From assembly GCA_963749085.1 (NCBI GenBank), contig CAVVLG010000003.1, positions 155,380-219,379 of the forward strand: 64,000 nucleotides of DNA. The letters are read 5' to 3'. This document shows positions 1 through 64,000 of the stretch, in pieces. The DNA comes from Candidatus Adlerbacteria bacterium (GTDB lineage: Bacteria > Patescibacteriota > Minisyncoccia > Phycocordibacterales > SBAW01). A model generated the notes under the pieces. It made no database searches. It was not told the origin of the DNA and saw nothing but the letters and a program-made list of their open reading frames with translations. Position numbers and translations under genes: made by a program. Position 1 is the first letter of the stretch. Every line of letters starts with the position of its first letter.

Positions 1-12
1 TGCGGACGACAA

Positions 13-450
13 ATGGCGGTATTCGATTCATTCGAGGGAATGCCCGAGAACAGCGAAACGCACGGCAAGAGTATTTTCGGGAGAGAACACCACTTCCCCA
101 AAGGAAGCCATGCGGTTTCACAAGAGGAGGTAGAGCGCAATGTCCGGCATTATGGCGATATCAGCCGCTGCAAATTCTATAAAGGATTTTTCAGCGAGAC
201 GATGCCACACTTTAAAGAGAGGACTGCACTCGCCTGTATCAATGCCGACTTGGTGCAGTCGACCAAAGATTGTCTTCATTATCTATACCCTTTGATGCAA
301 AAAGATGGCGTCATTTATTCGCAAGATGCACACTTTCCTTGGATCATAGAGTTGCTACGAAACAATAATTTTTGGAAATACGATATCGGTGTGAACAAAC
401 CAAGAATGGAAAACCTCGGTTCCTCAAAATTGGTCGCTATCTTGCCCTAA
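13..450 (+). CDS. SAM-dependent O-methyltransferase, TylF/MycF-like (possibly 5'-truncated by window edge)
   Basis: ORF abuts left edge; C-terminal region (CINADLVQSTKDCLHYLYPLMQKDGVIY..DAHFPW) resembles macrocin-O-methyltransferase family core. Confidence 0.4.
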   Translation: MAVFDSFEGMPENSETHGKSIFGREHHFPKGSHAVSQEEVERNVRHYGDISRCKFYKGFFSETMPHFKERTALACINADLVQSTKDCLHYLYPLMQKDGVIYSQDAHFPWIIELLRNNNFWKYDIGVNKPRMENLGSSKLVAILP

Positions 451-454
451 AAAA

Positions 455-1030
455 TAAACCACTCCGGACTGAAAGTCCGGAGTATTCTTTTGTGGTCGTT
501 GGGGTCTGCTGGTTCGGATGGAATCCGAACCTCTCTACTGGTCCAGCATGATGAACGTACGGTCTTCGTCTTGTTCCCGCTTGCCCTGTTCGGCGATGTA
601 GTCCCTGACGGTCTTCTCCGTGACACTGCCGGAGGTTGAAACGAAGTAGCCTATCTGCCAGAAGTGCTGTCCCCAGAATGTTTTTCTGAGCTGGGGGAAC
701 TCCAACTGCAGTTTGCGGGAGCTTTCCCCTTTGAGATGTTGGACGATGCGTGACACGGCTATGTACGGTGGTATTTCGAGCATGAGATGCACATGGTCGG
801 CTCCGATGGCTCCTTTGAGTATGGTGACCTTCTCCCCGCTGAGGATCTGGCGGATGATCTCGCGCAGTCGGTATCCAATATCGCCTTGCAGTACCTTCTT
901 GCGGTACTTGGTGATCCAGACGATGTGGTAGAGGCAGGAGTAGGTGGTGTGCGAGGTATGGCGATATTGGCCGCCCATATGCATCTCATCATACTAAAGT
1001 CTCGGACTAAAGTCCGGAGTTTTCCTCTCT
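455..1030. mobile_element. IS200/IS605-family insertion sequence (TnpA only, no TnpB)
   Basis: Y1 transposase ORF flanked by subterminal imperfect palindromes actccggactgaaagtccggagt (461-483) and ctcggactaaagtccggagt (1001-1020), both in same orientation as expected for IS200 left/right ends. Confidence 0.7.
535..984 (-). CDS. tnpA: IS200/IS605 family Y1 (HUH) transposase TnpA
   Basis: YHIVWITKYRKKVL, HUH motif HVHLMLEIPP, catalytic Tyr region VRDYIAEQ; 149 aa typical size. Confidence 0.85.
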   Translation of the reverse strand: MHMGGQYRHTSHTTYSCLYHIVWITKYRKKVLQGDIGYRLREIIRQILSGEKVTILKGAIGADHVHLMLEIPPYIAVSRIVQHLKGESSRKLQLEFPQLRKTFWGQHFWQIGYFVSTSGSVTEKTVRDYIAEQGKREQDEDRTFIMLDQ

Positions 1031-1089
1031 AAGAAGAATAAATACGCTCGGCTGCATACAGCCGAGCGTGAGTCTTCACCGACCCGAAT

Positions 1090-2145
1090 TCAGTTGGGCA
1101 GAGAGATACCATGATATTCGTAATCTTTGCGATACGGTTCGTACGTATCAGGAGCGGGGAACGCCATGATAACCTCCCCCGCTTCATTGCGCACGAGATC
1201 AAGGTCGTCCATGAACTCCAGGGAGCGAGCGCCGAGCAATGTACCCGCAAGGGCAAAGCCCGTGCTCTCCCCGGCACTGATCCTTCTCTCGGGATCATTG
1301 GGGTGTTGTCGCCAGAGAGTCGCGCTGAACTTGAGTGAAGTCGACAAACCGATGTAGTTCACGTCATCGGCGAAAGTGCGCCAGGGCAAACCGGGCCTTC
1401 CCTCGAGCGGGTTGAGCTGGAGTCCTATTTCCGTGCGCACCCCGCCGACCGAATCGCCAAGCTTGACGGCAACGGCGATACAATGCAGTCGTTTGGGGAG
1501 CGTCCGGTCTTTGAACACTCTCCGCATCTCCTCCACACTACCGGCAAACGTCCCACCGCTTCCGACGCCGCCGCCCCAGATACCGAGGTCCGGTAATTGG
1601 TGCGCAACATGAGCCCCTATTTTTTTGTAAATGGCGGAGTTGTCGGTATTCCAGTATTGCCGCGTATATAAGTAGCCATGTACACGAGCAAGTGCTTCTG
1701 CCAGCTTCATCGCCTCGGCTGCATTGTCGGCAAATTCAAGTTCGATGCACTTATGCGCGCGTAATCGGGCTTGTTTCCCCGGCTGCAGCGAACGCGGTAT
1801 AACCGCGATTACACGTTTGATCGGGAAAGTGGGGTCTCGCTCAAGCAGTTGATCAAGAATTTTTGCCAACCCCTCTCCGAAATTTCCAGAGGTGCTTTCG
1901 ATTATAGTATCCGTCTTGAGATGTTCGCCACGTTCGATGGCCCGCGCAATGATATTACCTGCCGGCCATATCTTGATGTTCCCGGCTTCGTTTTCGTAGC
2001 CGATAACAGCAAAGAGACGAATCTTATTCTCGAGGCAAAAATCAGCCCATTGCTTCGGAAGCACCCGCGGATCAACCTCGACGATACGGGGCAGAGGACG
2101 GGCGGCATTGAGGTCGTACCAGTACTGGGGTAGAGGTACATTCAT
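1090..2145 (-). CDS. PLP-dependent enzyme, tryptophan-synthase-beta/cysteine-synthase fold (PALP domain)
   Basis: STSGNFGEGLA and Gly-rich GGGVGSGGTFAG loops typical of fold-type II PLP enzymes. Confidence 0.5.
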   Translation of the reverse strand: MNVPLPQYWYDLNAARPLPRIVEVDPRVLPKQWADFCLENKIRLFAVIGYENEAGNIKIWPAGNIIARAIERGEHLKTDTIIESTSGNFGEGLAKILDQLLERDPTFPIKRVIAVIPRSLQPGKQARLRAHKCIELEFADNAAEAMKLAEALARVHGYLYTRQYWNTDNSAIYKKIGAHVAHQLPDLGIWGGGVGSGGTFAGSVEEMRRVFKDRTLPKRLHCIAVAVKLGDSVGGVRTEIGLQLNPLEGRPGLPWRTFADDVNYIGLSTSLKFSATLWRQHPNDPERRISAGESTGFALAGTLLGARSLEFMDDLDLVRNEAGEVIMAFPAPDTYEPYRKDYEYHGISLPN

Positions 2146-2230
2146 ATCCCATCTCCTGTGATTTCTGAAGGTTCGTGCTTACGAGAGTATGTCATAAAAA
2201 TTTGGGCATCACAAGTTTTTCGGCACAAAA

Positions 2231-3574
2231 CTATTTCGGTATCGGCGGAAGATACGACAAAGGATTTAAATATGCGGGCAACGTTGCTACCGGCATCGTG
2301 TAAATTTTTCCGTAGCATATGGGTCTCGGATTGGTGGTCGGCCACGATTTTATTTCCGAGCCTTGGGTGGCATAGACGCCGAAGTGCAAGTGCGGCCCCG
2401 TGGCGTAGCCAGTAGTGTCGGAATAAGCGATAAGTTGGTCCGTCGAGACCTGCTGTCCCGTCGTAACGAGAATGGTCGAGAGGTGCGCGTACATGGTCGA
2501 GAGCCCGTCGTCGTGCTGGATAAATATCCATTTGCCGAACGACGCCTGTGGGCACGTAAGATCGGTGTTGCCGGTGCCGACGACAACGCCCGCCCGCGCG
2601 GCGTGTATCGGTGTGCCCGGAGGAACACCGATATCTATGCCGTCATGGCCGTGACCGTTATATATGGAAGGATTCTGAGTCGCGAACGGAGTATTGCCGA
2701 AATATTGCGTGATGGTGAGCGTACTTTCATCTATAGGCCACTGCAGCGGGTCGCTACCACTCAGCGGCAGTGATCCAGCCTGGACCGTGAGATCCAAATT
2801 CGCGCCGTTGTTTAAGAGTTCAGTTTCAAATTGAGCCTCCTGTGCCTGTTTCTGTGCAATTTCCGCCTCATAATCGGACTCTTTATCCTGCGTCTGGGAC
2901 AGCAATTGGCTTTGCGACGTGCGCGCTATCGAAAGACCGGTTTTTTGCTCGTTGAGATTTTGCTGGTAGGTGATAAGCTGTGAACGCTTTTGTTGTGCCG
3001 CGGACTCATTCGTTTGTAAGGTGTTCTTAAGCGTCCCCAGCGCTACTATCTTTGCTTCCAAGTCGCTGCGCAAAGACGCGAGCGTGGAGGCATCGTTAAA
3101 AAAGGAAGAGAGCGAGCCGCTGCCCAAGAGCACGTCGATGAGCGGCTCTTGGTCGAGAATCTCCAATTGCTGCAGCGAATCGGCTACTTCCCCTTGCATA
3201 GCGATTATTTGCGCGGACGTGGTGGAAATTGTGACGCCGAGCTGAGTGATTTGCGTATTGCTTTGCGATATCTGCGCTTGCGTCAGCGTAATGCCTTTTT
3301 GGAGCTTCTCGATATCGAGGTTGAGAACCTTGATGGCATTCTGGAGGGTCAGTTTTTGCGTAGTCGTGTCATTAAGCTGCGACTGTAGCTGTGCTATTTC
3401 GTTCTGGAGTTCGGTTATCTGCGCGTTTGTCGCATCAATCTGGCTTTGTGTAGTGGCATCCGTCGAGGTTGATGCCAAAGTCGCGGGGCCTATGACTTGT
3501 GCATTGGAAAACGATAAGGGAACGCACAATGCCGCGCCGGCGCACAGGAGGAAAAGAGTGATACGAAGGCGCAT
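2231..3574 (-). CDS. Secreted M23-family peptidoglycan metallo-endopeptidase with long Gln/Thr-rich coiled-coil
   Basis: N-terminal signal peptide; C-terminal HGHDGIDIG...HLHFGVY LytM/M23 motifs. Confidence 0.8.
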   Translation of the reverse strand: MRLRITLFLLCAGAALCVPLSFSNAQVIGPATLASTSTDATTQSQIDATNAQITELQNEIAQLQSQLNDTTTQKLTLQNAIKVLNLDIEKLQKGITLTQAQISQSNTQITQLGVTISTTSAQIIAMQGEVADSLQQLEILDQEPLIDVLLGSGSLSSFFNDASTLASLRSDLEAKIVALGTLKNTLQTNESAAQQKRSQLITYQQNLNEQKTGLSIARTSQSQLLSQTQDKESDYEAEIAQKQAQEAQFETELLNNGANLDLTVQAGSLPLSGSDPLQWPIDESTLTITQYFGNTPFATQNPSIYNGHGHDGIDIGVPPGTPIHAARAGVVVGTGNTDLTCPQASFGKWIFIQHDDGLSTMYAHLSTILVTTGQQVSTDQLIAYSDTTGYATGPHLHFGVYATQGSEIKSWPTTNPRPICYGKIYTMPVATLPAYLNPLSYLPPIPK

Positions 3575-3589
3575 TCGCCCATTTTACTT

Positions 3590-4726
3590 TTATTTTATGG
3601 CTTTGGCGACCGCCTGTGCCACTCCTATCTCAAAAGGTCCGGGGATTATCTTCTGCGCCGTGGGGTGTTTTACCAGCGCAGCTAAGTTTTTTGCCGCTTT
3701 TAATTTCATCTCATCGGTTATTTTTGAAACGCGATTGTCTAGCGCCCCGCGAAATACCCCGGGAAAGACAAGGGAGTTGTTTATTTGGTTTGGATAGTCG
3801 CTTCGTCCGGTGCCCACGACGAACGCTCCTCCCTTGTTCGCCTCCTCCGGCATGATTTCGGGAGTGGGATTTGCCATTGCGAACACTATCGCCTTTTTTG
3901 CCATGAGTTTGATGTCTCCCGCCACGGCGAGATGGGGGCCGGAGACTCCGATAAGCACATCGGAACCTTCCAGCGCTTCGCGTAAACTGCCGGAAACTTT
4001 CCTTGGATTTGTGCTTCTCGCCAATTCCTTTTTATGTTTCTCTTCTCTTCCTTCATGGATGATCCCCCTGCTGTCAAGCACGATAATATCTCTCACCCCT
4101 GCCTTCAGAAGCAACTTGGCGACCGCAGTGCCCGCCGCCCCTGCGCCGGATATGACCACTCGCAACTTTTTGAAATCTTTTTTGACCACCTTGGCCGCGT
4201 TGATGAGCGCTGCCAACACTGCAATGGCAGTGCCATGCTGATCATCGTGCATTACCGGGATGTCGAGTCGTGTTTTTATTCTGTCTTCGATGTCAAAACA
4301 TCCTGGTGCCTTGAAATCTTCGAGATTAATGCCGCCGAATGCGGGCGCGATGCGGCACACCGTTTCGACTATGTCATCGACGTTCTGCGTATCCAGCGTT
4401 ATTGGAAAGGCATCGACATTCGCAAAGGATTTAAACAGCGCGGCCTTCCCTTCCATGACTGGGAGCGCCCCGAAAGGCCCTATATTGCCGAGACCCAACA
4501 CTGCGGAGCCGTCGGAGATAACGGCTATCATTCTTCCCTTTATCGTATAGTCGCGAGCCTCTTTGGGATGTTTCGCGACGTAGGAGGAAACTGCTGCAAC
4601 GCCGGGGGTGTATATGAGGGAAAGTTCGTTCCTGTTTTTGACCAGCATCGCGGGGGCGATGCGAATTTTACCTTTGAGTTTTCTGTGGAGTGCGAGGGCT
4701 TTCTGTGAGATATCTTTTTTAGCCAT
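3590..4726 (-). CDS. NAD(P)-dependent malic enzyme (small type)
   Basis: LIYTPGVA..., HDDQHGTAIV, GAGAAGTAVAKLL Rossmann motif. Confidence 0.85.
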   Translation of the reverse strand: MAKKDISQKALALHRKLKGKIRIAPAMLVKNRNELSLIYTPGVAAVSSYVAKHPKEARDYTIKGRMIAVISDGSAVLGLGNIGPFGALPVMEGKAALFKSFANVDAFPITLDTQNVDDIVETVCRIAPAFGGINLEDFKAPGCFDIEDRIKTRLDIPVMHDDQHGTAIAVLAALINAAKVVKKDFKKLRVVISGAGAAGTAVAKLLLKAGVRDIIVLDSRGIIHEGREEKHKKELARSTNPRKVSGSLREALEGSDVLIGVSGPHLAVAGDIKLMAKKAIVFAMANPTPEIMPEEANKGGAFVVGTGRSDYPNQINNSLVFPGVFRGALDNRVSKITDEMKLKAAKNLAALVKHPTAQKIIPGPFEIGVAQAVAKAIK

Positions 4727-5217
4727 TGGGACAGTATAACAAAAGGTGGTATATAAAGAATGGATATGTCTTTCGAAGGAACGTTACCGTGCTGACCATC
4801 CTATACACATTATCCGTGGCGCTGATGTGGACTATAGCTGGGCCAACATCAAAATACGTTATCGAAATGCCGTATCAGCTCTATCAAGCCTGCGACACAC
4901 AGGAGGCGGCGAGCAAGGAAATAGCGGCCGATAAAAAATCTCTGGGAAAATACGCAGGTCGTTTCCAATATTATGCATCTGGGGGTGAATTTAAAGATGT
5001 AACGCTACCGGAACTTCCTCCGGTCAAAGGATGTGCTTTGGTTCCGATGAACGGAATGGCCCTAAAAGTCCTCGATGGCACGGAGACGCATCTGCCAAGC
5101 GGTATCATCTATCAGATCATGGTGGTTGATGCCATTACGTCTGACACAGTGCATGTAGGTCTTCTGATGCACAGAAAAGTCATCCTGCGCGAACGCTTGT
5201 TCGCATGGGACATCTAA
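4726..5217 (+). CDS. Hypothetical protein with N-terminal TM helix
   Basis: ORF followed by intrinsic terminator; no recognisable family. Confidence 0.4.
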   Translation: MGQYNKRWYIKNGYVFRRNVTVLTILYTLSVALMWTIAGPTSKYVIEMPYQLYQACDTQEAASKEIAADKKSLGKYAGRFQYYASGGEFKDVTLPELPPVKGCALVPMNGMALKVLDGTETHLPSGIIYQIMVVDAITSDTVHVGLLMHRKVILRERLFAWDI

Positions 5218-5222
5218 AGCTG

Positions 5223-5250
5223 CCCCGCCGGGAAGGCGGGGCTTCTTCTT
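5223..5250 (+). terminator. Rho-independent terminator
   Basis: ccccgccgggaaggcgggg stem-loop plus T-rich tail. Confidence 0.6.
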
Positions 5251-5252
5251 AA

Positions 5253-7445
5253 GTGCGAGACTGGTATACTCTGCGGATGCGATTAGGCGATTCTATCTCC
5301 GAACAGTTCCGCCTCATCGATGCTCAAAAAAGTGCACTCAGCAAGCTTGGCATTAAAACACTGCGCGACCTTATGTTTCACTTCCCTTCCCGCTACGAGC
5401 AAAGCGGCGACTCATCGACCATAAGCGGCTTGGTGGTAGGCATGGATGCGTCGGTGGTCGGCACGCTAGAGAAACTCGCAACAAAGAAATCATGGAAGCG
5501 CAGAATTCCAATTAGCGAGGGCTACCTGCGCGACCAAAGCGGACGCATCAAGCTTATGTGGTTCAATCAGCCCTACATTGCCAAGATGTACACGGACGGC
5601 ACGCTAGTCAAAGCCACCGGTAAAGTGAGTGGCAAGGAGCAAAGTATATATCTTGCCAATCCGGAACTCCAAAAAATATCCGCCATTGAGGCGGCGGGAC
5701 TGTTTGAAAAGGAAACGACAATAGATGCCAATACCGGTGGGGAGAAAAAGCAACTGTTCGCGCAATATCCAGAGAGTCGGGGCATCAGTTCGCTGTGGTT
5801 TCGCCACGCAATTGGAAAAATAATATCGGAAATCGACGAAGACCTTGAAGATCCCATTCCTGCGGACATTCTAAAACGCTATAACTTGCCAACACTGAAA
5901 ACCGCACTAGTATGGATTCACACGCCGCAGAAAATAAAGGACGCGGAGGCGGCGCGTAAACGCTTTGCATTCGAAGAGGTGTTTGTGATACAGCTTGAGC
6001 GCCAGCGCGAGAAAGTTCGTGAACAACGGGAGAAAAGTTTCGCCATTGACGCGCCACAAAAGCATATTGATGCATTTGTACATTCATTCCCATTCGCCGC
6101 AACGAATGCACAGAAACGCGCGATTGGAGCTATTTTGAAAGATATGCGAAGCGGCCACCCGATGTCGCGTCTCCTTGAGGGCGACGTGGGAAGCGGCAAG
6201 ACTGCCATTGCCGCGACGGCAAGTTATGCGGTAGTGCGAACGCGACCCACAGGACAAAATTTCGGAACTCTCCAAGTCGCCTATATGGCGCCGACTGAGA
6301 TCCTGGCGAAGCAGCATTTTGAGTCGTTCATAGAGTATTTTAAGGATTTTCCCATAAACATCGGGCTCATCACCGGCAGCGGATGCTATAAATTCCCCTC
6401 TAAACTTTCACGCGACAAGGCGACCACTATCTCTCGAGCACAACTCCTCAAATGGGTCTCAAACGGCGAGATACCAGTCCTCATCGGCACGCATGCGCTT
6501 ATTCAAAAGGCGGTAAAGTTTAAGCATCTTGCGCTCGTCGTTATCGATGAGCAACATCGCTTCGGCACCAACCAGCGAAAAAAATTGGCAAAAAAAGAAA
6601 TACGGTTGCCGCATTTGCTTTCAATGACCGCAACGCCAATACCGCGCACCTTGGCGCTCACGCTCTATGGTGACCTCGACTTGACACTCCTTGATGAAAT
6701 GCCACCGGGCCGCAAACCAGTCATCACCGAGCTCATAAAGTCCGACCAAAGAGAAAAAGCGTACGCAAAGATGCGGGAGGAACTTGCGGCAGGACGGCAG
6801 GCCTACGTTATATGTCCGCGCATAGACGAGCCTGAACCAGATAAAGCGTTCGCGATTCAGGCGAAGTCAGTGAAGGAAGAGGCAAAGCGGCTTAAAAAAG
6901 ATATATTTCCTGACTATGAAATTGCTGTGTTGCATTCAAAAATGACGACAAAGGAAAAAGACGACACGATGTCGCATTTCGCGAATCATGAGATAGATAT
7001 TTTGGTCGCTACGTCGGTCGTGGAAGTGGGTGTCAACGTGCCCAACGCCACGATGATATTCATCGAAGGAGCCGAGCGGTTCGGGCTGGCGCAACTCCAT
7101 CAGCTACGCGGCCGTGTAGTGCGGTCTGCTATTCAAGCGTATTGTTTCGTCTGTCCTGAGTCCAAAGGTGAGCAAACGCTCGCGCGGCTGAAAGCCCTCA
7201 TTACTGCCAAAAACGGATTCGAACTTGCCGAGCAGGACTTGATGCAGCGTGGACCAGGCGAATTGTCCGGCCGCAAACAATGGGGTATCTCTGACGTTGG
7301 TATGGAGGCTCTTAAAAATTTGAAACTTGTTGAGGCTGCACGCGCCGAAGCACTTTCATTAATAGAAAAGGACGAGGAACTTGCACAACATCCGTTACTA
7401 GCGCAGGAAGTCGCTTCTCGCACGCAAGCCCTTCATTTTGAATGA
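5253..7445 (+). CDS. recG: ATP-dependent DNA helicase RecG
   Basis: Wedge/helicase architecture; DVGSGKT Walker A, VIDEQHRFG DEQH box, helicase C motifs; GTG start in track, a downstream ATG is possible. Confidence 0.85.
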   Translation: MRDWYTLRMRLGDSISEQFRLIDAQKSALSKLGIKTLRDLMFHFPSRYEQSGDSSTISGLVVGMDASVVGTLEKLATKKSWKRRIPISEGYLRDQSGRIKLMWFNQPYIAKMYTDGTLVKATGKVSGKEQSIYLANPELQKISAIEAAGLFEKETTIDANTGGEKKQLFAQYPESRGISSLWFRHAIGKIISEIDEDLEDPIPADILKRYNLPTLKTALVWIHTPQKIKDAEAARKRFAFEEVFVIQLERQREKVREQREKSFAIDAPQKHIDAFVHSFPFAATNAQKRAIGAILKDMRSGHPMSRLLEGDVGSGKTAIAATASYAVVRTRPTGQNFGTLQVAYMAPTEILAKQHFESFIEYFKDFPINIGLITGSGCYKFPSKLSRDKATTISRAQLLKWVSNGEIPVLIGTHALIQKAVKFKHLALVVIDEQHRFGTNQRKKLAKKEIRLPHLLSMTATPIPRTLALTLYGDLDLTLLDEMPPGRKPVITELIKSDQREKAYAKMREELAAGRQAYVICPRIDEPEPDKAFAIQAKSVKEEAKRLKKDIFPDYEIAVLHSKMTTKEKDDTMSHFANHEIDILVATSVVEVGVNVPNATMIFIEGAERFGLAQLHQLRGRVVRSAIQAYCFVCPESKGEQTLARLKALITAKNGFELAEQDLMQRGPGELSGRKQWGISDVGMEALKNLKLVEAARAEALSLIEKDEELAQHPLLAQEVASRTQALHFE

Positions 7446-7528
7446 ATTGACCGCACACTAAGTACGAGATACAATAAAGGTCTAGAAGTTCTCCCCTCGA
7501 CCTCCGGCCATTTGAAAGGAACCCAGCC

Positions 7529-8215
7529 ATGAGCCAGCGGAAATGGAAGCTTGGTGACTCATGTTGCATTGCCGATGTGAATATCGCGCAAGGTAGAATG
7601 CACTTTCGTGTTATGCCCGCGCGAGTGGTGCATATAGCGGGAGTTAACGGTAGGACTGCCACCGCGCAGTCGGTCAACCCGTTACCGAAGTTGCAGTTCG
7701 GTTATTGGGACCCTCTCACCGAAGGACGACCATTCGCGAACCGGTGGTCGGCGTTCGTGCGGGTGTGGCAGGAGATGCGAAAAAATAGCATCTCCCTCTT
7801 CACGCCTATCCGATTCGAAGGTGAAGTGCCGGAAATGAAGAATCTTCCTGCAGACATACCTGAGTTGGGGCAGGTAGTCTACGGCATCGATACTGAAACG
7901 CGCGAACTCTTTGAAGCGCAGATCGGCTATCTGCACTACGCGTATGGCAGGCTTGAAGTCGGCTACGATCAGTCGCCGAACAATCCTGAGGCCTCCAATG
8001 TCCGTATCCAGCAGTGGTGGCCGACACGGGTAGCGGCGGAGGCCTGTGTACATCAAACCCAAAAAGAGGAGTACACCTTCGTCTCTAAGGAGGAGCTGGC
8101 GATACGGACCAATGCGGCTATCGACAAGATCTGGTCGGACGCGGAGGAGCGTATCAAGAGCCCAGCATTTAAAGCTTCGATGGGTAACCTCGTCGAGTCA
8201 TTCATGCGGACGTGA
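7529..8215 (+). CDS. Hypothetical protein
   Basis: Good RBS (gaaaggaa) upstream; terminator downstream; no family recognised. Confidence 0.45.
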   Translation: MSQRKWKLGDSCCIADVNIAQGRMHFRVMPARVVHIAGVNGRTATAQSVNPLPKLQFGYWDPLTEGRPFANRWSAFVRVWQEMRKNSISLFTPIRFEGEVPEMKNLPADIPELGQVVYGIDTETRELFEAQIGYLHYAYGRLEVGYDQSPNNPEASNVRIQQWWPTRVAAEACVHQTQKEEYTFVSKEELAIRTNAAIDKIWSDAEERIKSPAFKASMGNLVESFMRT

Positions 8216-8231
8216 TTTTACTCTGCAGCCC

Positions 8232-8262
8232 GCGGCGCGAAAGTGCCGCGTTTTTCTTTCAT
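8232..8262 (+). terminator. Rho-independent terminator
   Basis: gcggcgcgaaagtgccgc hairpin plus gtttttctttc. Confidence 0.55.
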
Positions 8263-8263
8263 G

Positions 8264-8337
8264 TGGGCGCGGAGGGACTCGAACCCCCAACCCCGGATGT
8301 ATAAGATCCGTGCACTAACCAATTGTGCTACGCGCCC
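8264..8337 (-). tRNA. tRNA with anticodon UAU (predicted tRNA-Ile decoding AUA); CCA not encoded
   Basis: Reverse complement GGGCGCGTAGCACAATTGGTTAGTGCACGGATCTTATACATCCGGGGTTGGGGGTTCGAGTCCCTCCGCGCCCA folds as cloverleaf: 7-bp acceptor, U8, GG in D-loop, anticodon loop CUUAUAC, TTCGAGT T-loop. Confidence 0.7.
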
Positions 8338-8374
8338 AACATTACTGTACTTACAAAAAGACGCTTTGTAAATC

Positions 8375-9040
8375 TTATCCACTAGTTTTTGATTTCAAAA
8401 CCTCTATAGTCATCATTATTTTTTCGTATAAATCTCTGCTGTACACCCATATAGCACAGGTACCAAATCCAAATCGACCTTTATAATTTCTACGCTTATT
8501 GCTTTGCGACTTTTTAATATACGTATTACGAAAAGTAGAGACGGGAAGTTTAAGTTCACTCGCCCAAAATTTCAATTGTTTTTTGGTATTCATGTCAGAA
8601 TAAAGATGGAGACGGGCATGTAACTTATTCTTATCTACGCCAAACAACTTAAGCCATTTAATGAAAAATCTGAGCATTGCTGGGTCGGTATTGGCAAGTA
8701 GTACTGTACTGCGATCAACTTTCATTCCCTCTGCCCAATAGAGAAAGAAACCCACCAGAAGAAATTCCCGTTTTGAAATAGTACCAATCTTTTCAAGAGC
8801 TTCATTAAAGACTACTTGTCTGCGTATTACCTTCTTACGCCGAAATGATTCTCTAAATTTTTCAATCCGTTGAGCACTGTTATCACGCAATGCTCTGATT
8901 CTGTCCTCACTGAGCGGATAATTGACTAACCAATAATGAAGAGTACTTTTACTAATATTCAATTCTTCCTTTATCTGACTATAACTATAGCCCTTGAGCC
9001 GCAAAGTGATTGCTTTTTCTCTTTCTTTTACACGTGCCAT
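8375..9040 (-). CDS. Hypothetical HTH-domain protein (resolvase/transposase-type HTH at N-terminus), low-GC
   Basis: ITLRLKGYSYSQIKEELNISKSTLHYWL helix-turn-helix; about 33 percent GC versus about 50 percent for neighbours; adjacent to tRNA. Confidence 0.45.
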   Translation of the reverse strand: MARVKEREKAITLRLKGYSYSQIKEELNISKSTLHYWLVNYPLSEDRIRALRDNSAQRIEKFRESFRRKKVIRRQVVFNEALEKIGTISKREFLLVGFFLYWAEGMKVDRSTVLLANTDPAMLRFFIKWLKLFGVDKNKLHARLHLYSDMNTKKQLKFWASELKLPVSTFRNTYIKKSQSNKRRNYKGRFGFGTCAIWVYSRDLYEKIMMTIEVLKSKTSG

Positions 9041-9157
9041 AGTATAGATTGTATTATATCATGGTTCGAATTTTCTTTGATTAATCCGATCTATTCAAAA
9101 AACTGCTCCTGTGCTAGCATGCCGTGAGTTGAGATCTTCCAACAAACGAGGAAACCA

Positions 9158-10135
9158 ATGAGTCGCAAACGTGATAGGATGGCAGTAAAGATGCCGAAGC
9201 ATTTGTTGGAGTCACAGGATGTCACTCTCGACCTCCTGTATGAAATCTTCAACAGAGCTGACAAACTTAAAAAGATGGAGCATGAGGGCAAGTTTGATAC
9301 TTGCCTTAAAAACCGATCGGTCATCTTCATACATGATCAACCGAGTAGCCGAACTATTGAATCTTACGCCGAAGCAACACTTGATCTCGGCGGGAGATAT
9401 CGTTCGGTTTTCGTGGAGAATTCTTCCATGAGGAAAGATGAATCGCTAGAGGCGACCGTTATGACCTATGGTGACATCGGTAAAGATGTCGTCATCATCC
9501 GCTACTCCGATGCCAACGCGATATATCGAGCGGCGGTACGCTCAAAGATACCGGTCATCAATGCCGGCTCGAGCAGCGACCAACATCCCTCGCAAGGGAT
9601 ACTCGATCTCAAGACCATCTTTGACCGCGAGGGGAAGTTGGAGGGTACCGCCATCGTATTCGCAGGCAACCTTGCCGAAGGCAGGGCGTCGAACTCTGCC
9701 ATCTATCAATTTTCCAGGATACGGGATGTACATCTGATATTGGCGTCACCTGAAAAATTGAAGGTAAAAGGCCCCCTGCGGTGGCATCTTCATAAGCGCG
9801 AACAGGAAGGAATCATCAAGGTCACTGAGACCAGTGACCTTCGTTGGGGGCTCAGGCAGGTCCGTTTCCTATATCAAACGCGTGATCAGAAGGAGATGTC
9901 GGAAAATCCTAAACTTCTTGCCTTGCTAAAGGATTTCTGGATCACTCGTCAAATGCTTATCGACTATCCCGATCTGGAGGTGTTGCATCCGCTTCCGCAC
10001 AACGACGAGCTTCCGACCGAACTGGAAGATCATCCGCGAGTCCTTATCCACAAACAGATGCGCAATGGCAAGTTTACTCGCCAGGCATGGCTGCAAATGC
10101 TCGCCGAGCATCATCTCGACAGGTACTCCTCCTAA
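9158..10135 (+). CDS. Aspartate/ornithine carbamoyltransferase family protein (PyrB-like)
   Basis: SSRTIESY (degenerate STRTR carbamoyl-phosphate motif), HPSQGILDL (HPxQ), HPLP motif; about 325 aa. Confidence 0.6.
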   Translation: MSRKRDRMAVKMPKHLLESQDVTLDLLYEIFNRADKLKKMEHEGKFDTCLKNRSVIFIHDQPSSRTIESYAEATLDLGGRYRSVFVENSSMRKDESLEATVMTYGDIGKDVVIIRYSDANAIYRAAVRSKIPVINAGSSSDQHPSQGILDLKTIFDREGKLEGTAIVFAGNLAEGRASNSAIYQFSRIRDVHLILASPEKLKVKGPLRWHLHKREQEGIIKVTETSDLRWGLRQVRFLYQTRDQKEMSENPKLLALLKDFWITRQMLIDYPDLEVLHPLPHNDELPTELEDHPRVLIHKQMRNGKFTRQAWLQMLAEHHLDRYSS

Positions 10136-10154
10136 CCTATATCGGCCATCAGAT

Positions 10155-10192
10155 ACCCGTCCCGGATTCATTTCGGGACGGGTTCTTTTTTT
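10155..10192 (+). terminator. Rho-independent terminator
   Basis: acccgtcccg...cgggacgggt hairpin plus T9. Confidence 0.7.
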
Positions 10193-12164
10193 AAAAATCT
10201 ACTTTAATAGAATCGGGAATTATATCCTCCTTCTTTTTCGGCGTGATGCCGTGGACTACAAGAATCTTTTCGAACTCCTCGCGCTCAAGTGTTTCAACTT
10301 CGACTAAACGGTGCGCGATGGCATCGAGCGTCTTGCGGTGCGTGGTGATGATGTCAGTTGCTTTTTTGTACGCTTCGTCGATGATACGTTTTACTTCGGT
10401 GTCGATTTCGCCGGATACTTTCTCAGAATATTCTTTGCCATTAACACCGGCGCCAAAAAGTGCATGGCCATTATCGCCTTCAAGCGCGACGGTTCCCATT
10501 TTATCGCTCATGCCCCACCGGGTCACCATGTTGCGCGCGAGGTTAGTTAAGACCTGCAGGTCGTTGGAGGGGCCTGTGGTTATGTCACCAAAAACCATTT
10601 TCTCGGCGACGTAACCCCCGAGGCTCATGGCAATGTCGTCCAGAAATTCCTTTTTGCTTTGCATACGTTTGTCTTCAAACGGAAGTTTCAGGGTATAACC
10701 CGCCGCACGACCGCGGGAGATGATAGAAATTTTGTGCACGGGGTCGGCATACGGCAGGAGCGAGGCCACGAGTGCATGTCCCGCTTCGTGGTAGGCGGTT
10801 ATTTCCTTTTCTTTTTTATTCAACACATGCGATTTCCGCTCGGGACCAAGCATCACCTTCTCAATCGAGCGGATAAGGTCGTATTGCGCGACGGTCTTAC
10901 GGTTTTCGCGCGCCGCCAAAATGGCGCCTTCGTTCATAAGCGAGAAGAGATCGGCGCCGGAGAAGCCGGGGGTGCGCTCCGCGACCACTTCGAGATTTAC
11001 GTCCTCGGCGAACGGTTTCTTGCGCGAGTGAATTTTCAAAATTTCAAGACGATCCTGCCGGTCGGGCAGCTCAATGACGACGCGGCGGTCGAAGCGGCCG
11101 GGACGAAGCAGCGCCGGATCAAGCACGTCGGGTCGGTTAGTTGCCGCCATGACGATAACCTTTTCATTCGGTTCGAATCCGTCCATCTCCACCAGAATTT
11201 GGTTGAGCGTCTGTTCGCGCTCGTCGTTGCCGCCGCCCACACCAGTTCCGCGTACGCGTCCCACTGCGTCTATCTCGTCGACGAAGATGATTGCCGGCGC
11301 GGCGCGTTTGGCGGTCAAGAAAAGATCCCTCACGCGGCTCGCACCAACACCGACAAACATTTCAACGAACTCCGAACCCGAGATGGAAAAAAACGGCACA
11401 CCCGCCTCCCCGGCTACTGCGCGTGCAAGAAGTGTCTTTCCCGTGCCCGGTGCGCCCATGAGCAAAATACCCTTGGGTATGCGCGCGCCGATATCGAGGA
11501 ATTTTTTTGGATTTTTCAGAAAATCTACTATTTCAAGCAACTCTTCTTTCGCTTCTTTGGCTCCTGCCACATCCTTGAAGGTCACGCGCGTACCCGCATC
11601 GTTAGGGTCAATGACGCGCGGTTTGCTTTGGCCGAAGGAGAACGCCTGCATGCCGGCGCCCCGCACTTGCCTCGAGAGATACCAGACGAAAAACGCGATT
11701 AAGAGAAGCGGCGCGGCGAAGGGCGCCAACAACTGGAGCCAGAACTCCCAGCCGCTCTGGCTGACGATATTTATCGTGACCTTGTTCATCTGCGTACTCG
11801 AAACACCGTAGTCATACAGCGTCTGGGTGAGCGGCGTGCCCGGTTCTTTTTGCGAGGTTTTCTCGGTCGAGGAGGCATTGTTGTAGATGACGTCAAGGTC
11901 GTCTCCGTTGACGTTTATGGTCGCCACCTTCCCCGCCTCGACGTCCTGCGCTACTTGCGAGATAGGTATTGCCTGCGGCTGGGGGCCGCCGCTGGTTGCA
12001 AAATAGGTGTAGGCACCCGCCAGAAGCAGGAGAAGGAGGACTGTAGTGGCCAGATTCACCCAGAAAGAATCTCCCTGCGGTAATTTGGGGAGCCCGGGCA
12101 TGTTACGGCGCGGTTTGGGGGGCTTTTTATCCCCCTGTGTTTGCTTATTCGGAGCGTCTGCCAT
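10191..12164 (-). CDS. ftsH: ATP-dependent zinc metalloprotease FtsH
   Basis: 2 TM, AAA Walker [24 protein letters not shown], second region of homology, HEAGHAL zinc motif; start set at MADAPNKQ to avoid overlap with smpB. Confidence 0.9.
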
Positions 12165-12223
12165 TGCGAAAACATCATAACACTTTCTATGTTTTTTGGC
12201 AAAAAAAATGGTAGAGTGGGCGC

Positions 12224-12667
12224 ATGAACCTGGTTGAACACAAAAAAGCACGGTTGGATTATGAAATCCTCGAAGAATTCGAGGCGGGTATCGAATTATT
12301 CGGTCATGAAGTCAAATCTCTGCGTACGCGACAGGGGAAACTCGAAGGTTCTCACGCCATCGTCAGGAACGGTGAGGCATACGTAGTGGGGATGCAAATT
12401 CCACCCTACCAGCCGGCAAACACGCCTGAAAGTTACGATCCGACACGCAGCCGCCGGTTGCTTTTGACCAAGAAGGAATTGGATGAATTAGAGGCGGCCG
12501 AAGGCAAGAAAGGCTTGACAATTGTTCCACTTTCGGTGTACAATAAGGGTTCGAAGTTAAAACTGCGCCTCGCCATAGCGCGCGGCCGTAAGAAGTATGA
12601 CAAGCGCGATGTCTTGAAGAAGCGCGACGCTGAACGTGAGATTGAAAGAACTTTGAAAAATCAGTAG
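12224..12667 (+). CDS. smpB: SsrA-binding protein SmpB
   Basis: Full-length SmpB similarity (GIEL.G.EVKSLR..., C-terminal basic tail). Confidence 0.9.
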   Translation: MNLVEHKKARLDYEILEEFEAGIELFGHEVKSLRTRQGKLEGSHAIVRNGEAYVVGMQIPPYQPANTPESYDPTRSRRLLLTKKELDELEAAEGKKGLTIVPLSVYNKGSKLKLRLAIARGRKKYDKRDVLKKRDAEREIERTLKNQ

Positions 12668-12705
12668 GCCGTCCCGAAGAGCGCACAATCGGTTGCGCGC
12701 TGTTC

Positions 12706-13071
12706 GGGAGTGCAAGGCCTAGACAATACATACGTCTCTCTGCACGCAAGAGGGCAGCGGGGTTCTGCTCTAAAAACTCCAAAGATAACTGGCAAGTCAG
12801 TTCAATCACCGTATGCGGTGAACGGTTTCGCTTTCGCTAACGCCTAAGCGACCGCGCTCGCTTCTCCTCTCCTGAAAGAGAAGGCCGAGTGTTATATCTC
12901 GGGATATAGTTTCGCAAACTGATTCTCTGCGAAATTGAAACTTGGAATCTGCGGCGTAATTCGATTTCGTCCGTTTCATACGAATTATGTCAAAGACCTC
13001 AAAGCGCACTAGCTCTTGTAGACCTGCTTATAGATCTGTATTGCACGAGGGTTCGAATCCCTCCACTTCCA
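12706..13071 (+). ncRNA. ssrA: tmRNA (ssrA), about 366 nt
   Basis: Directly downstream of smpB; 3' tRNA-like T-arm GAGGGTTCGAATCCCTC plus acceptor strand CACTTCC plus discriminator A pairing with 5' GGGAGTG; P2 helix caataca (12724-12730) with tgtattg (13038-13044); in-frame tag ORF ending TAA at 12845-12847, candidate tag GKSVQSPYAVNGFAFANA. Confidence 0.65.
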
Positions 13072-13200
13072 CAAATTCAAAAGCCCTTATTTTTCAAGGC
13101 TTTACAGAGCCAGATGACAGGTGGTTGGAACCGCCGTTTTTGAGGAAATTGTTAATTTAAGCCTTGGAATAAGGAGTTTTTGCGGTTCGAATTCAGTTAC
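13072..13200 (+). repeat. Structured repeat A1 (about 130 nt), first copy, immediately 3' of tmRNA
   Basis: About 85 percent identical to 13731-13858; nested long-range complementarity (cccttattt/aataaggg, caaggct/agcctt) and inner helix with compensatory change. Confidence 0.6.
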
Positions 13201-13242
13201 TTCTATCTCGAGTTTGAATCCATCTCAGCTTTTACGTTAAAA

Positions 13243-13271
13243 TTGACAGCGTAGTCTTTGTATGTTATCTT
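13243..13271 (+). promoter_or_regulatory. Sigma-70-like promoter (TTGACA-17-TATCTT)
   Basis: Consensus -35 with acceptable -10 at 3' end of repeat A1, upstream of ORF 13307. Confidence 0.45.
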
Positions 13272-13306
13272 ACTTGCAGTCTTAGTCCCAAGCAGGAGAA
13301 GTACAG

Positions 13307-13516
13307 ATGAATAATATCACGAGAATGGGTGTGGTCGCTTTGAGTTGGTTCTTGGTGTCCGTCTCTGCCACCTGGGCATTTACAACGCTCATCCCCGGCT
13401 GTCTGCTTGGATATTTCTGTCTAGGCAAGGAGGGAGGAAAGGAACTTACCAGAACAATCGTCCTTTCCCCACTTCTTTGGACAAGAAGGTTCGTTGTATT
13501 GTCGAATAGCAACTAG
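13307..13516 (+). CDS. Small hypothetical membrane protein (69 aa)
   Basis: AGGAGA RBS 8 nt upstream; one predicted TM helix; terminator downstream. Confidence 0.4.
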   Translation: MNNITRMGVVALSWFLVSVSATWAFTTLIPGCLLGYFCLGKEGGKELTRTIVLSPLLWTRRFVVLSNSN

Positions 13517-13548
13517 GGACAATCTTCAAACAACTTGGATCTGATACC

Positions 13549-13590
13549 CCGCGCCATCAGCAATGATAAGCGCGGGTTTTTCTTTTATTT
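13549..13590 (+). terminator. Rho-independent terminator
   Basis: cccgcgcc...gcgcggg stem plus tttttctttt. Confidence 0.6.
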
Positions 13591-13655
13591 GCTTGGCAAC
13601 TTTGCAATGTATAAATGTATATACGTATTACCAAATTGCCAAGGAGTTCTATTTT
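13588..13655 (+). repeat. Repeat B1 (about 65 nt) containing palindrome ATACGTAT flanked by inverted ttggcaa/ttgccaa
   Basis: Second copy at 15826-15885 (cgtatatacgtattaccaaRttgccaaggagtt shared). Confidence 0.5.
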
Positions 13656-13730
13656 GAACAAAATAGAATCACCACAATAGAATATTCACAGAAGCAGTGA
13701 CAAGTCCTAATTCGGACAAGACAGCTCCAC

Positions 13731-13858
13731 AAATCCAAAAGCCCTTATTTTTCAAGGCTCTACAGAGCCAGGTAACGGGTGGTTAGAACCGCTGTTTTTG
13801 AGGAAATCGTTACAATAAGCCTTTAAATAAGGGTTTCATGCGGTTCGACTCCTGTTTT
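13731..13858 (+). repeat. Structured repeat A2, second copy; preceded by a copy of the tmRNA 3'-terminal motif CTCCACAAAT
   Basis: See A1; upstream 13718-13737 gctccacaaatccaaaagccc mirrors tmRNA end ccacttccacaaattcaaaagccc. Confidence 0.6.
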
Positions 13859-13879
13859 CTCTCCTGGTTCAGATTCTAC

Positions 13880-13907
13880 TTGACAGAGGTGAATTTTAGT
13901 GTATAAT
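13880..13907 (+). promoter_or_regulatory. Near-consensus sigma-70 promoter TTGACA-N16-TATAAT
   Basis: Perfect -35 and -10 hexamers 16 nt apart at 3' end of repeat A2, 40 nt upstream of ORF 13950. Confidence 0.6.
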
Positions 13908-13949
13908 TAATATAGGTTCATCGACACCAAAGCACACAGGAGATCTGTC

Positions 13950-14363
13950 ATGGGGTACTACTTCCCGAAAGCAAGGTCTCTGAAAGACCTTGACCTGCAG
14001 CAGCAAGAGCGATACAAAATCCTTCGCTCGACAGGTAGAAATCAACAGCCAGCACTTCTCAGCCGGATCGAAACAGTTGAAAAGCATGCTGGTCCAATCA
14101 CCTCGGGTGAAATCTGGTCAGCTCTCGAAGAGCTTCTCCAAGATGTCTTCGTCACATGGATACTCGCGGGAGAAGATCCTGAGAAAGTCCAGTGGGTCGA
14201 TCCAGAGGATCTGACTGAACCGACACCTCCTCCGACCGAAGAAGAAAAGCTTAAAACACGGGAGTGGTTGGAAAGTTTATCTAAACGACCGGGGTATAGG
14301 ATACCACAACCGAAGGTAACTTTGTGGGGATTGCTCCGGTCATTCATTCACAGAAGTTCCTGA
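13950..14363 (+). CDS. Hypothetical acidic protein (137 aa)
   Basis: AGGAGA RBS; driven by consensus promoter; terminator at 14382-14416. Confidence 0.45.
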   Translation: MGYYFPKARSLKDLDLQQQERYKILRSTGRNQQPALLSRIETVEKHAGPITSGEIWSALEELLQDVFVTWILAGEDPEKVQWVDPEDLTEPTPPPTEEEKLKTREWLESLSKRPGYRIPQPKVTLWGLLRSFIHRSS

Positions 14364-14381
14364 GTCATTGCCGACATACTC

Positions 14382-14416
14382 GCCGCCTTTCGCAAGAGAG
14401 GCGGTTTCTATTTATT
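14382..14416 (+). terminator. Rho-independent terminator
   Basis: gccgcct...aggcggt hairpin plus T-run. Confidence 0.55.
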
Positions 14417-14538
14417 AGTACTTTCTTACCTTAAACAAGTTATAATTCGGACAAAACATCTCCGCCTGCTTGACGATGTTCGAACCGCTTTTGGTGTTAT
14501 GCTGTGAAGAGGTTATTTATTAGTTTCTATTTATTTTT

Positions 14539-14952
14539 ATGGCACTCACCTATTTTCTCGCTCAAGTGATAGGGCTGTATCTATTGATTGTAGGACTCAC
14601 CATGCTCTTTTGGAAAAAGCGCTGGATGAATGTCCTTCACGAGTTTTGCCAAAGCCAAGGTGAAACGCTTAGATATATGCTGGGGATAGTAGCTCTTCCT
14701 TTCGGACTTCTATTGGTCTTAGTACATAACTACTGGAACATGGGGGTGCTCGCATTGGTAGTGACGCTTTTCGGGTGGATAATCTTGCTTAAAAGCATTC
14801 TGGTGTTGTTTGTGTTTTCTCCAGAACAGATGGGCCGCTTAGTCAAAGTTTTTTGGATAGAGCAATGGTGGTATGTCTACGTTGTAATAATGTTAATCAT
14901 TGGCGCGTACTTGACGCATGCCGGGTTTACTCAAACTGGGCTGTTGCACTAG
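14539..14952 (+). CDS. Hypothetical integral membrane protein (4 TM)
   Basis: Highly hydrophobic 137-aa ORF; preceded by TATAAT-TTCGGACAAAACA motif. Confidence 0.4.
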   Translation: MALTYFLAQVIGLYLLIVGLTMLFWKKRWMNVLHEFCQSQGETLRYMLGIVALPFGLLLVLVHNYWNMGVLALVVTLFGWIILLKSILVLFVFSPEQMGRLVKVFWIEQWWYVYVVIMLIIGAYLTHAGFTQTGLLH

Positions 14953-15175
14953 CACACAATCAACTTCCAGCTCCACTCACAACTTTCTAATTCGAACTCT
15001 AAGCTATGCCTCAGTATTTGGGGATTTAGCGGTTTGAATCATTCCGATCGCCTCTCAAGTTCGGTTTGGTTAGAACACTTTTTACGAACGTCGGTTTGAT
15101 AACCTCGTATCGGACATCCAACTATGGGGTGGAAAGGTGATAGAATAAAAGGATTATAAATCTTTTAAAATATGT

Positions 15176-15643
15176 ATGAATAAACGAGTGACAATAGCTG
15201 CGAATATACTTCGCCTGCTCCTAGGGTGGTTTATGTTCGTCGACGGTCTGCAAATCCTGCTCACTCCAAATTGGAGCGCGAGCAGTTTCCTTCTTGGCGC
15301 AAAAACCTTCCCCGCTTTCTATGCATGGTTCGCTCTGCCGAGCAACGGATGGTGGGTCAATCCTCTGAATGCGTGGGGTATCACACTCGTCGGGGTCGCA
15401 CTACTTCTCGGAGTCGGGACCCGGCCTGCGGCGTGGGCTGGGGCGGCACTCATGATTCTCTATTACTTCCCGCACTATGCGTTCCCGATCGTGCCAAATG
15501 GGTTCATCGTTGAAGATCATATTATCTACGCTTCGGCATTTGTGCTCGTTGCCGTCTTTCCGGCCGCGCAATCCTTCGGTCTCGCCCGATACCTTCGCGA
15601 AACGTTCTTGGAGCGGATACCGGTCGTGAGTGCATTACTATAG
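15176..15643 (+). CDS. DoxX-family membrane protein
   Basis: LLRLLLGWFMF.DG..IL 4-TM DoxX-like profile. Confidence 0.5.
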   Translation: MNKRVTIAANILRLLLGWFMFVDGLQILLTPNWSASSFLLGAKTFPAFYAWFALPSNGWWVNPLNAWGITLVGVALLLGVGTRPAAWAGAALMILYYFPHYAFPIVPNGFIVEDHIIYASAFVLVAVFPAAQSFGLARYLRETFLERIPVVSALL

Positions 15644-15792
15644 GTACGGCCCGCAACACGTTTTCAGATGGAATCTTCCATTAAGGGTGGTCTCCACGAC
15701 CCATGGTCGTCCAAGCCCGAGAACATCGACGGCGGAACGACTCTCCTCGAAGGCGCCGGCTTAGGGTGACACTACCCAACGCCAGCACAAAG

Positions 15793-15820
15793 CCCCGCGC
15801 AAATGCGGGGTTATTTTTTA
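15793..15820 (+). terminator. Rho-independent terminator
   Basis: ccccgcgcaaatgcgggg plus ttatttttt. Confidence 0.7.
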
Positions 15821-15825
15821 CTCTT

Positions 15826-15885
15826 TTTACTTAGCAACTTAGCAACGTATATACGTATTACCAAGTTGCCAAGGAGTTATAATTT
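15826..15885 (+). repeat. Repeat B2 (copy of 13588-13655) followed by TATAAT-TTGGACAAGACAACTCC motif
   Basis: See B1. Confidence 0.5.
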
Positions 15886-15971
15886 GGACAAGACAACTCC
15901 ACATTGCTGAAAAATCCTCCTAGCTGGGAGGATTTTTCTATTTACGAAACCGTGCGATAACCTATTTCTAT

Positions 15972-16103
15972 CTATGGTGTCGTTGAAGTAGTGGCTGGGG
16001 CTGTGGTCGCACTTGAAGACGAGCTCGAGTACCACCACCACCACCCAAGACCAATGACGACAACTACGATGACCACAATCCACACAATGGTTGACGTTTT
16101 CAT
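15972..16103 (-). CDS. Candidate 43-aa single-TM peptide MKTSTIVWIVVIVVVVIGLGWWWWYSSSSSATTAPATTSTTP (below ORF-track size cutoff)
   Basis: Open frame with ATG; hydrophobic helix then WWWW and Ser/Thr-rich tail; weak RBS. Confidence 0.25.
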   Translation of the reverse strand: MKTSTIVWIVVIVVVVIGLGWWWWYSSSSSSATTAPATTSTTP

Positions 16104-16211
16104 ACTCTTAATAATTAACTGATACCATCGTAAGCATAGCATGGAATTTGTGCGGTAAAGCCATCCAAGCGGGAAAAACCCTTTAAACCCTGAGGGGTGT
16201 AGAATAAGGGG

Positions 16212-16421
16212 GTGCTTTTTTCCTTCCTATTCATATGGGGCTCAGTATTTTCGGTTATTGCGGGTGCGATAGCGTTCCTTATTTCCTACAAGGAAATGGT
16301 GCATCATTATGTGCAAAAAAAAGAGCCGCTCAAACAAGCCTCACAGACCGGCATCCTCACCTTCCTATTTTTCATGGCGATAACGATCGCACTGGCATTC
16401 GGCTTGCCTTCCCTGTTCTAA
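16212..16421 (+). CDS. Small 2-TM membrane protein
   Basis: Hydrophobic 69-aa ORF directly upstream of VIT-family gene. Confidence 0.35.
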   Translation: MLFSFLFIWGSVFSVIAGAIAFLISYKEMVHHYVQKKEPLKQASQTGILTFLFFMAITIALAFGLPSLF

Positions 16422-16439
16422 TTCCAATCAATACTTATC

Positions 16440-16928
16440 ATGAAAGAAGTGTACATACGAAATATCATCTTCGGCATCGCCGACAGTTTAGTGTCGACCG
16501 TGGGGCTTCTCGCAGGCATTGACGTTGCGGGTAGCACCCATTCCACCATTATTTTGACCGGTATAGTGTACGCATTTGTCGAATCTCTTTCGATGGCGAT
16601 GGGGAGCTTTCTTTCCGAAGAAGCGACCGAGGAGTTCGAAACTAAAAACGAACACACTTCGACGGCACCGACTGTTGCCGGAGTCGTCATGTTTCTATCA
16701 TTTCTTCTTGCATCGTTCATTCCCCTCTTTCCGTACGTGATTACTGCGTCCTTCTTTGCATTATGGATCTCCATAGGACTTTCGCTTTTCACGCTCTTCA
16801 TAGTTGGTATCGTGATGGCAAAACTTTCAAACATTAAGCTCCTGCGACACGCGGTCAAAATGGTGCTGCTGGGCGGCGCGGCAATACTCGTCGGCGTCAT
16901 CGTCGGCAGATACATCCACATCCAGTAG
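16440..16928 (+). CDS. VIT1/CCC1-family (vacuolar iron transporter-like) membrane protein
   Basis: GIADSLVSTVGLLAG motif and 5-TM profile. Confidence 0.55.
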   Translation: MKEVYIRNIIFGIADSLVSTVGLLAGIDVAGSTHSTIILTGIVYAFVESLSMAMGSFLSEEATEEFETKNEHTSTAPTVAGVVMFLSFLLASFIPLFPYVITASFFALWISIGLSLFTLFIVGIVMAKLSNIKLLRHAVKMVLLGGAAILVGVIVGRYIHIQ

Positions 16929-16930
16929 TG

Positions 16931-18064
16931 TTACTGATACTGGATGAATGACGGCTGCGGAGTGAGCTTGAGTATTTGCGCCGGGGTCAGCATGCCGGAA
17001 CTCGGCGGCAACAGATCGTTTTTATAGAATAGTTTAAAACCCGTAAACTGCACCGGCTCGCCGGCTATAAAGTCGTCATAGGTGGTTATTTTTTTAGCCG
17101 GCGCCCCCCAGCCATCCATATCCATGACTATCTCAACCTGCGGCAGCGGTCGAATCTCTTGATAATTGGTCACCATGTCCTGCGTAAAACGATGCACGAC
17201 CAAGATCTTGGGCGGCAGGTTGTTCTCCGTAACCAGGGTCGCTAAGAAATTAGCAGCAAAATTGATATCGCTTGCATCAAGACTGCCGATAGCGGTATCG
17301 GGACGCTCCCCATTGTGCATCGCGAATTCCGGATCAAGAGAAAGCTCCACCTGGGGGAGACTCAGGTAAGGTGCGAGAAGCGGAACTTCAGTCTCCACAG
17401 TGCTCAACCCCACCTGCACGTCGAGAAACACCAGGCCGTGCACCTGCGCGGCCATGCTGATAGCCTGCTCTATTTGGCTCGCTGGCATCCGCAGTCGATA
17501 CTTCCCGTCGGAACCGGGACTCCCCTGTGCAGTTACAGCAATGTAGTCTATCGCAGGGATAACCGGCGTCGTCGGATCGGCGGCTTGCCACTCGGCGCTC
17601 GTACTTGCAAGCATCTGCAGCACCTGCGAAGGTGGATATTCTCCGAGCACCCCCATCTGAGTTGAGTAAAAATTACCGTAGTAGGCCACGATGCGGTAAA
17701 ACGGCAGTACCGCTCCTGCTTCGGGATAGACAGTCTTGACCGGCCACAGCGAGGTGCTCGTGGCTTCAACGACAGTAGTCGAAGAGATAGTCATCGTTGA
17801 AGAACCGGCTAGGGGAACCTGCACAACTACGGTACGGACGGGCTCGTTGGCGATGGCGATAAGTTTTTGATCATACGCCGCTATGTCGAGCATGGGTGCG
17901 GGATCGGTTTTCGATGGATTGGTGTCCGTAACAATTGCATACTCCACTGAAAAAAGACCTGAGGAGTCGACAAAATATGCAAGTGCCGCGCATGCCGCGC
18001 ACAACACGACACCTCCGGTTATGAGCGAGAGGAGATCTTTGTATTTTTTTAAAAAATGACGCAT
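16931..18064 (-). CDS. Hypothetical membrane-anchored extracytoplasmic protein (377 aa)
   Basis: N-terminal TM; no family assigned. Confidence 0.5.
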   Translation of the reverse strand: MRHFLKKYKDLLSLITGGVVLCAACAALAYFVDSSGLFSVEYAIVTDTNPSKTDPAPMLDIAAYDQKLIAIANEPVRTVVVQVPLAGSSTMTISSTTVVEATSTSLWPVKTVYPEAGAVLPFYRIVAYYGNFYSTQMGVLGEYPPSQVLQMLASTSAEWQAADPTTPVIPAIDYIAVTAQGSPGSDGKYRLRMPASQIEQAISMAAQVHGLVFLDVQVGLSTVETEVPLLAPYLSLPQVELSLDPEFAMHNGERPDTAIGSLDASDINFAANFLATLVTENNLPPKILVVHRFTQDMVTNYQEIRPLPQVEIVMDMDGWGAPAKKITTYDDFIAGEPVQFTGFKLFYKNDLLPPSSGMLTPAQILKLTPQPSFIQYQ

Positions 18065-18233
18065 GTATCTGCGATAGTAGCATTAATAGGGCAAACGCGA
18101 AGCGAAGAAGGGAGCATTTCTAAACAGTAAATACGTATTCGAGGGGCAATTCCCACCCCTTGACTGCAGGGAAGAGAGAGCCATTATACTAAGGTCACGG
18201 TCCATTATCGATTAATTAATAGCATATTTTTAT

Positions 18234-18788
18234 ATGTCAAAGCTTAAATGGGATTGGATAATTCTAGTGGCAGTCGTCGTCATCATTATTATCGCGTTTT
18301 GGTGGAGTGGCATCTTCGGCACGAGTGCCCCAGCGCAGCAATCGGCTGCCACGGTCAATAGCGTCAATTCGCTCCTCACTGAAGCCATCGCCGCTATCGA
18401 TGCTCAGATAGCCATCATCAACATCGAAGTACCGGCGCTTAGTACTACTTCTTCGAAAACACAGATAGGCACGGTTGCTGGGAACTTCCAGACAGTCGCC
18501 AACCTTATCAGGACGCTCTCGATTACCTTAGGGGCAGACATTAGCAACGCGCACAATGCGGGCACTTCGAGTGCTTCTACCGCTGCGGCCCAGGCGGCAC
18601 TGCAGGATCTCAGCCGTCAACTCTCGAACATGACTTCGCAGGCAAATGCGGCGGATGAGAACGTCATGGCCACCTCTTCGACAACTGCAACGCTTCAGCA
18701 TTCAATCACACAGTTCAAAGTGGCGCAGACTGATCTCAAAGCAGCTCGTGCTGACATCACTACCATCGTGCAAAAACTCGATATCTAG
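18234..18788 (+). CDS. Hypothetical N-terminally anchored low-complexity (Ala/Thr/Ser/Gln) helical protein
   Basis: Promoter-like TTGACT-N19-TATACT upstream; strong terminator downstream. Confidence 0.45.
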   Translation: MSKLKWDWIILVAVVVIIIIAFWWSGIFGTSAPAQQSAATVNSVNSLLTEAIAAIDAQIAIINIEVPALSTTSSKTQIGTVAGNFQTVANLIRTLSITLGADISNAHNAGTSSASTAAAQAALQDLSRQLSNMTSQANAADENVMATSSTTATLQHSITQFKVAQTDLKAARADITTIVQKLDI

Positions 18789-18812
18789 TAGACCTTCAGA
18801 TCTAAAGAACAC

Positions 18813-18836
18813 AAACCCCCCCGATCGGGGGGGTTT
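18813..18836. terminator. Bidirectional intrinsic terminator (perfect palindrome aaaccccccc-gatc-gggggggttt)
   Basis: Between convergent genes 18234-18788 (+) and 18839-19798 (-). Confidence 0.75.
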
Positions 18837-18838
18837 GT

Positions 18839-19798
18839 TTAGCGCCACATAACGGAGAAGGAGAAGGTGGTCACAAAGCCCGAAGGAAAAAATTCATAGA
18901 AACGACCCCTGCCGCGGCGGCCGATAGTAATAGTTATCGGTATCGAAGTTACACCCGTGGAGGTCGCGGTCTGCAGCACGTGCCAGCGGTGACCAAAACC
19001 TTGGATGGCAGTGACGCTGGCCGAAGCATTGGTGCGTGTGACCGTAAAGGACGCCCCATCGCCTCCTAAGGTCGAGACGGTCGCAAGCGCCTCACCCTGC
19101 CCATTTATCATCTGAAGCGGCTGCGCACCCGATTGCGAGATGTCTTCCTCCTGACCATTTACCACCGAGGAGCCGTTACTGAAAGAAACGCTACCGAAAG
19201 AATCGAGTGGTAGGAAGGTACTGTTGCCGTTACTCACCATTTCTTCAACCCATTCGGCCGAGGACAACGATGAGTCGTACGTAAGCGTCGTTTGATAGCT
19301 CTGTCCAGTCGACGTATCTTTTATAGTGACCAGCCATTCGTTCGGTGACTCCTCACTCACGCTCGCGGTCACCGAATCACCGCTTTGGACGGAGAGCGGG
19401 ACTGTTTGCGAAAAGCCGGGAAGCGTCTCCACCCACGCGTTGTAGGTGATGGTCCCGTCTTCAACGACCGCCTGCGTGCCTGCCTGGATGAGGTCGGTGG
19501 TTTTGACACCGCCGATACCGATCCAGGTTGCGTCGGCGGTGCTAGAGGTTCCATCCAAAACGGTCGGCACCACCCATGAACCGATGACTGAGGTGTAGGT
19601 GCCTTGCTCGGTTACATAGCCGGACCAGTTGAGCGAAGCATCACCTTGCGGGACGTTCAATTGTTGAGCGTGTGAGAGCGTTTGTGCATAGACAGGCTGC
19701 GTTATAAGCAAACCCGCGAGTAAGAATAGAATGACAAAGAGGTTTTTTAGATATCGCATACTATCGTAGACAGTTAGGTTCATACCATACTTACGCAA
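18839..19798 (-). CDS. Secreted protein resembling peptidase G1 (eqolisin / scytalidoglutamic peptidase) family
   Basis: Signal peptide; NWSGY, GSWVVP, WIGIGG..Q and AEWVEE motifs reminiscent of G1 catalytic Gln/Glu context; family call tentative. Confidence 0.4.
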   Translation of the reverse strand: MRKYGMNLTVYDSMRYLKNLFVILFLLAGLLITQPVYAQTLSHAQQLNVPQGDASLNWSGYVTEQGTYTSVIGSWVVPTVLDGTSSTADATWIGIGGVKTTDLIQAGTQAVVEDGTITYNAWVETLPGFSQTVPLSVQSGDSVTASVSEESPNEWLVTIKDTSTGQSYQTTLTYDSSLSSAEWVEEMVSNGNSTFLPLDSFGSVSFSNGSSVVNGQEEDISQSGAQPLQMINGQGEALATVSTLGGDGASFTVTRTNASASVTAIQGFGHRWHVLQTATSTGVTSIPITITIGRRGRGRFYEFFPSGFVTTFSFSVMWR

Positions 19799-19899
19799 AC
19801 AACCGCATAAGCGGTCTTTTTTAATTCATATTCATAACATTTACAGAATTGAAATCCATTGTAATATAGAGTTAGCTGAACCGTGTGGAGGAAAGAACA

Positions 19900-20079
19900 A
19901 TGTCGTTTGCAGCGCACTTTTTTGAAATGTTGTTAGGAACCCGTGAAAAACGCGCCTCAATCCCAGATCGGCGCAACTTCGGTCTACCGACGAACGAAAG
20001 CAAGCTCGACAAAGTCCCGAGTATCCAGAGTGTCGAGCACGAGAAACATCTCGCCGCCCTTGAGAACCAAAATCGATAA
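19900..20079 (+). CDS. Small hypothetical protein (59 aa) upstream of infC
   Basis: GGAGGA RBS 7 nt upstream of ATG; followed by intrinsic terminator 20099-20131. Confidence 0.3.
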   Translation: MSFAAHFFEMLLGTREKRASIPDRRNFGLPTNESKLDKVPSIQSVEHEKHLAALENQNR

Positions 20080-20098
20080 CATAACCAGTTCCAGGGAG

Positions 20099-20131
20099 AG
20101 CCCCAATTCCCAACGGGGCTTTTCTTTTTTC
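20099..20131 (+). terminator. Rho-independent terminator
   Basis: agcccc...ggggct plus T-run. Confidence 0.6.
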
Positions 20132-20142
20132 TGATTGTCTTT

Positions 20143-20694
20143 TTGGGGCTGTGTGATACACTTCTAAGCAACAAGACCACTTTGGATACACGCATTAATC
20201 ATCAGATACGCGCGGCGACGGTCCGCGTCATAGGACCCGAAGGGGAGAATGTTGGGGTTGTTCCTCTGTCGGAGGCAATAGCGAAGGCACAAGAGTATGG
20301 GCTCGATCTTATTGAGATATCACCCAACGCTGTCCCGCCTGTTGCAAAAATAATGGAGTATGGTAAATTCCATTACGAACAGGAGAAAAAACGCCGTGAT
20401 ATAAAGGCGAAGTCGCATACGACCGAGACGAAATCCGTACAGGTCAAAATTGGCACGGGCGACCATGACATGCAGCTTAAAGCCAAAAAGGCGGCCGAGT
20501 GGCTCGCCGAAGGGCACCGAGTAAAAGTCGACCTGTTCTTGTGGGGACGTTATAAATACATGGAGTTTGGCTTTCTCAAGGAGCGACTCGAACGCTTCCT
20601 AAAATTGATACCGCATGAATACAAGCTCGCCGAACCGATAGCAAAGAGTCCCAAAGGACTCGCGACCGTGCTGGAGCGTGTTGGGAAAAAATAG
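20143..20694 (+). CDS. infC: Translation initiation factor IF-3
   Basis: INHQIRAATVRVIGPEGE...VKIGTGDHDM IF-3 N and C domains; frame opens with TTG at 20143, non-ATG start (ATT/ATA near 20190) also possible. Confidence 0.85.
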   Translation: MGLCDTLLSNKTTLDTRINHQIRAATVRVIGPEGENVGVVPLSEAIAKAQEYGLDLIEISPNAVPPVAKIMEYGKFHYEQEKKRRDIKAKSHTTETKSVQVKIGTGDHDMQLKAKKAAEWLAEGHRVKVDLFLWGRYKYMEFGFLKERLERFLKLIPHEYKLAEPIAKSPKGLATVLERVGKK

Positions 20695-20695
20695 C

Positions 20696-20896
20696 ATGAA
20701 AACGAATAAATCATTCACCAAGAGGCTCAAAATCACCCGCAACGGGAAGCTTGTCGCGCGCAAGCCGGGACAGAATCATTTCAATGCGAAAGAGAGCCGC
20801 AACAAGCAGATGAATAACCGCCGTACACAGCCGTTCAACTTGAGCAAAAAAATGTCTCAGATTTACATCACGACCGCTTCAAAAGCGAAGAATTAA
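20696..20896 (+). CDS. rpmI: 50S ribosomal protein L35
   Basis: MKTNKSFTKRLKITRNGKL. Confidence 0.8.
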   Translation: MKTNKSFTKRLKITRNGKLVARKPGQNHFNAKESRNKQMNNRRTQPFNLSKKMSQIYITTASKAKN

Positions 20897-20899
20897 TAT

Positions 20900-21268
20900 A
20901 TGGTTAGAGTTAAAGGGGGAACAACTTCCAATAAGCACCGGAAAAATATCTTGGCTATGACCAAGGGCTATCGTTTCAGCCGCTCAACCAAAAAGCGGGC
21001 GGCGCGCGAAGCGATATTCCATGCCGGTAAATACGCTTTTGCCCACCGCCGGGACAAAAAGAACGATTTCCGCAAATTGTGGAACGTCCGCATAAACGCC
21101 GGACTCGATGTGCTCGCGGTCAAGGGCTTAAACGGCAAAGAACTTTCCTACAGCCGACTCATCGACGGGCTCAAAAAAAAGAAAATTTTTATAAACCGCA
21201 AAATGCTCGCGACGCTGGCCGAGAAAAATCCGGAAACGTTCGCAAGAATAATAAAACAGGTCGCGTAA
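20900..21268 (+). CDS. rplT: 50S ribosomal protein L20
   Basis: MVRVKGGTTSNKHRKNIL...; infC-rpmI-rplT order. Confidence 0.85.
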   Translation: MVRVKGGTTSNKHRKNILAMTKGYRFSRSTKKRAAREAIFHAGKYAFAHRRDKKNDFRKLWNVRINAGLDVLAVKGLNGKELSYSRLIDGLKKKKIFINRKMLATLAEKNPETFARIIKQVA

Positions 21269-21286
21269 AGATCCTCTCTGATAGCT

Positions 21287-21892
21287 TTACGCCGAATCGG
21301 TGTTTTGGAATCTGAAAGAAGCTCGGTTAATCTGGTCTTTTTTCACCATATCGATCACCTGCCCAACTAAGACTTTCGGATCATCTCCGAAAATAATATG
21401 ATCATTGGGACGATGACCGTTGGTGAGAATCAGTTTTATTTCCTCCGCGGTCGGCCAATTACCCTCATAAATGCCAATAGGTTTGTTGTCTTCAAATGCG
21501 ACCGTGAATTCGTGTATGGTGCCAATGCGTCCGCAGCCGAAGAACATGCCGTCAACCGATCGGGTGAAGATGAGGTCGCGTCCTGGATAGCCAAACCCCG
21601 TGTAAATGAGGATGTCGTGATATTCGATCGGTAGGTTATACGTTTCAATATGTTCCTTTTCGGAGCTTGCGGGAGAAAACCCGACTACGAATCCGCCTGC
21701 TTCCTTGGCACCCATCGCCACCCATAGAGGAAAGCCGGTAGTGGCGCCCGTGACGCACATGGCTCCCGCTTTTGCAATTTCCCTGCCGAGTGCTAGGCCC
21801 TTGTCGTACGCATTGGCGCCGCAATGACCCGTCTCCGCAGCCCCCGATATCCCCAATTTCAGGTGGAGGTGTTCGTTCTGTATAGCAACCAT
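21287..21892 (-). CDS. LOG/TIGR00725-like Rossmann-fold nucleotide-binding protein
   Basis: GxSGAAETG...PGGxGTxxE-like SLOG signatures. Confidence 0.45.
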   Translation of the reverse strand: MVAIQNEHLHLKLGISGAAETGHCGANAYDKGLALGREIAKAGAMCVTGATTGFPLWVAMGAKEAGGFVVGFSPASSEKEHIETYNLPIEYHDILIYTGFGYPGRDLIFTRSVDGMFFGCGRIGTIHEFTVAFEDNKPIGIYEGNWPTAEEIKLILTNGHRPNDHIIFGDDPKVLVGQVIDMVKKDQINRASFRFQNTDSA

Positions 21893-21904
21893 CTTTTCAT
21901 TCTA

Positions 21905-23272
21905 CTACAAATCGATAGACGCTTTCTCCCCTACTTCGGGCGCAATTGCTTTGATGCCGAGATAATCGCGTATCCGCTGCACCAGAGTTAAGGAAGCTGC
22001 AGGTTCTCCCATAACGACAAATACTTCCTTGAGCGGACCCCCTATTTTATTGACGAACTCCACGAGCTGCTCGCCGTCCATATGGGCGGAATACGCATAA
22101 ATCGCTTCAACACGGCAGTGGACGCTTAGTTTTTTACCTTCTATCTGCACTGTTTTTAATCCTTCGATTAAACGTCGACCTAGACTCCCCGCTGCTTGGT
22201 ATCCAACGATAAGCAGGGTTGATGTTTCGTCCGGCAGTACGTGCGTCTCGTGCTCCCGTACGCGGCCGCCGTTGCTCATGCCAGAACCCGCGATAATTAT
22301 TTTCGGCGAGGCAGCAGAATCCGCTTTGCGGGAATCTTCAACGGTGGGAACAAAGTGAAGCTCTGGAAATGCGAAGATATTCTCTCCGGCTTCGATTCGC
22401 GTACGGATGGTCTCGTTGAAATACTTCGGATACGCGAGGAACGACTGGGTTATTTTATCCGCAAGCGGCGAGTCTATATAGACCGGCATGGAAGGCACTT
22501 TTTTCTGCATTATGAGTTCACGTACTTCAAACAGGAGATCCTGCGTGCGCTCGTTTGAAAACGCGGGGATCAGCAAGGTCCCTCCGCGCGTTGCCGTATC
22601 TTCGATGATATCCTCCAGCGCCTCGCGGCGATGTTCTTTTTCGGGTTGTATGCGGTCGCCATATACGCTCTCCATCACTAAATACTCAATGCCCGCAGGA
22701 TTTTCGGACTCCTGAAGAAGCGGGGAATTGCCGCCGCCTAAATCGCCCGTGAATACAATGCTTTTATCCGCGCGAGTTATTTTAACCATAGCCGAGCCCA
22801 GAATATGTCCGGAATTGAGGAACTCAACGCTACACTCATCGACCAGCGGCATTTTTTGGTGATAGGAATGGCCTTCCCATAAGCGCATCGCGGCGGCAAT
22901 ATCCTCTTCGGTATACAACACCTCGGTGTTGCAGCGACGTGCTTCCTGCAGAAGTATTTCCATGCTGTCGAGAAGAAGCGGTCCGCTTATAGCTTTGGTC
23001 GCATCCGTCGATAGTATCCTGCCGTGAAAACCTCTTTTGACCAGAAGCGGAATGCGTCCAACGTGATCGATGTGCGCGTGCGTGACCAACAGGAATGAGA
23101 TATCTTTCGGCTCAAAGGGAAACGGATTCCAATTGGTGTCCTCACAGGTATGCTCGCCTTGCGTAAGCCCGCAGTCTACCAACAATTTCGTGCCACCGGT
23201 GTCGAGTAAAAAATTCGAGCCCGTCACCGAGCCCGCTCCGCCGTAAAAATACACGGTCGATTGCTTCTGCAT
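21905..23272 (-). CDS. MBL-fold beta-CASP ribonuclease (RNase J/CPSF-like)
   Basis: HAHIDHVGRIP metallo-beta-lactamase motif followed by beta-CASP region. Confidence 0.7.
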   Translation of the reverse strand: MQKQSTVYFYGGAGSVTGSNFLLDTGGTKLLVDCGLTQGEHTCEDTNWNPFPFEPKDISFLLVTHAHIDHVGRIPLLVKRGFHGRILSTDATKAISGPLLLDSMEILLQEARRCNTEVLYTEEDIAAAMRLWEGHSYHQKMPLVDECSVEFLNSGHILGSAMVKITRADKSIVFTGDLGGGNSPLLQESENPAGIEYLVMESVYGDRIQPEKEHRREALEDIIEDTATRGGTLLIPAFSNERTQDLLFEVRELIMQKKVPSMPVYIDSPLADKITQSFLAYPKYFNETIRTRIEAGENIFAFPELHFVPTVEDSRKADSAASPKIIIAGSGMSNGGRVREHETHVLPDETSTLLIVGYQAAGSLGRRLIEGLKTVQIEGKKLSVHCRVEAIYAYSAHMDGEQLVEFVNKIGGPLKEVFVVMGEPAASLTLVQRIRDYLGIKAIAPEVGEKASIDL

Positions 23273-23294
23273 AATAGAAGCATTGTAACAAAAA

Positions 23295-23465
23295 ATTCCA
23301 CCCTGCGGTGGAAGTTTTTGTTGGACTCCGGAAGCTCGTCCTGGTTTTCACCAGGTGGGTGCCCTGTGTGCGGCCTTTACGGTCGCCCAACTCCAAGCTC
23401 CCGATTGTGTGTTTAAGGACTTTGCTCCCGTAGTCCTTCCTCCATTATATCAAACTTTTTAGGAA
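23295..23465 (-). ncRNA. Candidate structured small RNA of unknown family, ending in intrinsic terminator
   Basis: 170-nt ORF-free gap between ndk and MBL nuclease gene with multiple hairpins (aaggact..agtcctt, ccuggugaaaaccagg) and ccaccgcagggtgg plus T6 terminator on minus strand. Confidence 0.2.
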
Positions 23466-23473
23466 CGCAAGTC

Positions 23474-24058
23474 CTACTCGTCTATCCCAAAACGCTTATA
23501 TTTAAATATCGTCTTTTTTCCGAACCAATGAGCTATTTCGTGCTTAGCCTCGGCCGAAGTTTCGCTCGCGTGAACCAAATTAAAGACTGCGCGACGTTCA
23601 ATATTGGCCGAGACCGCCGAGTCCACCGAGTAGTCCCCCCGCACGGTACCCATTTCGGCGAGGTTGGGCATCGTGGGGCCGACTATTTTGCGCACCATGT
23701 CAACCGAATGCACACCCTGGACGACCATGCGCACCATGGGAGCGGAGGACATAAAGTCCAGAAGCCAGCCGCGCACGGTTTTGCCTATTTTAATGAGGTC
23801 GCTCGTGCCAAAATCGTCTTTGACATTGTAGCCGTAGTGTACATAGTTGGCCATAGTTTTCTCACCAATGCGGCGCAACCATTTCTCGTCTTTCGGGTAA
23901 TGGCCGTCCATCTCTTTGCGCGAGGAGTGGAACATCTCAAGGGCCACGATTTTCAAATCGCGCTGCTCAAAGCGCTTGATTATCTCGCCGACGAGCCCTT
24001 TGCGCACGCCGTCGGGCTTGATCAAGACGAACGTCTTTTCTTCCTTCGGATTTTGCAT
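23474..24058 (-). CDS. ndk: Nucleoside diphosphate kinase (with insertion)
   Basis: FVLIKPDGV, NLVHASETSAEAKHEIAHWF. Confidence 0.8.
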   Translation of the reverse strand: MQNPKEEKTFVLIKPDGVRKGLVGEIIKRFEQRDLKIVALEMFHSSRKEMDGHYPKDEKWLRRIGEKTMANYVHYGYNVKDDFGTSDLIKIGKTVRGWLLDFMSSAPMVRMVVQGVHSVDMVRKIVGPTMPNLAEMGTVRGDYSVDSAVSANIERRAVFNLVHASETSAEAKHEIAHWFGKKTIFKYKRFGIDE

Positions 24059-24095
24059 CCCAGTACCTTACAATAATTCCATTAAAAACACAATA

Positions 24096-24854
24096 TTATT
24101 GCGTCAAAATTTCAGGACCATCCTTGGTAACCAAAATAGTGTGTTCGAAATGCGCCGCACGCGAGCCGTCTTTGGTGGCATAGGTAAACCCATCGTCTGT
24201 ATCCACCATGACGCCGGAGCGCTCGGCAAAAATCGGCTCTATGGCGATAACCAACCCTTCGACAATTTTTTCTCCTTCACCTTGGTTTCCAAAATTAGGA
24301 ACAAAGGGATCTTCGTGCACCGCGGCACCAACACCGTGGCCCCGTAAATCTTTAACGATCCCCAGCTTGTATTTTTTTGCTACTGCGGCAACCACAGCGC
24401 CAATGTCACCAATATAGCCACCGACGCGAGCAGCAGCAATACCTGTCCTGAGCGCTTCCTCAGTTCCGAGAAGTAAATTGCGGGCCTTGAGATCTATCTG
24501 CCCTACCGCAAGCGTGTGCGCGGTATCCATAAAAAATCCCTTGTATGATAGTCCGAAGTCAATCGAGACCACATCCCCTTCTCGCAAAATTTTTTGCGGA
24601 GTCGGGGGGCTGTGCGCGATATCGTTGTTTATAGAAACACACAGCGCTGCAGGGTATACGTTTCCTTCCTTAACCTTGTGTCCGAGATAGGAAGGGGTCG
24701 CTCCAAGTCGCGCAGTGGTGACACGCGCAGCAGCTTCGAGATCCATGGAAGATACATCGGGAGCGACGAGCTTCAGTACTTCGTGCACTACTTGTGCCAT
24801 GCGTTTGCCCGCCTCCCGCAAGTTTTTTATTTCTTCCTCAGTCTTTGCAATCAT
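24096..24854 (-). CDS. map: Methionine aminopeptidase type I
   Basis: GHGVGAAVHEDP, metal-binding D/H/E pattern. Confidence 0.9.
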   Translation of the reverse strand: MIAKTEEEIKNLREAGKRMAQVVHEVLKLVAPDVSSMDLEAAARVTTARLGATPSYLGHKVKEGNVYPAALCVSINNDIAHSPPTPQKILREGDVVSIDFGLSYKGFFMDTAHTLAVGQIDLKARNLLLGTEEALRTGIAAARVGGYIGDIGAVVAAVAKKYKLGIVKDLRGHGVGAAVHEDPFVPNFGNQGEGEKIVEGLVIAIEPIFAERSGVMVDTDDGFTYATKDGSRAAHFEHTILVTKDGPEILTQ

Positions 24855-25423
24855 GACAGATCAAGCGCTTTGAGAATCTCTGAATGAACTGCTTCGATTG
24901 TTTGGTCGCCGTTAATGACAATGAGTTTACCCTCTTGTTTAAAATAGTGTACCGCTCTCAGTGTCAGGGTACGAAATTTTTCAAACCGCTCCGCGAGCGC
25001 TGCTTTCGCATCATCGGCACGTCCTTCTATCGCTTCGCGCTTATGGAGCCGCTTAGTGAGCGCCTCTTCGCTCGCTTCAAGATATAGTGCGACGTAGGGT
25101 CGCTCAAGCCACAAGGCTACTTCATGGAACCGTCGCGCTTCTTCCTCACTGCGACACGAACCCTCAAACACTATGTTGTCGGATGGTTCGAGGCCGATAA
25201 GAGCTTCTTCAAATAAGTATTGCGATACCCACACCGGCATGAGATCACCCGCCGTCATAACCGCTTTTGCCCGGTTGCCAAAATAGCTCCCCGTTGCAGC
25301 CATTTCGCGCAACCGTGCACCGGAGGAATACACCGTGCCGCCGATTCTATCCGCGAGCAGTTTGGCCTGGGTACCTTTGCCTGAACCCGGCGCTCCTATC
25401 ATCAAGAAGGTTTTTATTTCCAT
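24851..25423 (-). CDS. adk: Adenylate kinase
   Basis: GAPGSGKGTQA P-loop. Confidence 0.9.
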   Translation of the reverse strand: MEIKTFLMIGAPGSGKGTQAKLLADRIGGTVYSSGARLREMAATGSYFGNRAKAVMTAGDLMPVWVSQYLFEEALIGLEPSDNIVFEGSCRSEEEARRFHEVALWLERPYVALYLEASEEALTKRLHKREAIEGRADDAKAALAERFEKFRTLTLRAVHYFKQEGKLIVINGDQTIEAVHSEILKALDLS

Positions 25424-25426
25424 TCC

Positions 25427-26698
25427 TTAATACTCCCGTATAGAAATCTGCGCGTCAACGCGGCGCGAGAGATCCAAAATAACTGAAACGACGATGAGAA
25501 GCGCTGTGCCACCCAAGGTGAGCGACTGGATGCCGGTTACCGACTGCATGATTATTGGCAAGACCGCGATGATACCAAGAAAAAGTGCACCCACGAGTGT
25601 GATGCGGGTTATCACCTTGGCCAAATAATCCGAGGTCGAACCACCGGGACGCACGCCGGGAATAAAGGCGCCGTTCTTTTGGAGATTTTCGGAGATGCTG
25701 TGCGGATCGAAAGTCACCGCCGTATAGAAATAGGTGAAGAGGACGACGAGCACGAAGTAGAGCAAACCATAGATGCCGAGGTTCTGAAACCAGCTCAAAA
25801 TAGCGCCCGATATCGCGGCGAGGATATGGTTGCTTGAGGTCTGAAAGAACGTGGCAAACATCTGCGGTATAAGGAGAAACGACAACGCAAAGATAATCGG
25901 AATGACACCTGCCTGATTGAGTCGAAGCGGCAGATACGTCGAGGAGCCGCCGAAGAATTTCATCCCACGCACGCGCTTGGCATACGTCACTGGCACCGGA
26001 CGCTCAGCCTCCGAGATAATCACTACCGCAGCAACCACTGCGAATGCGGCGGCGATGAAACCTACATAAATCGGTATCTGGCTCGGCTCAAAGGAAAAGA
26101 GAAGCTGGGAAACGTTATTTGGCAGGCGTGCGACGATGCCCGCGAAAATGATGACGGATACTCCATTGCCAAGTCCGAACTCGGAAATAAGCTCGCCGAG
26201 CCACATGAGAAATATCGAGCCCGCGGTCACCACCACAATATTCACGCCGAGCTGAAAAGGCGTGAGCGACGTGATAATACCTTCGCGCTCAAGAATAAGT
26301 ATGAAACTGATACTCTGCACAATGGCGATTGGAAGCGCCAAGAGACGGGAGTACTGACTGAACTGCTTGCGACCGAGTTCCCCCTCTTCTTGATACAGGG
26401 CTTTCAGCCTCGGAACCATAATGGTCAGAAGCTGCATGACGATGGAGGCAGTAATGTAGGGTCCTACGCCGAGGAGCACTATCGAGAGGTTGGAGAGCCC
26501 GCCACCGGAGAAAAGATTGAGGAGTCCGAAGAATTGATTATTATTGAAAAACAGCTGCAGCTGTGTCGCGTTGATGCCCGGTATCGGAATTGACGCCAAC
26601 ACGCGGAAGACCGCAAGTACGCCGAGCACGAAGAGAAGACGGTTGCGCAATGAAGCGTCCGAAATGAGGAGCGTGAATTTTTGAATAAAGGTATTCAT
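25427..26698 (-). CDS. secY: Preprotein translocase SecY
   Basis: 10-TM SecY profile. Confidence 0.9.
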   Translation of the reverse strand: MNTFIQKFTLLISDASLRNRLLFVLGVLAVFRVLASIPIPGINATQLQLFFNNNQFFGLLNLFSGGGLSNLSIVLLGVGPYITASIVMQLLTIMVPRLKALYQEEGELGRKQFSQYSRLLALPIAIVQSISFILILEREGIITSLTPFQLGVNIVVVTAGSIFLMWLGELISEFGLGNGVSVIIFAGIVARLPNNVSQLLFSFEPSQIPIYVGFIAAAFAVVAAVVIISEAERPVPVTYAKRVRGMKFFGGSSTYLPLRLNQAGVIPIIFALSFLLIPQMFATFFQTSSNHILAAISGAILSWFQNLGIYGLLYFVLVVLFTYFYTAVTFDPHSISENLQKNGAFIPGVRPGGSTSDYLAKVITRITLVGALFLGIIAVLPIIMQSVTGIQSLTLGGTALLIVVSVILDLSRRVDAQISIREY

Positions 26699-26701
26699 CG
26701 C

Positions 26702-27148
26702 TTACGCTATGGTGCCGCCCGCTTTTTCTATCTTCTCTTTCGCGCTTTTGGAAACGACACAACCAGAAACAGTGAACTTTTTGGTGAGCTCTCCGTCGCC
26801 GAGTATTTTGACCACCGGACTTTTCGACGCGTGTTTGCGCATGCGGATAAGACCGCGCTCAACGAGCATCTTCGGATTGACCGTATCGCCCGGCGCAAAC
26901 GCCATTTCAAGGGAGGAGAGATTCACGACCAAGGGTTTTGCCTGGATGCTGATAAGCCCGCCCACGCCTCGGCCGCGCAATTTTGGAATTTTCTTTATTT
27001 GCTCGCGAATATTCGGCCATATTTTGTGTCCCGCGCGCGCCTTTTGCCCCTTGGTGCCGCGGCCGGCAGTCTTGCCGCGCAACCCGCCGCGACCGACGCG
27101 TTTTTCGCTTTTTCGGGGAGTTTTTCGTTGTAGTTGGTTGAGTTGCAT
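26702..27148 (-). CDS. rplO: 50S ribosomal protein L15
   Basis: KRVGRGGLRGKTAGRG. Confidence 0.85.
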   Translation of the reverse strand: MQLNQLQRKTPRKSEKRVGRGGLRGKTAGRGTKGQKARAGHKIWPNIREQIKKIPKLRGRGVGGLISIQAKPLVVNLSSLEMAFAPGDTVNPKMLVERGLIRMRKHASKSPVVKILGDGELTKKFTVSGCVVSKSAKEKIEKAGGTIA

Positions 27149-27153
27149 AAAGT

Positions 27154-27768
27154 TTAAGCTTTAAGTTTTTTGAGCGCTTCAATGGCGGCGTGCGCATTGT
27201 TGAGACCGTTCTTGCTCCCGGAATGGACTTTGGCGACCGTATTGGTGATGCCCGCAAGCTCCAACACGGGGCGCACGGAAGAACCGGCGACCAGGCCGCG
27301 ACCGTGAGCGGGCATCAGCGACACGCGCGAAGCGCAGTACTTGGCGGAGACCTCGTGCGCTATGGAGGAATCCTTGGTGAGGACAATCGTCAGCAAATTC
27401 TTTTTGGCGTCGCGTACCGCTTTGTCAATCGCAAGCGTCGTGTCCCCCGCCTTACCGAGACCCACGCCGACCTTCCCCTTTTTATTGCCCAGTATGAGTG
27501 CGACCGAGAAAGAGAAGCGTCGTCCGCCGGCCACGACGCGCGCCACGCGGCGGATAGTGATGAGCGACTGGTCAAATTCGCTTTTGCGCTCGGTGCGCCG
27601 ACCCGCGTTCCCGCGGCCTCCACGTCCGCGGCGCTCGCCACGTCCACGGCGATCCCGAGTCCGTCCCGCAGGGGCGTCGGCGGGCACGGGAATATCTGCG
27701 ACGACTTCCTCAATCACTTCAGGCACCTCGGGCTCCACTATTATGTTTTCTTGTATTTCGTCAGCCAT
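27154..27768 (-). CDS. rpsE: 30S ribosomal protein S5 with about 60-aa Arg/Gly-rich N-terminal extension
   Basis: ITIRRVARVVAGGRRFSF S5 core; no L30 gene between rpsE and rplO. Confidence 0.85.
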   Translation of the reverse strand: MADEIQENIIVEPEVPEVIEEVVADIPVPADAPAGRTRDRRGRGERRGRGGRGNAGRRTERKSEFDQSLITIRRVARVVAGGRRFSFSVALILGNKKGKVGVGLGKAGDTTLAIDKAVRDAKKNLLTIVLTKDSSIAHEVSAKYCASRVSLMPAHGRGLVAGSSVRPVLELAGITNTVAKVHSGSKNGLNNAHAAIEALKKLKA

Positions 27769-27773
27769 ATATA

Positions 27774-28076
27774 TTAAAAAATGAGGCCTCCTCCACGCGC
27801 CGCCTGCGCCAAGGCCATAATTTGTCCAGTATAGCGAAAACCACCGCGGTCAAATACTACTTTCTTGATGCCTTTGGCTTGTGCGCGCTTGGCAAGATCG
27901 CTGCCCAATTGCTTTGCGTTGTCCATTTTACCTGACAGAAGTGTCTTGCCCGCCATATCGTCGATAAGTTGCGCTTCGAGGTAACGGTTCGATTTGTACA
28001 CGCACAATCGCGGGCGCTTTGCAGTTCCCTTTATTTTCGCGCGTATTCTATTGTGACGTCGTTCTCGGTTTTTCAT
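27774..28076 (-). CDS. rplR: 50S ribosomal protein L18
   Basis: RRHNRIRAKIKGTAKRPRL; start trimmed to avoid rplF overlap. Confidence 0.8.
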   Translation of the reverse strand: MKNRERRHNRIRAKIKGTAKRPRLCVYKSNRYLEAQLIDDMAGKTLLSGKMDNAKQLGSDLAKRAQAKGIKKVVFDRGGFRYTGQIMALAQAARGGGLIF

Positions 28077-28080
28077 ATGA

Positions 28081-28614
28081 TTATGCAGCCTTCTTGCCTT
28101 GTTTGCGACGGATGACTTCACCCTCGTAGCGAATACCTTTGCCTTTATAGGGCTCGGGCTTGCGTTGCGCACGAACGTTCGCCGCGAATTGCCCGACCAA
28201 TTCCTTATCAAACCCAGAGACGGTCAGCATACCCTTATCGATAGCAATCGCCAGTCCCTCCGGTACCGGCATTTCAACCTTGTGAGAGAACCCGAGCGAG
28301 AGTACAAGCTTCTTGTCTTGCACTTCCCATTTGTAACCCACACCTTCAACCAGCAATTTCTTGCTATACCCCTTGGTCACACCCTCAAACATGTTGCGGA
28401 TATGGGAGGCGTAGGTGCCGATAAGGGCACGGGATTCAAGCGACCCCGACTTGGGCGACACTTGCACTCCTTCCTTCCCCACTTCAATTAAGACCAGACG
28501 GTGAGTAGGGCGGGTTAGTACTCCCTTAGGACCTTTGACACGCACCAAGCCCTCCGTGACGCTGATTTCGGTCCCGGACGGCGTAGCTATGGGTCTTTTT
28601 GCAAGTCGTGACAT
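28081..28614 (-). CDS. rplF: 50S ribosomal protein L6
   Basis: MSRLAKRPIATPSGTEI. Confidence 0.85.
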   Translation of the reverse strand: MSRLAKRPIATPSGTEISVTEGLVRVKGPKGVLTRPTHRLVLIEVGKEGVQVSPKSGSLESRALIGTYASHIRNMFEGVTKGYSKKLLVEGVGYKWEVQDKKLVLSLGFSHKVEMPVPEGLAIAIDKGMLTVSGFDKELVGQFAANVRAQRKPEPYKGKGIRYEGEVIRRKQGKKAA

Positions 28615-28621
28615 AAATAAT

Positions 28622-29017
28622 TTACCAAATCTCAAACAACGCTTCGCCGCCGACGCGTTTTTCATGTGCTTCTTTGCCGGAAATAACTCCGCTCGGGGTT
28701 GAGAGCACGAGAAGTCCATGGCCGCGTTTGACCGGTTTGATGTCGTGAACGCCCATATACATGCGGCGCGAGGGTTTTGAAATTCTTTTCACACCCGAGA
28801 TCGCCGGGCGACCATTTTTATAAGAAAGTATTATTGAAAGCGAATTTCCGCCAAGCGGATTCTTAACCGTTTTCAATTCGCTGACATAGCCTTCTTTGGC
28901 GAGAATTTCCGCGATGGCAAGCTTCATGCGCGAGTAGGGCGCCGACACGCGGGACTTGCCCGCCATGGAAGCGTTCTGTAAACGGATAAGCAAATCTGCT
29001 ATTGGGTCGGTTACCAT
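28622..29017 (-). CDS. rpsH: 30S ribosomal protein S8
   Basis: [16 protein letters not shown]. Confidence 0.85.
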
Positions 29018-29196
29018 GATGATTTTCGGATGCCCGGTATAAGCCCCTCGTTGGCAGCTTCTCTGAAGCAGGCGCGGCACATGCCAAAATCGCGCATGAA
29101 GGCGCGTTTGCGCCCGCAGCGGAAACAGCGTCGAACCACCCGGGATTTAAATTTGGGTGGGCGGTTTGACCTTGCAACTGTTGATTTTTTTGCCAT
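29011..29196 (-). CDS. rpsZ: 30S ribosomal protein S14, Zn-ribbon type Z (61 aa)
   Basis: [23 protein letters not shown]. Confidence 0.85.
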
Positions 29197-29236
29197 GTAT
29201 ATGATTCTGTTGGTTTCCCCCGTTTGGGGGACCTTG

Positions 29237-29263
29237 CAGAAAAAAGGAGCCCCGACTGGGCTC
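29237..29263 (-). terminator. Rho-independent terminator closing the island's minus-strand transcript
   Basis: Minus-strand gagcccagtcggggctc followed by cttttttct; lies between island and rpsZ start. Confidence 0.65.
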
Positions 29264-29328
29264 ACAAGATACTACGCGAATTGGATTTAGAAGTCAAATT
29301 ACCTTATAGATTGCAGCGTAGAAGAAGG

Positions 29329-30042
29329 TCAAAATGGTATTTGAGCTTGTACACGATACGACAATATATTCGTGACTGGCACGCACGTACCCATCAGTCT
29401 GGTGCACAATATCCTTTTTCCGACGTATCCATGCAGGTTAAAGATAAAGGCATTGGCGATGCTTTCGGCAACGATGAGTGCAAAAATCGTTGCGGCTGGC
29501 AGAAGCCATTCGTCAGCATAAACAGCATCACGCGCCAGACGGTTGTCGGCTCTGAATTTTTTCAGGCCGCGCAGACGCCTACGCTCGACGAGCCGGCTCG
29601 CCTCCAGCGTCGCGCCGTGAGCAAGCTTTGCCTCTGCAACCGAGGCACGTGCGTCGGCAACCGCGAGTGTCACGTCGAGCTGGCGCGGCATGCGCGCCCG
29701 GATTTTCTCGTCGGCGTCGTGGAGCTGACTTGCGAGAAACTGCTTAAGTAAGTTGGCGCCCGACTGGATTTCAGCCACGATTTGCCGCTGCGGATCGTTC
29801 AGATCGGCATCGTCTTTGTGCGGACGGTTCTCGACGCCATCGTCTCGCGCCCGCTCGACCAAGCGCAATGACCTGGCCAAGCGCTCAAAGGCGGGACGGA
29901 GGTGGTCATTGACCTCCGGTAGCCAGCGAGTACGCGTCCATGTCGGAGATTTGGAGAAGGTATTCATCGAGCCGCGGAAGTTCATGGCAGTCACCTTAAT
30001 TATTGGTTTGAGCGTGGCCAGTTGTCGCCTGGCTGAAGACAT
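29329..30042 (-). CDS. Hypothetical charged helical protein with C-terminal TM (tail-anchored); contains direct repeat DR1 in its 3' end
   Basis: 237-aa ORF in GC-rich segment; overlapping plus-strand ORF 29224-29751 judged spurious; coding status uncertain. Confidence 0.35.
   Translation of the reverse strand: MSSARRQLATLKPIIKVTAMNFRGSMNTFSKSPTWTRTRWLPEVNDHLRPAFERLARSLRLVERARDDGVENRPHKDDADLNDPQRQIVAEIQSGANLLKQFLASQLHDADEKIRARMPRQLDVTLAVADARASVAEAKLAHGATLEASRLVERRRLRGLKKFRADNRLARDAVYADEWLLPAATIFALIVAESIANAFIFNLHGYVGKRILCTRLMGTCVPVTNILSYRVQAQIPF
29400..29437. repeat. 38-bp perfect direct repeat DR1 (tggtgcacaatatcctttttccgacgtatccatgcagg)
   Basis: Identical copy at 33679-33716; partial copy ggtgcacaata..tccgacg at 33579-33601. 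Confidence 0.9.
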
Positions 30043-30187
30043 CCATGCTTTCGCTGGGTGGTGAGCACAAACTCTTCGCTAAGAAGGTGTCTAAGCGGGA
30101 TCTGTTTTTTGAACAAAGGCATTGCCGGTGCACTAAATGTGAAGAACGGCGTTTCAGGGTTCGAACGCTTCTCGACTACTTGCGCTG

Positions 30188-31249
30188 ATGTGTGGCCGAA
30201 GCTTCGGATTTTTGAGCGCCCGGCGCAGCGTCATTGAATCTTTCGATCGAGAAGGCTATGTCCGCTTACGCGAAGTGGTTGCTCAGAACCCCGAAATTCG
30301 AGTTGCAGGCTTGGCGCAGGGCGGTGGGTGTCTGAAAAAAAGTGCGCTGATATCAACCGAGAAATGGGCGGGTGGGGAGATGGTCATCGAGCGGAAGGCC
30401 GAAAATTTCAGGTTTTTCCATCCGCGGGAGCCCTGGGGTAAAGGCGGGACTGATTATGTCCAGGTGCATTGTCGTCTGGACGATTTATACGGAATGACTG
30501 GACCGGACGCTGAAACAAATAAAGGGCTCTATAACGCGGCAAAGAGTGAAGGCAATTTTAGGGCCGCATACGAGATAATAGTTAGGCATCGCTCCGAGGA
30601 AAAGTTGAAGGCTCTGAAAGAGGTTATTGCCACGTTGAAGACGCCTGCGCTTTTCGTTTATCCACGGAAGCTGGATTTTGGTGACTCGGGCCGCACATTG
30701 GACCCGGAGAGGCCTACGAACGCCTTGCCGGTGACGCTTACCCGGTTCGTAAGCGCGCGAGTAGGCGGAGAGATATGCAAGGACATAATCCAGATGAGGA
30801 TAAGAAAGCGGACGACTCTCAATCGTCTAATACGCTTTCTTTATCAGCCGGCTTTTAAGGGCCGGGTCATTCCTGGCAGGCGATATGTTCTTGTGGACGA
30901 TGTCATTTCATCGGGGGCGCTATTCGCCTCTCTTCGAAGTCACATCGTGAAGGGCGGCGGCCTTGTCATCGGCATGACAGCGCTTGCGCATGTATCAGGT
31001 AGAGATCAGAAATTGGCGATTTCAAGGGATTCGCTGCAGGCAATGAGGATCGAATTTGGCGAAAAGATTGATGCTTTCTGGAACGGGAAGTTCGGGCACG
31101 GAATTGAGCACCTTACCGACCAAGAAGCAAAGTACCTCTTGGGTCGCTGGCGCTCGCAGCATCAGAGCATTCTGTCGGGTTCTCAGCTGCTTGAATGCCT
31201 TGCTGGCGAGATCGAGCATATTCAAATAGCACACTCCAAATATTCGTAG
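30188..31249 (+). CDS. Phosphoribosyltransferase (PRTase type I) domain protein with about 230-aa uncharacterised N-terminal region
   Basis: RRYVLVDDVISSGALFASL PRPP-binding motif; start codon uncertain (no obvious RBS). Confidence 0.55.
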   Translation: MCGRSFGFLSARRSVIESFDREGYVRLREVVAQNPEIRVAGLAQGGGCLKKSALISTEKWAGGEMVIERKAENFRFFHPREPWGKGGTDYVQVHCRLDDLYGMTGPDAETNKGLYNAAKSEGNFRAAYEIIVRHRSEEKLKALKEVIATLKTPALFVYPRKLDFGDSGRTLDPERPTNALPVTLTRFVSARVGGEICKDIIQMRIRKRTTLNRLIRFLYQPAFKGRVIPGRRYVLVDDVISSGALFASLRSHIVKGGGLVIGMTALAHVSGRDQKLAISRDSLQAMRIEFGEKIDAFWNGKFGHGIEHLTDQEAKYLLGRWRSQHQSILSGSQLLECLAGEIEHIQIAHSKYS

Positions 31250-31297
31250 ATCGCAGTATTTTGCCTTATAATTCATGCTTTTTCATGCTCCCTTGAC

Positions 31298-31332
31298 AAT
31301 TGTACTGTATTTGATAGTATATCCAAAGTTGT
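31298..31332 (+). promoter_or_regulatory. Promoter (TTGACA-16-TAGTAT) overlapped by repeated TTGTACT(G/T)TA / GTAC palindromic operator-like sites
   Basis: cccttgacaattgtactgtatttgatagtatatccaaagttgtactttacagcagtac upstream of ORF 31375. Confidence 0.45.
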
Positions 31333-31374
31333 ACTTTACAGCAGTACTTCGTCAAATCTCCAGTCCGATCCTCG

Positions 31375-31671
31375 GTGCCTGACAAATCGGGCATCGACAA
31401 CTCGGAATGGAGGTTGCTAATGGCACATTCACAATGTTGCAGCGCAAACTCGCCTGACGCGTCACGCGCTGATATCGAAGACGAAGCTTGTCGTCGGCTG
31501 ATGATTTCGCTCTACGGCAGTGAAGCCGAGGCGAGGCTTGTCGCTGAGGCCCTCTTACGGGACATAACGCCCGAAGAGGAGGAACTGATCGAGCGGCGGT
31601 ACAATGCCGGCGACCAAATCGCTGACCAAATTGTGCGCGAGCTTGGTTTCCCTCCCGAACCGGAAAGATAA
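31375..31671 (+). CDS. Small HTH protein, sigma-70 region-4-like (98 aa)
   Basis: ITPEEEELIERRYNAGDQIADQIVREL resembles region 4.2 HTH; C-terminal 55 aa duplicated at N-terminus of ORF 32704. Confidence 0.5.
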   Translation: MPDKSGIDNSEWRLLMAHSQCCSANSPDASRADIEDEACRRLMISLYGSEAEARLVAEALLRDITPEEEELIERRYNAGDQIADQIVRELGFPPEPER

Positions 31672-31715
31672 GGTGAGGGTGGCCGAGCGAGCAATTGGTA
31701 AGCGACTTCGACTTA

Positions 31716-31745
31716 AGACCCCGTAAATGCGGGGTCTTTTTGTAT
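31716..31745 (+). terminator. Rho-independent terminator
   Basis: aagaccccgtaaatgcggggtcttttt. Confidence 0.75.
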
Positions 31746-31855
31746 GCGCTTTATTTTTGGGTATTCTTCAAAAAACGGTGCTGGTTTGGACACTCTGGGT
31801 ACATAGGGTCGCTTAGCCTATCATAGTGGAGTAGAACTCTAGCACGAGAACGGCA

Positions 31856-32707
31856 ATGATACGACTGCAGCAAGCTAGAGTCTCGAAACGCGGTCCAATT
31901 CCGATGGAACGTCGGCGACCATGCGACTATTTAAAAGCACTGACCCCGGCGCATATGAGGGACGTTCGTGAGCATTTAAAAGCAATATACGCGGTGTATT
32001 CAGGGCGTCAGTTGGCGGACGATTGTGCCCAAGTAGCAATACTGTTCCTGTGGAAATACCCCTATGACTTAGAAATCGGTCCGTCCATGGGGGATGAACG
32101 CGATGCCGCTTGGTACGTAGCTGTACATAATTCGCTTCTGCGCTTCGCCAAGTCTCGCGAATTTAGAGGGTCGGTATTGCGGACCGTTTATAAGGGCAAC
32201 TTTAGCAAAGTGTCCCAAACAGAATCCGAAGGCGAACAAGACCCAGATCCAAATTGGGATACGAGCATTCGATGGTTTGAGGGTAATCTCCATTGGGAAA
32301 AGGTTTTCAAAAGTTTCCGAGCATTTTTGGCGGAGCAACCGGATATCGATCCCCTAGAGATTCAGTTGATCGACCAGCTCCACAAAAACGCCGTGCGTGA
32401 GACGATAGATGAAGGAATGGAAGATGTTTTTCGAGGCGAGAGCTTTCAAGTCGTTCACCAGCCGCTGCTAGAAGCATTGCAAGAGCATTTTCGAGCAACA
32501 GGCTGGAATATTGAAATGGTGCGAGTAACGCTCGCGAAAATTCGCCGTCATGCGATCCAATATCGGGAATCTCTAACCACTGGTGACCTTTTAGAATTTC
32601 ATGGACCCCTTCGAACTCAAGCAGATAGCCAATCGTCTATCGAGAAGAAGAAATCCAATGCCGAGCTTTGTCAGCAGACAACATCGACCAAAAGGCCAGT
32701 ATCATGA
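31856..32707 (+). CDS. Hypothetical protein with ECF-sigma region-2-like N-terminal part
   Basis: QLADDCAQVAILFLWKY and AWYVAVHNSLLRFAKSRE resemble sigma-70 regions 2.2 and 2.4; ATGA-overlapped with next gene. Confidence 0.4.
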   Translation: MIRLQQARVSKRGPIPMERRRPCDYLKALTPAHMRDVREHLKAIYAVYSGRQLADDCAQVAILFLWKYPYDLEIGPSMGDERDAAWYVAVHNSLLRFAKSREFRGSVLRTVYKGNFSKVSQTESEGEQDPDPNWDTSIRWFEGNLHWEKVFKSFRAFLAEQPDIDPLEIQLIDQLHKNAVRETIDEGMEDVFRGESFQVVHQPLLEALQEHFRATGWNIEMVRVTLAKIRRHAIQYRESLTTGDLLEFHGPLRTQADSQSSIEKKKSNAELCQQTTSTKRPVS

Positions 32708-33570
32708 CCAAAAAACCCACCCCTGTGAGCGGAACGACAAACGAAGACGAAGCTTGTCGTCGGCTGATGATTTCGCTCTACGGCAGTGAAGCCGAGGCGA
32801 GGCTTGTCGCTGAAGCCCTCTTACGGGACATAACGCCAGAAGAGGAGGAACTGATCGAGCGGCGGTACAATGCCGGCGACCAAATCGCTGACCAAATTGT
32901 GCGCGAAGCTGGATTAGAGTCAAAAGTGCCGGCCGCGATGGGTTATGACGTTGATATCCCGTTCACCGAAGAACAGGAAAAGGAATTTGTCTCATTCGTG
33001 GAAGCAGTTTATCGCCGAGCAGAAGATCAACAAGATCGCACTGCACCTTTAGAGCGAGTTCCAGCTGGCGTCCTGGGCGCTCTGGCAGAACTCGGGCATG
33101 TTGCAGCGGCTAAAGTGGTGTCCGTAGCCGATGTAGTTGGGGAATGGCTATCTTTGCCTTTGCAGGCCTTTAATACGATCGACCTCGCGTACGGGAAGCC
33201 TGCTTTAGCGACTGCCGAGGTCGCTAGCGAACAGGTGCTGCATAAAGTCGGCAAGCGTGTTTTTCTGGCTGACCTAGGCGCAGAAAGCTCGCAGCTAGCG
33301 GAGAGCAAATGGCGATCTGCTGAGATAAGATTGATATTGTCAATTAATTCGCGTCGCGAAATTGATGACGTGAGCATCACGGCTCGTGGAAGTGAACTCG
33401 ATAAATTGACGAATGAAATTCTTGATGTGCGCCTGAGGGATCGAGCGGGTAACAAGCGGACCATTGCTCTTTCTCGGGAACGGCTGCAAGGCTACATGCG
33501 AGGTAAATCACTTTCCGGCGATCTCGCAGAATTAGAGCTACTGGTTCATGTCGACCATCGACCAACGTAA
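32704..33570 (+). CDS. Hypothetical protein with N-terminal sigma-region-4-like HTH (duplicated module)
   Basis: N-terminal 55 aa identical to C-terminus of ORF 31375 (165 nt, 2 mismatches). Confidence 0.5.
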   Translation: MTKKPTPVSGTTNEDEACRRLMISLYGSEAEARLVAEALLRDITPEEEELIERRYNAGDQIADQIVREAGLESKVPAAMGYDVDIPFTEEQEKEFVSFVEAVYRRAEDQQDRTAPLERVPAGVLGALAELGHVAAAKVVSVADVVGEWLSLPLQAFNTIDLAYGKPALATAEVASEQVLHKVGKRVFLADLGAESSQLAESKWRSAEIRLILSINSRREIDDVSITARGSELDKLTNEILDVRLRDRAGNKRTIALSRERLQGYMRGKSLSGDLAELELLVHVDHRPT

Positions 33571-33678
33571 GCTACCGGGGTGCACAATAGAACCTCCGAC
33601 GCTGATCGGCGCTATCGCTCGCGAACTCGAACGTGAGTTGAATGAAGCGATTCCCGCGGAGCTGAAAAGTTGTCGGCT

Positions 33679-33716
33679 TGGTGCACAATATCCTTTTTCC
33701 GACGTATCCATGCAGG
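33679..33716. repeat. 38-bp perfect direct repeat DR2
   Basis: Identical to 29400-29437; 17 nt from cas2 stop. Confidence 0.9.
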
Positions 33717-33733
33717 AGCCAGTAAATTAAGGC

Positions 33734-34045
33734 TTATTTGACTATCCGCACAATCTCATACGCGGGCTTGCCCGTGATGGCCTGTAGCGTCTCATGCCCT
33801 ATGCTAGCATCCTTTGTGCACGACGCACACATAGCGAACGAATAATGCGAATCAGTCTTTCCGCAGAACAGAGTCTTCAGTTTGCTGTCGAGCGACACAC
33901 GTTCCTCCCGATATAAGGTCCCAATATACAGCTTTTTATGTAGCGGCCTGAGCCCAAAATCCTTGCACCAATTCTCAGCCTGTCGCGTCCTGCGCCAGTT
34001 ACGCGTTTGCCAGGATACGACTACCGTAAATAGCAGATTGTTCAT
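33734..34045 (-). CDS. cas2: Putative CRISPR-associated endoribonuclease Cas2
   Basis: Immediately follows cas1 (6-nt gap); about 100 aa; N-terminal LLFTVVVS..RRTRQ pattern like E. coli-type Cas2 (MLVVVTENVPPRLRGRL). Confidence 0.5.
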   Translation of the reverse strand: MNNLLFTVVVSWQTRNWRRTRQAENWCKDFGLRPLHKKLYIGTLYREERVSLDSKLKTLFCGKTDSHYSFAMCASCTKDASIGHETLQAITGKPAYEIVRIVK

Positions 34046-34051
34046 AGTGTG

Positions 34052-35062
34052 TTAGAGCAGCAAGGAGAAATCAAATGCTGCATATGTGTCCTGCTTTTCC
34101 AAGAAATAGCGGGCAAGCGCCCTGCTTTGCTCCTCGATAATTACTTGGAGGGTGCGTTGCTTGCCTTTCCATTTTACCGTTTTATTAAGCTGTTTGAATA
34201 CTGCCTCAACTACCTTGGCCTTCCCCTCGGGAGAGAGCCGGTACTCCGTGTTGTTTACTTTCTCAAAATCGCCCCGCCTGCCCAGCTTTTTTTCGAGAAA
34301 GAGCGGAAAGATTGCCGAATCCACCACTGGCACGCGGAATTCTTCGACCATGTCCAAAACTAGGGCCGGTTTGCCATAACGCTCGGAGTGATACAAGCCA
34401 AGGTACGGGTCAAGGCCGATATAGAGGCAGGCACGTTCTACTTCGTTGTAGAGAATGCCGTAGCCGTAGTTGATAGCACTGTTGAATTTGTCGCGGCCTT
34501 GCGGGATGCGACCCGGAAACTTATGTAATTGCCTAAGCGATTGCCAATACTTTTCTGCAATGAATCCTTCGATGCCGAACAACTGCTCGCGAGCCTTGTC
34601 GCTCGGAGGAATGGTATTGATGGTCTTGGAGAGCGTCTCGGCCTGAACGATTCCCTTTTCAAAGTCAGCTCCGCACTTGGCCATCAAGAATTTCAAATAG
34701 GTGATTTGGTTTTTGCATTTTCCCGCGATGAAGCTTTTGGCGAGCGAGAGCGCCTGCGGAAGGTCAGTCGCGACCTCGAGCTGGGCGCGTCGAGTCGTAG
34801 CTAACCCTCGCGCATCACTGCCAAAAATCCTGCCGACAGGTTTGCCGAAGGATCCGAGATACACGATGTCAACTTCGTGCTCAAGGGCAAGCTTTACGGC
34901 GTGGGTCGAAATGGAAGAGGGCCGAAGAATGACGATTTTGCTGAGCCTGCGTATCGGATATTCTTTGGTAATCCGCTTCTTGGTCTTCGAGGGCAGGCGC
35001 AAGACAAGGCGCTCACCTGTCGAACCTATATACGTGCCGTAGGTGTCGATGAGGAGGTCCAT
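34052..35062 (-). CDS. cas1: CRISPR-associated endonuclease Cas1 (start trimmed to MDLLIDTYG)
   Basis: NSAINYGYGILYNEVERACLYIGLDPYLGLYH...LVLDMVEEFRVPVVD matches Cas1 catalytic His/Asp signature; upstream part of listed ORF overlaps rplE and is discarded. Confidence 0.85.
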   Translation of the reverse strand: MDLLIDTYGTYIGSTGERLVLRLPSKTKKRITKEYPIRRLSKIVILRPSSISTHAVKLALEHEVDIVYLGSFGKPVGRIFGSDARGLATTRRAQLEVATDLPQALSLAKSFIAGKCKNQITYLKFLMAKCGADFEKGIVQAETLSKTINTIPPSDKAREQLFGIEGFIAEKYWQSLRQLHKFPGRIPQGRDKFNSAINYGYGILYNEVERACLYIGLDPYLGLYHSERYGKPALVLDMVEEFRVPVVDSAIFPLFLEKKLGRRGDFEKVNNTEYRLSPEGKAKVVEAVFKQLNKTVKWKGKQRTLQVIIEEQSRALARYFLEKQDTYAAFDFSLLL

Positions 35063-35083
35063 GGGGAATATATAACAGGCGGG

Positions 35084-35110
35084 TAATAAAAAAGGATACC
35101 AGAAGTATCC
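35084..35110 (-). terminator. Rho-independent terminator after rplE, upstream of cas1
   Basis: Minus-strand ggatacuucugguaucc followed by U6. Confidence 0.65.
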
Positions 35111-35153
35111 GAGCAGAGACGATACCAACCTTGGAGAGAGAAGTAAAGAGTTT

Positions 35154-35690
35154 CTACTTTTTGAACGGGAACCCGAGGTGTGCGAGATACTCCTCGGCTT
35201 CTTTTTTATTTTTCGCAGTGGTGACGATAGTCGTCGCCATACCGAACACGTCCTTAAGTTCTTCATCGGTGGTCTCTGGAAAAACAATATGTTCTTTGAT
35301 GCCAAGTGTATAGTTGCCCATTTCATCAATGGCACCTTTTGAGATTCCTTTGAAGTCTTTAGTGCGCGGGAGCGCCACATGGATGAGACGGTTCAAAAAA
35401 TCTTCGGCACGCTTGCCGCGCAGTGTTACTTGGTATCCTACTTTGTCGCCAATGCGCGTTTTGTACGTCGCAATGGACTTTTTGGCTCCTCGCGTGGCTG
35501 GTTTTTGTCCTGTTATCTTTGCCAAGCGGTCGGCAACCAATTCAACCTTCGGTTTATCCTTGGCCATCTTGCCCACACCAACTGAAATAACCACTTTTTC
35601 TATACGCGGTACTTGCATGGCGTTTTTCCATTTGAATTCGGTTTTCAAAGCGCTGAAAGCCTTTTTCTGTTTGACTTGAATAAGTTCCAT
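35154..35690 (-). CDS. rplE: 50S ribosomal protein L5
   Basis: Full-length L5 similarity. Confidence 0.9.
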   Translation of the reverse strand: MELIQVKQKKAFSALKTEFKWKNAMQVPRIEKVVISVGVGKMAKDKPKVELVADRLAKITGQKPATRGAKKSIATYKTRIGDKVGYQVTLRGKRAEDFLNRLIHVALPRTKDFKGISKGAIDEMGNYTLGIKEHIVFPETTDEELKDVFGMATTIVTTAKNKKEAEEYLAHLGFPFKK

Positions 35691-35693
35691 AGG

Positions 35694-35921
35694 TTATTTC
35701 TTCCGAGCAACTTTGCTCACGTGGATGGGAAATTGCTTGTCTATAATCTGACCTTTCTGCCCTTCTTTTCGCGGCTTCTGGTGCTTTTTGCGCAGCCCCA
35801 CGCCTTCAATAACCACGAGTTGTAATTTCGGGAACGTTTCGATCACCTTCCCTGATTTGCCTTTTTCATTACCGGAGATGACCATCACGGTGTCGCCTTT
35901 TTTTACATGCAACGTATTCAT
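35694..35921 (-). CDS. rplX: 50S ribosomal protein L24
   Basis: KOW motif KKGDTVMVISGNEKGKSGKV. Confidence 0.85.
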   Translation of the reverse strand: MNTLHVKKGDTVMVISGNEKGKSGKVIETFPKLQLVVIEGVGLRKKHQKPRKEGQKGQIIDKQFPIHVSKVARKK

Positions 35922-35924
35922 ACC

Positions 35925-36305
35925 TTATACGACTTCGGGAGCGCGAGAAATAATGGTCTGATAACCCAATTCCTGAAGCTCGCGTGGAATAGGTCCGAAG
36001 ATGCGTCCGGCCTTTGGCTCTTTCTTATCCTTGCCGGAAGTCTCCAGTATTACTACCGCGTTCTCATCAAATCGAAGGTAGGAGCCGTCTTTACGACGAA
36101 ACGGCTGGCGCTGGCGAACGACTACGGCCGTGAGCACATCCTTCTTTTTGACCGCTTTGCGAGGTTCGGCACTTTGCACCGAGAGAATAACTAGCTCGCC
36201 GATTTGCGCGTAGCGTTTCTTGGAGGAGCCCGGTATTTTGAAAATGCGGCCGATTTTGGCGCCGGTATTGTCTGCTATGACGACTAAAGAGCGGTCTTGA
36301 ATCAT
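35925..36305 (-). CDS. rplN: 50S ribosomal protein L14
   Basis: MIQDRSLVVIADNTGAK. Confidence 0.9.
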   Translation of the reverse strand: MIQDRSLVVIADNTGAKIGRIFKIPGSSKKRYAQIGELVILSVQSAEPRKAVKKKDVLTAVVVRQRQPFRRKDGSYLRFDENAVVILETSGKDKKEPKAGRIFGPIPRELQELGYQTIISRAPEVV

Positions 36306-36313
36306 AAAAAAAT

Positions 36314-36559
36314 TTACTTAAATACGATCTCGAAGGATTTGGTCTTGGACAGCGGGCGGCACGAGCGGATAGTGACCGTCTCGCCCTCCTTGGCACGATT
36401 TCCCTCGTTGTGCGCGTGGAACTTCTTCGTTATCTTCATGTACTTCTTGTACTTCGGATGCTTCACGTAGCGTGAAACCGCCACCACGGCGGTGTTTTGC
36501 ATTTTATTCGAGGTAACGATGCCCCGAAGCGTCTTTCTATGTGTAGTCTTTTGTTCCAT
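36314..36559 (-). CDS. rpsQ: 30S ribosomal protein S17
   Basis: RKTLRGIVTSNKMQNTAVV. Confidence 0.85.
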   Translation of the reverse strand: MEQKTTHRKTLRGIVTSNKMQNTAVVAVSRYVKHPKYKKYMKITKKFHAHNEGNRAKEGETVTIRSCRPLSKTKSFEIVFK

Positions 36560-36560
36560 G

Positions 36561-36749
36561 TTATTTTCTCGAATGCTGCTCGGTCAGTGCGCGGGCTATT
36601 TCCTTGCGCAAAGTGCTCGCGAGTTTTACGTTGCGATTTTTACTCCCTGCGACGCTAAAACGCAAGGCGCGCAGCTCTTCGCGCTTGTCGTGAACGAGCT
36701 GGTGCAAATCCTCGACCGAATGATTGATGAGAGTTTTTTTCTTTGCCAT
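36561..36749 (-). CDS. rpmC: 50S ribosomal protein L29
   Basis: 62 aa, EELRALRFSVAG. Confidence 0.8.
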   Translation of the reverse strand: MAKKKTLINHSVEDLHQLVHDKREELRALRFSVAGSKNRNVKLASTLRKEIARALTEQHSRK

Positions 36750-36757
36750 ACACTATC

Positions 36758-37177
36758 CTAGTGGCGCATAACCACTTTTGCTTTGAGCGGGAGCTTCTTC
36801 GCCGCTTTGGTGAGGGTCTCGACCGCCAATTGATCCTCGACCCCGTCCACTTCAAAGATGACTCGGCCCGGCCACACTTCGACTTCGTAACCCACCGGAT
36901 CGCCCTTGCCCTTGCCGAGCTTCACTTCGGGCGGCTTCTGCGTAAACGGCTTATCAGGGAATATGCGCAGCCACATTTTGCCGTTCTTCCCTAGACTGCG
37001 CACCACTACTTTGCGGGCGCTTTCTATCTGGTTGGAGCGCACGCGCCCATGGGAGGTGGCCTTAAGCCCGTGGGAGCCGAATGCGACCGTGACGCCGCGC
37101 GTCGCGACCTTGTTAACTTTCGCGTTGCGACGCATGGTGTGCCATTTTCTATATTTTACTTTTTTGGGAAATAACAT
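36758..37177 (-). CDS. rplP: 50S ribosomal protein L16
   Basis: MLFPKKVKYRKWH. Confidence 0.9.
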   Translation of the reverse strand: MLFPKKVKYRKWHTMRRNAKVNKVATRGVTVAFGSHGLKATSHGRVRSNQIESARKVVVRSLGKNGKMWLRIFPDKPFTQKPPEVKLGKGKGDPVGYEVEVWPGRVIFEVDGVEDQLAVETLTKAAKKLPLKAKVVMRH

Positions 37178-37179
37178 AC

Positions 37180-37845
37180 TTATTTTTTAGCTGCCTCCGC
37201 AAATACTTCGCCCTTGTATATCCATACTTTGACCCCGATAACGCCGAGCGGCAGATTGGCACGCTCCCGTGCAAAGTCGATGTCGGAGCGGAAGGTCTGA
37301 AGCGGAATGCGGCCTTTCTTGAGCTGCTCATTGCGCGACATAGAACCGCCGCCGAGCATGCCGCCTAATGCAATGCGTACGCCTTTGACGTCTCTATTCG
37401 CCATTACTTTTTCAACCGTCTGCTTCAGCACCCGGCGAAACGGGAGGCGCTTCTCAAGTCCTTCGGCAACCATAAAGGCGACTATAGCTGCATTGCTCTC
37501 CGGCGAGCGGATTTCCTCAATATCGAGTTTCAAAGAAGGAACGGTAAGTTTCTTCTTTTGCAAAAAAGATATGATCTTATTTTTCAGCTTGGTAGAACCT
37601 TCGCCGGAGCGGCCGATGATAAGGCCAGGGCGCGACGTTTTGATGATGACGCGCAAGGTGCCCCCGCCGCGCTCTATCTCAATGCCCCCGACGTACATAC
37701 CTCGCAGCTCTTTAATCAAAAATTCGCGCAAGAGAATATCTGCCTTAAGATTTTTTTGGTAGAGCTCCCCGGTCGCGAACCAGCGATGACGCCAATCGCG
37801 TAAGATGCCGAGCCGATGTGAATATGGATGGACGACTTTAGACAT
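37180..37845 (-). CDS. rpsC: 30S ribosomal protein S3
   Basis: KH domain, S3 C-terminal domain. Confidence 0.9.
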   Translation of the reverse strand: MSKVVHPYSHRLGILRDWRHRWFATGELYQKNLKADILLREFLIKELRGMYVGGIEIERGGGTLRVIIKTSRPGLIIGRSGEGSTKLKNKIISFLQKKKLTVPSLKLDIEEIRSPESNAAIVAFMVAEGLEKRLPFRRVLKQTVEKVMANRDVKGVRIALGGMLGGGSMSRNEQLKKGRIPLQTFRSDIDFARERANLPLGVIGVKVWIYKGEVFAEAAKK

Positions 37846-37846
37846 A

Positions 37847-38197
37847 TTATTTTTTTGACTCCGCCCGGCGTGAAAGCCCCAAGGTAATGTGGCTGGTGCG
37901 CTTCAGAATCTGCGACGCGCGACCGCGCGCGCGAGGCATTGAGCGCTTGAACACCATGCCGCCATTGACCTGTACGGTCGAAATCACTAAGTCGCCAGCC
38001 GCAAGACCTCCTTTTGTGCGAGCATTGGAGACTGCGGAGCGTATGAGTTTGGTGAGCGGCTCGCTTGCTTTCTTTGGCAAGGTCGCAAGGAGGGAGAGCG
38101 CCCGTTCGGCAGTTTTTCCCCGTATCAAATCAGCAACGAGGCGCACTTTGCGCGGCGCCTGGCGGTAATTTTTCAGTTGTGCGGTTGCGTCAGTCAT
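37847..38197 (-). CDS. rplV: 50S ribosomal protein L22
   Basis: L22 profile. Confidence 0.85.
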   Translation of the reverse strand: MTDATAQLKNYRQAPRKVRLVADLIRGKTAERALSLLATLPKKASEPLTKLIRSAVSNARTKGGLAAGDLVISTVQVNGGMVFKRSMPRARGRASQILKRTSHITLGLSRRAESKK

Positions 38198-38200
38198 ACC

Positions 38201-38569
38201 TTATTTTGCGGGAGCGGCTGCGGCTTTTGCGCCGGCTACGTCGGCTGCAGCTTTGGCCGCTTGTGCCGCCGCAATCTCGGCCTCTTTGGCTTTTGCTTCC
38301 ATTTCCTTCTGCATCTTGCCGCCGTGGCGAGTGAACTTCTTGGTTGGCGAGAATTCCCCGAGCCGATGCCCCACCATGTCCTCACTCACCAAAACTTCAA
38401 TATGAGTCTTGCCGTTGTAGACGCCGAACTTGAATCCAACCATTTCCGGAGCGATTTGGCTGCGACGCGCCCATGTTTTAAAAAGCTCAGAGCCCTGAGC
38501 TTTTTTACCCTCAATTTTCTTGAGGAGTTTTTCATCCACATAGGGACCTTTTTTGAGCGATCGCGCCAT
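38201..38569 (-). CDS. rpsS: 30S ribosomal protein S19 with about 30-aa Ala/Lys-rich C-terminal extension
   Basis: [19 protein letters not shown]...[10 protein letters not shown]. Confidence 0.85.
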
Positions 38570-38723
38570 ACTGTTAAATAAAAACCCCTGCCTGCCGGCA
38601 GGCGGTGGCCTGGTCGGAAACAGCTAAGAGTTGCCGACACTATATAGGAAAGTTCCGACTTGCGCAAGGTTTATTTAAACGATAGAGTCTGAGCGGATGT
38701 TTTAACCTCAAGGAGAGCGTCCT

Positions 38724-38951
38724 ATGAGCGAGCAGGCTAGCTCTGAGTTTGGTTGCATGTTTGTCAGATTTAACGCCGCCGAACTCGCCCACATTGATGC
38801 GTGCGCCCGACGACTGAACAATGCCCCTCGAGAAGTGGCTCTTCGCACAATCATTTGTGCGTTTGGAAAAAAATGGGATATCGATATTCCCTTCAATATT
38901 CCTTCCGAGTGTCCTGCCTTTATCCCCAATGCGGCTACGAGCCATACATAA
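38724..38951 (+). CDS. Ribbon-helix-helix (MobC/CopG-like) small DNA-binding protein inserted between rplB and rpsS on opposite strand
   Basis: FVRFNAAELAHIDACARRLNNAPREVALRTII RHH pattern; AAGGAGA RBS 7 nt upstream; TTGCGC-17-TAGAGT promoter-like upstream. Confidence 0.5.
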   Translation: MSEQASSEFGCMFVRFNAAELAHIDACARRLNNAPREVALRTIICAFGKKWDIDIPFNIPSECPAFIPNAATSHT

Positions 38952-38958
38952 GAGAAGG

Positions 38959-39111
38959 ATGCAAAAATTAGCCGCCAGTCGCAGTGTCGGAGTGGTTATT
39001 CCCGGACGTCAAAGCGGAAATTGGGTCGAGCGACTGATTCAAGCGAGCGGGGTCCCCTTCATCGCAAGCATTGAGCGTGCTGTCAGCGAGTTTGAAGCGG
39101 TTACACAATAA
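38959..39111 (+). CDS. Possible small partner ORF (about 50 aa) downstream of RHH gene
   Basis: Open frame between RHH gene and terminator; weak evidence. Confidence 0.2.
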   Translation: MQKLAASRSVGVVIPGRQSGNWVERLIQASGVPFIASIERAVSEFEAVTQ

Positions 39112-39150
39112 AAACGCCCTGGAGAAATCCAGGGTATTCTTTTTTATTTT
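39108..39150. terminator. Bidirectional intrinsic terminator (ccctggagaaatccaggg flanked by A-run and T-run)
   Basis: Terminates plus-strand cassette and minus-strand rplB. Confidence 0.7.
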
Positions 39151-39992
39151 CCCTTATTTCGCTTCCCGACCTTGCGACGAGAGACAATAAGATAATTGGA
39201 ATATTTTTTCGGTCGGCGCGATTTCTGACCCTTGCCGGTTGGCTTGCCCCACAACGACTTTGCGCGACGAAGCCCTCGTCCTTGACGGCCTTCACCCCCG
39301 CCGTGGGGGTGATCAACCGGATTCATCGCAGTACCGCGCACAGTCGGACGAACTCCCATCCAACGACTGCGGCCGGCTTTGCCTATGGTCACCAAATGAT
39401 GTTCGTCATTTGAAACTTCACCTATAGTTGCCCAGCATGACTCGAGTACTTTTCGTACCTCGCTTGAAGGCATCTTAAGATCAACATATCCTTGGTCGCG
39501 GGCGACAACTTCAATGTGCGTTCCTGCTGCCCGGCCGAGCTTGCCGCCTTGCCCTGGTTTGAGCTCAACGTTATAGACGAAACCACCGATAGGTACCGCC
39601 CTCAGCGGCAGACGATTGCCCGGTGTTGCCGTTGCAGATTCTGCGCTTTCGATAGTATTTCCAACCTTTATAGACTTCGGCAACAGGGCGTAGCGGCGCT
39701 CCCCGTCGCGATAGAGAAGAAGCCCGATAAAGCCGGAACGGTTTGGATCATATTCAATCGTCTCTACGCGAGCTGGCACATGTTTGTCGTACCCAAAATC
39801 AACATCTCTCCACAAACGTTTTGAACCGCCGCCCTTATGGCGCACAGTGATGCGGCCCGCGTTATTGCGACCCATGAAGCGCTTGCCGCCGTGCGTGAGC
39901 GCTTTGTGGGGCTCGCCCACGGTGAGCGTCTTCCTGAAAGAAGGCGTTGACATATGGCGACGTGATTTGGTGTATGGTCTGTAATTTTTCAT
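39144..39992 (-). CDS. rplB: 50S ribosomal protein L2
   Basis: Full-length L2 similarity. Confidence 0.9.
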   Translation of the reverse strand: MKNYRPYTKSRRHMSTPSFRKTLTVGEPHKALTHGGKRFMGRNNAGRITVRHKGGGSKRLWRDVDFGYDKHVPARVETIEYDPNRSGFIGLLLYRDGERRYALLPKSIKVGNTIESAESATATPGNRLPLRAVPIGGFVYNVELKPGQGGKLGRAAGTHIEVVARDQGYVDLKMPSSEVRKVLESCWATIGEVSNDEHHLVTIGKAGRSRWMGVRPTVRGTAMNPVDHPHGGGEGRQGRGLRRAKSLWGKPTGKGQKSRRPKKYSNYLIVSRRKVGKRNKGK

Positions 39993-40000
39993 AATTATAT

Positions 40001-40297
40001 TTAGATGAGCTCAATCGTCTCTCCTTTTTTGAGGAATACGTATGCTTTTTTGCCGCCCCCGCTGATACCTTTTCGATTAGTGCCGCGCGTGACTGTTTGT
40101 TTGTGCGGAATGCTAAGCATGGTGACCTTGCGGGGCGTTACTTTGAATATTTCATGTACCGCGCGCGCGACGTCGTGCTTGGTTGCGTCGGTGGCAACTT
40201 CAAATACGTAGCATCCGAGCTCCGATAGATATGCCCCCTTTTCGGTGATGCGCGGTGAGATAAGAATGTGGGCAGAGTGTTTTTGCATATAGTTCAA
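40001..40297 (-). CDS. rplW: 50S ribosomal protein L23
   Basis: L23 profile. Confidence 0.85.
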   Translation of the reverse strand: MNYMQKHSAHILISPRITEKGAYLSELGCYVFEVATDATKHDVARAVHEIFKVTPRKVTMLSIPHKQTVTRGTNRKGISGGGKKAYVFLKKGETIELI

Positions 40298-40953
40298 GCG
40301 CGGACTACTTTTTTCTTCGATAATATCTCAATTGCCGCCGCCGGATTCGCCAGAATCAGAAATTTATTGGAGAGCACCGATATCGGGTTGAGATTGCGTA
40401 CGTCAACCACTTCGACGTTGCCGAAGTTGTTGAAGCTCTTCATTGTCGGTACGTGCGCTGCGGGAAGCGCGATGAGAGCAGCATTCTTCCTTTTGTATGT
40501 GAGGCCGGCTTTGGCGAGGCCCGACAATATGCCCTTTGCTGCCTTGCTCTTGGGTTCCTGCGTTTCAATAGCATTGATTAAAATCAGCTCCCCGTCCTTG
40601 AACTTTCGGGAGAGTGCAATCAGGAGAGCTTTCTGGCGCGCCTGGCGGTTTATTTTCTTATCGTAGTTTTTCTCACTAAGCGGCCCATGCGTGACACCCC
40701 CGCCCTTCCATATCGGCGAGCGTATCGAGCCATGGCGCGCACGACCGGTGCCCTTTTGTTGCCAGGGTTTTCGACCTCCGCCGCGCACTTCTCCGCGACC
40801 TTTAGTATTCGCGGTACCCGCACGCGCGTTGCTTCGCATCGACACGACAACTTGATGCATGAGGTCGGCATTCCACGGCAAACCGAAAAGGTTCTCAGGG
40901 AGAGTCATCGTCCCCGTTTCTTTGCCCTCAGTGTTGTAAATCTTAGTTTCCAT
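40294..40953 (-). CDS. rplD: 50S ribosomal protein L4
   Basis: L4 profile. Confidence 0.9.
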   Translation of the reverse strand: METKIYNTEGKETGTMTLPENLFGLPWNADLMHQVVVSMRSNARAGTANTKGRGEVRGGGRKPWQQKGTGRARHGSIRSPIWKGGGVTHGPLSEKNYDKKINRQARQKALLIALSRKFKDGELILINAIETQEPKSKAAKGILSGLAKAGLTYKRKNAALIALPAAHVPTMKSFNNFGNVEVVDVRNLNPISVLSNKFLILANPAAAIEILSKKKVVRA

Positions 40954-40961
40954 ATACTTAG

Positions 40962-41597
40962 TTAACCTCGGATTTCAACTAACGTGCCGCGGCGGCCGGG
41001 TATGGCGCCCGCGATAACGATTTCGTTTGTTTCAGGTAATACCTGTAGCACCGGAAGATTGCGTACGGTGACGCGTTCATTTCCCATACGTCCAGCCATG
41101 CGCATGCCGCGGGCAACCCGGCCACCGGCGCGACCGCCTGAGCCACCAATGGAGCCAGGGGAGCGTTCGGAGTGTTTTTGACCATGACTACGCGGACCAC
41201 CATGAAAACCATGGCGCTTTACAACACCCTGGAAGCCTTTGCCTTTGGAGACTGCGGAGACACTTACTTTGTCGCCTTCTGCAAACATCGACACATCAAC
41301 TGAGGTACCTACTTCGACATCTTTCGGTAGAGCGCCGTCGCGCTGACGCAATTCACGGAATGAAGAAAGGGCAGTACCTTTGCCGAGCATCTTTGCGTGA
41401 CCGACTTGCGGTTTGTTGACCCGCGATTCTTTTTTTTCAAGCGCGCCAATCTGCACCGCGTTGTATCCGTCCTTCTCAGTCGTTTTTATCTGCGTCACGG
41501 TGACGGGTGGAGCGTTGATAATAGTTGCGGCATAGGCGCGGCCGTCTCCGGTGTAGACGGTCGTCATTTTGACCTTGGTGCCAAGGATGAATTTCAT
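40962..41597 (-). CDS. rplC: 50S ribosomal protein L3
   Basis: L3 profile. Confidence 0.9.
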   Translation of the reverse strand: MKFILGTKVKMTTVYTGDGRAYAATIINAPPVTVTQIKTTEKDGYNAVQIGALEKKESRVNKPQVGHAKMLGKGTALSSFRELRQRDGALPKDVEVGTSVDVSMFAEGDKVSVSAVSKGKGFQGVVKRHGFHGGPRSHGQKHSERSPGSIGGSGGRAGGRVARGMRMAGRMGNERVTVRNLPVLQVLPETNEIVIAGAIPGRRGTLVEIRG

Positions 41598-41680
41598 GTT
41601 GTCTGTAGGTCCCCGAGGGGACGCGGATCAACGCTATTTCTAACGTCTCGGGCACTATAACCGAACGAGAAGTTTTATGC

Positions 41681-41708
41681 AAGAAAAAAATTCCCCCTTC
41701 GGGGAATT
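41681..41708 (-). terminator. Rho-independent terminator 3 nt after rpsJ stop, before rplC
   Basis: Minus-strand aauuccccgaagggggaauu plus U8. Confidence 0.7.
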
Positions 41709-41711
41709 CCT

Positions 41712-42119
41712 TTAGGCCATTTTGACATCAATAGTGACGCCGGACGGCAAGCTCAAGTTCGTTAATGCTTCGATGACCTTCGGGGTCGGATCAAGAATGT
41801 CAATGAGTCGTTTGTGAACTCGCATCTCAAATTGTTCTCGTGCATCCTTGTAGATAAATGTCGAACGATTGACAGTATATTTTTTGATTTCGGTCGGAAG
41901 CGGTATAGGGCCTGCGACTTTCGCGTCATAGCGCAGGGCGGTATCGAGAATTTGCTTTATCGATGCGTCCAGCACTTTGTGCTCGTAGGCACGTACTTTG
42001 ATACGCAAACGCTGCACTGCGACTGGTGCCGCAGCTTTTTTTGTTCTTTTCGGAGCAGCCTTGGGCTTAGCCGCAGAAGCGGCAGTGGAAACTTTTTTCT
42101 CTTTCACTGCGGCTGACAT
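41712..42119 (-). CDS. rpsJ: 30S ribosomal protein S10 with about 35-aa Lys/Ala-rich N-terminal extension
   Basis: QRLRIKVRAYEHKVLD... Confidence 0.9.
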   Translation of the reverse strand: MSAAVKEKKVSTAASAAKPKAAPKRTKKAAAPVAVQRLRIKVRAYEHKVLDASIKQILDTALRYDAKVAGPIPLPTEIKKYTVNRSTFIYKDAREQFEMRVHKRLIDILDPTPKVIEALTNLSLPSGVTIDVKMA

Positions 42120-42124
42120 CTCTT

Positions 42125-43324
42125 TTAGGCAACTATCTTGGTAACCACGCCAGCACCGACGGTCTTACCTCCTTCGCGGACTGCAAAACGCGTTTGCGCT
42201 TCAAGTGCGACGGGAGCTACAAGTTTAACTTTAAAGGTAATGGTGTCGCCGGGCATCACCATCTCAGTCCCTGCCGGAAGGGTAACCTCGCCAGTGACGT
42301 CAGTAGTGCGGACATAGAATTGCGGTTTGTAGCCGGTGAAAAACGGCGTATGTCTGCCACCCTCTTCTTTAGTGAGGATGTAAACTTCAGCCTCAAATTC
42401 GGTATGCGGAGTCACTGAACCCGGCTTTGCCAAGACTTGGCCGCGATGGATAGCCTCCTTCGCGGTACCGCGCAGGAGTATGCCCGCGTTGTCGCCCGCC
42501 TGGCCGACTTCGAGCTGCTTGTTGAACATTTCGATGCCGGTGATGGTGGTCTTGGTGGTAGGCTGAAGACCGACTATTTCAACTTCCTCTCCCACTTTTA
42601 TTTGACCGCGCTCGATGCGGCCGGTCACGACGGTACCACGGCCTTCAATGGAGAATATATCTTCAACCGGCATAAGAAACGGCTTATCGAGTTCGCGAAC
42701 TGGCATGGGGATATAGCTATCGAGAGTCTTAACGAGTTCAAGCACTTTCTGTGACCACTCAGAGGAGAGGTCTTTGCTCTCCAAAGCCTTGAGCCCTGAG
42801 CCGCGTATAACCGGCGTATTCTTGCCGTCGTAGCCTTGCTTGGTAAGGAGATCGCGGACTTCCTCCTCGACGAGATCAACGAGATCTTTATCGTCAACCA
42901 TGTCCACTTTATTGAGAAACACGACGATTTTTGGCACACCGACCTGCTTTGCGAGAAGAATGTGCTCGCGGGTCTGTGGCATCACGCCGTCGGTTGCTGC
43001 AACCACAAGAATAGCGCCATCCATCTGCGCGGCACCGGTAATCATGTTCTTGATATAGTCAGCGTGACCCGGCGCATCGATGTGCGCGTAGTGGCGATTG
43101 GGCGTCCAGTACTCGGAGTGGTGGAGTGCGATGGTAATACCGCGCGCTTTTTCCTCAGGCGCATTGTCGATGCCGTCAACACCCTCGACACGTGCGCCGT
43201 AGCCCTCTGCCTTGTCCATATCAAGCGTATGCAAAATGGCCGCGGTGAGCGTCGTCTTGCCGTGGTCAACGTGGCCGATGGTGCCGACGTTAAGGTGCGG
43301 TTTCTGTCTATCAAAATTTGCCAT
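42125..43324 (-). CDS. tuf: Elongation factor Tu
   Basis: [18 protein letters not shown]. Confidence 0.95.
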
Positions 43325-43446
43325 AAATAATAACTATACTAACGGATAATAATTTTAGAGCACACTAAAGCACGCCCTGTTGCGTTAGTGGGTATACTAG
43401 CAAAGTCCGAAAAAAGTGCAACCCCTGTGTATAAAAGTCCTGTAGC

Positions 43447-45597
43447 TTATTTCCTTCCGGCTATGATGGTTGCCGCCACGTTCGGTGGGACGACTTCATA
43501 GTGGTCAAACTCCATAGTGAAACTAGCCCGACCTTCAGTCATTGAGCGGAGCGATGTAGTGTAACCGAACATTTCAGAGAGCGGCACTTTGGCTCTAATA
43601 GCACGGGCAAGACCGCGTTCTTCCATTCCTTCAATCTGCCCGCGCTTAGAATTGAGACTACCGGTAATATCACCCATGAATTTCTCAGGCACGACGACTT
43701 CCACTTTCATTATTGGCTCAAGCAAGACTGGTTTTGCCATTTTTGCCGCGTCTTGAAAGCCCATAGATGCCGCTATTTTAAACGCAATCTCACTGGAGTC
43801 AACGTCGTGATAGGAACCATCGTACAGCTCGACTGAGATATCAACCAATTTAAAGCCCGCGACGATACCGCGCTCCATGGCCTCGCGCACTCCCTTCTCG
43901 ACTGCAGGGATATATTCCTGCGGCACGACACCGCCCTTGATGTTGTTGACGAACTCAAAATGATCCTCACGCGTGGTGTTTTTGGACACTTTTTTCCCCT
44001 CCACGACCGGTTCGAGCGGTTTGATGCGCAAGCGCACATCGCCGTACTGGCCGCGACCACCGGTCTGCTTGATATATTTTCCTTCCGCTTCAGCGCTCCG
44101 CGTTATCGTCTCACGATATGCGACCTGTGGTTTGCCCACATTAGCTTCAACACCAAACTCCCTCTTCATGCGGTCAACCAAGATCTCAAGATGGAGCTCG
44201 CCCATGCCTGAGATAAGCGTCTCCATGGTCTCAGAGTCGGTTGAGACTTTAAACGTAGGGTCTTCATCGGCAAGTTTTTTCATTGCCATGCCCATTTTTT
44301 CCTGATCGGCCTTTGTTTTCGGTTCAATGCGCAGACTAATGACGGGCTCGGGGAATTTAATTTGCTCGAGGATTATCGGATGAGCTTCATCACAAAGGGT
44401 ATGGGACGTTTTGGTGTCCTTGAGGCCCACCGCGGCGGCAATTTCGCCTGCGAACACTTTTTTCACTTCTTCGCGCTGGTTGGCCTGCAGGCGTACGATG
44501 CGACCCAAACGCTCCTTGCTTCCGGTCGTTGAGTTATATAAATAGGAGCCGGATTCGATAGTACCCGAATAGACACGGAAGAATGTAAGCTGGCCCACAA
44601 AAGGGTCGGCTTGCAATTTAAAGGCGAGCGCGCAGAACGGCTCCTCATCGCTGGCGTGCCGTTCAACCTCCTCCCCCGTTTTGGGATTGATACCTTTGAC
44701 CGGCGGCATATCCAAGGGCGACGGCAAATAGTCGACGACTGCATCGAGCACCAACTGCACGCCTTTGTTTTTGAGCGCTGAGCCGGTATAGACCGGGAAA
44801 ATCTTATTGGCGATGACTGCTTTGCGAAGCGTAGTTTTCAATTGCTCCATAGTCGGCTCTTTACCGTCAAGATAACTGGTCATTAATGCATCGTCGTGCT
44901 CAACAATTTTCTCGATGAGCTGCGCGCGATACATATTTGCGTCGGAGCGATGATTCTCGGGAATCTCCATCTCAATCACTTCCTTGCCCATCTCGCCTTC
45001 GAAGGTATACGCTTTCATTTTCAGAAGATCGATGACGCCTTCAAACCCTTCTTCGGCTCCGATAGGTAGCTGCATACGCACCGCGTATTTGGTAAGCCTA
45101 TCGAGAATACTCTGGAACGATTTTTCAAATGACGCTCCCATACGGTCAAGCTTGTTGATGAAACATATGCGCGGCACATTGGCCTCATCGGCATAGCGCC
45201 AGTTGGTTTCGCTCTGGGGTTCCACGCCCGCCACACCGTCAAACACGACGATAGCACCATCCAGGACGCGCATGGAGCGCTTCACTTCGACCGTGAAGTC
45301 GATATGACCCGGAGTATCAATAATATTGAAGCGATATTTCTTGGCGATATCTTTTTTATCCGGCTCATCTGTCTTAGTCCAAAAGCACGTTATAGCGGCG
45401 GCGGTTATCGTGATACCACGCTCGCGTTCCTGCTCCATCCAGTCGGTGGTAGTCTCTCCTTCGTGCACCTCCCCTATCTTGTGTTGGGCGCCGGTGTAAT
45501 ACAGCACCCGTTCGGACGTGGTAGTCTTGCCCGCATCAATGTGCGCGATGATACCAAAATTTCGTACTTTTTCGAGTGGATAATCCCGTTGTGGCAT
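43447..45597 (-). CDS. fusA: Elongation factor G
   Basis: AHIDAGKTT, full five-domain EF-G. Confidence 0.95.
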
Positions 45598-46004
45598 AAA
45601 AATAAAACGCCCAAGGCGTAGTCGACAGAATAGCAGAAAGTATGAAAAAGAAAAGGCCCGCAGAAACGGGCCGAGGCAGGTGGATCGTACTCAGGCGGCA
45701 TCTGATTGAGCAGTCTGCGCCAACTGGCGAGTACCTCTTCATCTACCTTTAAGCAAGGTAAGAATTCCCTTGCCAGTTGATATTGCTCAATGAACTCGAG
45801 CACCAAACTTTGAGCATAGGGGCTTTGACCAACAAAAAGAAATGGCCTGGCTTTGCGCCAAGCATAAAAGAGCTCTTTGGCCCTTTCATAACGTTCCGTT
45901 GCTTTCTCGTAGCGTGTAAACTGTCGACTATCTCGCAACGCGCCGCTAATAGCCCCTGCGAGAAAAATTGACAGCGCTATCTCAACTGCCAGAATCATGC
46001 TCAT
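45474..46004 (-). CDS. Hypothetical N-terminally membrane-anchored protein inserted between rpsG and fusA (3' end uncertain; listed frame runs through the terminator into fusA)
   Basis: TAAGGAGT RBS 6 nt upstream of ATG at 46004; N-terminal TM then charged helical region. Confidence 0.35.
45640..45676 (-). terminator. Rho-independent terminator between rpsG-downstream ORF and fusA
   Basis: Minus-strand ggcccguuucugcgggcc plus U-rich tail. Confidence 0.6.
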
Positions 46005-46104
46005 GGCATACTCCTTAGTTCTGACTTCAAACTTCTATGAACAGTTTACAAAGAAATATGCAAAAAGAAAAGCAAAAATGAATGGTAGTTCCAAGAACTT
46101 CAAA

Positions 46105-46575
46105 TTACCACGCGAAATGGGCAAATGCTTTGTTGGCTTCGGCCATGCGATGTGTGTCTTCGCGTTTTTTGACTGCCGAACCTTCGTTGCTTGAAGCCGA
46201 GATTATTTCTGCCGCAAGTTTTTGTGCCATGGGCTTACCCTTGCCGCCCCGCGCGGCAATTAGGATCCAGCGAAAGGCCAACGCCTGCTTGCGCTCGGGG
46301 CGCACTTCGCGCGGCACCTGGTAGTTTGCACCGCCGACTCGGCGCGAACGTATCTCCATTGCGGGACCGACATTGCGAACAGCGGTTTCAAAAAGTTCTA
46401 TCGGATTTTCCGCCTTTGTTTTTTCTTTGATGATGTCAAACGCATCGTAGACCACCTTGCGCGCAGTCGACTTCTTGCCGTCCCACATGACCGAGTTTAT
46501 GAATTTCTCCACGCGAACAGAGTTATATCTCAAATCGGGACCGACTATGTTTCTGTTTTTTACTGGGCGTCGCAT
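46105..46575 (-). CDS. rpsG: 30S ribosomal protein S7
   Basis: S7 profile. Confidence 0.9.
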
Positions 46576-46577
46576 AC

Positions 46578-46985
46578 TTATTTCTTTTTCTTCACTCCAT
46601 AGCGGCTGCGCGACACATTGCGCTTCTCAACCGGAGCGGCGTCCAGGCGTCCACGCACGACTTGATAGCGTACGTTGATGTCCTTCACGCGCCCTGCGCG
46701 TACCATAACGACTGAATGTTCCTGAAGATTGTGGCCTTCGCCGGGGATATAGGCGGTGATTTCCTGCCCGTTGGTAAGGCGAACACGAGCAATTTTGCGG
46801 ATAGCGGAGTTCGGTTTTCGGGGCGTTACAGTCGTCACCTTGGTGCATACGCCGCGCTTAAAGGGAGAGGGGTAATAGACGGGGCGATTCTTAAGTACGT
46901 TGAAACCGCGCGTCAATGCCGGTGAGCGGTCTTTGTGAATTCTGTCTTTGCGTCCTTTGCGGACGAGTTGTGAAATGCGTGCCAT
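46578..46985 (-). CDS. rpsL: 30S ribosomal protein S12
   Basis: [16 protein letters not shown]. Confidence 0.95.
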
Positions 46986-47026
46986 TGGAATTAAAAACGC
47001 GCCCTGCGCGCTGCAGCTAATCTATC

Positions 47027-47710
47027 TTAAAAAGATACTCCTGTCAAAAGCTGAAAAAGTGAGGAGAGGAGGGCCTCAAAATAGGGGGCCAGCAAATAGA
47101 GAACTATTATATAAAGGAGGATACCCGAGAGGAACCCGAGGTGCTCAAAGCTGTTTTTAAAATCATTCCAGCTTTGTGCGAGGCGGCGCGAAAATATAGT
47201 GAAGATGCCGCCGAGCACCTTGGAGCCGTCCAGAAACGGCAGCGGCAACAAGTTAAACATGGCTAGAAGCATATTGATGTACGTTATCGTCGCGAACGCA
47301 TCGATGAGCGGTGTCTCGGGGCCTCCGATAAAGCGAATAGCGAGTCCGAAAATAACGGCGAGCAGGATATTTGTGGCGGGTCCAGCCCCCGCAACCAAGG
47401 CCTCATCATATTCCCCCGGCAAATTGTACGGGTTATATGGCACCGGCTTGGCGTAGCCGATGAGAATCGGCGAGTGCGTAAAAACCAAAATCACCGGCAA
47501 TAAAACGGAGCCTATCGGATCTATGTGAGAGATTGGATTGAGGGTAAGTCTTCCCGCCAGACGCGCGGTTGGATCGCCGAGATAGTTGGCCATATAGCCG
47601 TGCGCTACTTCGTGCAAAATAACGGAGACGATGAGAATGATGAGGGAGAATATGAGAGCCATAGGCCAATTGGCGGATTCAGCAATGTATGATAGCATAT
47701 CGAGGTTCAA
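47027..47710 (-). CDS. Site-2 protease family (M50) zinc metalloprotease
   Basis: HEVAHG zinc motif in TM helix, multi-TM. Confidence 0.65.
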   Translation of the reverse strand: MNLDMLSYIAESANWPMALIFSLIILIVSVILHEVAHGYMANYLGDPTARLAGRLTLNPISHIDPIGSVLLPVILVFTHSPILIGYAKPVPYNPYNLPGEYDEALVAGAGPATNILLAVIFGLAIRFIGGPETPLIDAFATITYINMLLAMFNLLPLPFLDGSKVLGGIFTIFSRRLAQSWNDFKNSFEHLGFLSGILLYIIVLYLLAPYFEALLSSLFQLLTGVSF

Positions 47711-47721
47711 AAAAATTCTCT

Positions 47722-47964
47722 ATGGCAAAGATTTGTCCAATAACCAACAAGGGCTCAAAAGTCGCCGGCCGCTACAGTAACCGCGTGCGCGCGACTAAAT
47801 TCAACCCGAGCGGCAATGTCCGTAAACAACCTAACCTTCAGAAAAAGCGCATCTTCGTGCCAGAGCTTAACCGCCATGTCACGCTGACGCTCTCCACCCA
47901 GGGCATCAAGACGATAGCCAAGAACGGCGCGTATAAGACGCTGAAGAAAGCTGGCGTTATTTAA
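47722..47964 (+). CDS. rpmB: 50S ribosomal protein L28
   Basis: MAKICPITNKGSKVAGRYSNRVRATK. Confidence 0.8.
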   Translation: MAKICPITNKGSKVAGRYSNRVRATKFNPSGNVRKQPNLQKKRIFVPELNRHVTLTLSTQGIKTIAKNGAYKTLKKAGVI

Positions 47965-47974
47965 TCTCGTAAAA

Positions 47975-48005
47975 AAGACCGCCCCCAATTGGAGGCGGTT
48001 GTTAC
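47975..48005. terminator. Bidirectional intrinsic terminator (accgcccccaattggaggcggt)
   Basis: A-run upstream and T-rich downstream; between rpmB (+) and small minus-strand ORFs. Confidence 0.5.
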
Positions 48006-48032
48006 ACGCAGATTTATCCGCTTCACTCTGCG

Positions 48033-48143
48033 GTAGAAACGCGGATGTCTTTATCTCGCTCCTTGTAGTTGACCAGCCGATAGATAAGACAAGCGATAGC
48101 CGCGACGACGAGTACGACGAGAATTGTTTTCATGACAGTATCC
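48033..48143 (-). CDS. Candidate 36-aa single-TM peptide MKTILVVLVVAAIACLIYRLVNYKERDKDIRVSTAE
   Basis: Below ORF-track cutoff; AAAGGGGA RBS-like upstream; hydrophobic. Confidence 0.3.
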
Positions 48144-48166
48144 CCTTTGAGGCTAAGGTGGAAGCA

Positions 48167-48304
48167 TCATCTGCGAGTGAATGCGGCGACCGGGAAGAGC
48201 CATTGGCGAATGGCCACCCGGTACGCGTAGATGAACACAGCTCCTGCACCCCCCGCGAACAGAAGAAGCTTTGAGATTTCGTGCATGTGGTGATGAACAC
48301 CCAT
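48167..48304 (-). CDS. Candidate 45-aa membrane peptide MGVHHHMHEISKLLLFAGGAGAVFIYAYRVAIRQWLFPVAAFTRR
   Basis: GGAGGA RBS 8 nt upstream of ATG; tandem with 48033-48143 ORF. Confidence 0.35.
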   Translation of the reverse strand: MGVHHHMHEISKLLLFAGGAGAVFIYAYRVAIRQWLFPVAAFTRR

Positions 48305-48448
48305 GACATTTCCTCCTGCGTTTTCTTTCTTTCAATTTCCGAGGCTATGGTAACAAAAATAAGCTAAACAATCAATAAAAGAGCGGGCGTGGAGTTTACA
48401 TCATAAAAAAAGACCCCGAGGATAAGCCGGGGTCTTCTGCTTGGAAAA

Positions 48449-48799
48449 TCACGTTAGGTGTGACGCCGACTTCATGGTATTGATTGGCTGTTTCGGGGAC
48501 GGATCAACTAGCAGTCTCGACTTGCCGACCACAGCGGCGTTTAGAGGCTGCTTGTTGCCCTTGAGCGACCGATTCACTTCTTGGGCTGGAGCCTGTTGAA
48601 TGAAAACCGGGGCCGACGTGCCCATGAACTTCCAACCGAACACCACTGCGCCCGCAGCTACTTGCCTCACCTGCATTAGCAGCAAGTTCTCGAGCACTTT
48701 CGGAGCAACGACCAGAACCGATGCTATTGCGGCTGAGATGACAACCGCCATTACACCGCGACGAACCATACTTGCATTCCACATTGTGAGCCCTCCCAA
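48449..48799 (-). CDS. Hypothetical membrane protein
   Basis: N-terminal TM helix; no family. Confidence 0.35.
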   Translation of the reverse strand: MGGLTMWNASMVRRGVMAVVISAAIASVLVVAPKVLENLLLMQVRQVAAGAVVFGWKFMGTSAPVFIQQAPAQEVNRSLKGNKQPLNAAVVGKSRLLVDPSPKQPINTMKSASHLT

Positions 48800-48902
48800 G
48801 GCTTACTTTATCTTTCAAGAGTATGGCACAAATATGGTAAATTGCAAGCAGCCTGTGTATTCACGAAATATTTCCTTATTAATGTTAGTATTTTAGATAG
48901 CT

Positions 48903-49496
48903 ATGGAATACCAAGAAAAAAAGTTTTTGCTGCCCGAGCTTGAGGGCATTTCAAAAAAGTCGGTTGAGGAGCATTTGGGACTCTATGCGGGGTACGTCAA
49001 AAATTTCAACGCGATAAGTGCGACTATTGAGGGTCTTTTGTCCGATCCGGAGAAGAACGCACTTGCGATAGCGGAACTGCGGCGCCGACATTCCTTTGAA
49101 TTCGACGGGATGAAACTCCACGAGTTGTATTTCCCTCAATTTGAGGGGGGCGCCAAGGCGCTTACCGCAGATTCCGCACTGGGAGCGGCCCTTATCAAGC
49201 ACTGGGACAACACTCAGACAGCAACAGAGCGCCTGTGGCAGACTGGCATGATGCGTGGACCCGGCTGGTCAATTCTCTACTACAATCCTGAAAACGGCAT
49301 GTTCCATATGGGATTCGTGGGCGAGCAGCACCAGGGGCATTTTGCAACCTTGCCCATCATAGTGGCGCTCGATGTGTGGGAGCACGCCTTTTTGCTCGAT
49401 TACGGGGCTCAGGGCAAGGGTAAATACATAGACGCTTTCTTCAAAAACCTCAATTGGGGATCGATCGAGGCTCGGTTTGAGGCAGTGAGGAAATAG
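48903..49496 (+). CDS. sodA: Fe/Mn superoxide dismutase
   Basis: DVWEHAF, metal-ligand His/Asp pattern. Confidence 0.85.
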   Translation: MEYQEKKFLLPELEGISKKSVEEHLGLYAGYVKNFNAISATIEGLLSDPEKNALAIAELRRRHSFEFDGMKLHELYFPQFEGGAKALTADSALGAALIKHWDNTQTATERLWQTGMMRGPGWSILYYNPENGMFHMGFVGEQHQGHFATLPIIVALDVWEHAFLLDYGAQGKGKYIDAFFKNLNWGSIEARFEAVRK

Positions 49497-49730
49497 AAGA
49501 GTTACTCCTCGGCTAGAAGTGGCGTCGGAGACTTTTTTCGCTCACGGAGAATTTTACTGCACAGTTGTTGTCGCCACTTCAGTCGTAGACGAAGCAGGTT
49601 GTGTTTGACTTTGTGTAATAGCCTCAACGATAACCGCGCGGGTTGAGGTGCCTTATGAAGCTTCCGGGTCACTAGGGTATTTTCTAAAATGAGACAAATA
49701 AGACGATCCAGCGTGTCTTATAAGCATGTC

Positions 49731-50036
49731 TCATTTTCTAGCTCTTCTACTGAGCACAAACTTCTGCGAAGGGCTTAATGTCTTACCCTTCCGGTGAACG
49801 CAGCCATACCAACAGCAGGGACGACGCATTCCTTCCTTAAGTTCCGAGACGACTCTGTCGACATGCTCCTTCCTCTTCTCTGGGGTTTTAACGGAGATAG
49901 TCCAACAAATCCATTCGTTGCGCGAGAGCGGAGTAATGTCTTCCCAAGCCGCCAGAGCTTTACGATCGGACAATAAAGCTTTCCGCAAGTCTGTCGGTAG
50001 CTCATGTGCGACGCCACCGGAAATTTTTCTGCTCAT
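49731..50036 (-). CDS. YdeI/OmdA-family small protein
   Basis: LRKALLSDRKALAAWEDITPLSRNEWICWI. Confidence 0.5.
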   Translation of the reverse strand: MSRKISGGVAHELPTDLRKALLSDRKALAAWEDITPLSRNEWICWTISVKTPEKRKEHVDRVVSELKEGMRRPCCWYGCVHRKGKTLSPSQKFVLSRRARK

Positions 50037-50127
50037 AAGTTTATTATACGCTTCACAACAAAATATCCCAAGGCCCTCGGGTCTGTCCGATACAAAAGTC
50101 TTCAGGCGGTGTCTTCGAGATTCGAAC

Positions 50128-50553
50128 TTATTTCAAGCCTTTATCTATCGCTTCATTCACCAATCTATCGGCCTCGGCATTCTTCTCACGATAGACGTGT
50201 GAAAATATCATATTAGGAAAGTCTTCAAGCCGTAGCTGGGCTATGTGCGCAAACTTTTCTTTTAACATAGGCTCCTTAACTTTATACACCCCACTCAGCT
50301 GCCGCACCACGAGCTCGCTGTCCATCCTCACTTCAAATCGTATATCGCGTACCTTCGTCCCAAACATTTTTTTTACTTCCTTAAGCGCGCGAATAAGCGC
50401 CTCGTACTCCGCCACGTTATTCGTCTGCTCTCCGATATATTCGGAAATTTCTTTCAGCACTTTTCCCCTTTCATTTAAAATGACGGCGCCGATGCCGGCC
50501 GGTCCCGGATTTCCCCTCGCTCCCCCGTCGGTGTAAAGAATAATTCGCTCCAT
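50128..50553 (-). CDS. rnhA: Ribonuclease HI
   Basis: YTDGGARGNPGPAGIG, NNVAEYEAL, ..ADRLVNEA. Confidence 0.8.
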   Translation of the reverse strand: MERIILYTDGGARGNPGPAGIGAVILNERGKVLKEISEYIGEQTNNVAEYEALIRALKEVKKMFGTKVRDIRFEVRMDSELVVRQLSGVYKVKEPMLKEKFAHIAQLRLEDFPNMIFSHVYREKNAEADRLVNEAIDKGLK

Positions 50554-50554
50554 A

Positions 50555-52228
50555 TCAAATGACATCGACAATGCGGATCCGAGGAGAACCCCTCCAATCC
50601 AGTTCGACGTGGCCGACCACATCGACGCGGGCGCCCTGTTCTATCTTTTTTTGAAACGAGTCCAGGGTCGAGAAAAAGGCGATGCCTTTAATACGTGCAT
50701 CAATAAACCCAAGTTCAGTCGAAGCATCGCTTATACTCACCTCAAGATGATTATTCGTTTTGCCGAAGGTGCGCACACTGCCGACGGAGACATTTGAAAA
50801 TATAAAAAGAGGTTTTTCATTGCCGATGCCGAACGGCGCGAGCTTCCTTACATCGCGCATGGCGTGGGGCACGTCGGCCAATTGCATTTGCCTATCAACG
50901 ACAATTTCCATCTCCTTGCTCGCTGACGTGGATAATTTTTCGTAAGCACTTTGCAAACGAGTGGGGAGCTCGTGCACCTTCTCCTGCGTCAAAGAAAATC
51001 CCCCGGCACCCTGGTGTCCGCCGAACTCGGCAAACACGTCGCTCACTTCCTGCATGCACGCAACGACATTTAAAATACCGTCGGAACGACACGATCCTTT
51101 TATATCTTCGCCTCCCTCGCGCCCCCACAAAAAAACGGGTTTGCCGTGTGTCTCAACCAAAGCGCTTGCCACCAGTCCCAATATTCCCGGCCGCCAATTG
51201 GGATTGCCGAGTACGATAATGGGGCTTGGCATGCTGCCCGACGCAAGGCGTTTGTTCGCTTCCTTGACCGTCGCGGCGACAACGCCTTTGCGTTCATCGT
51301 TGAGTGTCTGCAATTGCTGAGCCAGACGCTCCGCCTCCTCTCTCTCTGTAGCCGCAAGCAAGTGCGCGGCGGTCGAAGGACTTCCCATTCTCGAGGCGGC
51401 GTTGATACGGGGCGAAATCATAAATCCGATGTCATCCTCGGTGAGCGCTCGGGGTTCAATGCGAAGCATCCGCAGAAGCGCGTTTAATCCCGGACGCCGC
51501 GCTCGGCGCATGACGGTGAGACCGAAGTGCGCGAGCATGCGGTTCTCCCCTACGAGCGGCACCATGTCGGAAAGGGTCGCAATGCCGACCAAATCGAGCA
51601 GCCATTTTTCCTGTCCCTCAGGAGTAGTGAACGCATTCGTTAGAAGAATTGCCTGTACTAACTTCCAGGCGACCCCTGCGCCGCATAGACCGTCAAACGG
51701 ATATTTCGAATCCACGCGTTTGGGATTTATCACGGCATAGGCGGGGGGCAGATCATGAGCGACCAGGTGATGATCCGTCACAATGACATCGATATGTTTA
51801 TCCCTCGCGTAGGCGATGCCCGCGTGCTCGCTCGTGCCAAGGTCGATGGTGATAATGAGGGTGACGCCAAGCGACGCGAGCTCCTCTATTCCTTCAGTAT
51901 TCAATCCGTAGCCTTCCGCGTACCGGTGCGGAATATAGTGTGTGACCGATACACCTAGACCGCGCAAAAACTCACTGAGCATGACGCCGCCCGGGATGCC
52001 GTCGCAGTCATAATCGCTCCACACCGCCACCTGCTCACTGTTTTTCGACGCAGCGACGATGCGCTCAACCGCCCGTTTCATGTCGGGGAGAAGATAGGGA
52101 TCATGGCTGTCGCGCACAAAATCAGGTTCCAGAAACTTCTCCGCGTCACTCTGCGCTATACCGCGTGCCTGGAGCAAATCGTTGAGAAGTTCTTCGTGTG
52201 CTCGCTCCCGGAGTCGGTACTTTTTCAT
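50555..52228 (-). CDS. recJ: Single-stranded-DNA-specific exonuclease RecJ
   Basis: DHH motifs DYDCDGI, ITIDLG, VTDHH; DHHA1 domain. Confidence 0.8.
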   Translation of the reverse strand: MKKYRLRERAHEELLNDLLQARGIAQSDAEKFLEPDFVRDSHDPYLLPDMKRAVERIVAASKNSEQVAVWSDYDCDGIPGGVMLSEFLRGLGVSVTHYIPHRYAEGYGLNTEGIEELASLGVTLIITIDLGTSEHAGIAYARDKHIDVIVTDHHLVAHDLPPAYAVINPKRVDSKYPFDGLCGAGVAWKLVQAILLTNAFTTPEGQEKWLLDLVGIATLSDMVPLVGENRMLAHFGLTVMRRARRPGLNALLRMLRIEPRALTEDDIGFMISPRINAASRMGSPSTAAHLLAATEREEAERLAQQLQTLNDERKGVVAATVKEANKRLASGSMPSPIIVLGNPNWRPGILGLVASALVETHGKPVFLWGREGGEDIKGSCRSDGILNVVACMQEVSDVFAEFGGHQGAGGFSLTQEKVHELPTRLQSAYEKLSTSASKEMEIVVDRQMQLADVPHAMRDVRKLAPFGIGNEKPLFIFSNVSVGSVRTFGKTNNHLEVSISDASTELGFIDARIKGIAFFSTLDSFQKKIEQGARVDVVGHVELDWRGSPRIRIVDVI

Positions 52229-52249
52229 CAAAATAAGTATACTAGAGGA

Positions 52250-52660
52250 ATGGGGAACTGTATCTTCTGCAAAATAGTCGGAGGCGAGATACCCTCGTAC
52301 AAAATCTATGAGGACAAAGACACGTTCGCATTCCTTGATATCCATCCAGTCAATCCAGGTCACACGTTAGTCATACCGAAGGCCCATTCGTATAACATCC
52401 TCGATATTGACCCAAAAGACTGGCTCGCTGTTTCAGATACGGTACGAAAGATATCCCGCATACTGCACGACGCCATCCAGGCCGACGGCATTAACTTGCA
52501 AATGAACAACCGAGAACATGCGGGACAGGTTGTCGATCACCCTCATGTGCACGTGATTCCGCGTTACAAAGGAGACGGCCTCCCCCACTGGCCCGGCAAA
52601 ACGTACAAAGCAGGCGAAGCGGAGGAACTACTGAAGAAAATACAAGCGGTAATGAAATAA
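52250..52660 (+). CDS. HIT-family (histidine triad) nucleotide hydrolase
   Basis: HPHVHVIPR; AGAGGA RBS; start 21 nt from divergent recJ start. Confidence 0.8.
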   Translation: MGNCIFCKIVGGEIPSYKIYEDKDTFAFLDIHPVNPGHTLVIPKAHSYNILDIDPKDWLAVSDTVRKISRILHDAIQADGINLQMNNREHAGQVVDHPHVHVIPRYKGDGLPHWPGKTYKAGEAEELLKKIQAVMK

Positions 52661-52668
52661 AAATCCGT

Positions 52669-53646
52669 TTATTCCTTCTCCTTCAAGACTTCTATACCTG
52701 GCAACGTGCCTGCCACCAAAAACTCAAGTGCGGCTCCCCCGCCGGTTGAGATAAAGATTTTCTGAAGATCAAACGAGAATGTGGCGAGCGCCGCCGCCGT
52801 ATCTCCGCCGCCGATAACCGCCCTGATGCCGAAATCCACTAATGCTTGCGCCAGCGCATGGGTACCTTCGGCATAGCCTTTTTCATACCAACCAACGGGA
52901 CCATCCCATAGTACAAAGGAGGCATGCTGAATCTCTCGCACCCACGCATCCTTTGTGCGAGGACCGATATCAAACATCTCCTTAAATTGCGGTACGCCAT
53001 CTTCAGGCAACAGTACATTGGATGCGGGCTTTTGGAGAAGTTCATTGGCAAGTGCGCCGCCCACGAGTACTTTGCTATATATACGTGATAATTTGTCGAT
53101 GAGTGGAAGTTTCGTTTCAAATTTATTGCCTCCGATGATTGCGAGCGAGGGAGTCGGCGGAGTGAGCGCTTGCGAAAGATTGGCGATTTCTTTCTCAACT
53201 AGAAGCCCGGCGTAGGCAGGCAAGAAGTTTGTGATGCCTACTATCGAAGCGTGCGAGCGGTGCAGTGCGGCGAATGCGTCATTGACAAATATATCCGCCT
53301 GCGCGGCAAGGATTCGTGCAAACGCGGGATCGTTTGCTTCTTCGCCCGGGTTAAAGCGCAAATTCTCGAGCATTTCGATATTCGTCGTATCAATGAGCCC
53401 TTGCAGATGTTTAAAGATAGGCTTGGTGCTGAGATCTGGCACGACTGTGCCGTTGGGACGACCCACGTGGGTCGCCAACACAATTGTAGCCACCCTATGC
53501 TCACGCAGGAGCGCGATGGTTGGGAGCGTTGCCCGAATACGCGAATCATCTCTGACTACTCCATCTTTAAGGGGTACATCGTAATCAACACGCAGGAACA
53601 CGCGCTTACCTTCCACCGGTGCTTGTTCTATGGACCTTATTTGCAT
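52669..53646 (-). CDS. pgk: Phosphoglycerate kinase (short form, 325 aa)
   Basis: VFLRVDYDVPL, RFNPGEE, Gly-rich ATP site. Confidence 0.8.
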   Translation of the reverse strand: MQIRSIEQAPVEGKRVFLRVDYDVPLKDGVVRDDSRIRATLPTIALLREHRVATIVLATHVGRPNGTVVPDLSTKPIFKHLQGLIDTTNIEMLENLRFNPGEEANDPAFARILAAQADIFVNDAFAALHRSHASIVGITNFLPAYAGLLVEKEIANLSQALTPPTPSLAIIGGNKFETKLPLIDKLSRIYSKVLVGGALANELLQKPASNVLLPEDGVPQFKEMFDIGPRTKDAWVREIQHASFVLWDGPVGWYEKGYAEGTHALAQALVDFGIRAVIGGGDTAAALATFSFDLQKIFISTGGGAALEFLVAGTLPGIEVLKEKE

Positions 53647-54395
53647 CGTGTGAGAATGCCCATAAACGAATCCAGCTGCGCGCTTGCGTGTCCCACCAAA
53701 AAACCGTTTACATTCCCTTCGGTGATGAGGACGTGGGCATTGTCGGGCTCAACCGAGCCCCCATAGAGTAGGGGGACGCGCATTGCAATCTTGCGCTCGA
53801 ACATATCCGTCAACGTTTTTTTAATAAAGATACTCATCTCACGCACGTCATGCGGCTTCATCGCGTCCTCGGCACTTTTGCCTATAGCCCAGACCGGCTC
53901 GTAGGCGATGACCAGTTTCGAAGGAGATAGTTTCGGAATCTGTTTGAGAGCCGAGGAGAGTTGCGCTTCAACAAATGAAAAGTGGGCGCCTCCGGCGTCG
54001 CGCTCTGCCTCACCGACGCATAAAATGGAGGTAAGGCCCGCAGCGGCGACCGAACGGAGCTCCTCGTGGACCATAGCATTGGACTCTCCCGCCGCGCGAC
54101 GCTCGGAATGGCCCACAATGACGAAAGAGGCTCCTGCTTGTTTGAGCATCGGGGCAGACACTTCGCCTGTGTGCTTCTCTCCAGCAAAAGAAGAAGCCGC
54201 TTGGGCGCCGACTTTTATCGACGAGCCTTTAAGCGCCGTCGCGACCGCGGGTATAAGAGGATGCGGAGGAGCCAGTACGACGTCAACGCCGTTGAATGCG
54301 CGGCCCTTTTTGCGCAACGCAGCGGCAAATGCCCTTGCCTCCTCGGGAGACTCTATGTACATCTTCCAATTCCCGACCACGAGGCGCTTGGACAT
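53637..54395 (-). CDS. tpiA: Triosephosphate isomerase
   Basis: VGNWKM, VGHSERR, AYEPVWAIG. Confidence 0.85.
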   Translation of the reverse strand: MSKRLVVGNWKMYIESPEEARAFAAALRKKGRAFNGVDVVLAPPHPLIPAVATALKGSSIKVGAQAASSFAGEKHTGEVSAPMLKQAGASFVIVGHSERRAAGESNAMVHEELRSVAAAGLTSILCVGEAERDAGGAHFSFVEAQLSSALKQIPKLSPSKLVIAYEPVWAIGKSAEDAMKPHDVREMSIFIKKTLTDMFERKIAMRVPLLYGGSVEPDNAHVLITEGNVNGFLVGHASAQLDSFMGILTRCK

Positions 54396-54415
54396 GCCAA
54401 AACTATACCACCCCC

Positions 54416-55861
54416 TTACTCGCTCGCCAGTTTTATGATTTCCTCGAGGCTGGTAAGACCTTGTACAACTTTAAAAAGACCGTCTTCCAGTAGAGTGAGG
54501 CCGCTAGACCACTTGTCGTTGATTTCCTGCAAACCGATCATCCCTTGGAATCCGTCTTCGCACCTATCACACCCATGGGGCCGGTATATCTGCAGCTCTT
54601 TCCATTGTGTATCCTGCGGCATAATCTCTTCCTCCTTTAATGAAGCGAGCACTGCGCCGAAATCAATCACGTTCTCGAGGACAGAGAGTTCACTGCGCGA
54701 TGGTTTATATGCTTCTGTGCATTGTAGGCAGAGTTTTTTAACGAGGCGCTGGTATATGAGCACGTCTGCCTGCTCAACTACCGCAGGATCCTCAGCCGCT
54801 CCGAGCATAAATACGCCGCGTTTTGTCGCCTGAGACATCAACGCCGCCACATCGCTCGATTCGATATCGCCAACCATCACAACATCGGGGTCGGTGCGGA
54901 GGATGGCACGCAAGCCCGCGAGCATGGAGAGCCCGATATCGCGACGCGTGCGCGTTTGCGCCACCTGCGGCAGTCGATATTCGATATGGTTCTCTATCGT
55001 CGCGAGAGCGAGATGCGGAGCGCTTAAGATATCGAGCAGGGTGTAGAGCATCGTGGTTTTGCCACTTCCGGTTGGCCCGCACACCGCCAAAAATTGCGAT
55101 TTCTTATCTAGCAATTCCTGCACGTGCTCGAGCCCTTCGCCATGAAATCCGAGCGAACGCAGGTTGAAGCCCGTCTGGCCTTGCTTTTCGTGCGACAGCC
55201 GCAGATGTACTTTTTCTCCTGCGGCAGTTGGCACGGTAGATATATGGACGGTAACTATCTCATCGCCATGTTCTACTTTAAATCTGCCTTCTTGAAACGC
55301 AGACGGGAGGGCAAATAACCGAGCGAGCGATTTTAGGCGCTCTGAAATCTTCTCGCCGACATCCTGAGGCAAGCGCATTGCCTCGTGAAGTGCTCCTTGT
55401 ATACGGTAGCGAACCAGCATGCCCGCCGCGGCTGGTTCCAGATGTATGTGCGTGGCCTGGCTGTAGAGCGCGTGGCGCAGCAAGGAGTCAGCAGCTTCCA
55501 CTCCCCGCTCCACCATGCCGGAGAATTTCTCCTTCAGTTTTTTCTGGTACACCAAGAGCGCCCGTTTTATCGAGTCGCGGTCGGTTAGACGCGTCTTAAC
55601 TTTTATCTGTGCCTGCAAAAAATCAAGAGCGGGAAGGTCGGCAATATCGAGAAGCGCAACTTCGACTTCCTCTTCTCCCCTGCGATATGCGACGACGTTG
55701 CGGGAGCGCGAAAGCGGCTCGGGAATAAGTTCGAGGACATCGGGGTGAATATCCTCTCGTGTAAGGATGACGAACGGAATGCCGAGCGCAAGGGCGCTCT
55801 CACGCCGCATTTCATCTTCACTTAAAAAATCGCTTTTTAGCCAACCTATCTCCTTCTCCAT
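54416..55861 (-). CDS. Type IV pilus / type II secretion assembly ATPase (PilB/GspE family)
   Basis: VCGPTGSGKTT Walker A, Asp and His boxes, tetra-Cys motif; TAGGAGAA RBS; start trimmed to MEKEIGWL. Confidence 0.8.
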   Translation of the reverse strand: MEKEIGWLKSDFLSEDEMRRESALALGIPFVILTREDIHPDVLELIPEPLSRSRNVVAYRRGEEEVEVALLDIADLPALDFLQAQIKVKTRLTDRDSIKRALLVYQKKLKEKFSGMVERGVEAADSLLRHALYSQATHIHLEPAAAGMLVRYRIQGALHEAMRLPQDVGEKISERLKSLARLFALPSAFQEGRFKVEHGDEIVTVHISTVPTAAGEKVHLRLSHEKQGQTGFNLRSLGFHGEGLEHVQELLDKKSQFLAVCGPTGSGKTTMLYTLLDILSAPHLALATIENHIEYRLPQVAQTRTRRDIGLSMLAGLRAILRTDPDVVMVGDIESSDVAALMSQATKRGVFMLGAAEDPAVVEQADVLIYQRLVKKLCLQCTEAYKPSRSELSVLENVIDFGAVLASLKEEEIMPQDTQWKELQIYRPHGCDRCEDGFQGMIGLQEINDKWSSGLTLLEDGLFKVVQGLTSLEEIIKLASE

Positions 55862-56027
55862 TTCTCCTATTATATATGACAGGGTTAGATATGAGTGGCA
55901 TGAGATAGGTTCGAGCGGACTGTAGATATGAGAAAACATCCACATTCTCTAAGCTTGACCCGTATATAAAGACGGCGTTAACTTAGGGTAGTTTTCTCCC
56001 CTCGGTCTTTCACAGAAAGGCACCACC

Positions 56028-56225
56028 ATGGTCAGCGAGGACTTCAGGCGTCAACTGCAAGGATACGGACTCACGACCGCAAATATCCTCTACCGCAGGC
56101 CAGACCACCTATGGCTCCTCCAGAGCTATGTTTGGCAGGATTATGACCTCTGTCCATCCTTTCCTCAGCTGAATAAATTCTCGATTTCTGGCTGGAGAAA
56201 CTTGAAGGCCCACTTCACTCAATGA
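56028..56225 (+). CDS. Usg-like small protein
   Basis: ILYRRPDHLWLLQSYVWQDYD motif; followed by terminator 56312-56340. Confidence 0.4.
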   Translation: MVSEDFRRQLQGYGLTTANILYRRPDHLWLLQSYVWQDYDLCPSFPQLNKFSISGWRNLKAHFTQ

Positions 56226-56311
56226 CGGTAGCTCACGCACGGCTCATCAAGCCAGCCGAAATCCGCGCCGTTGATGGCGAGTTCCGGCTCCACTGATTTC
56301 GATACTCCACA

Positions 56312-56340
56312 GCCACTCCTCAGGAGTGGCTTTTCCTTTC
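56312..56340 (+). terminator. Rho-independent terminator
   Basis: gccactcctcaggagtggc plus ttttcctttc. Confidence 0.65.
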
Positions 56341-56539
56341 TCTACTTCCCCACTAACTCCTTCCTCAACGCCTACTCGGGTGAGGAATAGAATGTGACCC
56401 AATCTATCGTTCGGAAGTCGTCTGCTGTAGCGAGGAGGGGCCCATCCTGGAGGCTGGAGTAGCTTACTTCACTGGTGAAGTATTTCCGTACTATTCCTTG
56501 ACAATACGTTTCATCAAGAGTAACCTTAGGTTGTCTGGT

Positions 56540-56566
56540 AACCGCCCCGAGTGGGTGGTTTTTTAG
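56540..56566 (+). promoter_or_regulatory. Hairpin plus T-run immediately upstream of nusA (attenuator-like leader element)
   Basis: aaccgccccgagtgggtggtt plus tttttag, 20 nt before nusA ATG; TTGACA box about 50 nt upstream. Confidence 0.4.
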
Positions 56567-56587
56567 TTCCAGAATAAAAAACATACT

Positions 56588-57820
56588 ATGTTTGATCTTA
56601 AAGTAATGAACTCCGTGTTGGGCGAGCTTGAGGAAGAGCGGGGTATTCCGCGCGAAAAAGTCATCGAGGCTATAGAGGCAGCACTCGCAACCGCTTACAA
56701 AAAAGAATACGCCAAGCGAGGACAAATAATCCGCGCCCATTTGGATTTAAATACCGGCACTACTGAATTTCAACAGGTAAAGGAAGTCGTCGACGAGAAT
56801 ACTGTTCGCTTTGTCGAGGAAGGCGAGGAGGAGCCTGGACCGAAACATTTTCACAGCGAGCGGCCACATCGCGAAGAAGTGTCGAAAGAACTCGCCGAAG
56901 GCGAAGTGGCGGAACTTCCACGCTTTAATCCAGAGCAGCACATCATGCTCGCGGACGCCAAACTCATCAAACGCGACGCGAAAGTAGGCGACGAGCTGGT
57001 GTTCCCTCTTGAGATGAAGGAGGAGTACGGACGCATCGCGGCGCAGACCGCCAAACAGGTCATCATTCAGAAGATCCGCGAGGCGGAGAAGGTATCTGTC
57101 GTAGCCGAATTCGGCCAGCGCCAGGGCGAAATAGTCTCCGGCACGGTACAGCGCATGGAGCGCGGTAATCTGTATGTGGACCTCGGCCGCGCAACCGGCA
57201 TCCTTCCCTATGACGAGCAGATACCTGGGGAGCGCTACCGCCAGGGAGAACGTATCCGTGCGCTTCTCTACCAAGTGGAGGAGTCTCCTCGCGGCATTTA
57301 CCTGCGTCTTTCCAGAGCGCATCCAAACTTCCTTGCGAAACTGTTTGAAATGGAAGCTCCCGAGGCCGCCCACGGCACAGTCGTGTTCAAGGCGATTGCA
57401 CGCGAGGCGGGCAGCCGCTCCAAAGTGGCGGTCGTCTCAACCGACGCGCACGTCGATCCGGTAGGCTCTCTCGTCGGCCAGCGCGGCGTACGCGTTTCCA
57501 CCGTTACCTCTGAGTTGGGAGGCGAGAAAATCGACATCGTGGAATGGTCGGAGGACACCAAACACTTTATAGAGGAAGCCCTATCTCCCGCGCGCATTAT
57601 GTCGGTTGAACTCGACGAGGCCGAGCACAAGGCGACCATAAAAGTTGCCGAGGACCAGCAGAGTTTGGCGATAGGACGCGGCGGACAAAATGTGCGCCTT
57701 GCGGCAAAGTTGACTGGTTGGCGTCTCGATATTCAATCTACCGGAGGTGCCAAAATAGCAGAGACGACTGAAACGGGAGAAGTGAAAGAGAAGGAAGCTG
57801 AAACTCCGGGCACTGAATAA
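56588..57820 (+). CDS. nusA: Transcription termination/antitermination factor NusA
   Basis: N-terminal domain, S1, two KH domains. Confidence 0.85.
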   Translation: MFDLKVMNSVLGELEEERGIPREKVIEAIEAALATAYKKEYAKRGQIIRAHLDLNTGTTEFQQVKEVVDENTVRFVEEGEEEPGPKHFHSERPHREEVSKELAEGEVAELPRFNPEQHIMLADAKLIKRDAKVGDELVFPLEMKEEYGRIAAQTAKQVIIQKIREAEKVSVVAEFGQRQGEIVSGTVQRMERGNLYVDLGRATGILPYDEQIPGERYRQGERIRALLYQVEESPRGIYLRLSRAHPNFLAKLFEMEAPEAAHGTVVFKAIAREAGSRSKVAVVSTDAHVDPVGSLVGQRGVRVSTVTSELGGEKIDIVEWSEDTKHFIEEALSPARIMSVELDEAEHKATIKVAEDQQSLAIGRGGQNVRLAAKLTGWRLDIQSTGGAKIAETTETGEVKEKEAETPGTE

Positions 57821-57847
57821 CTGAAATAATTACGTTATACTAGCCGT

Positions 57848-58384
57848 ATGAACCTCTGGCACGATATACCCTTGGGCGATGATGCTCCTGATGAGATAAA
57901 CGTCATTATTGAAATCCCGAAGGGCTCGCATAATAAGTACGAGATAGATAAAGAAACAGGACTTATTAAGCTCGACCGGGCGAACTATTCCGACGCCGCA
58001 TTCCCCTATGATTATGGTTTTGCTCCCCAGACGCTGTGGGATGACGGGGACGCGCTCGACGTCATTGTGCTTACCACCTACCCCCTCCAGACCGGCATTT
58101 TAGTGAACGTGAGGCCGGTCGCGGTCATGGACATGGTTGATTCTGGTGAATCCGATTTCAAGATTATCGCCGTCCCCACCGAAGATAAACGGTGGGAAGA
58201 TGTACAGGATTTGGGCGATGTAAATAAGCATTCTCTCAAAGAATTCCAGCACTTTTTGGAAACGTATAAGGCGCTCAAAGGCAAACCCGCTCCAGTTGAG
58301 ATACAGGGCATCTATGGAAAAACCGAAGCTATCGCAGCGGTTAAGAAATCGGTGGATCTCTACAAGAAAAAATTCCAAAAATAG
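57848..58384 (+). CDS. ppa: Inorganic pyrophosphatase (family I)
   Basis: IEIPKGS.NKYE, DGDALDV. Confidence 0.85.
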   Translation: MNLWHDIPLGDDAPDEINVIIEIPKGSHNKYEIDKETGLIKLDRANYSDAAFPYDYGFAPQTLWDDGDALDVIVLTTYPLQTGILVNVRPVAVMDMVDSGESDFKIIAVPTEDKRWEDVQDLGDVNKHSLKEFQHFLETYKALKGKPAPVEIQGIYGKTEAIAAVKKSVDLYKKKFQK

Positions 58385-58402
58385 TCCTGTGGATAAGCGC
58401 GC

Positions 58403-58606
58403 ATGCGCTATACTACTAAGGATATGGATGACGCTCCCCGATCTGAACAGGAACAAAAGGGGGGCGTAGGTCCGTTCGTCGGCATCATTATCGTGGTCGT
58501 ATTAGTTGCGCTCGGCGGCCTCTATCTGGTACTGCAGGAAATTAAATTGCACCAAACTCCCACTCCGGAGAATGTGCCGGCGCAGACCGGACAAGAAAGC
58601 TCGTAG
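58403..58606 (+). CDS. Small single-TM protein
   Basis: 67-aa ORF with central hydrophobic helix. Confidence 0.3.
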   Translation: MRYTTKDMDDAPRSEQEQKGGVGPFVGIIIVVVLVALGGLYLVLQEIKLHQTPTPENVPAQTGQESS

Positions 58607-58638
58607 CGAAATACTAGGGGTGTGATAGTATCCGTTGG

Positions 58639-59691
58639 ATGAAATTCGAAGAACTGGCAAAATCCTTCACAAAAAAGGAATTGCCGGAGTCAGAGGTTGA
58701 ATTGAGCGGTGACGTACCCGCCGACACAATCGCGCAGTATCGCGAGGCTGCACTTCTCCATATCGCAGAGGAGCTCAACCTGTCGGGATTTCGCAAAGGC
58801 CACGTGCCGCCTGACATCGCGCTCAAAAAAGTCGGCGAAGTCGCCGCGCTTGAAGAAGCGGTCGAGCTTTTTGTGCGGGACTTTTATCCCGAGCTTATCG
58901 ACGTACAAAAAATAGACGCGGTCGGTCGGCCCGACATCCGCATAACCAAACTTGCGCCACAAAATCCTGTGGGGCTTCTGATACGCGCGAGTGTTTACCC
59001 GCAGGTGACACTGCCTAACAATTGGAAAACTACCGGCGAGAACATACAGCTCGAACCGGTGCCGTCGGCAACAGAGGAGGAGGTGAACAAAACGCTTGAG
59101 GATGTGCGCCAAAGCCGGGCCAAACCGAATGAGCTTCTCGACACCGAAGGCAAACCGCTGCCTCCGACCTTGCCAGAACTCAATGATGATTTCGCAAAAT
59201 CAGTGGGTGCTTTCGAAAATATCGATGCACTCAAGGCGCAAATTAGAAAAGGCATAGGAGAGGAAAAGGAACGCGCCGAACACGATAAGCGCCGAGGCAA
59301 CATAGTCGATGCGCTACTTGAGAATACTGCAGTTGACGTGCCGCGAATATTTATTGAAAGCGAACAGGACAAAATAATCTCACAGATGCGTGAAGATGTC
59401 GCACGTTTCGGCCTTTCCTTTGAGGATTATCTGAAACAATCGAAAAAAACCGAAGAGAGTGTGCGCAACGACTTTCGTGAACAGGCGGCAAAGCGTGCCA
59501 AGCTCCAATTGACGCTCAATAAAATAGCGGACGAAGAAAAGATAGGGGTCGACAAAGAAGCGGTTACTACCGAAATGAAACAGGCGCTGGAACACTTCCC
59601 TAATGCGCGGCCTGAGCTCTTAAGAATTCATATAGAAACCGTCTTGAGAAACGAAAAAGTTTTGAAGCTACTTGAAGAAGTTAAGAAATAG
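58639..59691 (+). CDS. tig: Trigger factor (short, 350 aa)
   Basis: GFRKGHVP ribosome-binding signature; upstream of clpP. Confidence 0.7.
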   Translation: MKFEELAKSFTKKELPESEVELSGDVPADTIAQYREAALLHIAEELNLSGFRKGHVPPDIALKKVGEVAALEEAVELFVRDFYPELIDVQKIDAVGRPDIRITKLAPQNPVGLLIRASVYPQVTLPNNWKTTGENIQLEPVPSATEEEVNKTLEDVRQSRAKPNELLDTEGKPLPPTLPELNDDFAKSVGAFENIDALKAQIRKGIGEEKERAEHDKRRGNIVDALLENTAVDVPRIFIESEQDKIISQMREDVARFGLSFEDYLKQSKKTEESVRNDFREQAAKRAKLQLTLNKIADEEKIGVDKEAVTTEMKQALEHFPNARPELLRIHIETVLRNEKVLKLLEEVKK

Positions 59692-59706
59692 GAGTAGAGT
59701 TCACCC

Positions 59707-60336
59707 ATGCAAAACAAGAAAACAGAACTATACGATCAACTCGTGCCCATGGTCATTGAAAAATCGCCTTTTGGGGAGCGAGCTTTCGATATTTATTCAC
59801 GCCTTCTTAAGGAACGTATTATCTTCCTTGCCGGGCCCATTGAGGATCATACGGCGAATCTCGTCATTGCCCAGCTTCTCTTTCTGGAATCCGAGGACCC
59901 GAAGAAAGATATCCAGCTGTATATAAACTCTCCCGGAGGCTCAGTGAGTGCCGGCCTCGCAATGCTCGACACGATGAATCACATCAAGCCCGACGTGGCG
60001 ACTGTGTGCGTGGGTATAGCGGCTTCAGCAGCGGCCATCATTCTCGCCGCAGGACATAAGGGTAAGCGCTTCGCACTTCCCAATGCCGAAGTGATGATCC
60101 ATCAGCCGTGGGGTGGCGCACAAGGCCAGGCGACTGACATTGAGATAACTGCCAAGCACATTATCGCGACCCGCGAGCGACTCAACAAAATTTTAGCAAA
60201 AGCGACTGGGCAGCCGCTCGAGAAAGTAGAAAAGGACGTTGATCGAGACTACTTCATGAGCGCCGAGGAGGCTAAAAAGTACGGCATTATAGACGAAATC
60301 TTCACCCAAAAAGGGGTTACTAGCCTTAAAAAATAA
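59707..60336 (+). CDS. clpP: ATP-dependent Clp protease proteolytic subunit
   Basis: Ser-His-Asp triad context GGSVSAG, MIHQP. Confidence 0.9.
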
Positions 60337-60547
60337 AAGCGTTGCACGAGGAAGCCTTTTCTGCTACTCTAAGGGTGTTCTAGTGCCTATCAATTTTTGT
60401 TATCAAAAGTTTAGTCAATTCCCGTCCCGCTAGCTTCTTATAAACTTTACGAATTTCTCTGTGAACACGGCAGCCATGTTCAGTAGCGCGCACCTCACAG
60501 TAACCGTCTAGTACGGGGGTCTAGCGGTTTGGGAAACCAAATCGCCT

Positions 60548-62077
60548 ATGTCATTAAAACTATTGTTCTCGCTTCTCGGGGCCGCAGCGCTGTTGGGCGC
60601 GGTCATCGGCTACGTGTTCCGCTGGCTTCTGGTCCTGTCGCGCAAAGGCTCCATTGAAGTTGAGATAAAGCAGATACTGCTCGATGCGCGCGAAAAAGCG
60701 GAGAAAATAACCGCCGAGGCGGAGGCCGCGGCGCGAGAAAAACTTGCGCTCGCTGAAATAGACCTCAAAGAAAAAGAGGAAAAAATAACGCGTGCCGAGG
60801 AGCGGGTTTTTAAGCGTGAAGAAGCGCTTGATAAAAAACAAGGGGAGCTCGATTCTGAAATCCAGGCCGTCAAAGGAAAAATAGAGGAAGTGCGGATGAT
60901 AAAAGAAAAGGCCGAGGCACTTTTAAGCGAGCGCTCAAACGAACTCGCCAAGGTCGCGGGGCTCACCAAAGAGCAAGCCAAGCTACAGCTTCTTGCGGAA
61001 CTTGAGCGTGAATCCGGAGAGGACCTTATGATGCGCCTCGCCAAGCTTGAGCGCGACGGGCAGGAGAAACTCGAGCGACGCGCCAAGGAAATAATTACCA
61101 CGGCCATACACCGTCTCGGCAACTCGGTTGCCTCCGACACCATGGCAACGGCAGTTACTATTCCCAATGATGAAATAAAGGGGAAAATAATAGGTAAGGA
61201 GGGCCGCAACATCAAGGCGTTCGAGCGCGCAACCGGAGTAGAGGTCATCATTGACGATACTCCGGGTTCTATCGTCCTTTCCTCCTATGATCCGGTACGC
61301 CGCGCGGTCGCGCGAGTCGCATTGGAGAATTTGATAATCGACGGCCGCATACAGCCTGCCAAAATCGAAGAAGTAGTCGAAAAGGCTAAGAATGAGATAA
61401 ATAAAATAATCAAAGAAAAGGCTGAGGCGGCCGCCTTTGAGGTCGGGGTGCTCAATCTTGACCCGCGGCTTATGCAAATCTTGGGCCGCCTTTACTTCCG
61501 CACTTCCTACGGACAATCAGTGCTCCAACACAGCGTTGAGATGGCACATATCTCCGGCATGATAGCCGAGGAGATAGGTGCCAATCCGGCCGTGGCTCGC
61601 GCGGGGGCACTCCTTCATGACATTGGCAAAGCGCTCGATCACGAGGTCCAGGGAACGCACGTTGAAATTGGCCGCAGGGTTTTGCAGAAATTCGGTGTTT
61701 CGGAGGAAGTGGTCAAGGCAATGCAAGCGCACCATGAAGAATATCCGTATGAGACTGTTGAGAGTGTTATCGTTCAAGTTGCGGATGCAATCTCAGGCGG
61801 CCGCCCCGGTGCACGACGCGACTCGGTTGAAAATTATCTCAAACGACTCGCTGATATCGAGCAGATTGCAAACTCATTTACTGGGGTGGAAAAATCCTAT
61901 GCCATTTCAGCCGGTCGTGAAGTACGTGTGTTCGTCAAACCGGATGAAATGTCGGACTTTGCCGCTCGCGAGCTCGCACGCAATATAGCACTGCGTATCG
62001 AAAATGACCTCAAATACCCAGGGGAGATAAAAGTGTTAGTTATCCGCGAGACTCGCGCTATCGAATTTGCCCGATAA
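60548..62077 (+). CDS. rny: Ribonuclease Y
   Basis: N-terminal TM, coiled coil, KH (GKIIGKEGRNI), HD domain (LLHDIGK). Confidence 0.85.
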   Translation: MSLKLLFSLLGAAALLGAVIGYVFRWLLVLSRKGSIEVEIKQILLDAREKAEKITAEAEAAAREKLALAEIDLKEKEEKITRAEERVFKREEALDKKQGELDSEIQAVKGKIEEVRMIKEKAEALLSERSNELAKVAGLTKEQAKLQLLAELERESGEDLMMRLAKLERDGQEKLERRAKEIITTAIHRLGNSVASDTMATAVTIPNDEIKGKIIGKEGRNIKAFERATGVEVIIDDTPGSIVLSSYDPVRRAVARVALENLIIDGRIQPAKIEEVVEKAKNEINKIIKEKAEAAAFEVGVLNLDPRLMQILGRLYFRTSYGQSVLQHSVEMAHISGMIAEEIGANPAVARAGALLHDIGKALDHEVQGTHVEIGRRVLQKFGVSEEVVKAMQAHHEEYPYETVESVIVQVADAISGGRPGARRDSVENYLKRLADIEQIANSFTGVEKSYAISAGREVRVFVKPDEMSDFAARELARNIALRIENDLKYPGEIKVLVIRETRAIEFAR

Positions 62078-62157
62078 GCTATTTTGGGCTTTCGGTATTT
62101 GCATTCTATCTGCATTAGACGTATGGCCTTTGCAGCTTGGTCTATCGCATAACTCTA

Positions 62158-63004
62158 GAACCAATCTCAAAAATACCGTTGTAGACTAAAGGCACAGGGC
62201 GTTACCCGTAATTTGCCTGCCCATGCCTCTCACCAACGAGCAGTGGAGCGTCATCGCTCCGTTTGTCACACCCCTCAAGCGTTTGGAAACCCGCGGCCGT
62301 CCCCGGCAGGACGACCGCAAGATACTGGAAGGTATCCTCTGGGCACTGAAGACCGGCGCCCAGTGGAAGCACCTGCCGAAAGACTACCCGCCCTACCAGA
62401 CCTGCCATCGCAGGTTCCAGCAGTGGGTGGAGAGCGGCGCCTTTGACCGCATCGTCGAAGCCCTGGCCATGGACATGGAATACCGGGGGCGCATCAAGCT
62501 CAGGAGCTGCTTTCTCGATGCCACCTTCGCGGGGGCAAAAAAGGGGGTCTTGGCGTGGGACCCACGAAGCGTGGGAAAGGCACCAAGATCATGGCGATTG
62601 CGGACGAAGGCTCTCTTCCAGTCGCCGTCTATGTGGCCTCTGCTTCTCCGAGCGAAGTCCGGTTGGTTGAAGACACGCTTGCCCGGCGATTTACCCGACA
62701 GAATCCGCTTCGCCTCACGGCTGACCGAGCATATGATTCCGATCCGCTGGATGGAACGCTCCTGAACAAATACCGCATCAAACTCATTTCACCGCATCGC
62801 AGAGGCCGGGTGCGCAGAGCAACACAGGACGGCAGGGCGCTGCGCTCCTACAAGCGCCGGTGGAAGATTGAGCGGCTGTTCGCGTGGATGCACAACTGGA
62901 GAAAGCTCGTGACTCGCTACGAATACAAACTGCAGAACTTTGCCGCCTTCGTGAAGCTCGCGTGCATCATGCTATTACTCAAACATTATTTTTGAGACTG
63001 GTTC
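62158..63004 (+). mobile_element. IS5-family (IS427/IS1031 group) insertion sequence, about 847 bp, with TA target-site duplication
   Basis: Terminal inverted repeats gaaccaatctcaaaaata (62158-) and tatttttgagactggttc (-63004); TA at 62156-62157 and 63005-63006; GC-rich relative to flanks. Confidence 0.8.
62223..62995 (+). CDS. IS5/IS427-family DDE transposase, two overlapping frames joined by programmed -1 frameshift
   Basis: orfA 62223-62765 and orfB 62555-62995; slippery AAAAAAG at 62537-62543; YKRRWKIERLFAWM C-terminal signature. Confidence 0.8.
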
Positions 63005-63016
63005 TAGGAGGCACCC

Positions 63017-63472
63017 GTGGTTCCAGACACCGTCATAGGAGTGGGATTCAGTAATCTATGTGTTCTGAAGGTAAGGGATTTGCTCACCGCGAATGTAGGC
63101 GACCGAGTCCTGGTCACGCCAATCTTTAATGTTCACGACGAACCTCGACCATATGACTTGGGGAAACAGGAGGCTCAAGAAATAGCTGTTAAGTTGTCGA
63201 GGCAATATAAAGCGTCTCTCTCAATTGGAATCATATGCGTAACGTTCCACTCACCGAACCCAAAATTCGTGGGGGCAAAAGTAGACATTGCCACGATCAT
63301 CGAAAGAGGGGTGCTCTTAGAACGCGAGGTACCACTCAACCCCATCTCCTGCAAACGCGCCGCACTTGGTCGATCGATACATGAAGCCCTCTATGCTCAT
63401 GAAGCGGCCGAAACCCTGGTAGAGCTAGTCAAAACTCGTAGACGAGGCCTGCTACTCGAACACATCGGCTAA
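63017..63472 (+). CDS. Hypothetical protein (151 aa), GTG start with AGGAGG RBS spanning the IS right junction
   Basis: ctaggaggcacccGTG; no family assigned. Confidence 0.35.
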   Translation: MVPDTVIGVGFSNLCVLKVRDLLTANVGDRVLVTPIFNVHDEPRPYDLGKQEAQEIAVKLSRQYKASLSIGIICVTFHSPNPKFVGAKVDIATIIERGVLLEREVPLNPISCKRAALGRSIHEALYAHEAAETLVELVKTRRRGLLLEHIG

Positions 63473-63667
63473 AAAATCCTCAAAAAAGCTCCTTTCTTTG
63501 GGGCTTTTCTTTATATTTTAGGGCTTTATTGGGTAGTAGTAATATTTAGCCTTATTTATCAACATTTTATACACAGGATCAATCTAAGTGGCTCTATTGC
63601 AGGGTTTTTGGCGAGGCGTATACTACCTCCTGCAGGGTTTGAACCATTATTCGTCATTTAAACGCAT

Positions 63668-63940
63668 ATGAATAAACAGGATATAGCGGAAAAAGTGCAC
63701 ACCGTCTTGGGTAGCACCAAGGCCGATGCAGAGCGCGCGGTTGAGGCAATGATAGAGACCATAGTTTCTTCGCTCAAGAAGAACGAAGATGTCTCTATAG
63801 CTGGTCTCGGCATCTTTAAGACCAAAATGCGCGCGGCTCGTACGGCGCGCAATCCGCGCACGGGTGCTTCTGTCCACGTGCCCTCCATGCGCGTGCCGAA
63901 GTTCCAGGCCGCCAAGGCTCTCAAGGAAGCAGTCAGGTAA
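63668..63940 (+). CDS. hup: DNA-binding protein HU
   Basis: Full-length HU/IHF-family similarity, GLGIFK...RNPRTG. Confidence 0.85.
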   Translation: MNKQDIAEKVHTVLGSTKADAERAVEAMIETIVSSLKKNEDVSIAGLGIFKTKMRAARTARNPRTGASVHVPSMRVPKFQAAKALKEAVR

Positions 63941-63965
63941 GTTTTAAGTATCCTCTCGAAACGAA

Positions 63966-63992
63966 AGGGTCCCCCACGGGGGATTTTTTCGT
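63966..63992 (+). terminator. Rho-independent terminator
   Basis: ggtcccccacgggggat plus tttttcg. Confidence 0.6.
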
Positions 63993-64000
63993 TTGTGGTG

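Follow-up and report, generated by a model that had tools for sequence, protein, structure and literature searches.

Two described protein groups lie closest to the phosphoribosyltransferase (PRTase) studied here. A "PRTase of invasive elements" occurs in polyvalent-protein and solo forms and has an enigmatic function, possibly tied to DNA entry, at which a nucleotide is proposed to be produced or sensed (Iyer, Burroughs, Anand, de Souza, and Aravind 2017; PMC5512222). The partners with which KfrC forms complexes are KfrA, the coupling protein, and KorB, a ParB-like protein, and an excess of the KfrC PRT domain is toxic (PMC8124265). For the DNA that carries the gene, the closest systems are CRISPR adaptation, casposons, and integrons. 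The locus shares with CRISPR adaptation cas1-cas2, a conserved leader, a 37–38 nt repeat, and duplication of the whole repeat round foreign DNA, and the inserts likewise stem from phage and ICE genomes. It shares with casposons and integrons a Cas1-family or dedicated integrase and kilobase DNA inserted at a defined site, and its arrays, in which repeats separate inserts that carry genes, are reminiscent of integron cassettes.

The gene is part of a 64 kb stretch of DNA, referred to as the window. Because it sits in a mobile-element fragment bounded by repeats of a cas module, we regard it as passenger DNA. It is likely a KfrC-type PRTase gene brought by a mobile element into a repeat-bounded insert of a transferred cas1-cas2 module. 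The protein appears to be neither a host salvage enzyme nor a functional partner of Cas1-Cas2.

The PRTase-fold protein and its relatives

The features of the gene are as follows:

30188..31249, + strand: PRTase ORF as first reported, 353 aa, with the first 64 codons probably untranslated
30380..31249, + strand: likely true PRTase CDS, 289 aa, a stand-alone KfrC-N-type/invasive-element PRTase-fold protein, placed by the starts of homologues
30419..30643, + strand: N-terminal strand and three-helix subdomain, residues 14–88 of the 289 aa form, kept in the family and in KfrC
30887..30919, + strand: PRPP-loop motif VLVDDVISSGA, V234 to A244

The 353 aa ORF of the initial annotation is present with its motif, and the motif YVLVDDVISSGAL aligns with the PRPP loop in solved structures of adenine PRTases (APRTs). 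The first 64 codons show no conservation, a purine-rich stretch lies just 5' of Met65, and all nine close homologues are 200–300 aa in length and start at or after Met65. Judged from these homologue starts, Met65 is probably the true start and the protein probably has 289 aa (30380–31249).

The motif had been called canonical. This holds for the DD loop, whose DD pair is invariant among 57 relatives, but not for the loop as a whole: Pfam PF00156 does not match the ORF, and the family consensus T-x-G-G-T is replaced by S-S-G-A-L in the subclade of the window protein, so the last Thr of the loop is lost. Members of this subclade may therefore bind but not catalyze. Scanned against Pfam, NCBIfam, and PADLOC, the ORF yielded no match or matches to the loop only; there was no Pfam match at E ≤ 1, and NCBIfam scores of 11–20 bits did not reach cut-offs of 143–322.

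About 230 aa before the motif had been described as belonging to no recognizable family, and this description fails. Over their full length, residues 79–353 can be aligned with the KfrC N-terminal domain. An hhalign comparison to residues 6–247 of IncP-1 KfrC has a probability of 100 (E = 9.6e-40, 242 columns), BLASTP between the two proteins gives 32% identity (E = 2e-30), and the family motifs PTNALP and GRTKL…RFLxQPxFxG are present across the ∼240 residues homologous to the KfrC domain. The AF2 model (pLDDT 91, pTM 0.89) was computed from a 57-sequence alignment that replaced one of nine sequences, with which the model was poor (pLDDT 54.6). It predicts a type I PRTase core that is preceded by a helical subdomain and followed by C-terminal helices. 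Foldseek matched the model to 84 PRTase-fold PDB chains at E ≤ 1e-3; the 50 shown of these are PRTases, PRPP synthetases, PyrR, or ComF, and BFVD returned generic PRTase matches only. Both the KfrC alignment and the Foldseek matches lie far above chance. Model and matches bear out a PRTase-fold protein with extra noncatalytic parts. The view that the protein is not a housekeeping salvage enzyme likewise stands, as full-length homology to such an enzyme was looked for and not found.

The best Foldseek match is the competence protein ComFC of H. pylori (7p0h), followed by type I PRTases. ComFC shares the PRTase fold and an Arg-rich segment after strand 2 (R-x-R-T-x-L-x-R), but its alignment to the model covers the PRT core alone (TM-score 0.37, 165 columns, 13% identity). 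The window protein has no Cys cluster of the kind that forms the N-terminal four-Cys zinc finger of ComFC, the gene has neither comFA nor comEC in its context, and the TIGR00201 match spans only 40 residues (E = 0.097).

Residues 79–353 are conserved in >1,300 representative proteins. Among these 1,329 representative homologues are proteins of 2,000–4,700 aa in which the domain occurs with LPD38/39, ART-PolyVal, and InPase domains. PLSDB has 154 plasmids with a family match, 114 of them conjugative or mobilizable, and the matches are annotated as KfrC, "stable inheritance protein", or "phosphoribosyltransferase". PHROG 22413 also matches the protein (E = 4.5e-27). Other family members lie beside MobA/TraG/ParA or integrase/AlpA/PrimPol (L024/L026), and distant ones also occur singly in chromosomes that have no obvious mobile-element genes. 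A scan of GTDB found distant relatives only (≤36% identity, mostly Alphaproteobacteria), none from the close subclade. The ORF is thus a real but divergent stand-alone member of a KfrC-N/invasive-element PRTase clade borne by plasmids, ICEs, and phages; on these it is found solo, as the KfrC N-terminal domain, or as a module of giant polyvalent proteins.

Relative to KfrC of IncP-1 alpha (RK2/PB5) and IncU (RA3), the N-terminal helices, PRTase core, and C-terminal helices of the window protein are all homologous, and both proteins are borne on conjugative-element DNA. The window protein differs in that it ends after the PRT domain, without the C-terminal part of KfrC for dimerization and binding of KorB and VirD4, and at 32% identity it has lost the PRPP-loop Thr. 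No KfrA-like neighbor was found, and kfrA and kfrB are not adjacent. The invasive-element PRTases have the same domain, in polyvalent proteins of 2–4.7 kaa and solo; the window protein is a solo form from a probably Patescibacteria-like host, whereas Iyer et al. report the domain mainly from Proteobacteria and Verrucomicrobia.

In its native element, the PRTase would bind PRPP or a nucleotide via the DD loop and family-specific Asn, Arg, and Gln residues. By analogy to KfrC, it may be an accessory factor that helps the element to become established or to be maintained; the analogy draws on the complexes of KfrC with KfrA, KorB, and the coupling protein and on the toxicity of excess KfrC. To our knowledge, no member of the clade has a known enzymatic or binding activity. 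An alternative that we consider rather unlikely is an active counter-defense or establishment enzyme that acts on a nucleotide or signaling molecule at DNA entry, as opposed to a KfrC-like structural or partition accessory. The invariance, or near invariance, across the family of N114, R144, T145, R152, and Q156, together with the DD pair, is consistent with an active enzyme, as are the enzymatic conflict domains that neighbor the domain in polyvalent proteins, the proposal of nucleotide production or sensing (PMC5512222), and the toxicity of excess KfrC PRT domain (PMC8124265). Against this, the PRPP-loop Thr is lost in the window subclade, no substrate is known, and the documented properties of KfrC are protein–protein interactions (PMC8124265).

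The cas1-cas2 module and its insert

The features of the island and its flanks are as follows:

29011..29196, − strand: rpsN (S14, Zn type), the right chromosomal flank (Pfam Ribosomal_S14, E = 1e-19)
29329..30042, − strand: o237m, an orphan ORF with a predicted membrane helix that the distal repeat interrupts
29400..29437, − strand: distal 38 nt repeat, in cas orientation CCTGCATGGATACGTCGGAAAAAGGATATTGTGCACCA, 100% identical to the leader-proximal copy
29438..33678: insert between the two repeat copies, 4,241 bp, holding o237m, the PRTase gene, o98, o283, and o300
31375..31671, + strand: o98, a small acidic protein whose core recurs at the N-terminus of o300
31856..32707, + strand: o283, 47% identical to the syntenic gene of element L001
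32668..33570, + strand: o300, homologous over its N-terminal 123 aa to the syntenic L001 gene
33679..33716, − strand: leader-proximal 38 nt repeat, identical to the distal copy
33717..33733, − strand: short leader, from the cas2 stop to the first repeat (…CCTTAATTTACTGGCT), kept in related loci
33734..34045, − strand: divergent cas2, 103 aa, with Trp at the catalytic Asp position and a conserved CxxC pair
34052..35062, − strand: cas1, 336 aa, with catalytic Glu/His/Asp motifs present
35094..35110, − strand: hairpin and T-run, ∼30 nt upstream of cas1, kept with L027, L028, L031, and L035
35154..35690, − strand: rplE (L5), the left chromosomal flank, assigned from its translation

The island splits the rplE–rpsN junction of a ribosomal protein operon, which reads L14-L24-L5, island, S14-S8-L6-L18-S5-L15-SecY. 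Cas1 is readily recognized (Pfam Cas1, E = 6e-67; TIGR00287, E = 5e-68; PDB 4n06, E = 1e-32) and has dN/dS of 0.04–0.10 versus its relatives. The divergent Cas2 is conserved after cas1 at all loci; 7 of 10 members of its clade have weak Pfam CRISPR_Cas2 matches, and the PDB matches of its profile are to Cas2 only. Cas1 is 79% identical to that of locus L027, where the flanking recJ/HIT/pgk/tpiA proteins are just 37–62% identical; the window has an empty tpiA site. These comparisons point to horizontal transfer of a cas1-cas2-leader-repeat module, which has the hairpin and T-run as its left edge.

The two 38-mers are perfect copies in direct orientation, 4,279 nt apart; shuffled sequence gives an expectation of zero such matches. 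The repeat has no family in Rfam, and an exact search of genome-contig and viral-contig collections with its core returned no match. A degenerate third repeat at 33578–33613 was considered and rejected, as the repeat HMM gave it no support. The PRTase gene and cas2 are on opposite strands, with a repeat between them.

The initial annotation had placed the gene in mobile-looking DNA beside cas1-cas2, and this is upheld: cas1 and cas2 are 2.5 kb from the gene, and the block of PRTase gene, o98, o283, and o300 is syntenic with L001 (47–59% aa identity), which carries a tyrosine integrase, Replic_Relax, and a T4CP-like gene. The synteny suggests that the block derives from an integrative, mobilizable element, although no source element identical to the insert was found. 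Within the block, o98 and o300 share a duplication of 174 nt (31476–31649 and 32742–32915). No homologue of o237m was found; as it is an orphan, its probable 3' truncation at the insert boundary is read solely from the cut membrane helix. An independent Logan contig (L003, k = 31) starts inside the distal repeat and continues unbroken into the insert for 2.1 kb, with no branch ∼35 nt into it.

Kilobase inserts between repeats at related loci

In 16 related cas1-cas2 loci, the same leader and repeat follow cas2 wherever sequence exists there, and homology between loci ends exactly where the first repeat ends. A second repeat is seen at only three loci, the window, L027, and L028, all metagenome assemblies and together holding four inserts. 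Repeat spacings at the other two are 1,299, 1,519, and 7,709 nt. At no locus is there a second repeat ≤100 nt away, as ordinary short spacers (∼25–50 nt) would give, and TRF finds no array in the window. A 43 kb viral contig of IMG/VR runs collinear with the L027 insert; the phage match begins ≤4 nt from the repeat edge, 222 nt inside a phage ORF of 733 aa, and the repeat is absent from the junction position in the related phage. Homology of a transposase gene is similarly lost exactly at the edge of a second repeat. The insert ends have no common motif or PAM-like sequence. Searches of viral contigs with Cas1, o283, the tail-like protein of L036, and the minor-tail protein of L027 found nothing. 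Insert genes are antisense to the leader in the window and sense in L027 and L028, and an antisense-RNA model is not supported because of this inconsistent orientation.

These loci depart from the systems that they resemble. Relative to CRISPR adaptation, inserts are 1.3–7.7 kb and not ∼30–40 bp, no locus has an ordinary spacer, no effector gene (Cas3/Cascade, Cas9, Cas10, Cas12, or Cas13) was seen in the 64 kb window or among the L027 and L028 neighbors with a family match, and the module is itself horizontally mobile. The window has no ORF >730 aa, the largest tested being RecG, FtsH, and RecJ, and the neighbors with a family match in L027 and L028 are housekeeping genes or a transposase. 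Relative to casposons, the module does have Cas2, the repeat copies on either side of the insert are direct, and there are no terminal inverted repeats and no PolB. Relative to integrons, the window module lacks IntI and attC hairpins. Genes are cut at the insert ends, which makes the inserts fragments and not cassettes. In the literature, we found no published description of kilobase inserts between Cas1-Cas2 repeats.

One alternative, which we judge improbable, is that a complete ICE or prophage integrated into a CRISPR-type repeat, by its own recombinase or by homologous recombination with a repeat copy carried on the element, as is known for Streptococcus pyogenes prophages, and then decayed. 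L001, the related element, has a tyrosine integrase, and a serine recombinase adjoins cas1 in L036 and L042. There is also precedent, since integration of prophages into CRISPR repeats is documented (bioRxiv 10.1101/2020.10.09.333658). However, none of the four inserts contains a recombinase, and the duplicated sequence is, from first to last base, the host-specific repeat variant in three hosts. In the phage related to the L027 insert there is no repeat-like site, and the junction falls inside a structural gene. Deletions during decay would moreover have to end exactly at repeat edges.

A second alternative, which we hold to be quite improbable, is that the insert is an assembly chimera, with a real short array whose spacers, matching a co-occurring plasmid or phage, led the assembler into that element and back. 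All three multi-repeat loci are from metagenome assemblies, and the inserts border directly on complete repeats, as spacers would. Nevertheless, three independent projects show the same architecture, and no ordinary spacer follows the first repeat at any locus with sequence downstream of cas2. The unbroken, branchless path of L003 from the repeat into the insert also argues against a chimera. The usual metagenome assemblers finish with a k that exceeds the 30–40 nt length of a spacer, which counts against it as well.

A host defense effector (retron-/ShosT-like toxin) acting with or under the adjacent cas1-cas2, a role that had initially been thought plausible, shares the PRTase fold and DD loop and could draw on a weak PADLOC ShosT match and on cas2 being 2.5 kb away, but this reading is largely refuted and has very little chance of being right, as the match (E = 0.008) is confined to 52 residues at the PRPP loop (221–272) and is not full length, the genomic niche differs, a repeat separates the gene from an oppositely oriented cas2, no ShosA/DprA, reverse transcriptase, or msr-msd is among the neighbors (Rfam finds nothing), and the supposed co-occurrence is absent, with cas1/cas2 in 0 of 28 PRTase-family loci (352 kb) and the PRTase in 0 of 16 loci with a related Cas1.

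Proposed history of the locus and its significance

We return to the reading of the gene as a mobile-element passenger. A cas1-cas2-leader-repeat module has landed between rplE and rpsN, and Cas1-Cas2 would have taken in a fragment of kilobase length at the leader-proximal repeat, duplicating that repeat. More generally, we propose, tentatively and with somewhat less than even confidence, that an effector-less mobile clade of Cas1-Cas2 integrates kilobase pieces of phage and conjugative-element DNA and duplicates the whole leader-proximal repeat as it does so.

For the protein family, a previously unannotated ORF is now tied to the KfrC/polyvalent-protein PRTase clade, which is widespread on mobile elements, and its compact, solo, and very confidently modeled form is suited to biochemistry. 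If the inserts are real, Cas1-Cas2 can install DNA ∼100 times the length of a spacer, which bears on the evolution of CRISPR adaptation from casposon-like integrases, on the roles of stand-alone cas1-cas2 in lineages described as devoid of CRISPR immunity, and on Cas1-Cas2 as a tool for long-DNA insertion. If the proposed integration by this clade is true, it would amount to CRISPR-type acquisition without the ∼35 bp ruler, yielding arrays of gene-bearing "giant spacers" in which the PRTase gene is a passenger. Such a system would stand functionally between casposons, CRISPR adaptation, and integrons, and could serve gene capture, or RNA- or dosage-based immunity, in bacteria with reduced genomes.

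The phosphoribosyltransferase and its family

The gene at 30188–31249 (+) is open for 353 codons and encodes the phosphoribosyltransferase (PRTase) motif VLVDDVISSGA at residues 234–244. The ORF has no match in Pfam, and NCBIfam, a PDB sequence search, and PADLOC yield only weak matches of ∼40 residues centered on the loop (adenine/orotate PRTases, ComF, ShosT), so the motif is genuine and the protein is distant from every curated PRTase model. Nine close homologs (50–69% identity) are 200–300 aa in length. Because their conservation starts at approximately query residue 79 (REPWGKGGTDYVQVH), two of the nine begin at the position of Met65, and a purine-rich stretch is upstream of Met65 with none before Met1, the product is likely 289 aa (CDS 30380–31249).

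With an E ≤ 1e-3 cutoff, an exhaustive HMMER search identified 1,329 cluster representatives. Solo relatives of ∼285–295 aa match across the entire query, and the core (query residues 177–320) is also embedded within proteins of 2,000–4,700 aa. Three of these giants have LPD38/LPD39, ART-PolyVal, InPase, and GGDEF domains, identifying them as "polyvalent proteins" of phages and conjugative elements. The clade is a distinct PRTase group of invasive elements that includes solo versions, has a conserved Arg common to ComFC-like PRTases, and has a role called "enigmatic" with a possible tie to DNA entry (Iyer et al. 2017; PMC5512222). The AlphaFold model (57-sequence alignment; pLDDT 91, pTM 0.89) consists of a PRT core flanked by an N-terminal strand and three-helix subdomain and by C-terminal helices. 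Its top Foldseek match in the PDB is Helicobacter pylori ComF (7p0h, E = 4e-5); type I PRTases and PRPP synthetases rank next. The family consensus loop is canonical (YILVDDVxTxGGT); the subclade of the window has SSGAL or SSGAS in its place and has lost the last Thr. The biochemical role of the protein is putative.

The family is also present in 154 plasmids of PLSDB (tblastn; 56 conjugative and 58 mobilizable), with matches annotated as "phosphoribosyltransferase," "KfrC," or "stable inheritance protein." For IncP-1 plasmid PB5, the query aligns with the N-terminal half of the KfrC protein (BLASTP E = 2e-30; hhalign probability 100, E = 9.6e-40, 242 columns), encoded in a kfrA-kfrB-kfrC operon between incC-korB and Tra1. 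The N-terminal 240 residues of KfrC of plasmid RA3 are reported to form a PRT type I domain, an excess of which is toxic; RA3 KfrC partners with KfrA, KorB, VirD4, and VirB4 and influences plasmid stability in a host-dependent manner (PMC8124265). The protein of the window is a new member of this known mobile-element family (KfrC-N/invasive-element PRTases).

Family members are located in a plasmid with ParA, RPA, TraG, and MobA, in an integrase-AlpA-PrimPol island, in an element with integrase, Replic_Relax, and T4CP-like genes, and as solitary copies in chromosomes. Solo members are found beside a DUF5343 gene within an apparently split AbrB-family gene (locus L004, 9043–10861), between the integrase and AlpA of the PrimPol island (L026, 9446–12340), and adjoining a DUF499/DUF1156/SNF2 helicase cluster in a MobA/TraG plasmid (L024, 10001–18870). 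The initial annotation had considered a defense or regulatory role plausible for the gene, given its position beside cas1-cas2. The defense-effector idea is not sustained: cas1 or cas2 is in 0 of 28 loci with a family member (352 kb in total), the PRTase is in 0 of 16 loci with a close Cas1 relative, and the PADLOC match to ShosT is restricted to the loop, with no partner genes present. The family is not linked to cas genes or defense.

An island in the ribosomal spc operon

The minus-strand genes run L14-L24-L5, island, S14-S8-L6-L18-S5-L15-SecY, with the normally tight rplE-rpsN junction of the spc operon split by an island of ∼5.95 kb (29200–35153). In cas orientation, its features are:

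35094–35110 (−), hairpin with T-run
cas1, after the hairpin (Pfam E = 6e-67, catalytic motifs present)
33734–34045 (−), cas2, divergent, 103 aa, after cas1
leader, 17 nt, after cas2
33716–33679, leader-proximal repeat
insert of 4,241 bp between the repeat copies
29437–29400, distal repeat, followed by 200 nt and then rpsN

The two 38-mers are identical, and no such pair is expected by chance. At 33578–33613, 65 nt into the insert, is a stretch similar to the 3′ two-thirds of the repeat (CGTCGGA…TATTGTGCACC); it was rejected as a third repeat, having no score from the repeat HMM, and may be a chance resemblance. Just upstream of rpsN are a terminator-like hairpin (29247–29263, −) and a promoter-like site (29269–29297, −), as though the operon's downstream half had acquired signals of its own. 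Elsewhere in the window, rpmD (L30) is absent between rpsE and rplO (27148–27154), S5 has a long charged N-terminal extension, and ARAGORN predicts a tRNA-Ile (TAT anticodon) and a tmRNA (tag GKSVQSPYAVNGFAFANA) at 8263–8337 and 12706–13072, respectively.

Within the insert, the PRTase gene and the ORFs that follow it, o98, o283, and o300, are on the strand opposite to cas. One further ORF, o237m, is an orphan; the distal repeat cuts through its predicted membrane helix, and it appears truncated at the insert boundary. The four-gene block is syntenic with contig L001 at 47–59% identity. A 174 nt duplication (31476–31649 and 32742–32915; 97% identical) places a second copy of the o98 core at the N-terminus of o300. 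Because L001 has the same arrangement, the duplication belongs to the element family and is not an assembly artifact. L001 has genes for a tyrosine integrase, a Replic_Relax protein, and a T4CP-like protein, none of which is in the insert; the insert thus resembles a fragment of such an element. The earlier placement of the gene in mobile DNA beside cas1-cas2 is correct.

A mobile cas1-cas2 clade with kilobase inserts

Sixteen metagenomic loci encode Cas1 at 59–82% identity, followed by a homologous Cas2 in all whose sequence reaches far enough. Cas1 dN/dS is 0.04–0.10, hence strong purifying selection. In Cas2 of the clade, Trp is at the usual catalytic Asp position (window 33734–34045 and clade alignment) and a C-x-x-C pair near the C-terminus is nearly invariant. 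Every locus with sequence downstream of cas2 maintains the short leader (…CCTTaTTTtACnGGCT) and a homologous 37–38 nt repeat (CCTGCA-N8-GTCGCAcAAaGG-N3-TTGTGCAaC; degenerate in L037 and L038). Nucleotide homology between loci ends exactly at the repeat end, beyond which DNA varies. No CRISPR effector is in sight within the window, where no ORF exceeds 730 aa and the largest are RecG, FtsH, and RecJ.

A hairpin and T-run (GGAyAC-loop-GTrTCC-TTTTTTATT) ∼30 nt upstream of cas1 travels with the cas1-cas2-leader-repeat unit; it is in the window, L027, L028, L031, and L035, which have differing chromosomal contexts. L029, L030, L032, and L039 instead have, ∼85 nt upstream of cas1, a GTCGCACAA motif that matches the repeat core. 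In L039 (1533–2267), cas1 breaks off at codon 234, where it joins a full repeat copy directly; the remainder of cas1 and all of cas2 are missing, and the post-repeat sequence is homologous to that after the L030 repeat. This arrangement may have arisen by deletion at the repeat. On the more distant branch of the clade, a divergently oriented gene beside cas1 encodes a protein of 441 aa whose N-terminus is serine-recombinase-like (RYCLYARKS…; L036, 473–1798; L042, 8537–9862).

Annotated neighbors in L027 and L028 are housekeeping genes (recJ, HIT, pgk, tpiA, pilC), and PilC of L028 shares 48% identity with a PilC of a Saccharibacteria MAG. Alongside the missing rpmD and the extended S5 of the window, this makes a Patescibacteria/CPR-like host probable. 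The recJ-HIT-pgk-tpiA block is also in the window (50558–54389, versus L027 1789–5920), where, unlike in L027, tpiA has no adjoining cas genes. The identity of Cas1 between window and L027 (79%, versus 37–62% for proteins of this block) and the separate location of cas indicate that the unit moves horizontally between distant hosts.

In no locus of the clade is a second repeat present within 100 nt. Additional identical copies lie 7,709 nt away in L027 and 1,299 and 1,519 nt away in L028, and the duplicated sequence is exactly the repeat unit. The L027 insert encodes tail-fiber-like and minor-tail-like proteins and is collinear with IMG/VR viral contig L045 (72% over 3,680 nt). Homology begins ≤4 nt from the repeat edge, at a point 222 nt into a phage ORF of 733 aa, and L045 has no repeat-like sequence at the matching junction. 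Past the second repeat of L027, the Pfam homology of an IS256-type transposase gene breaks off precisely at the repeat edge, which corresponds to profile position 270 of 379. The inserts are therefore pieces of foreign genomes whose end genes are truncated, rather than self-contained elements or cassettes.

Origin of the inserts

Duplication of the whole repeat around foreign fragments, beside a conserved leader, would be explained most simply by Cas1-Cas2 integrating very long DNA; we infer that Cas1-Cas2 is the insertion agent. A scenario in which whole elements integrated at the repeat and later decayed is unlikely, given the mid-gene junction of L027, a phage without any repeat-like site, inserts without recombinases, and full-length duplication of a host-specific repeat. 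Assembly chimeras arising through ordinary spacers are also unlikely, since three independent assemblies have inserts, ordinary spacers are absent from every locus with sequence downstream of cas2, and a Logan k = 31 contig runs unbranched from inside the repeat 2.1 kb into the window insert.

We found no equivalent in the literature of kilobase inserts between Cas1-Cas2 repeats; the nearest published case is prophage integration into CRISPR repeats of Streptococcus pyogenes. The cas1-cas2 setting of the PRTase gene leads to the more interesting result: the Cas1-Cas2 module is unusual, mobile, and effector-less, and the gene is probably carried as cargo in one of its spacer-like inserts of kilobase scale.

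Follow-up and report, generated by a model that had tools for sequence, protein, structure and literature searches.

The three neighboring genes analyzed here lie on a truncated fragment of a plasmid- or ICE-type module, which stands between two perfect copies of a CRISPR-type repeat beside cas1 and cas2 in the 64-kb window (the whole stretch of DNA that was analyzed). We regard the trio, with moderate confidence, as passenger DNA on this fragment that was placed between the repeats by Cas1-Cas2. It is not a demonstrable sigma-factor set of its host. The first-pass annotation had described a sigma-factor-like trio carried by an island. The open reading frames are present as described and the trio does lie inside a mobile-element fragment, but the truncation of that fragment and its position between CRISPR-type repeats beside cas1-cas2 had been missed.

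The cas1-cas2 locus and its repeats

In this CPR bacterium the cas1 and cas2 genes, the repeats and the insert separate rplE from rpsN in the spc operon (Table 1). Cas1 aligned to A. fulgidus Cas1 (4n06, 1.3e-32) with the catalytic E/H/D-E motifs GIEG, LYH and DMVEEFR conserved. The cas2-like gene scored 13.5 bits against Pfam CRISPR_Cas2, for which the cut-off is 23.8, and its position directly after cas1 is conserved in L002-L006. The leader-proximal repeat begins 17 nt after the cas2 stop, and a CCTTAnTTnaCnGGCT-like leader motif occupies the equivalent place in 15 related loci. Only two copies of the 38-nt repeat occur in the window, with 0 expected by chance.

Table 1. Features of the island and of the ribosomal genes on either side, in window coordinates.
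Feature	Position	Strand	Description
rpsN (S14, short zinc-ribbon form)	29011-29196	-	Pfam Ribosomal_S14 3e-19; spc operon resumes
Distal ORF	29329-30042	-	Leaves insert through distal repeat; C-terminus from repeat and flank
Distal repeat	29400-29437	-	38 nt, perfect copy
Insert ("giant spacer")	29438-33678		4,241 bp; plasmid/ICE-type module fragment, syntenic with L001, L025 and L026; genes truncated at both ends
KfrC-like PRTase-domain gene	30188-31249	+	353 aa; first gene of mobile-element module
Promoter-like site	31293-31320	+	TTGACA-16-TAGTAT with TG, upstream of small gene
Small gene	31375-31671	+	98 aa from GTG, probably 83 aa from ATG 31420; free-standing helical module copy
Module copy A	31476-31640	+	165 nt, inside small gene
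Terminator-like hairpin	31715-31738	+	10-bp stem and T-run, after small gene
Middle gene	31904-32707	+	267 aa from ATG 31904; ORF opens at 31856 (283 aa); all-alpha, two domains
Third gene	32704-33570	+	288 aa; helical N-terminal module and beta-rich C-terminal domain
Module copy B	32742-32906	+	165 nt, N-terminal part of third gene
5' stub of ~1000-aa gene	33548-33678	+	Cut by repeat; ORF reads through repeat to 33730
Leader-proximal repeat	33679-33716	-	38 nt, perfect duplicate; family consensus 37 nt, 33680-33716
Leader-like motif AAGCCTTAATTTACTGGCT	33717-33735	-	Short, abuts first repeat
cas2-like gene	33734-34045	-	103 aa, divergent; PADLOC Cas2b 1.1e-6
cas1	34052-35062	-	336 aa; Pfam Cas_Cas1 1.4e-66; TIGR00287 1.2e-67
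rplE (ribosomal protein L5)	35154-35690	-	Pfam Ribosomal_L5 1e-18, L5_C 3e-31; last spc-operon gene before island

The folding energies of the repeat RNA were no better than those of shuffled sequences, and a repeat hairpin was rejected after ten repeat variants were compared by eye and the 5' arm was seen to vary without compensation. Rfam returned no CRISPR-DR or other family in the island, and no terminal inverted repeats or target duplication surround the island as a whole. An exact-match search of the GTDB representative genomes with a 26-nt repeat core returned nothing, and neither the repeat family nor relatives of Cas1 were found in IMG/VR. The 64-kb window contains no CRISPR effector or interference genes; weak matches to Cas3, Cas10 and IetA in the window were RecG, RNase Y and FtsH.

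The insert is a fragment of a mobile-element module

In intact ICE modules the gene order is a KfrC-like gene, a small protein, a 283-aa protein, a 288-aa protein, a ~1000-aa protein and an actin-like (ASKHA) ATPase. The window holds the first four of these genes and ~40 codons of the next, and within that stub positions 33605-33664 encode IGAIARELERELNEAIPAEL, which matches residues 3-22 of a 944-aa protein of L026 at 11 of 20 positions. The KfrC-like gene is 33% identical to the N-terminal half of IncP-1 KfrC (E 1.4e-29; 154 plasmid records), matches phrog_22413 at 8e-27, and is 57-60% identical to its counterparts in L001 and L025. This homology confirms the plasmid origin of the insert. 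Among the syntenic elements, L001 encodes a T4SS coupling protein and Replic_Relax, L025 and L026 an integrase and AlpA, and L023 an integrase and a primase. At the other end of the insert the distal ORF is probably a 3'-truncated gene, for which no homologues were found in mobile-element loci or plasmids (PLSDB). Searches with Pfam, PHROGs, NCBIfam and PADLOC turned up no recombinase gene within the island. At 33579-33614 the insert contains a degenerate repeat-like motif, TATTGTGCACC with CGTCGGA.

Related Cas1 loci

In loci from CPR MAGs and metagenomes whose Cas1 is 63-82% identical to this one, cas2 is likewise followed by the leader motif and by repeats of this family. Most of these loci have a single repeat, and only five distinct loci have two or more (7 inserts); in the others with two or three repeats the inserts measure 670, 1262, 1290, 1337, 1482 and 7672 bp. 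No spacers of 30-40 bp were present at any related locus. L002, L003 and L007 share common flanks around unrelated inserts, and housekeeping genes lie on either side of the loci L003, L005 and L007. A source was identified for only 3 of the 7 inserts. That of L007 is collinear with the IMG/VR phage contig L027 (72% nucleotide identity over 3.7 kb) and starts 74 codons inside a phage ORF. The L004 insert carries a 5'-truncated Ppx-GppA-like gene, while those of L003 encode complete-looking secreted/PEP-CTERM proteins; searches of viral contigs with the insert proteins of L003 and L005 returned nothing. Where the flanks of related loci were examined, no effector genes lay next to cas1-cas2.

The three genes

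Comparison with homologues made the starts at 31420 (small gene) and 31904 (middle gene) likely and confirmed the ATG of the third gene at 32704. The third-gene start overlaps the middle-gene stop in an ATGA at 32704-32707, the translational coupling noted at first pass, and homologous loci keep a stop/start overlap too, of 8 nt (L001), 4 nt (L025) and 1 nt (L023). Homologues of the small gene encode 77 aa in L001 and 91 aa in L025, and the homology of the third gene to P0002 and P0003 is limited to its N-terminal 120 aa. The domain layout of the third protein was taken from the secondary structure of a low-confidence AF2 model. Searches of the trio against Pfam, PHROGs, NCBIfam and PADLOC gave nothing significant, and the 283-aa and 288-aa proteins had no relatives in IMG/VR or in PLSDB. 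The middle-protein family amounts to 29 clusters among 1.84 billion representatives; it is tiny and confined to mobile elements.

An old duplication with near-identical copies

We confirmed the 165-nt direct repeat with two mismatches, except that copy B begins at 32742 and not at 32743 as first annotated. Both mismatches (31548 G/A and 31572 C/A) fall in third codon positions and are synonymous, which answers the question of synonymous versus nonsynonymous change raised at first pass, and a third synonymous difference marks the tract edge at 31641. The 54-aa modules encoded by the two copies are identical. The first-pass annotation had proposed either recent duplication or ongoing gene conversion. 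Because both copies are also present in the homologous modules of L001 (37 of 54 aa identical) and L025 (54 of 54), the duplication is old and the near-identity represents concerted evolution; the gene conversion half of the proposal stands, and the fresh duplication does not. Within an element the copies agree at 159 of 162 nt in the window, 161 of 162 in L025 and 107 of 162 in L001, while between lineages the nucleotide identity of module copies is ~65-70%. Since the equivalent paralogous pair in L001 reaches merely 107/162, the identity of the window copies is far above chance. These comparisons show an old duplication whose copies have been homogenized by recurrent gene conversion, and a related element has undergone the homogenization independently. 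A plausible reason for the conversion would be that both copies must fit one shared partner.

The module had been annotated as a region-4.2-like HTH, an assignment that our searches did not bear out. Aligned to the sigma region 4 of ECF sigmas with hhalign, it gave a probability of 0.1% and no region-4 alignment, and it had no Pfam r4 match. Its best resemblance in the PDB was to GCN4-type coiled coils (E~0.02, insignificant). Judging from sequence comparison, the module looks like a coiled-coil partner-binding domain rather than region 4.2.

The sigma-factor question

At first pass the trio was read as a split sigma factor or a sigma/anti-sigma set, with ECF region-2-like motifs in the middle ORF, and a lack of significant sigma-70 hits was named as the result that refutes this reading. 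Because none of the three proteins matched Sigma70_r2 or r4 in Pfam even at E<=1, the middle protein included, the claim is refuted by the annotation's own standard. Traces of resemblance were nevertheless seen for the middle protein. One of 25 family members matched Sigma70_r2 (PF04542) at E=0.04, below any cut-off, and none matched Sigma70_r4 or r4_2. A profile of the family found no sigma factor in the PDB, the best C-terminal match being an AraC HTH (E 0.17), and against RpoE and SigW the sole hhalign alignment put the conserved DCxQEA on sigma region 2.1-2.2 at a probability of 2.2%.

The structure predictions suggested at first pass were made for the single 283-aa and 288-aa proteins, and the models were poor (pLDDT 43.5 and 39.2). 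In Foldseek searches with the middle protein, sigma-70-family chains made up 8-9 of 41 PDB matches, including ranks 1, 2 and 5, and a sigma factor ranked first in BFVD, all with E values of at least 0.26; the 288-aa model returned generic beta-sandwich noise. Since the AF2 models are of low confidence, we take the Foldseek matches as hints only. The sigma-like signals of the middle gene, from the motif alignment and the top Foldseek ranks, are weak but convergent, and a sigma-like role would be our best functional guess, if a weak one. None of the functional signals for the trio reaches statistical significance.

With low confidence we propose that the trio probably serves the element from which it came as a regulatory core. 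In this scheme the middle protein would act as a highly diverged sigma-like or HTH regulator. The 288-aa protein, translated together with it, would be the partner, which makes contact by way of a three-helix, coiled-coil-like domain at its N-terminus and ends in a beta-rich domain that varies. The small protein would then be a free-standing copy of the partner-binding domain. The trio itself is of interest for a rare protein family with faint sigma-like traits that is restricted to mobile elements, and for a clean example of how recurrent gene conversion keeps a protein-binding module identical in two genes.

A sigma/anti-sigma or split sigma set that works for the island, with a freshly duplicated region-4.2 HTH, is on this evidence quite improbable. 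The placement of DCxQEA, the one family member near Sigma70_r2 (E 0.04) and the sigma factors heading the Foldseek lists all speak for it, as does the ATGA coupling, which is typical of sigma/anti-sigma pairs. Yet no Sigma70_r2/r4 match appeared at E<=1 and no sigma factor among the profile matches to the PDB, the module is coiled-coil-like and unaligned to region 4, the duplication is ancient, and the gene module is truncated here relative to intact elements. Like ECF sigma/anti-sigma pairs, the trio has an all-alpha, two-domain middle protein, with DCxQEA placed, in a weak alignment, as sigma region 2.2, and a coupled downstream gene with a helical N-terminal and a variable C-terminal domain. 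Unlike such pairs, it has no significant match to any Sigma70 region model, it includes an extra free-standing partner N-domain kept identical by gene conversion, and its middle-gene family of 29 clusters is found in mobile elements only.

How the insert came to lie between the repeats

We infer that Cas1-Cas2 made these insertions. The complex would have integrated long foreign DNA at the leader-proximal repeat and generated the second repeat copy in the process, much as when a spacer is acquired, except that no length ruler would have limited the insert. Characterized Cas1-Cas2 complexes measure ~30-40-bp prespacers; the insert is about a hundred-fold oversized relative to a CRISPR spacer. 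For the wider proposal we see the case as evenly balanced: a CPR clade of Cas1-Cas2, with no length ruler and no nearby effectors, may insert kilobase phage and plasmid DNA into a leader-proximal 37-nt repeat, building giant-spacer arrays. Such arrays would stand as a living intermediate between integration of the casposon type and CRISPR adaptation, or else they would serve ultrasmall bacteria as a new device for memory or gene capture; the trio would be the content of one giant spacer. We found no description of kilobase inserts in Cas1-Cas2 arrays in the literature, where coverage was incomplete and absence is no proof.

The passenger reading has a point against it, in that the trio genes are intact and have promoter- and terminator-like sites of their own, so that the host could express them and benefit from them. 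The same sites and intact ORFs would fit an integron-like capture platform in which Cas1-Cas2 gathers whole useful genes for the CPR host and the trio consists of domesticated regulators, as would the complete-looking secreted/PEP-CTERM proteins of L003 and the differing content of genomes with common flanks. However, the borders cut genes (the stub in the window, L004, and L007 at 74 codons into a phage gene), the orientation of inserts relative to the leader is mixed, and the window has only part of a larger conserved module, which makes gene capture unlikely. Slightly less likely again is that a small circular mobile element with its own repeat recombined, by homologous or site-specific recombination, with a single chromosomal repeat and that Cas1-Cas2 played no role. 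A single crossover at a shared sequence would give exactly repeat-element-repeat, and the insert does contain the degenerate repeat-like motif at 33579-33614, but the repeat family is absent from IMG/VR, from the related elements and from the phage contig, the inserts have cut end genes and no integrase or replication genes, and the repeats always abut cas2 and the conserved leader. The window comes from a metagenome-assembled contig of 305,831 bp, and a chimeric join through a short repeat could in principle produce such an arrangement. We consider this assembly artefact very improbable, as equivalent architecture occurs in contigs of different projects (L003/L008, L004, L005, L007) and the insert lies mid-operon with both flanks collinear.

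If Cas1-Cas2 did place the inserts, an adaptation machinery takes up DNA ~100 times longer than any known spacer. This would bear on the origin of CRISPR from casposon-like integrases, on the role of effector-less cas1-cas2 loci, and on the ways in which CPR bacteria, whose genomes are tiny and whose known defense systems are few, keep a record of foreign DNA or acquire it. A further implication would be that nature has an enzyme able to insert kilobase DNA at a specific site.

Comparison with known systems

The locus resembles a CRISPR array in having cas1 with an intact active site, a cas2-like gene, a short conserved leader, and a 37-nt direct repeat on both sides of plasmid or phage DNA, which differs in content from one related genome to another. 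As in canonical arrays, direct repeats in the size range of ~23-50 nt lie beside cas genes with a leader, and inserts derive from plasmids or phages, the window insert from a plasmid/ICE module and that of L007 from a phage. The uniform short spacers of canonical arrays (~25-50 nt) are not, the insert being 4,241 bp here and 670-7,672 bp in relatives. Unlike CRISPR arrays, with their spacers of ~30-40 bp, these loci have inserts of 0.67-7.7 kb and between one and three repeats. Effector genes are absent from the 64-kb window and from the surroundings of cas1-cas2 in the related loci examined, covariation does not maintain a repeat hairpin, and the locus described here lies within the spc ribosomal operon.

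In casposons, cas1 and polB are part of the element itself, which has terminal inverted repeats and makes target duplications of ~14-15 bp. The locus shares with them a Cas1-family integrase, kilobase inserted DNA and a direct target duplication, and the casposase structure 6opm was the third-best PDB match of the window Cas1. In contrast to casposons, cas1-cas2 here lies outside the inserted DNA, a cas2-like gene is present, there are no TIRs and no PolB, the duplicated unit is 37 nt, and the repeats flank the cargo and not cas1. Integrons depend on a tyrosine recombinase, IntI, and on imperfect attC hairpins; the cassettes that they collect are entire genes, most of which lack a promoter. 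As in an integron, kilobase-scale units of variable content, parted by a recurring site, stand in an array behind an integrase gene, but IntI is absent, the repeats are identical, and the units are arbitrary fragments with truncated genes.

The cargo can be compared with the IncP-1 kfrA-kfrB-kfrC stable-inheritance operon. The gene that precedes the trio is clearly homologous to the KfrC N-terminal PRTase-like domain, and both settings combine a plasmid or ICE maintenance context with coiled-coil-like partners. The trio itself resembles neither KfrA nor KfrB nor the C-terminus of KfrC, and its setting differs in gene order and in the downstream genes, which in the intact modules are those for the ~1000-aa protein and the ASKHA ATPase.

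Repeat-insert-repeat architecture beside cas1-cas2

The spc ribosomal operon is interrupted by an island that contains the trio, in line with the trio's earlier description as island-borne; the gene order reads L14-L24-L5, island, S14-S8-L6-L18-S5-L15-SecY. Within this island we found a truncated plasmid/ICE fragment with duplicated CRISPR-type repeats on both sides, beside cas1-cas2. The 64-kb window contained neither a third copy of the repeat nor any effector gene; weak matches to Cas3, Cas10 and IetA proved to be RecG, RNase Y and FtsH.

Features of the island and of the trio, in window coordinates
Feature	Position	Strand	Remark
38-nt repeat, distal	29400-29437	minus	same sequence as proximal repeat
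Insert between the two repeats			4,241 bp
Promoter-like site	31293-31320		one side of small gene
Small gene	31375-31671		probable true start 31420, by homology
Terminator-like hairpin	31715-31738		strong; other side of small gene
Middle gene	31856-32707		probable true start 31904, by homology
Third gene	32704-33570		probable true start 32704, by homology
38-nt repeat, cas2-proximal	33679-33716	minus	perfect copy
Gap between cas2 and first repeat		minus	17 nt
cas2, divergent	33734-34045	minus	after cas1
cas1	34052-35062	minus	active-site motifs intact

On the minus strand a terminator-like hairpin directly follows rplE (35094-35110), and a promoter-like site and hairpin lie just upstream of rpsN (29247-29297), so the operon seems to be divided by the island into two separately transcribed parts. 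Only 5 nt separate S5 (27154-27768) from the next gene, L15 (26702-27148), and no L30 gene lies between them; lack of L30 is a distinguishing trait of CPR/Patescibacteria and agrees with the CPR provenance of the Cas1 relatives. A scan of 32 window ORFs in the flanks gave one match to the IS4/5-family transposase domain DUF4096 (E 8e-28).

The repeat-insert-repeat architecture beside cas1-cas2 recurs. Relatives of Cas1 with 59-82% identity came from Parcubacteria, Paceibacterota and 'Saccharibacteria' MAGs and from metagenomes, and in most of their loci the 37-nt repeat family seen in the window, with a conserved leader motif ahead of it, lies ~25-45 nt after cas2; the consensus reads CCTGCA-N7-GTCGCAMAARGG-N3-TTGTGCA[AC]C. 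Many of these loci have a single repeat; two or three are present in L003/L008, L004, L005 and L007, and the inserts in multi-repeat loci measure 1262, 1482, 1337, 1290, 670 and 7672 bp. Ordinary spacers were found at none of the related loci. An upstream pgk-tpiA flank is common to L002, L003 and L007, but their inserts are unrelated.

L002 and L003 also have downstream pilus genes in common, which begin 33 nt past the last repeat in L003, versus ~2 kb in L002, where a single repeat precedes an ArsR-like fragment and a 475-aa transporter and no distal repeat was detectable (11373-13410). Compared with L009 (1-1799), L019 (1096-2266) has a deletion from mid-cas1 to the exact leader/repeat junction, which takes the cas1 C-terminus, cas2 and the leader and leaves the repeat intact. 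All repeats of the family have an inward-facing TGCA palindrome at both ends (5'-CCTGCA...TGTGCAAC-3'; window 33680-33716), and in none of them does the 3' arm TTGTGC vary, whereas the sequence with which it would pair changes with no compensatory substitutions, which suggests that the repeat is recognised by a protein and not as an RNA structure.

Origin of the inserts

The inserts for which a source was traced are pieces of foreign DNA. The L007 insert encodes phage tail proteins and is collinear with an IMG/VR phage contig, L027 (72% nt identity over 3.7 kb), its border falling 74 codons inside a phage ORF. In the L004 insert, a Ppx-GppA-like gene that has lost its 5' end is related to the one found in the native module of the trio. 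The window insert breaks off ~40 codons into the large gene located after the trio in intact elements, and its distal ORF runs out through the repeat. Recombination with an element-borne repeat could have made such inserts, but the repeat family was absent from IMG/VR and from donor-like loci, which argues against this explanation. We infer that Cas1-Cas2 would have integrated kilobase fragments as 'giant spacers'. The available literature that we searched yielded no description of Cas1-Cas2 arrays with kilobase inserts.

L007 (14801-15847) also has an IS256-family transposase ORF whose 3' end is cut off precisely where the distal repeat has its outer edge; this ORF may be a fragment captured earlier. 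Straight after the last repeat of L005 (13405-15400) lie a RadC/JAB-like gene, small ORFs and a DNA methyltransferase; the set is similar to the leading region of a plasmid and may represent another insert, one that has lost its outer repeat. In the window insert, 64 nt from the proximal repeat, a degenerate repeat-like motif (33579-33614) comprises TATTGTGCACC plus CGTCGGA at the correct spacing minus 2 nt. At the homologous spot L026, a mobile-element locus, has only GCACAAAAT. This motif may have served as microhomology during integration, or may have arisen by chance.

Native module of the trio

Only two relatives of the 288-aa third protein were found among 5.8 billion proteins. One of them is encoded on L001, a contig of 22 kb on which the four genes of the window recur in unchanged order (PRTase-like gene, 77-aa, 258-aa and 259-aa proteins). 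After these four come genes for a 1042-aa protein, a Ppx-GppA/ASKHA ATPase and a Replic_Relax protein, and T4SS coupling-protein genes adjoin. The same module lies beside a tyrosine integrase, AlpA, ThiF/JAB and an MT-A70 methylase in L025/L026, and a more distant version beside an integrase and a primase in L023/L024. The gene upstream of the trio (30188-31249) shares homology with the N-terminal half of IncP-1 KfrC, a 'stable inheritance' protein of plasmids (154 plasmid records; E 1.4e-29). Given this synteny and homology, the trio forms the central part of a module of mobile elements rather than a regulon of the host.

In intact elements a 915-1067-aa unannotated protein always follows the trio (L001 8749-12953; L025 11597-15345; L023 11675-14878), as does, in L001 and L025/L026, the Ppx-GppA/ASKHA (actin-like) ATPase. 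The trio and the large protein, with or without the ATPase, constitute an uncharacterised mobile-element module.

Gene conversion of the duplicated module

The trio ORFs and their 165-nt direct repeat were present as the first-pass annotation gave them. The copies (31476-31640 and 32742-32906) have two differing positions, 31548 and 31572, both third-codon and synonymous, and the 54-aa modules are identical. Identity within pairs was 107/162 nt and 37/54 aa in L001, 161/162 nt and 54/54 aa in L025, and 159/162 nt and 54/54 aa in the window. Because both copies occur in every lineage examined (L001, L025, window) and module identity between lineages is ~65-70% nt, the duplication is ancient. 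The near-identity of the copies reflects gene conversion, which the module underwent independently at least twice; of the two explanations first offered, recent duplication or ongoing conversion, only the latter therefore stands. Such near-identity is consistent with selection for one putative binding surface on both carriers.

The module had been read as an HTH like that of sigma region 4.2; hhalign gave no alignment with region 4 (probability 0.1%), and that reading is not supported. The module resembles GCN4-type coiled coils (E~0.02, not significant), and a role in partner binding or oligomerisation is more plausible for it than that of an HTH.

Sigma-like signals in the middle protein

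The proposal of a sigma-factor-like trio found no support in HMM searches, in which no Sigma70 region matched even at E<=1, and comparison of the three proteins with Pfam, NCBIfam, PHROG and PADLOC gave no meaningful family match. The middle-protein family is very small (29 clusters among 1.84 billion representatives), and 1 of 25 aligned members matched Sigma70_r2 at E 0.04. Searched against the PDB, the family profile found no sigma, and its best C-terminal match was an AraC-type HTH (E 0.17). Aligned by hhalign to RpoE and SigW, the family gave a single alignment, at a probability of 2%, that placed its conserved DCxQEA motif on sigma region 2.1-2.2. AF2 models of the 283-aa and 288-aa proteins were poor (pLDDT 43.5 and 39.2); in Foldseek with a poor model, sigma-70-family chains made up 8-9 of 41 PDB matches, including ranks 1, 2 and 5, and the top BFVD match was a phage sigma-70; E was >=0.26 throughout. 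These signals are weak but convergent, and our best guess, which is not a finding, is that the middle protein is a very divergent sigma-like or HTH regulator. The trio might comprise a sigma-like regulator, a protein that partners it, and a decoy that copies the binding domain of this partner. The ATGA overlap of the middle and third genes was confirmed at 32704-32707.

Follow-up and report, generated by a model that had tools for sequence, protein, structure and literature searches.

The cas1 and cas2 genes at 33734-35062 of the window (the whole 64-kb stretch of DNA analysed) probably form, together with the repeats beside them, a complete and selectively maintained adaptation unit devoid of an effector, in which the integrase of this clade would insert long DNA and duplicate the repeat. 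The pair was originally predicted to be an orphan with no detectable array and only a single repeat next to cas2; however, a second perfect copy of the repeat is present at 29401-29437, and a two-repeat array thus lies directly 3' of cas1-cas2. Array finders, and a reading of the sequence for a periodicity of about 70 bp, miss this array because its single spacer is 4.2 kb long. The pair looks orphan because arrays with kilobase spacers escape array finders.

The cas1 and cas2 genes

The cas1 gene (34052-35062, minus strand) encodes a protein of 336 aa, which by sequence comparison is a genuine Cas1, in agreement with the original prediction. It matches PF01867 (E=5.9e-67) and TIGR00287 (229.6 bits, cutoff 71.7), scoring above the cutoffs of both models, and its best match among solved structures is the Cas1 of 4n06 (E=1.3e-32). 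The same 336-aa gene call is found in L001 and P0001. A 442-aa ORF from a mechanical list was considered as cas1 and rejected, its start falling within rplE and being unsupported. The metal-binding Glu, His and Asp residues (E165, H225 and D237) are invariant across 18 clade members and align with those of the solved Cas1 structures, and dN/dS of cas1 is 0.028 (against L124). A terminator-like hairpin followed by a T-run (GGATACTTCTGGTATCC TTTTTT; 35094-35110, minus strand) is located 31 nt 5' of the cas1 ATG. Equivalent hairpins with different stem sequences are found 5' of cas1 in L002, L005 and L012.

The second gene (33734-34045, minus strand) begins 6 nt 3' of cas1 and encodes 103 aa. This ORF, which had been described as Cas2-like, is a divergent Cas2 by profile and by fold. 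A word-indexed homology search returned near-identical or self matches only, and the window protein alone scores 13.5 bits against PF09827, under the Pfam cutoff of 23.8; the same family is matched weakly, below cutoff, by 16 of 20 members of the Cas2 family of the clade (best 4.5e-5). When a profile of the family was compared with the PDB, all matches were Cas2 chains (best 7f84_A, E=0.0054). The AF2 model has the topology beta-alpha-beta-beta-alpha-beta, and the top 16 matches in a Foldseek search of the PDB with this model are all Cas2. The Asp of beta-1 is substituted (W-Q-T); C27, C73 and C76, together with a C-terminal tail of the form (Y/F)E(I/L)(V/I), are conserved features of the family. 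The dN/dS of cas2 is 0.065.

Repeats and array

Repeat 1, the copy proximal to cas2, is located at 33680-33716 (minus strand, 37 nt, CCTGCATGGATACGTCGGAAAAAGGATATTGTGCACC), and the distal repeat 2 at 29401-29437 (minus strand, 37 nt) is 100% identical to it; both are in cas orientation. The 17 nt from the cas2 stop codon to repeat 1 (33717-33733, minus strand) constitute a leader-repeat-type junction and end in ...CTGGCT. The sequence held in common is 38 nt long (33679-33716, adjoining cas2, and 29400-29437, identical and 4,279 bp apart), with two matches in the 64-kb window against none expected from 100 shuffles. The repeat unit was defined as 37 nt by comparison of the family, the 38th common base lying outside the family repeat consensus. 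The window repeat belongs to this 37-nt family (consensus CCTGCAnAnnnnnGTCGCAAAAAGGATATTGTGCAAC). No match to the exact 38-nt sequence was obtained in genome, metagenome and viral collections. Such an exact search is unsuitable because family members differ at several positions, and a fuzzy search of the fetched loci worked. The Rfam CRISPR-DR covariance models gave no match up to E=10 in 28900-35800. The repeat can fold as a hairpin (82.7% of cells paired); covariation of this hairpin is not significant, as 48 of 500 shuffles were equal, and a conserved RNA structure is unsupported.

A degenerate partial copy had also been claimed 103 nt from the first repeat. It corresponds to a candidate decayed partial repeat within the spacer (33579-33601, minus strand, CGTCGG..TATTGTGCACC), in which 11 nt match the 3' end of the repeat exactly. 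Its position is suggestive of a partial repeat, but its alignment score of 26 is at chance level and not significant, the best scores in shuffled 64-kb sequence being 24-30.

The 4,242-bp insert

The single spacer (29438-33679) comprises 4,242 bp of coding DNA between repeats 1 and 2, is 88% coding, and is probably a captured piece of foreign coding DNA. Four of its ORFs are on the plus strand (30188-31249, 353 aa; 31375-31671; 31856-32707; 32668-33570). A truncated gene at the repeat-2 end (29438-29985, minus strand) holds the N-terminal ~183 codons, counted from the called start, of a family whose proteins are about 470-550 aa long. It ends exactly at the junction of spacer and repeat 2, and its ORF reads on through the repeat to 29329. 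A word-indexed search with this gene gave near-identical or self matches only; a full HMMER search found 128 homologues, most of them 465-554 aa long, with alignments that stop at about query residue 202 (in the numbering of the 237-aa ORF). In the comparison with P0124 (522 aa, 60% identity), the break falls at residue 202/203, which is nt 29438. Rhizobial megaplasmid relatives of this ~500-aa family are just 25% identical.

The 353-aa ORF matches phrog_22413 (E=8.4e-27), and its phosphoribosyltransferase-like part has weak protein matches to three phages only. A protein search with the 300-aa ORF of the insert gave no match, and an exact-protein look-up of the insert proteins returned the same genome only. 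Phage and plasmid collections contained zero nucleotide matches to the insert, and relatives on viral contigs were not found; these phage, plasmid and viral-contig searches yielded no donor. In tetranucleotide composition the insert departs from the rest of the window, as only 2 of 55 background windows are equally distant. The insert contains no transposase, no integrase and no terminal or inverted repeats of its own.

Chromosomal setting

The locus splits a ribosomal-protein operon. The last gene of the upstream half is rplE (L5; 35154-35690, minus strand; PF00281 and PF00673), with L24 (35694-35921) and L14 (35925-36305) 5' of it. The first gene of the downstream half is rpsN/rpsZ (S14, 61 aa; 29011-29196, minus strand; PF00253, E=1.2e-19), and S8 (within 28622-29080), L6 (within 28081-28719) and L18 are the further co-directional genes 3' of the array. 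Both the co-directional placement between rplE and the S14 gene and the lack of an effector, Cas4 or reverse transcriptase nearby had been predicted correctly: domains of the latter three are absent from the 20 largest other ORFs of the 64-kb window, which are mostly housekeeping and include two without a Pfam match. The 204-nt stretch from the array to S14 (29197-29400, minus strand) contains a promoter-like site (29297-29269) and a terminator-like hairpin with a T-run (29263-29247, GAGCCCAGTCGGGGCTC), each by consensus match only. The total insertion between L5 and S14 is 5.96 kb. No target-site duplication was found around it, only similar terminator-like T-runs on both sides, and a search for strains in which the L5-S14 junction is intact gave the same arrangement only. 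Placement in the ribosomal operon is particular to the window genome and does not characterise the system. In relatives, the cas1-cas2-repeat unit adjoins TIM/PGK, dnaN/dnaA, murE, tRNA genes or a tyrosine recombinase, and the TIM/PGK-side site that is occupied in L002 and L005 is empty in the window.

Related loci and their arrays

About 30 related loci were found, with Cas1 proteins 54-94% identical and nearly all labelled Patescibacteria. A member of the 37-nt repeat family begins 3-40 nt past cas2 in nearly every one of them, and the copies (1-8 per locus) are always 3' of cas2 and always in cas1 orientation. Arrays are present in 15 loci; many loci of the clade have one repeat only. The repeat copies are identical within a genome and vary between genomes at positions 7-13 and 26-29, as is expected if one template repeat is copied per array. 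Most first repeats are preceded by ...GCT (typically GGCT) and internal repeats are not, so that the leader-side junction of ...GCT with CCTGCA is conserved at the first repeat only; the insert ends are without a motif. The same architecture is seen in long-read assemblies, including a complete chromosome of 876 kb (L026). A neighbor-joining tree places every locus with kilobase spacers or a single repeat in one Cas1 cluster (at least 54% identical), and the arrays adjoining more distant Cas1 proteins (31-39% identical) are all ordinary, with a period of 72-76 bp. Precomputed Pfam calls within 10 kb on either side of the relatives include no Cas family besides Cas1.

Spacer length in the clade varies between 37 nt and 4,242 nt (median about 1.3 kb). 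Among the 38 inter-repeat intervals, the shortest is 37 nt and the longest, which belongs to L025 and includes a cas1-cas2 unit, is 8,291 nt; the median is again about 1.3 kb. Coding sequence makes up 75-100% of the inserts and shows no orientation bias (9,581 aa in plus and 10,409 aa in minus orientation). Truncated genes are frequent in the inserts, being cut at the insert borders. The L026 inserts hold an NDK fragment (Pfam positions 57-134 of 135) and a kinase without its N-lobe, L022 holds a near-complete dnaX, and some inserts hold apparently intact ordinary genes. Comparison by tblastx of spacers with each other and with the loci revealed almost no content common between arrays. No closely related strain pair with common distal but different proximal inserts was found.

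An unlikely alternative is that the locus is a normal CRISPR-Cas system minus its effector, with a fossil array broken by unrelated insertions or rearrangements and a cas1-cas2 pair no longer adding to it. The lack of an effector nearby and the many relatives that are down to one repeat would suit such decay, as would L041, in which cas1 is truncated and spacers of 37-39 nt are mixed with others of 351 and 471 nt. Speaking against it are the dN/dS values of 0.03-0.07 and the intact catalytic residues, the perfect repeats within arrays, the 14 independent arrays of the clade that consist solely of long inserts with zero residual normal spacers, and the window insert itself, which has neither a transposase nor its own terminal repeats. 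The locus is not vestigial, because purifying selection on cas1 and cas2 is strong and the catalytic residues are kept. The original suggestion of a minimal array, or something else entirely, pointed in the right direction.

Mobility of the cas1-cas2-repeat unit

The window was compared with L124, whose Cas1 is 94% identical to that of the window. Homology between the two extends over 35063-33680: it begins 1 nt ahead of the cas1 start codon and stops with the final base of the repeat. The flanks are unrelated. Copies of the 1.5-kb unit that are 97-99.8% identical, again with unrelated flanks, are found within and between MAGs. The chromosomal site of the unit changes from one related genome to another, and some genomes have several copies of it. 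Judged from these alignments, the cas1-cas2-repeat unit is relocatable, or mobile.

A tyrosine recombinase gene is divergent beside cas1 in L124, L128, L130 and L131, and the near-identical repeats separating gene-bearing segments of 0.2-4 kb resemble chromosomal integrons. The 37-nt repeats might accordingly be integron- or att-like sites of a tyrosine recombinase, at which inserts enter as one-repeat circles with Cas1-Cas2 as a bystander or accessory. We consider this quite improbable. No recombinase is recognised near the window array (among the 20 largest ORFs) or beside cas1 in most loci, insert orientation is unbiased, and genes are cut exactly at the junctions, which is unexpected for cassettes that cycle as circles. 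It is cas1-cas2 that universally accompanies the repeat, and the repeat has its origin in a family of CRISPR repeats. That a mobile element inserted just once into a lone repeat, or that the assembly is chimeric at the repeat, is very improbable: the short repeat pair around 4.2 kb could be a target-site duplication and short-read unitigs from another run break within the repeat, but breaks at a 37-nt repeat are expected at k=31 and are uninformative on the join, the insert is without a transposase, integrase or inverted termini and has one end that cuts a gene, and at least 14 further loci, among them some from long-read assemblies and one on a closed chromosome, show the pattern with unrelated contents.

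Proposed mechanism and significance

The preferred reading is an adaptation unit that inserts long DNA, and from the architecture alone we infer that Cas1-Cas2 made the inserts. Taking CRISPR spacer integration as the model, Cas1-Cas2 would attack both borders of the cas2-proximal repeat, on opposite strands, via the 3'-OH ends of linear double-stranded DNA. The length of the fragment would be neither measured nor trimmed, which is proposed to be due to the absence of Cas4 and to the divergent Cas2. Gap repair would copy the repeat and give the order repeat-insert-repeat. The inserts would be arbitrary pieces of coding DNA, probably foreign, in either orientation and with ends often inside genes; some parts of the inserts could instead have belonged to the chromosome all along, a second repeat having come to enclose them by another process. 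What results would be an inherited archive of captured DNA and not classical crRNA-guided immunity, since no interference module is nearby. In the window genome, the unit would have come to lie between rplE and the S14 gene, flanked on either side by a terminator-like hairpin. Possible benefits to the cell are gene acquisition, long antisense transcripts, or homology for recombination. Tentatively, the Cas1-Cas2 of this clade may be a capture integrase without length limit, archiving kilobase pieces of incoming DNA, including whole genes, without an effector, and the unit of 1.4-1.5 kb may be a minimal mobile module that seeds archives at new sites.

To our knowledge, every characterised Cas1-Cas2 integrase measures its substrate, and this ruler is central to CRISPR memory. 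If the proposal is correct, a natural clade inserting 0.1-4 kb at a CRISPR repeat would demonstrate that integrases can lose this ruler, and CRISPR adaptation would be tied mechanistically back to the long-DNA integration of the casposon type. The clade would represent a third life-style of Cas1 integrases besides casposons and CRISPR immunity, which could serve in acquiring genes or in defence via long RNA or recombination, and it would supply a naturally occurring enzyme with which long DNA could be inserted site-specifically or molecular recording carried out. Patescibacteria (the Candidate Phyla Radiation) have long been held to be nearly devoid of CRISPR. Loci invisible to array finders would change this view, and they suggest how very small genomes might gain genes. 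With regard to annotation, 'solo' cas1-cas2 pairs merit a check of whether the sequence after cas2 recurs at wide intervals. No prior description of kilobase spacers or of this clade was found in the literature searched, which did not include subscription-only literature.

Comparison with known systems

The locus has the features of a CRISPR adaptation module, namely a catalytic Cas1, an adjoining Cas2 and identical direct repeats (~23-50 nt) in fixed orientation. It does not have the uniform short spacers (~26-72 nt), its spacer being 4,242 nt long, and none of the effectors of a complete CRISPR-Cas system (Cas3/Cascade, Cas9, Cas10, Cas12 or Cas13) is found among the 20 largest other ORFs of the window. 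Stand-alone adaptation modules, which consist of cas1-cas2 with or without an array and have no effector genes, are a category in published surveys (PMC5704561, PMC6452270). The window locus is like them in having cas1 and cas2 adjoined by an array of equally oriented direct repeats, with interference genes absent from the surroundings. Stand-alone modules carry segments of ~30-40 nt, whereas in the window clade 0.14-4.2 kb of coding DNA lies between repeats. The clade further differs from them in that the array is within 3-40 nt of the cas2 stop codon, without a long AT-rich leader, that Cas2 is strongly divergent, and that the unit is relocatable and multi-copy.

The nearest canonical relative examined is a type V-F locus (Cas12f2/Cas14-type, L049) with a 39% identical Cas1 and repeats of likewise 37 nt. 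These repeats end in ...ATGCAAC, whereas those of the window clade end in ...TGTGCAAC. In L049, the only V-F locus examined, the order is cas1-cas4-Cas12f2 and the array has a regular period of 74-77 bp; the clade has no Cas4, no Cas12f2 effector and no such regular spacers.

Casposons share with the clade a Cas1-family integrase that inserts kilobase DNA with duplication of the target, and mobility of the Cas1-bearing unit. Their target-site duplication is 14-15 bp, whereas the duplicated target in the window is a specific 37-nt repeat of CRISPR type. Unlike casposons, the window locus has Cas2, and cas1 is outside the repeat-bounded segment. No PolB domain was found at the locus or close to it, neither the insert nor the unit is bounded by inverted repeats, and no short duplication was found around the cas1-bearing element. 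The window Cas1 is nearer to a CRISPR Cas1 (116.7 bits with 4n06) than to a casposase (91.3 bits with 6opm). A reading of the locus as a casposon was rejected on the lack of PolB and terminal inverted repeats and on the grouping of its Cas1 with CRISPR Cas1.

Chromosomal integrons resemble the clade in that a platform beside an integrase gene gathers gene-bearing segments, each bounded by the same repeat. The integrase of integrons is the tyrosine recombinase IntI, acting with attI, whereas that of the window clade is Cas1. The attC sites are imperfect palindromes, and the clade repeats are 37 nt long and not of attC type. Integron cassettes are in one orientation, whereas the inserts of the clade are in both orientations and include truncated genes.

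Organization of the locus

In the window, the ribosomal-protein operon is split by a 5.96-kb insertion with terminator-like hairpins flanking both sides. The minus strand carries, in order, L14 (36305-35925), L24 (35921-35694), L5 (rplE, 35690-35154), a 91-nt intergenic region (35153-35063) with one hairpin (35110-35094), cas1 (35062-34052), a 6-nt gap (34051-34046), a 103-aa ORF encoding a divergent Cas2 (34045-33734), a 17-nt junction (33733-33717) and a 37-nt repeat (33716-33680). An insert of 4,242 bp (33679-29438) follows, then a second, identical 37-nt repeat (29437-29401, minus strand), a 204-nt trailer (29400-29197, minus strand) with the other hairpin (29263-29247), S14 (29196-29011) and, downstream of it, S8, L6 and L18, all three like S14 on the minus strand. 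This gene order agrees with the original prediction of a co-directional cas1-cas2 pair between rplE and the S14 gene. The accompanying claim of a single repeat and no array does not hold, since the 38-nt string in question occurs twice, exactly (33679-33716 and 29400-29437), with a chance expectation of zero in 64 kb. Family alignment sets the repeat unit at 37 nt. The supposed degenerate copy 103 nt away (33579-33601) is an 11-nt exact match to the repeat 3' end plus CGTCGG, with a score that only equals the best reached by chance when the sequence is shuffled.

A hairpin with a T-run precedes the cas1 ATG by about 15-35 nt in the window (35094-35110) and in the related loci L002, L005 and L012. 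The four stems (GGATAC/GTATCC, GGACAC/GTGTCC, GGACACC/GGTGTCC and GACTCTC/GAGAGTC) differ in sequence and keep their complementarity; there is none upstream of cas1 in L124, the closest relative. The element may be a terminator insulating the unit, or a regulatory element. Elsewhere in the window, G+C is low (0.42-0.45 vs ~0.51) at 8001-9000, which contains a 221-aa HTH_23 protein (8375-9040), and at 13001-15000, which holds a 24-nt direct repeat (copies at 13078 and 13736); these stretches may be other islands. Among the sizeable window ORFs checked, only a 377-aa ORF (16931-18064, minus strand) and a 228-aa ORF (7529-8215, plus strand) lack a Pfam match.

Cas1 and Cas2

The product of 34052-35062 is unambiguously Cas1, as originally claimed, matching PF01867 (E=5.9e-67) and TIGR00287 (229.6 bits vs a cutoff of 71.7). 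The subtype-specific NCBIfam models all score far under their cutoffs (I-D, 165/385; I-G, 163/560; I-C, 155/385; V, 95/300). The 336-aa start is also the one called in L001, which is an independent assembly, and in every homologue; a mechanically listed 442-aa ORF was rejected as cas1, its start falling inside rplE. E165, H225 and D237 are invariant and align to conserved residues of solved Cas1. More than 1,300 Cas1 homologues were found at E<=1e-20; the best 120 homologue clusters are 56-100% identical, and the named ones are Parcubacteria, Paceibacterota or Patescibacteria.

The 103-aa protein encoded 6 nt after cas1 is a divergent Cas2, its predicted Cas2 likeness being borne out by a family profile and a structural model. 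By itself it scores under the Pfam cutoff (13.5 bits). The profile of 20 aligned orthologues, taken from the matching position of related loci, matched six PDB sequences, in which the chains so named are Cas2 (best 7f84_A, E=0.0054), and PF09827 gives weak matches to 16 of the 20 (best 4.5e-5). In an AlphaFold model built from the single sequence (pLDDT 65.7, core ~80) the predicted topology is beta-alpha-beta-beta-alpha-beta, and all top 16 Foldseek matches to this model in the PDB are Cas2 (TM 0.43-0.68). Among the orthologues the classical beta-1 aspartate is replaced (W-Q/E-T); the conserved features are cysteines C27, C73 and C76 and, at the C terminus, a (Y/F)E(I/L)(V/I) tail.

Compared with L124 (Cas1 94% identical in amino acids, unit 84% in nucleotides), cas1 and cas2 have dN/dS values of 0.028 and 0.065, at a dS of about 1. 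Both genes are maintained, and a fossil locus is the weaker reading.

Repeats across the clade

About 45 non-redundant related loci were fetched. Where Cas1 is 54% identical or more, nearly every locus has a repeat of the same 37-nt family (consensus CCTGCAnAnnnnnGTCGCAAAAAGGATATTGTGCAAC), which starts 3-40 nt past the cas2 stop in cas orientation. In most loci a conserved sequence lies directly 5' of the first repeat (...GCT followed by CCTGCA); the insert ends show no motif. Repeat copies within one genome are identical apart from rare single mismatches; between genomes positions 7-13 and 26-29 vary. Two to eight copies are present in 15 loci, a recurrence beside which a one-off mobile-element insertion is a weaker explanation. 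They include three repeats in a short-read assembly (L005; start-to-start 1299 and 1519 bp), five in a long-read assembly (L016; 1369, 1416, 1377 and 2414 bp), six on a 417-kb MAG contig (L030; 1075-2910 bp) and eight on a closed 876-kb chromosome (L026; 250, 2563, 181, 616, 4044, 423 and 177 bp); an assembly artefact is likewise a weaker account. The inter-repeat segments (n=38) are 37-8,291 nt long (median ~1.3 kb), and those of 37-39 nt occur only in L041 (Buchananbacteria). There, cas1 is reduced to its first ~37 codons (10001-10102), and in an array ~6.5 kb downstream (16661-17892) seven repeats of this family separate four ordinary spacers of 37-39 nt and two of 351 and 471 nt; the locus may be in a transitional or decaying state.

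Mobility of the unit

Homology between the window and L124 spans 35063-33680, beginning a single base ahead of the cas1 start codon and running through the final repeat base, and ends sharply on both sides; upstream of the unit, L124 has a divergent tyrosine recombinase instead of L5. Elsewhere the unit lies beside TIM/PGK (L002, L005), dnaN/dnaA (L125) or a Mur ligase (L008), or just downstream of tRNA-like gene ends (L016, L018, L026, L029). The window shares a RecJ-HIT-PGK-TIM neighbourhood with L002 and L005, and in it T2SSE comes right after TIM, with neither a cas unit nor a repeat there. In a long-read MAG group, a 1,505-bp block (~100 bp upstream, cas1, cas2 and repeat) is 97-99.8% identical across contigs with unrelated flanks; one MAG has three copies, and homology stops at the last repeat base. 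No target-site duplication was seen at the copies. These comparisons show that the cas1-cas2-repeat unit is mobile. Its sites differ among relatives, and the rplE/S14 position is therefore a lineage-specific landing site.

The multi-copy 1.5-kb block (~9897-11402) occurs in L021, L025 and L034, which belong to one MAG, and in L033 and L023; its 5' boundary coincides with a REP-like palindrome (TGTCCACGACGGGGACCC...) also found at 2147 and 6185 of L034. In L025 a repeat copy (3038-3074) lies 7 kb upstream of cas1, and an 8.3-kb segment including cas1-cas2 is thus between two repeats; possibly the unit itself could be captured as an insert. Some close relatives carry a divergent tyrosine recombinase (Phage_integrase and SAM-like N-terminal domains) directly upstream of cas1 (L124, 1-456; L128, 1173-2114; L130, 477-1442; L131, 418-1383).

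Contents of the inserts

The inserts are 75-100% coding, with equal capacity on the two strands (9,581 vs 10,409 aa), and many ORFs cross repeat borders. Recognisable genes are of ordinary cellular type: dnaX, SpoIID, dCTP deaminase, ATP-grasp, MFS, SDR, methyltransferases, a GntR regulator, polyprenyl synthetase and TPR proteins. Several are incomplete: a 386-nt insert of L026 covers only positions 57-134 of 135 of the NDK Pfam model, an L026 insert kinase lacks profile positions 1-155, and a TyrRS/TrpRS-like gene of L016 breaks off at the last repeat. The window is the cleanest case of a gene fragment at an insert border. Alignments of its ORF 30042-29329 (called start 29985) with 128 proteins, most of which have 465-554 aa, are confined to the first ~200 residues of those proteins; identity to a 522-aa homologue (P0124; 60%) stops at query residue 202/203. 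This is nucleotide 29438, the first insert base beside repeat 2, and one insert end is therefore a breakpoint inside a gene. Such a breakpoint speaks for the capture of fragments with arbitrary ends, and against either a self-contained mobile element or a functional cassette; an integron-like recombinase system is accordingly the weaker explanation.

The tetranucleotide composition of the window insert is moderately atypical (2/55 background windows are equally distant) and that of cas1-cas2 is typical. Its 353-aa ORF falls in phrog_22413 (E=8.4e-27); nucleotide searches of phage and plasmid collections and phage-protein and viral-contig searches found no donor. The insert also contains two direct copies of a 174-nt sequence (31476-31649 and 32742-32915; 97% identical), which encode the same ~58-aa segment (EDEACRRLMISLYGSEAEARLVAEALLRDITPEEEELIERRYNAGDQIADQIVRE), once in a 98-aa ORF (31375-31671) and once in the N-terminal region of a 300-aa ORF (32668-33570); short-read unitigs break at this repeat. 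The ~500-aa family whose member is truncated in the window insert has 25%-identical homologues on Rhizobium johnstonii pRL11 (L143, 285192-289603); on rhizobial megaplasmids these distant homologues lie in a conserved four-gene cluster of three hypothetical proteins and an OmpA-family protein. In L022 (13377-14978, minus strand), a 3.5-kb insert holds a near-complete dnaX whose first few codons are swapped for repeat-encoded sequence giving an in-frame ATG (..LHTILFARAMCRLKWRPQ..).

Comparison with known systems

Taken together, the features of the locus and its clade fit CRISPR spacer-integration chemistry: an intact Cas1-Cas2 is linked to a CRISPR-type repeat, perfect copies of this repeat bracket arbitrary DNA, the leader junction is conserved, orientation is unbiased, genes are truncated at junctions, and the contrast with canonical relatives is sharp. 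Both borders of the leader-proximal repeat would be attacked, and repair would then duplicate the repeat. Full-text searches of the accessible literature turned up no account of kilobase-sized spacers, this Patescibacteria clade or a mobile cas1-cas2-repeat unit. Stand-alone adaptation modules as such are a recognised category (PMC5704561, PMC6452270). More distant Cas1 proteins (31-39% identical) have ordinary arrays of 37-nt repeats alongside (72-76 bp period), and a neighbour-joining tree places them apart from the one cluster into which every locus with kilobase spacers or a lone repeat falls. Among the nearest with an ordinary array, L049 has cas1-cas4-Cas12f2 (NF049972, 695 bits) and a repeat ending in ...ATGCAAC. 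The departure from canonical integration would be that the substrate is neither measured nor trimmed, plausibly because Cas2 is divergent and because Cas4 and the effector, by comparison with the nearest canonical relatives, have been lost.
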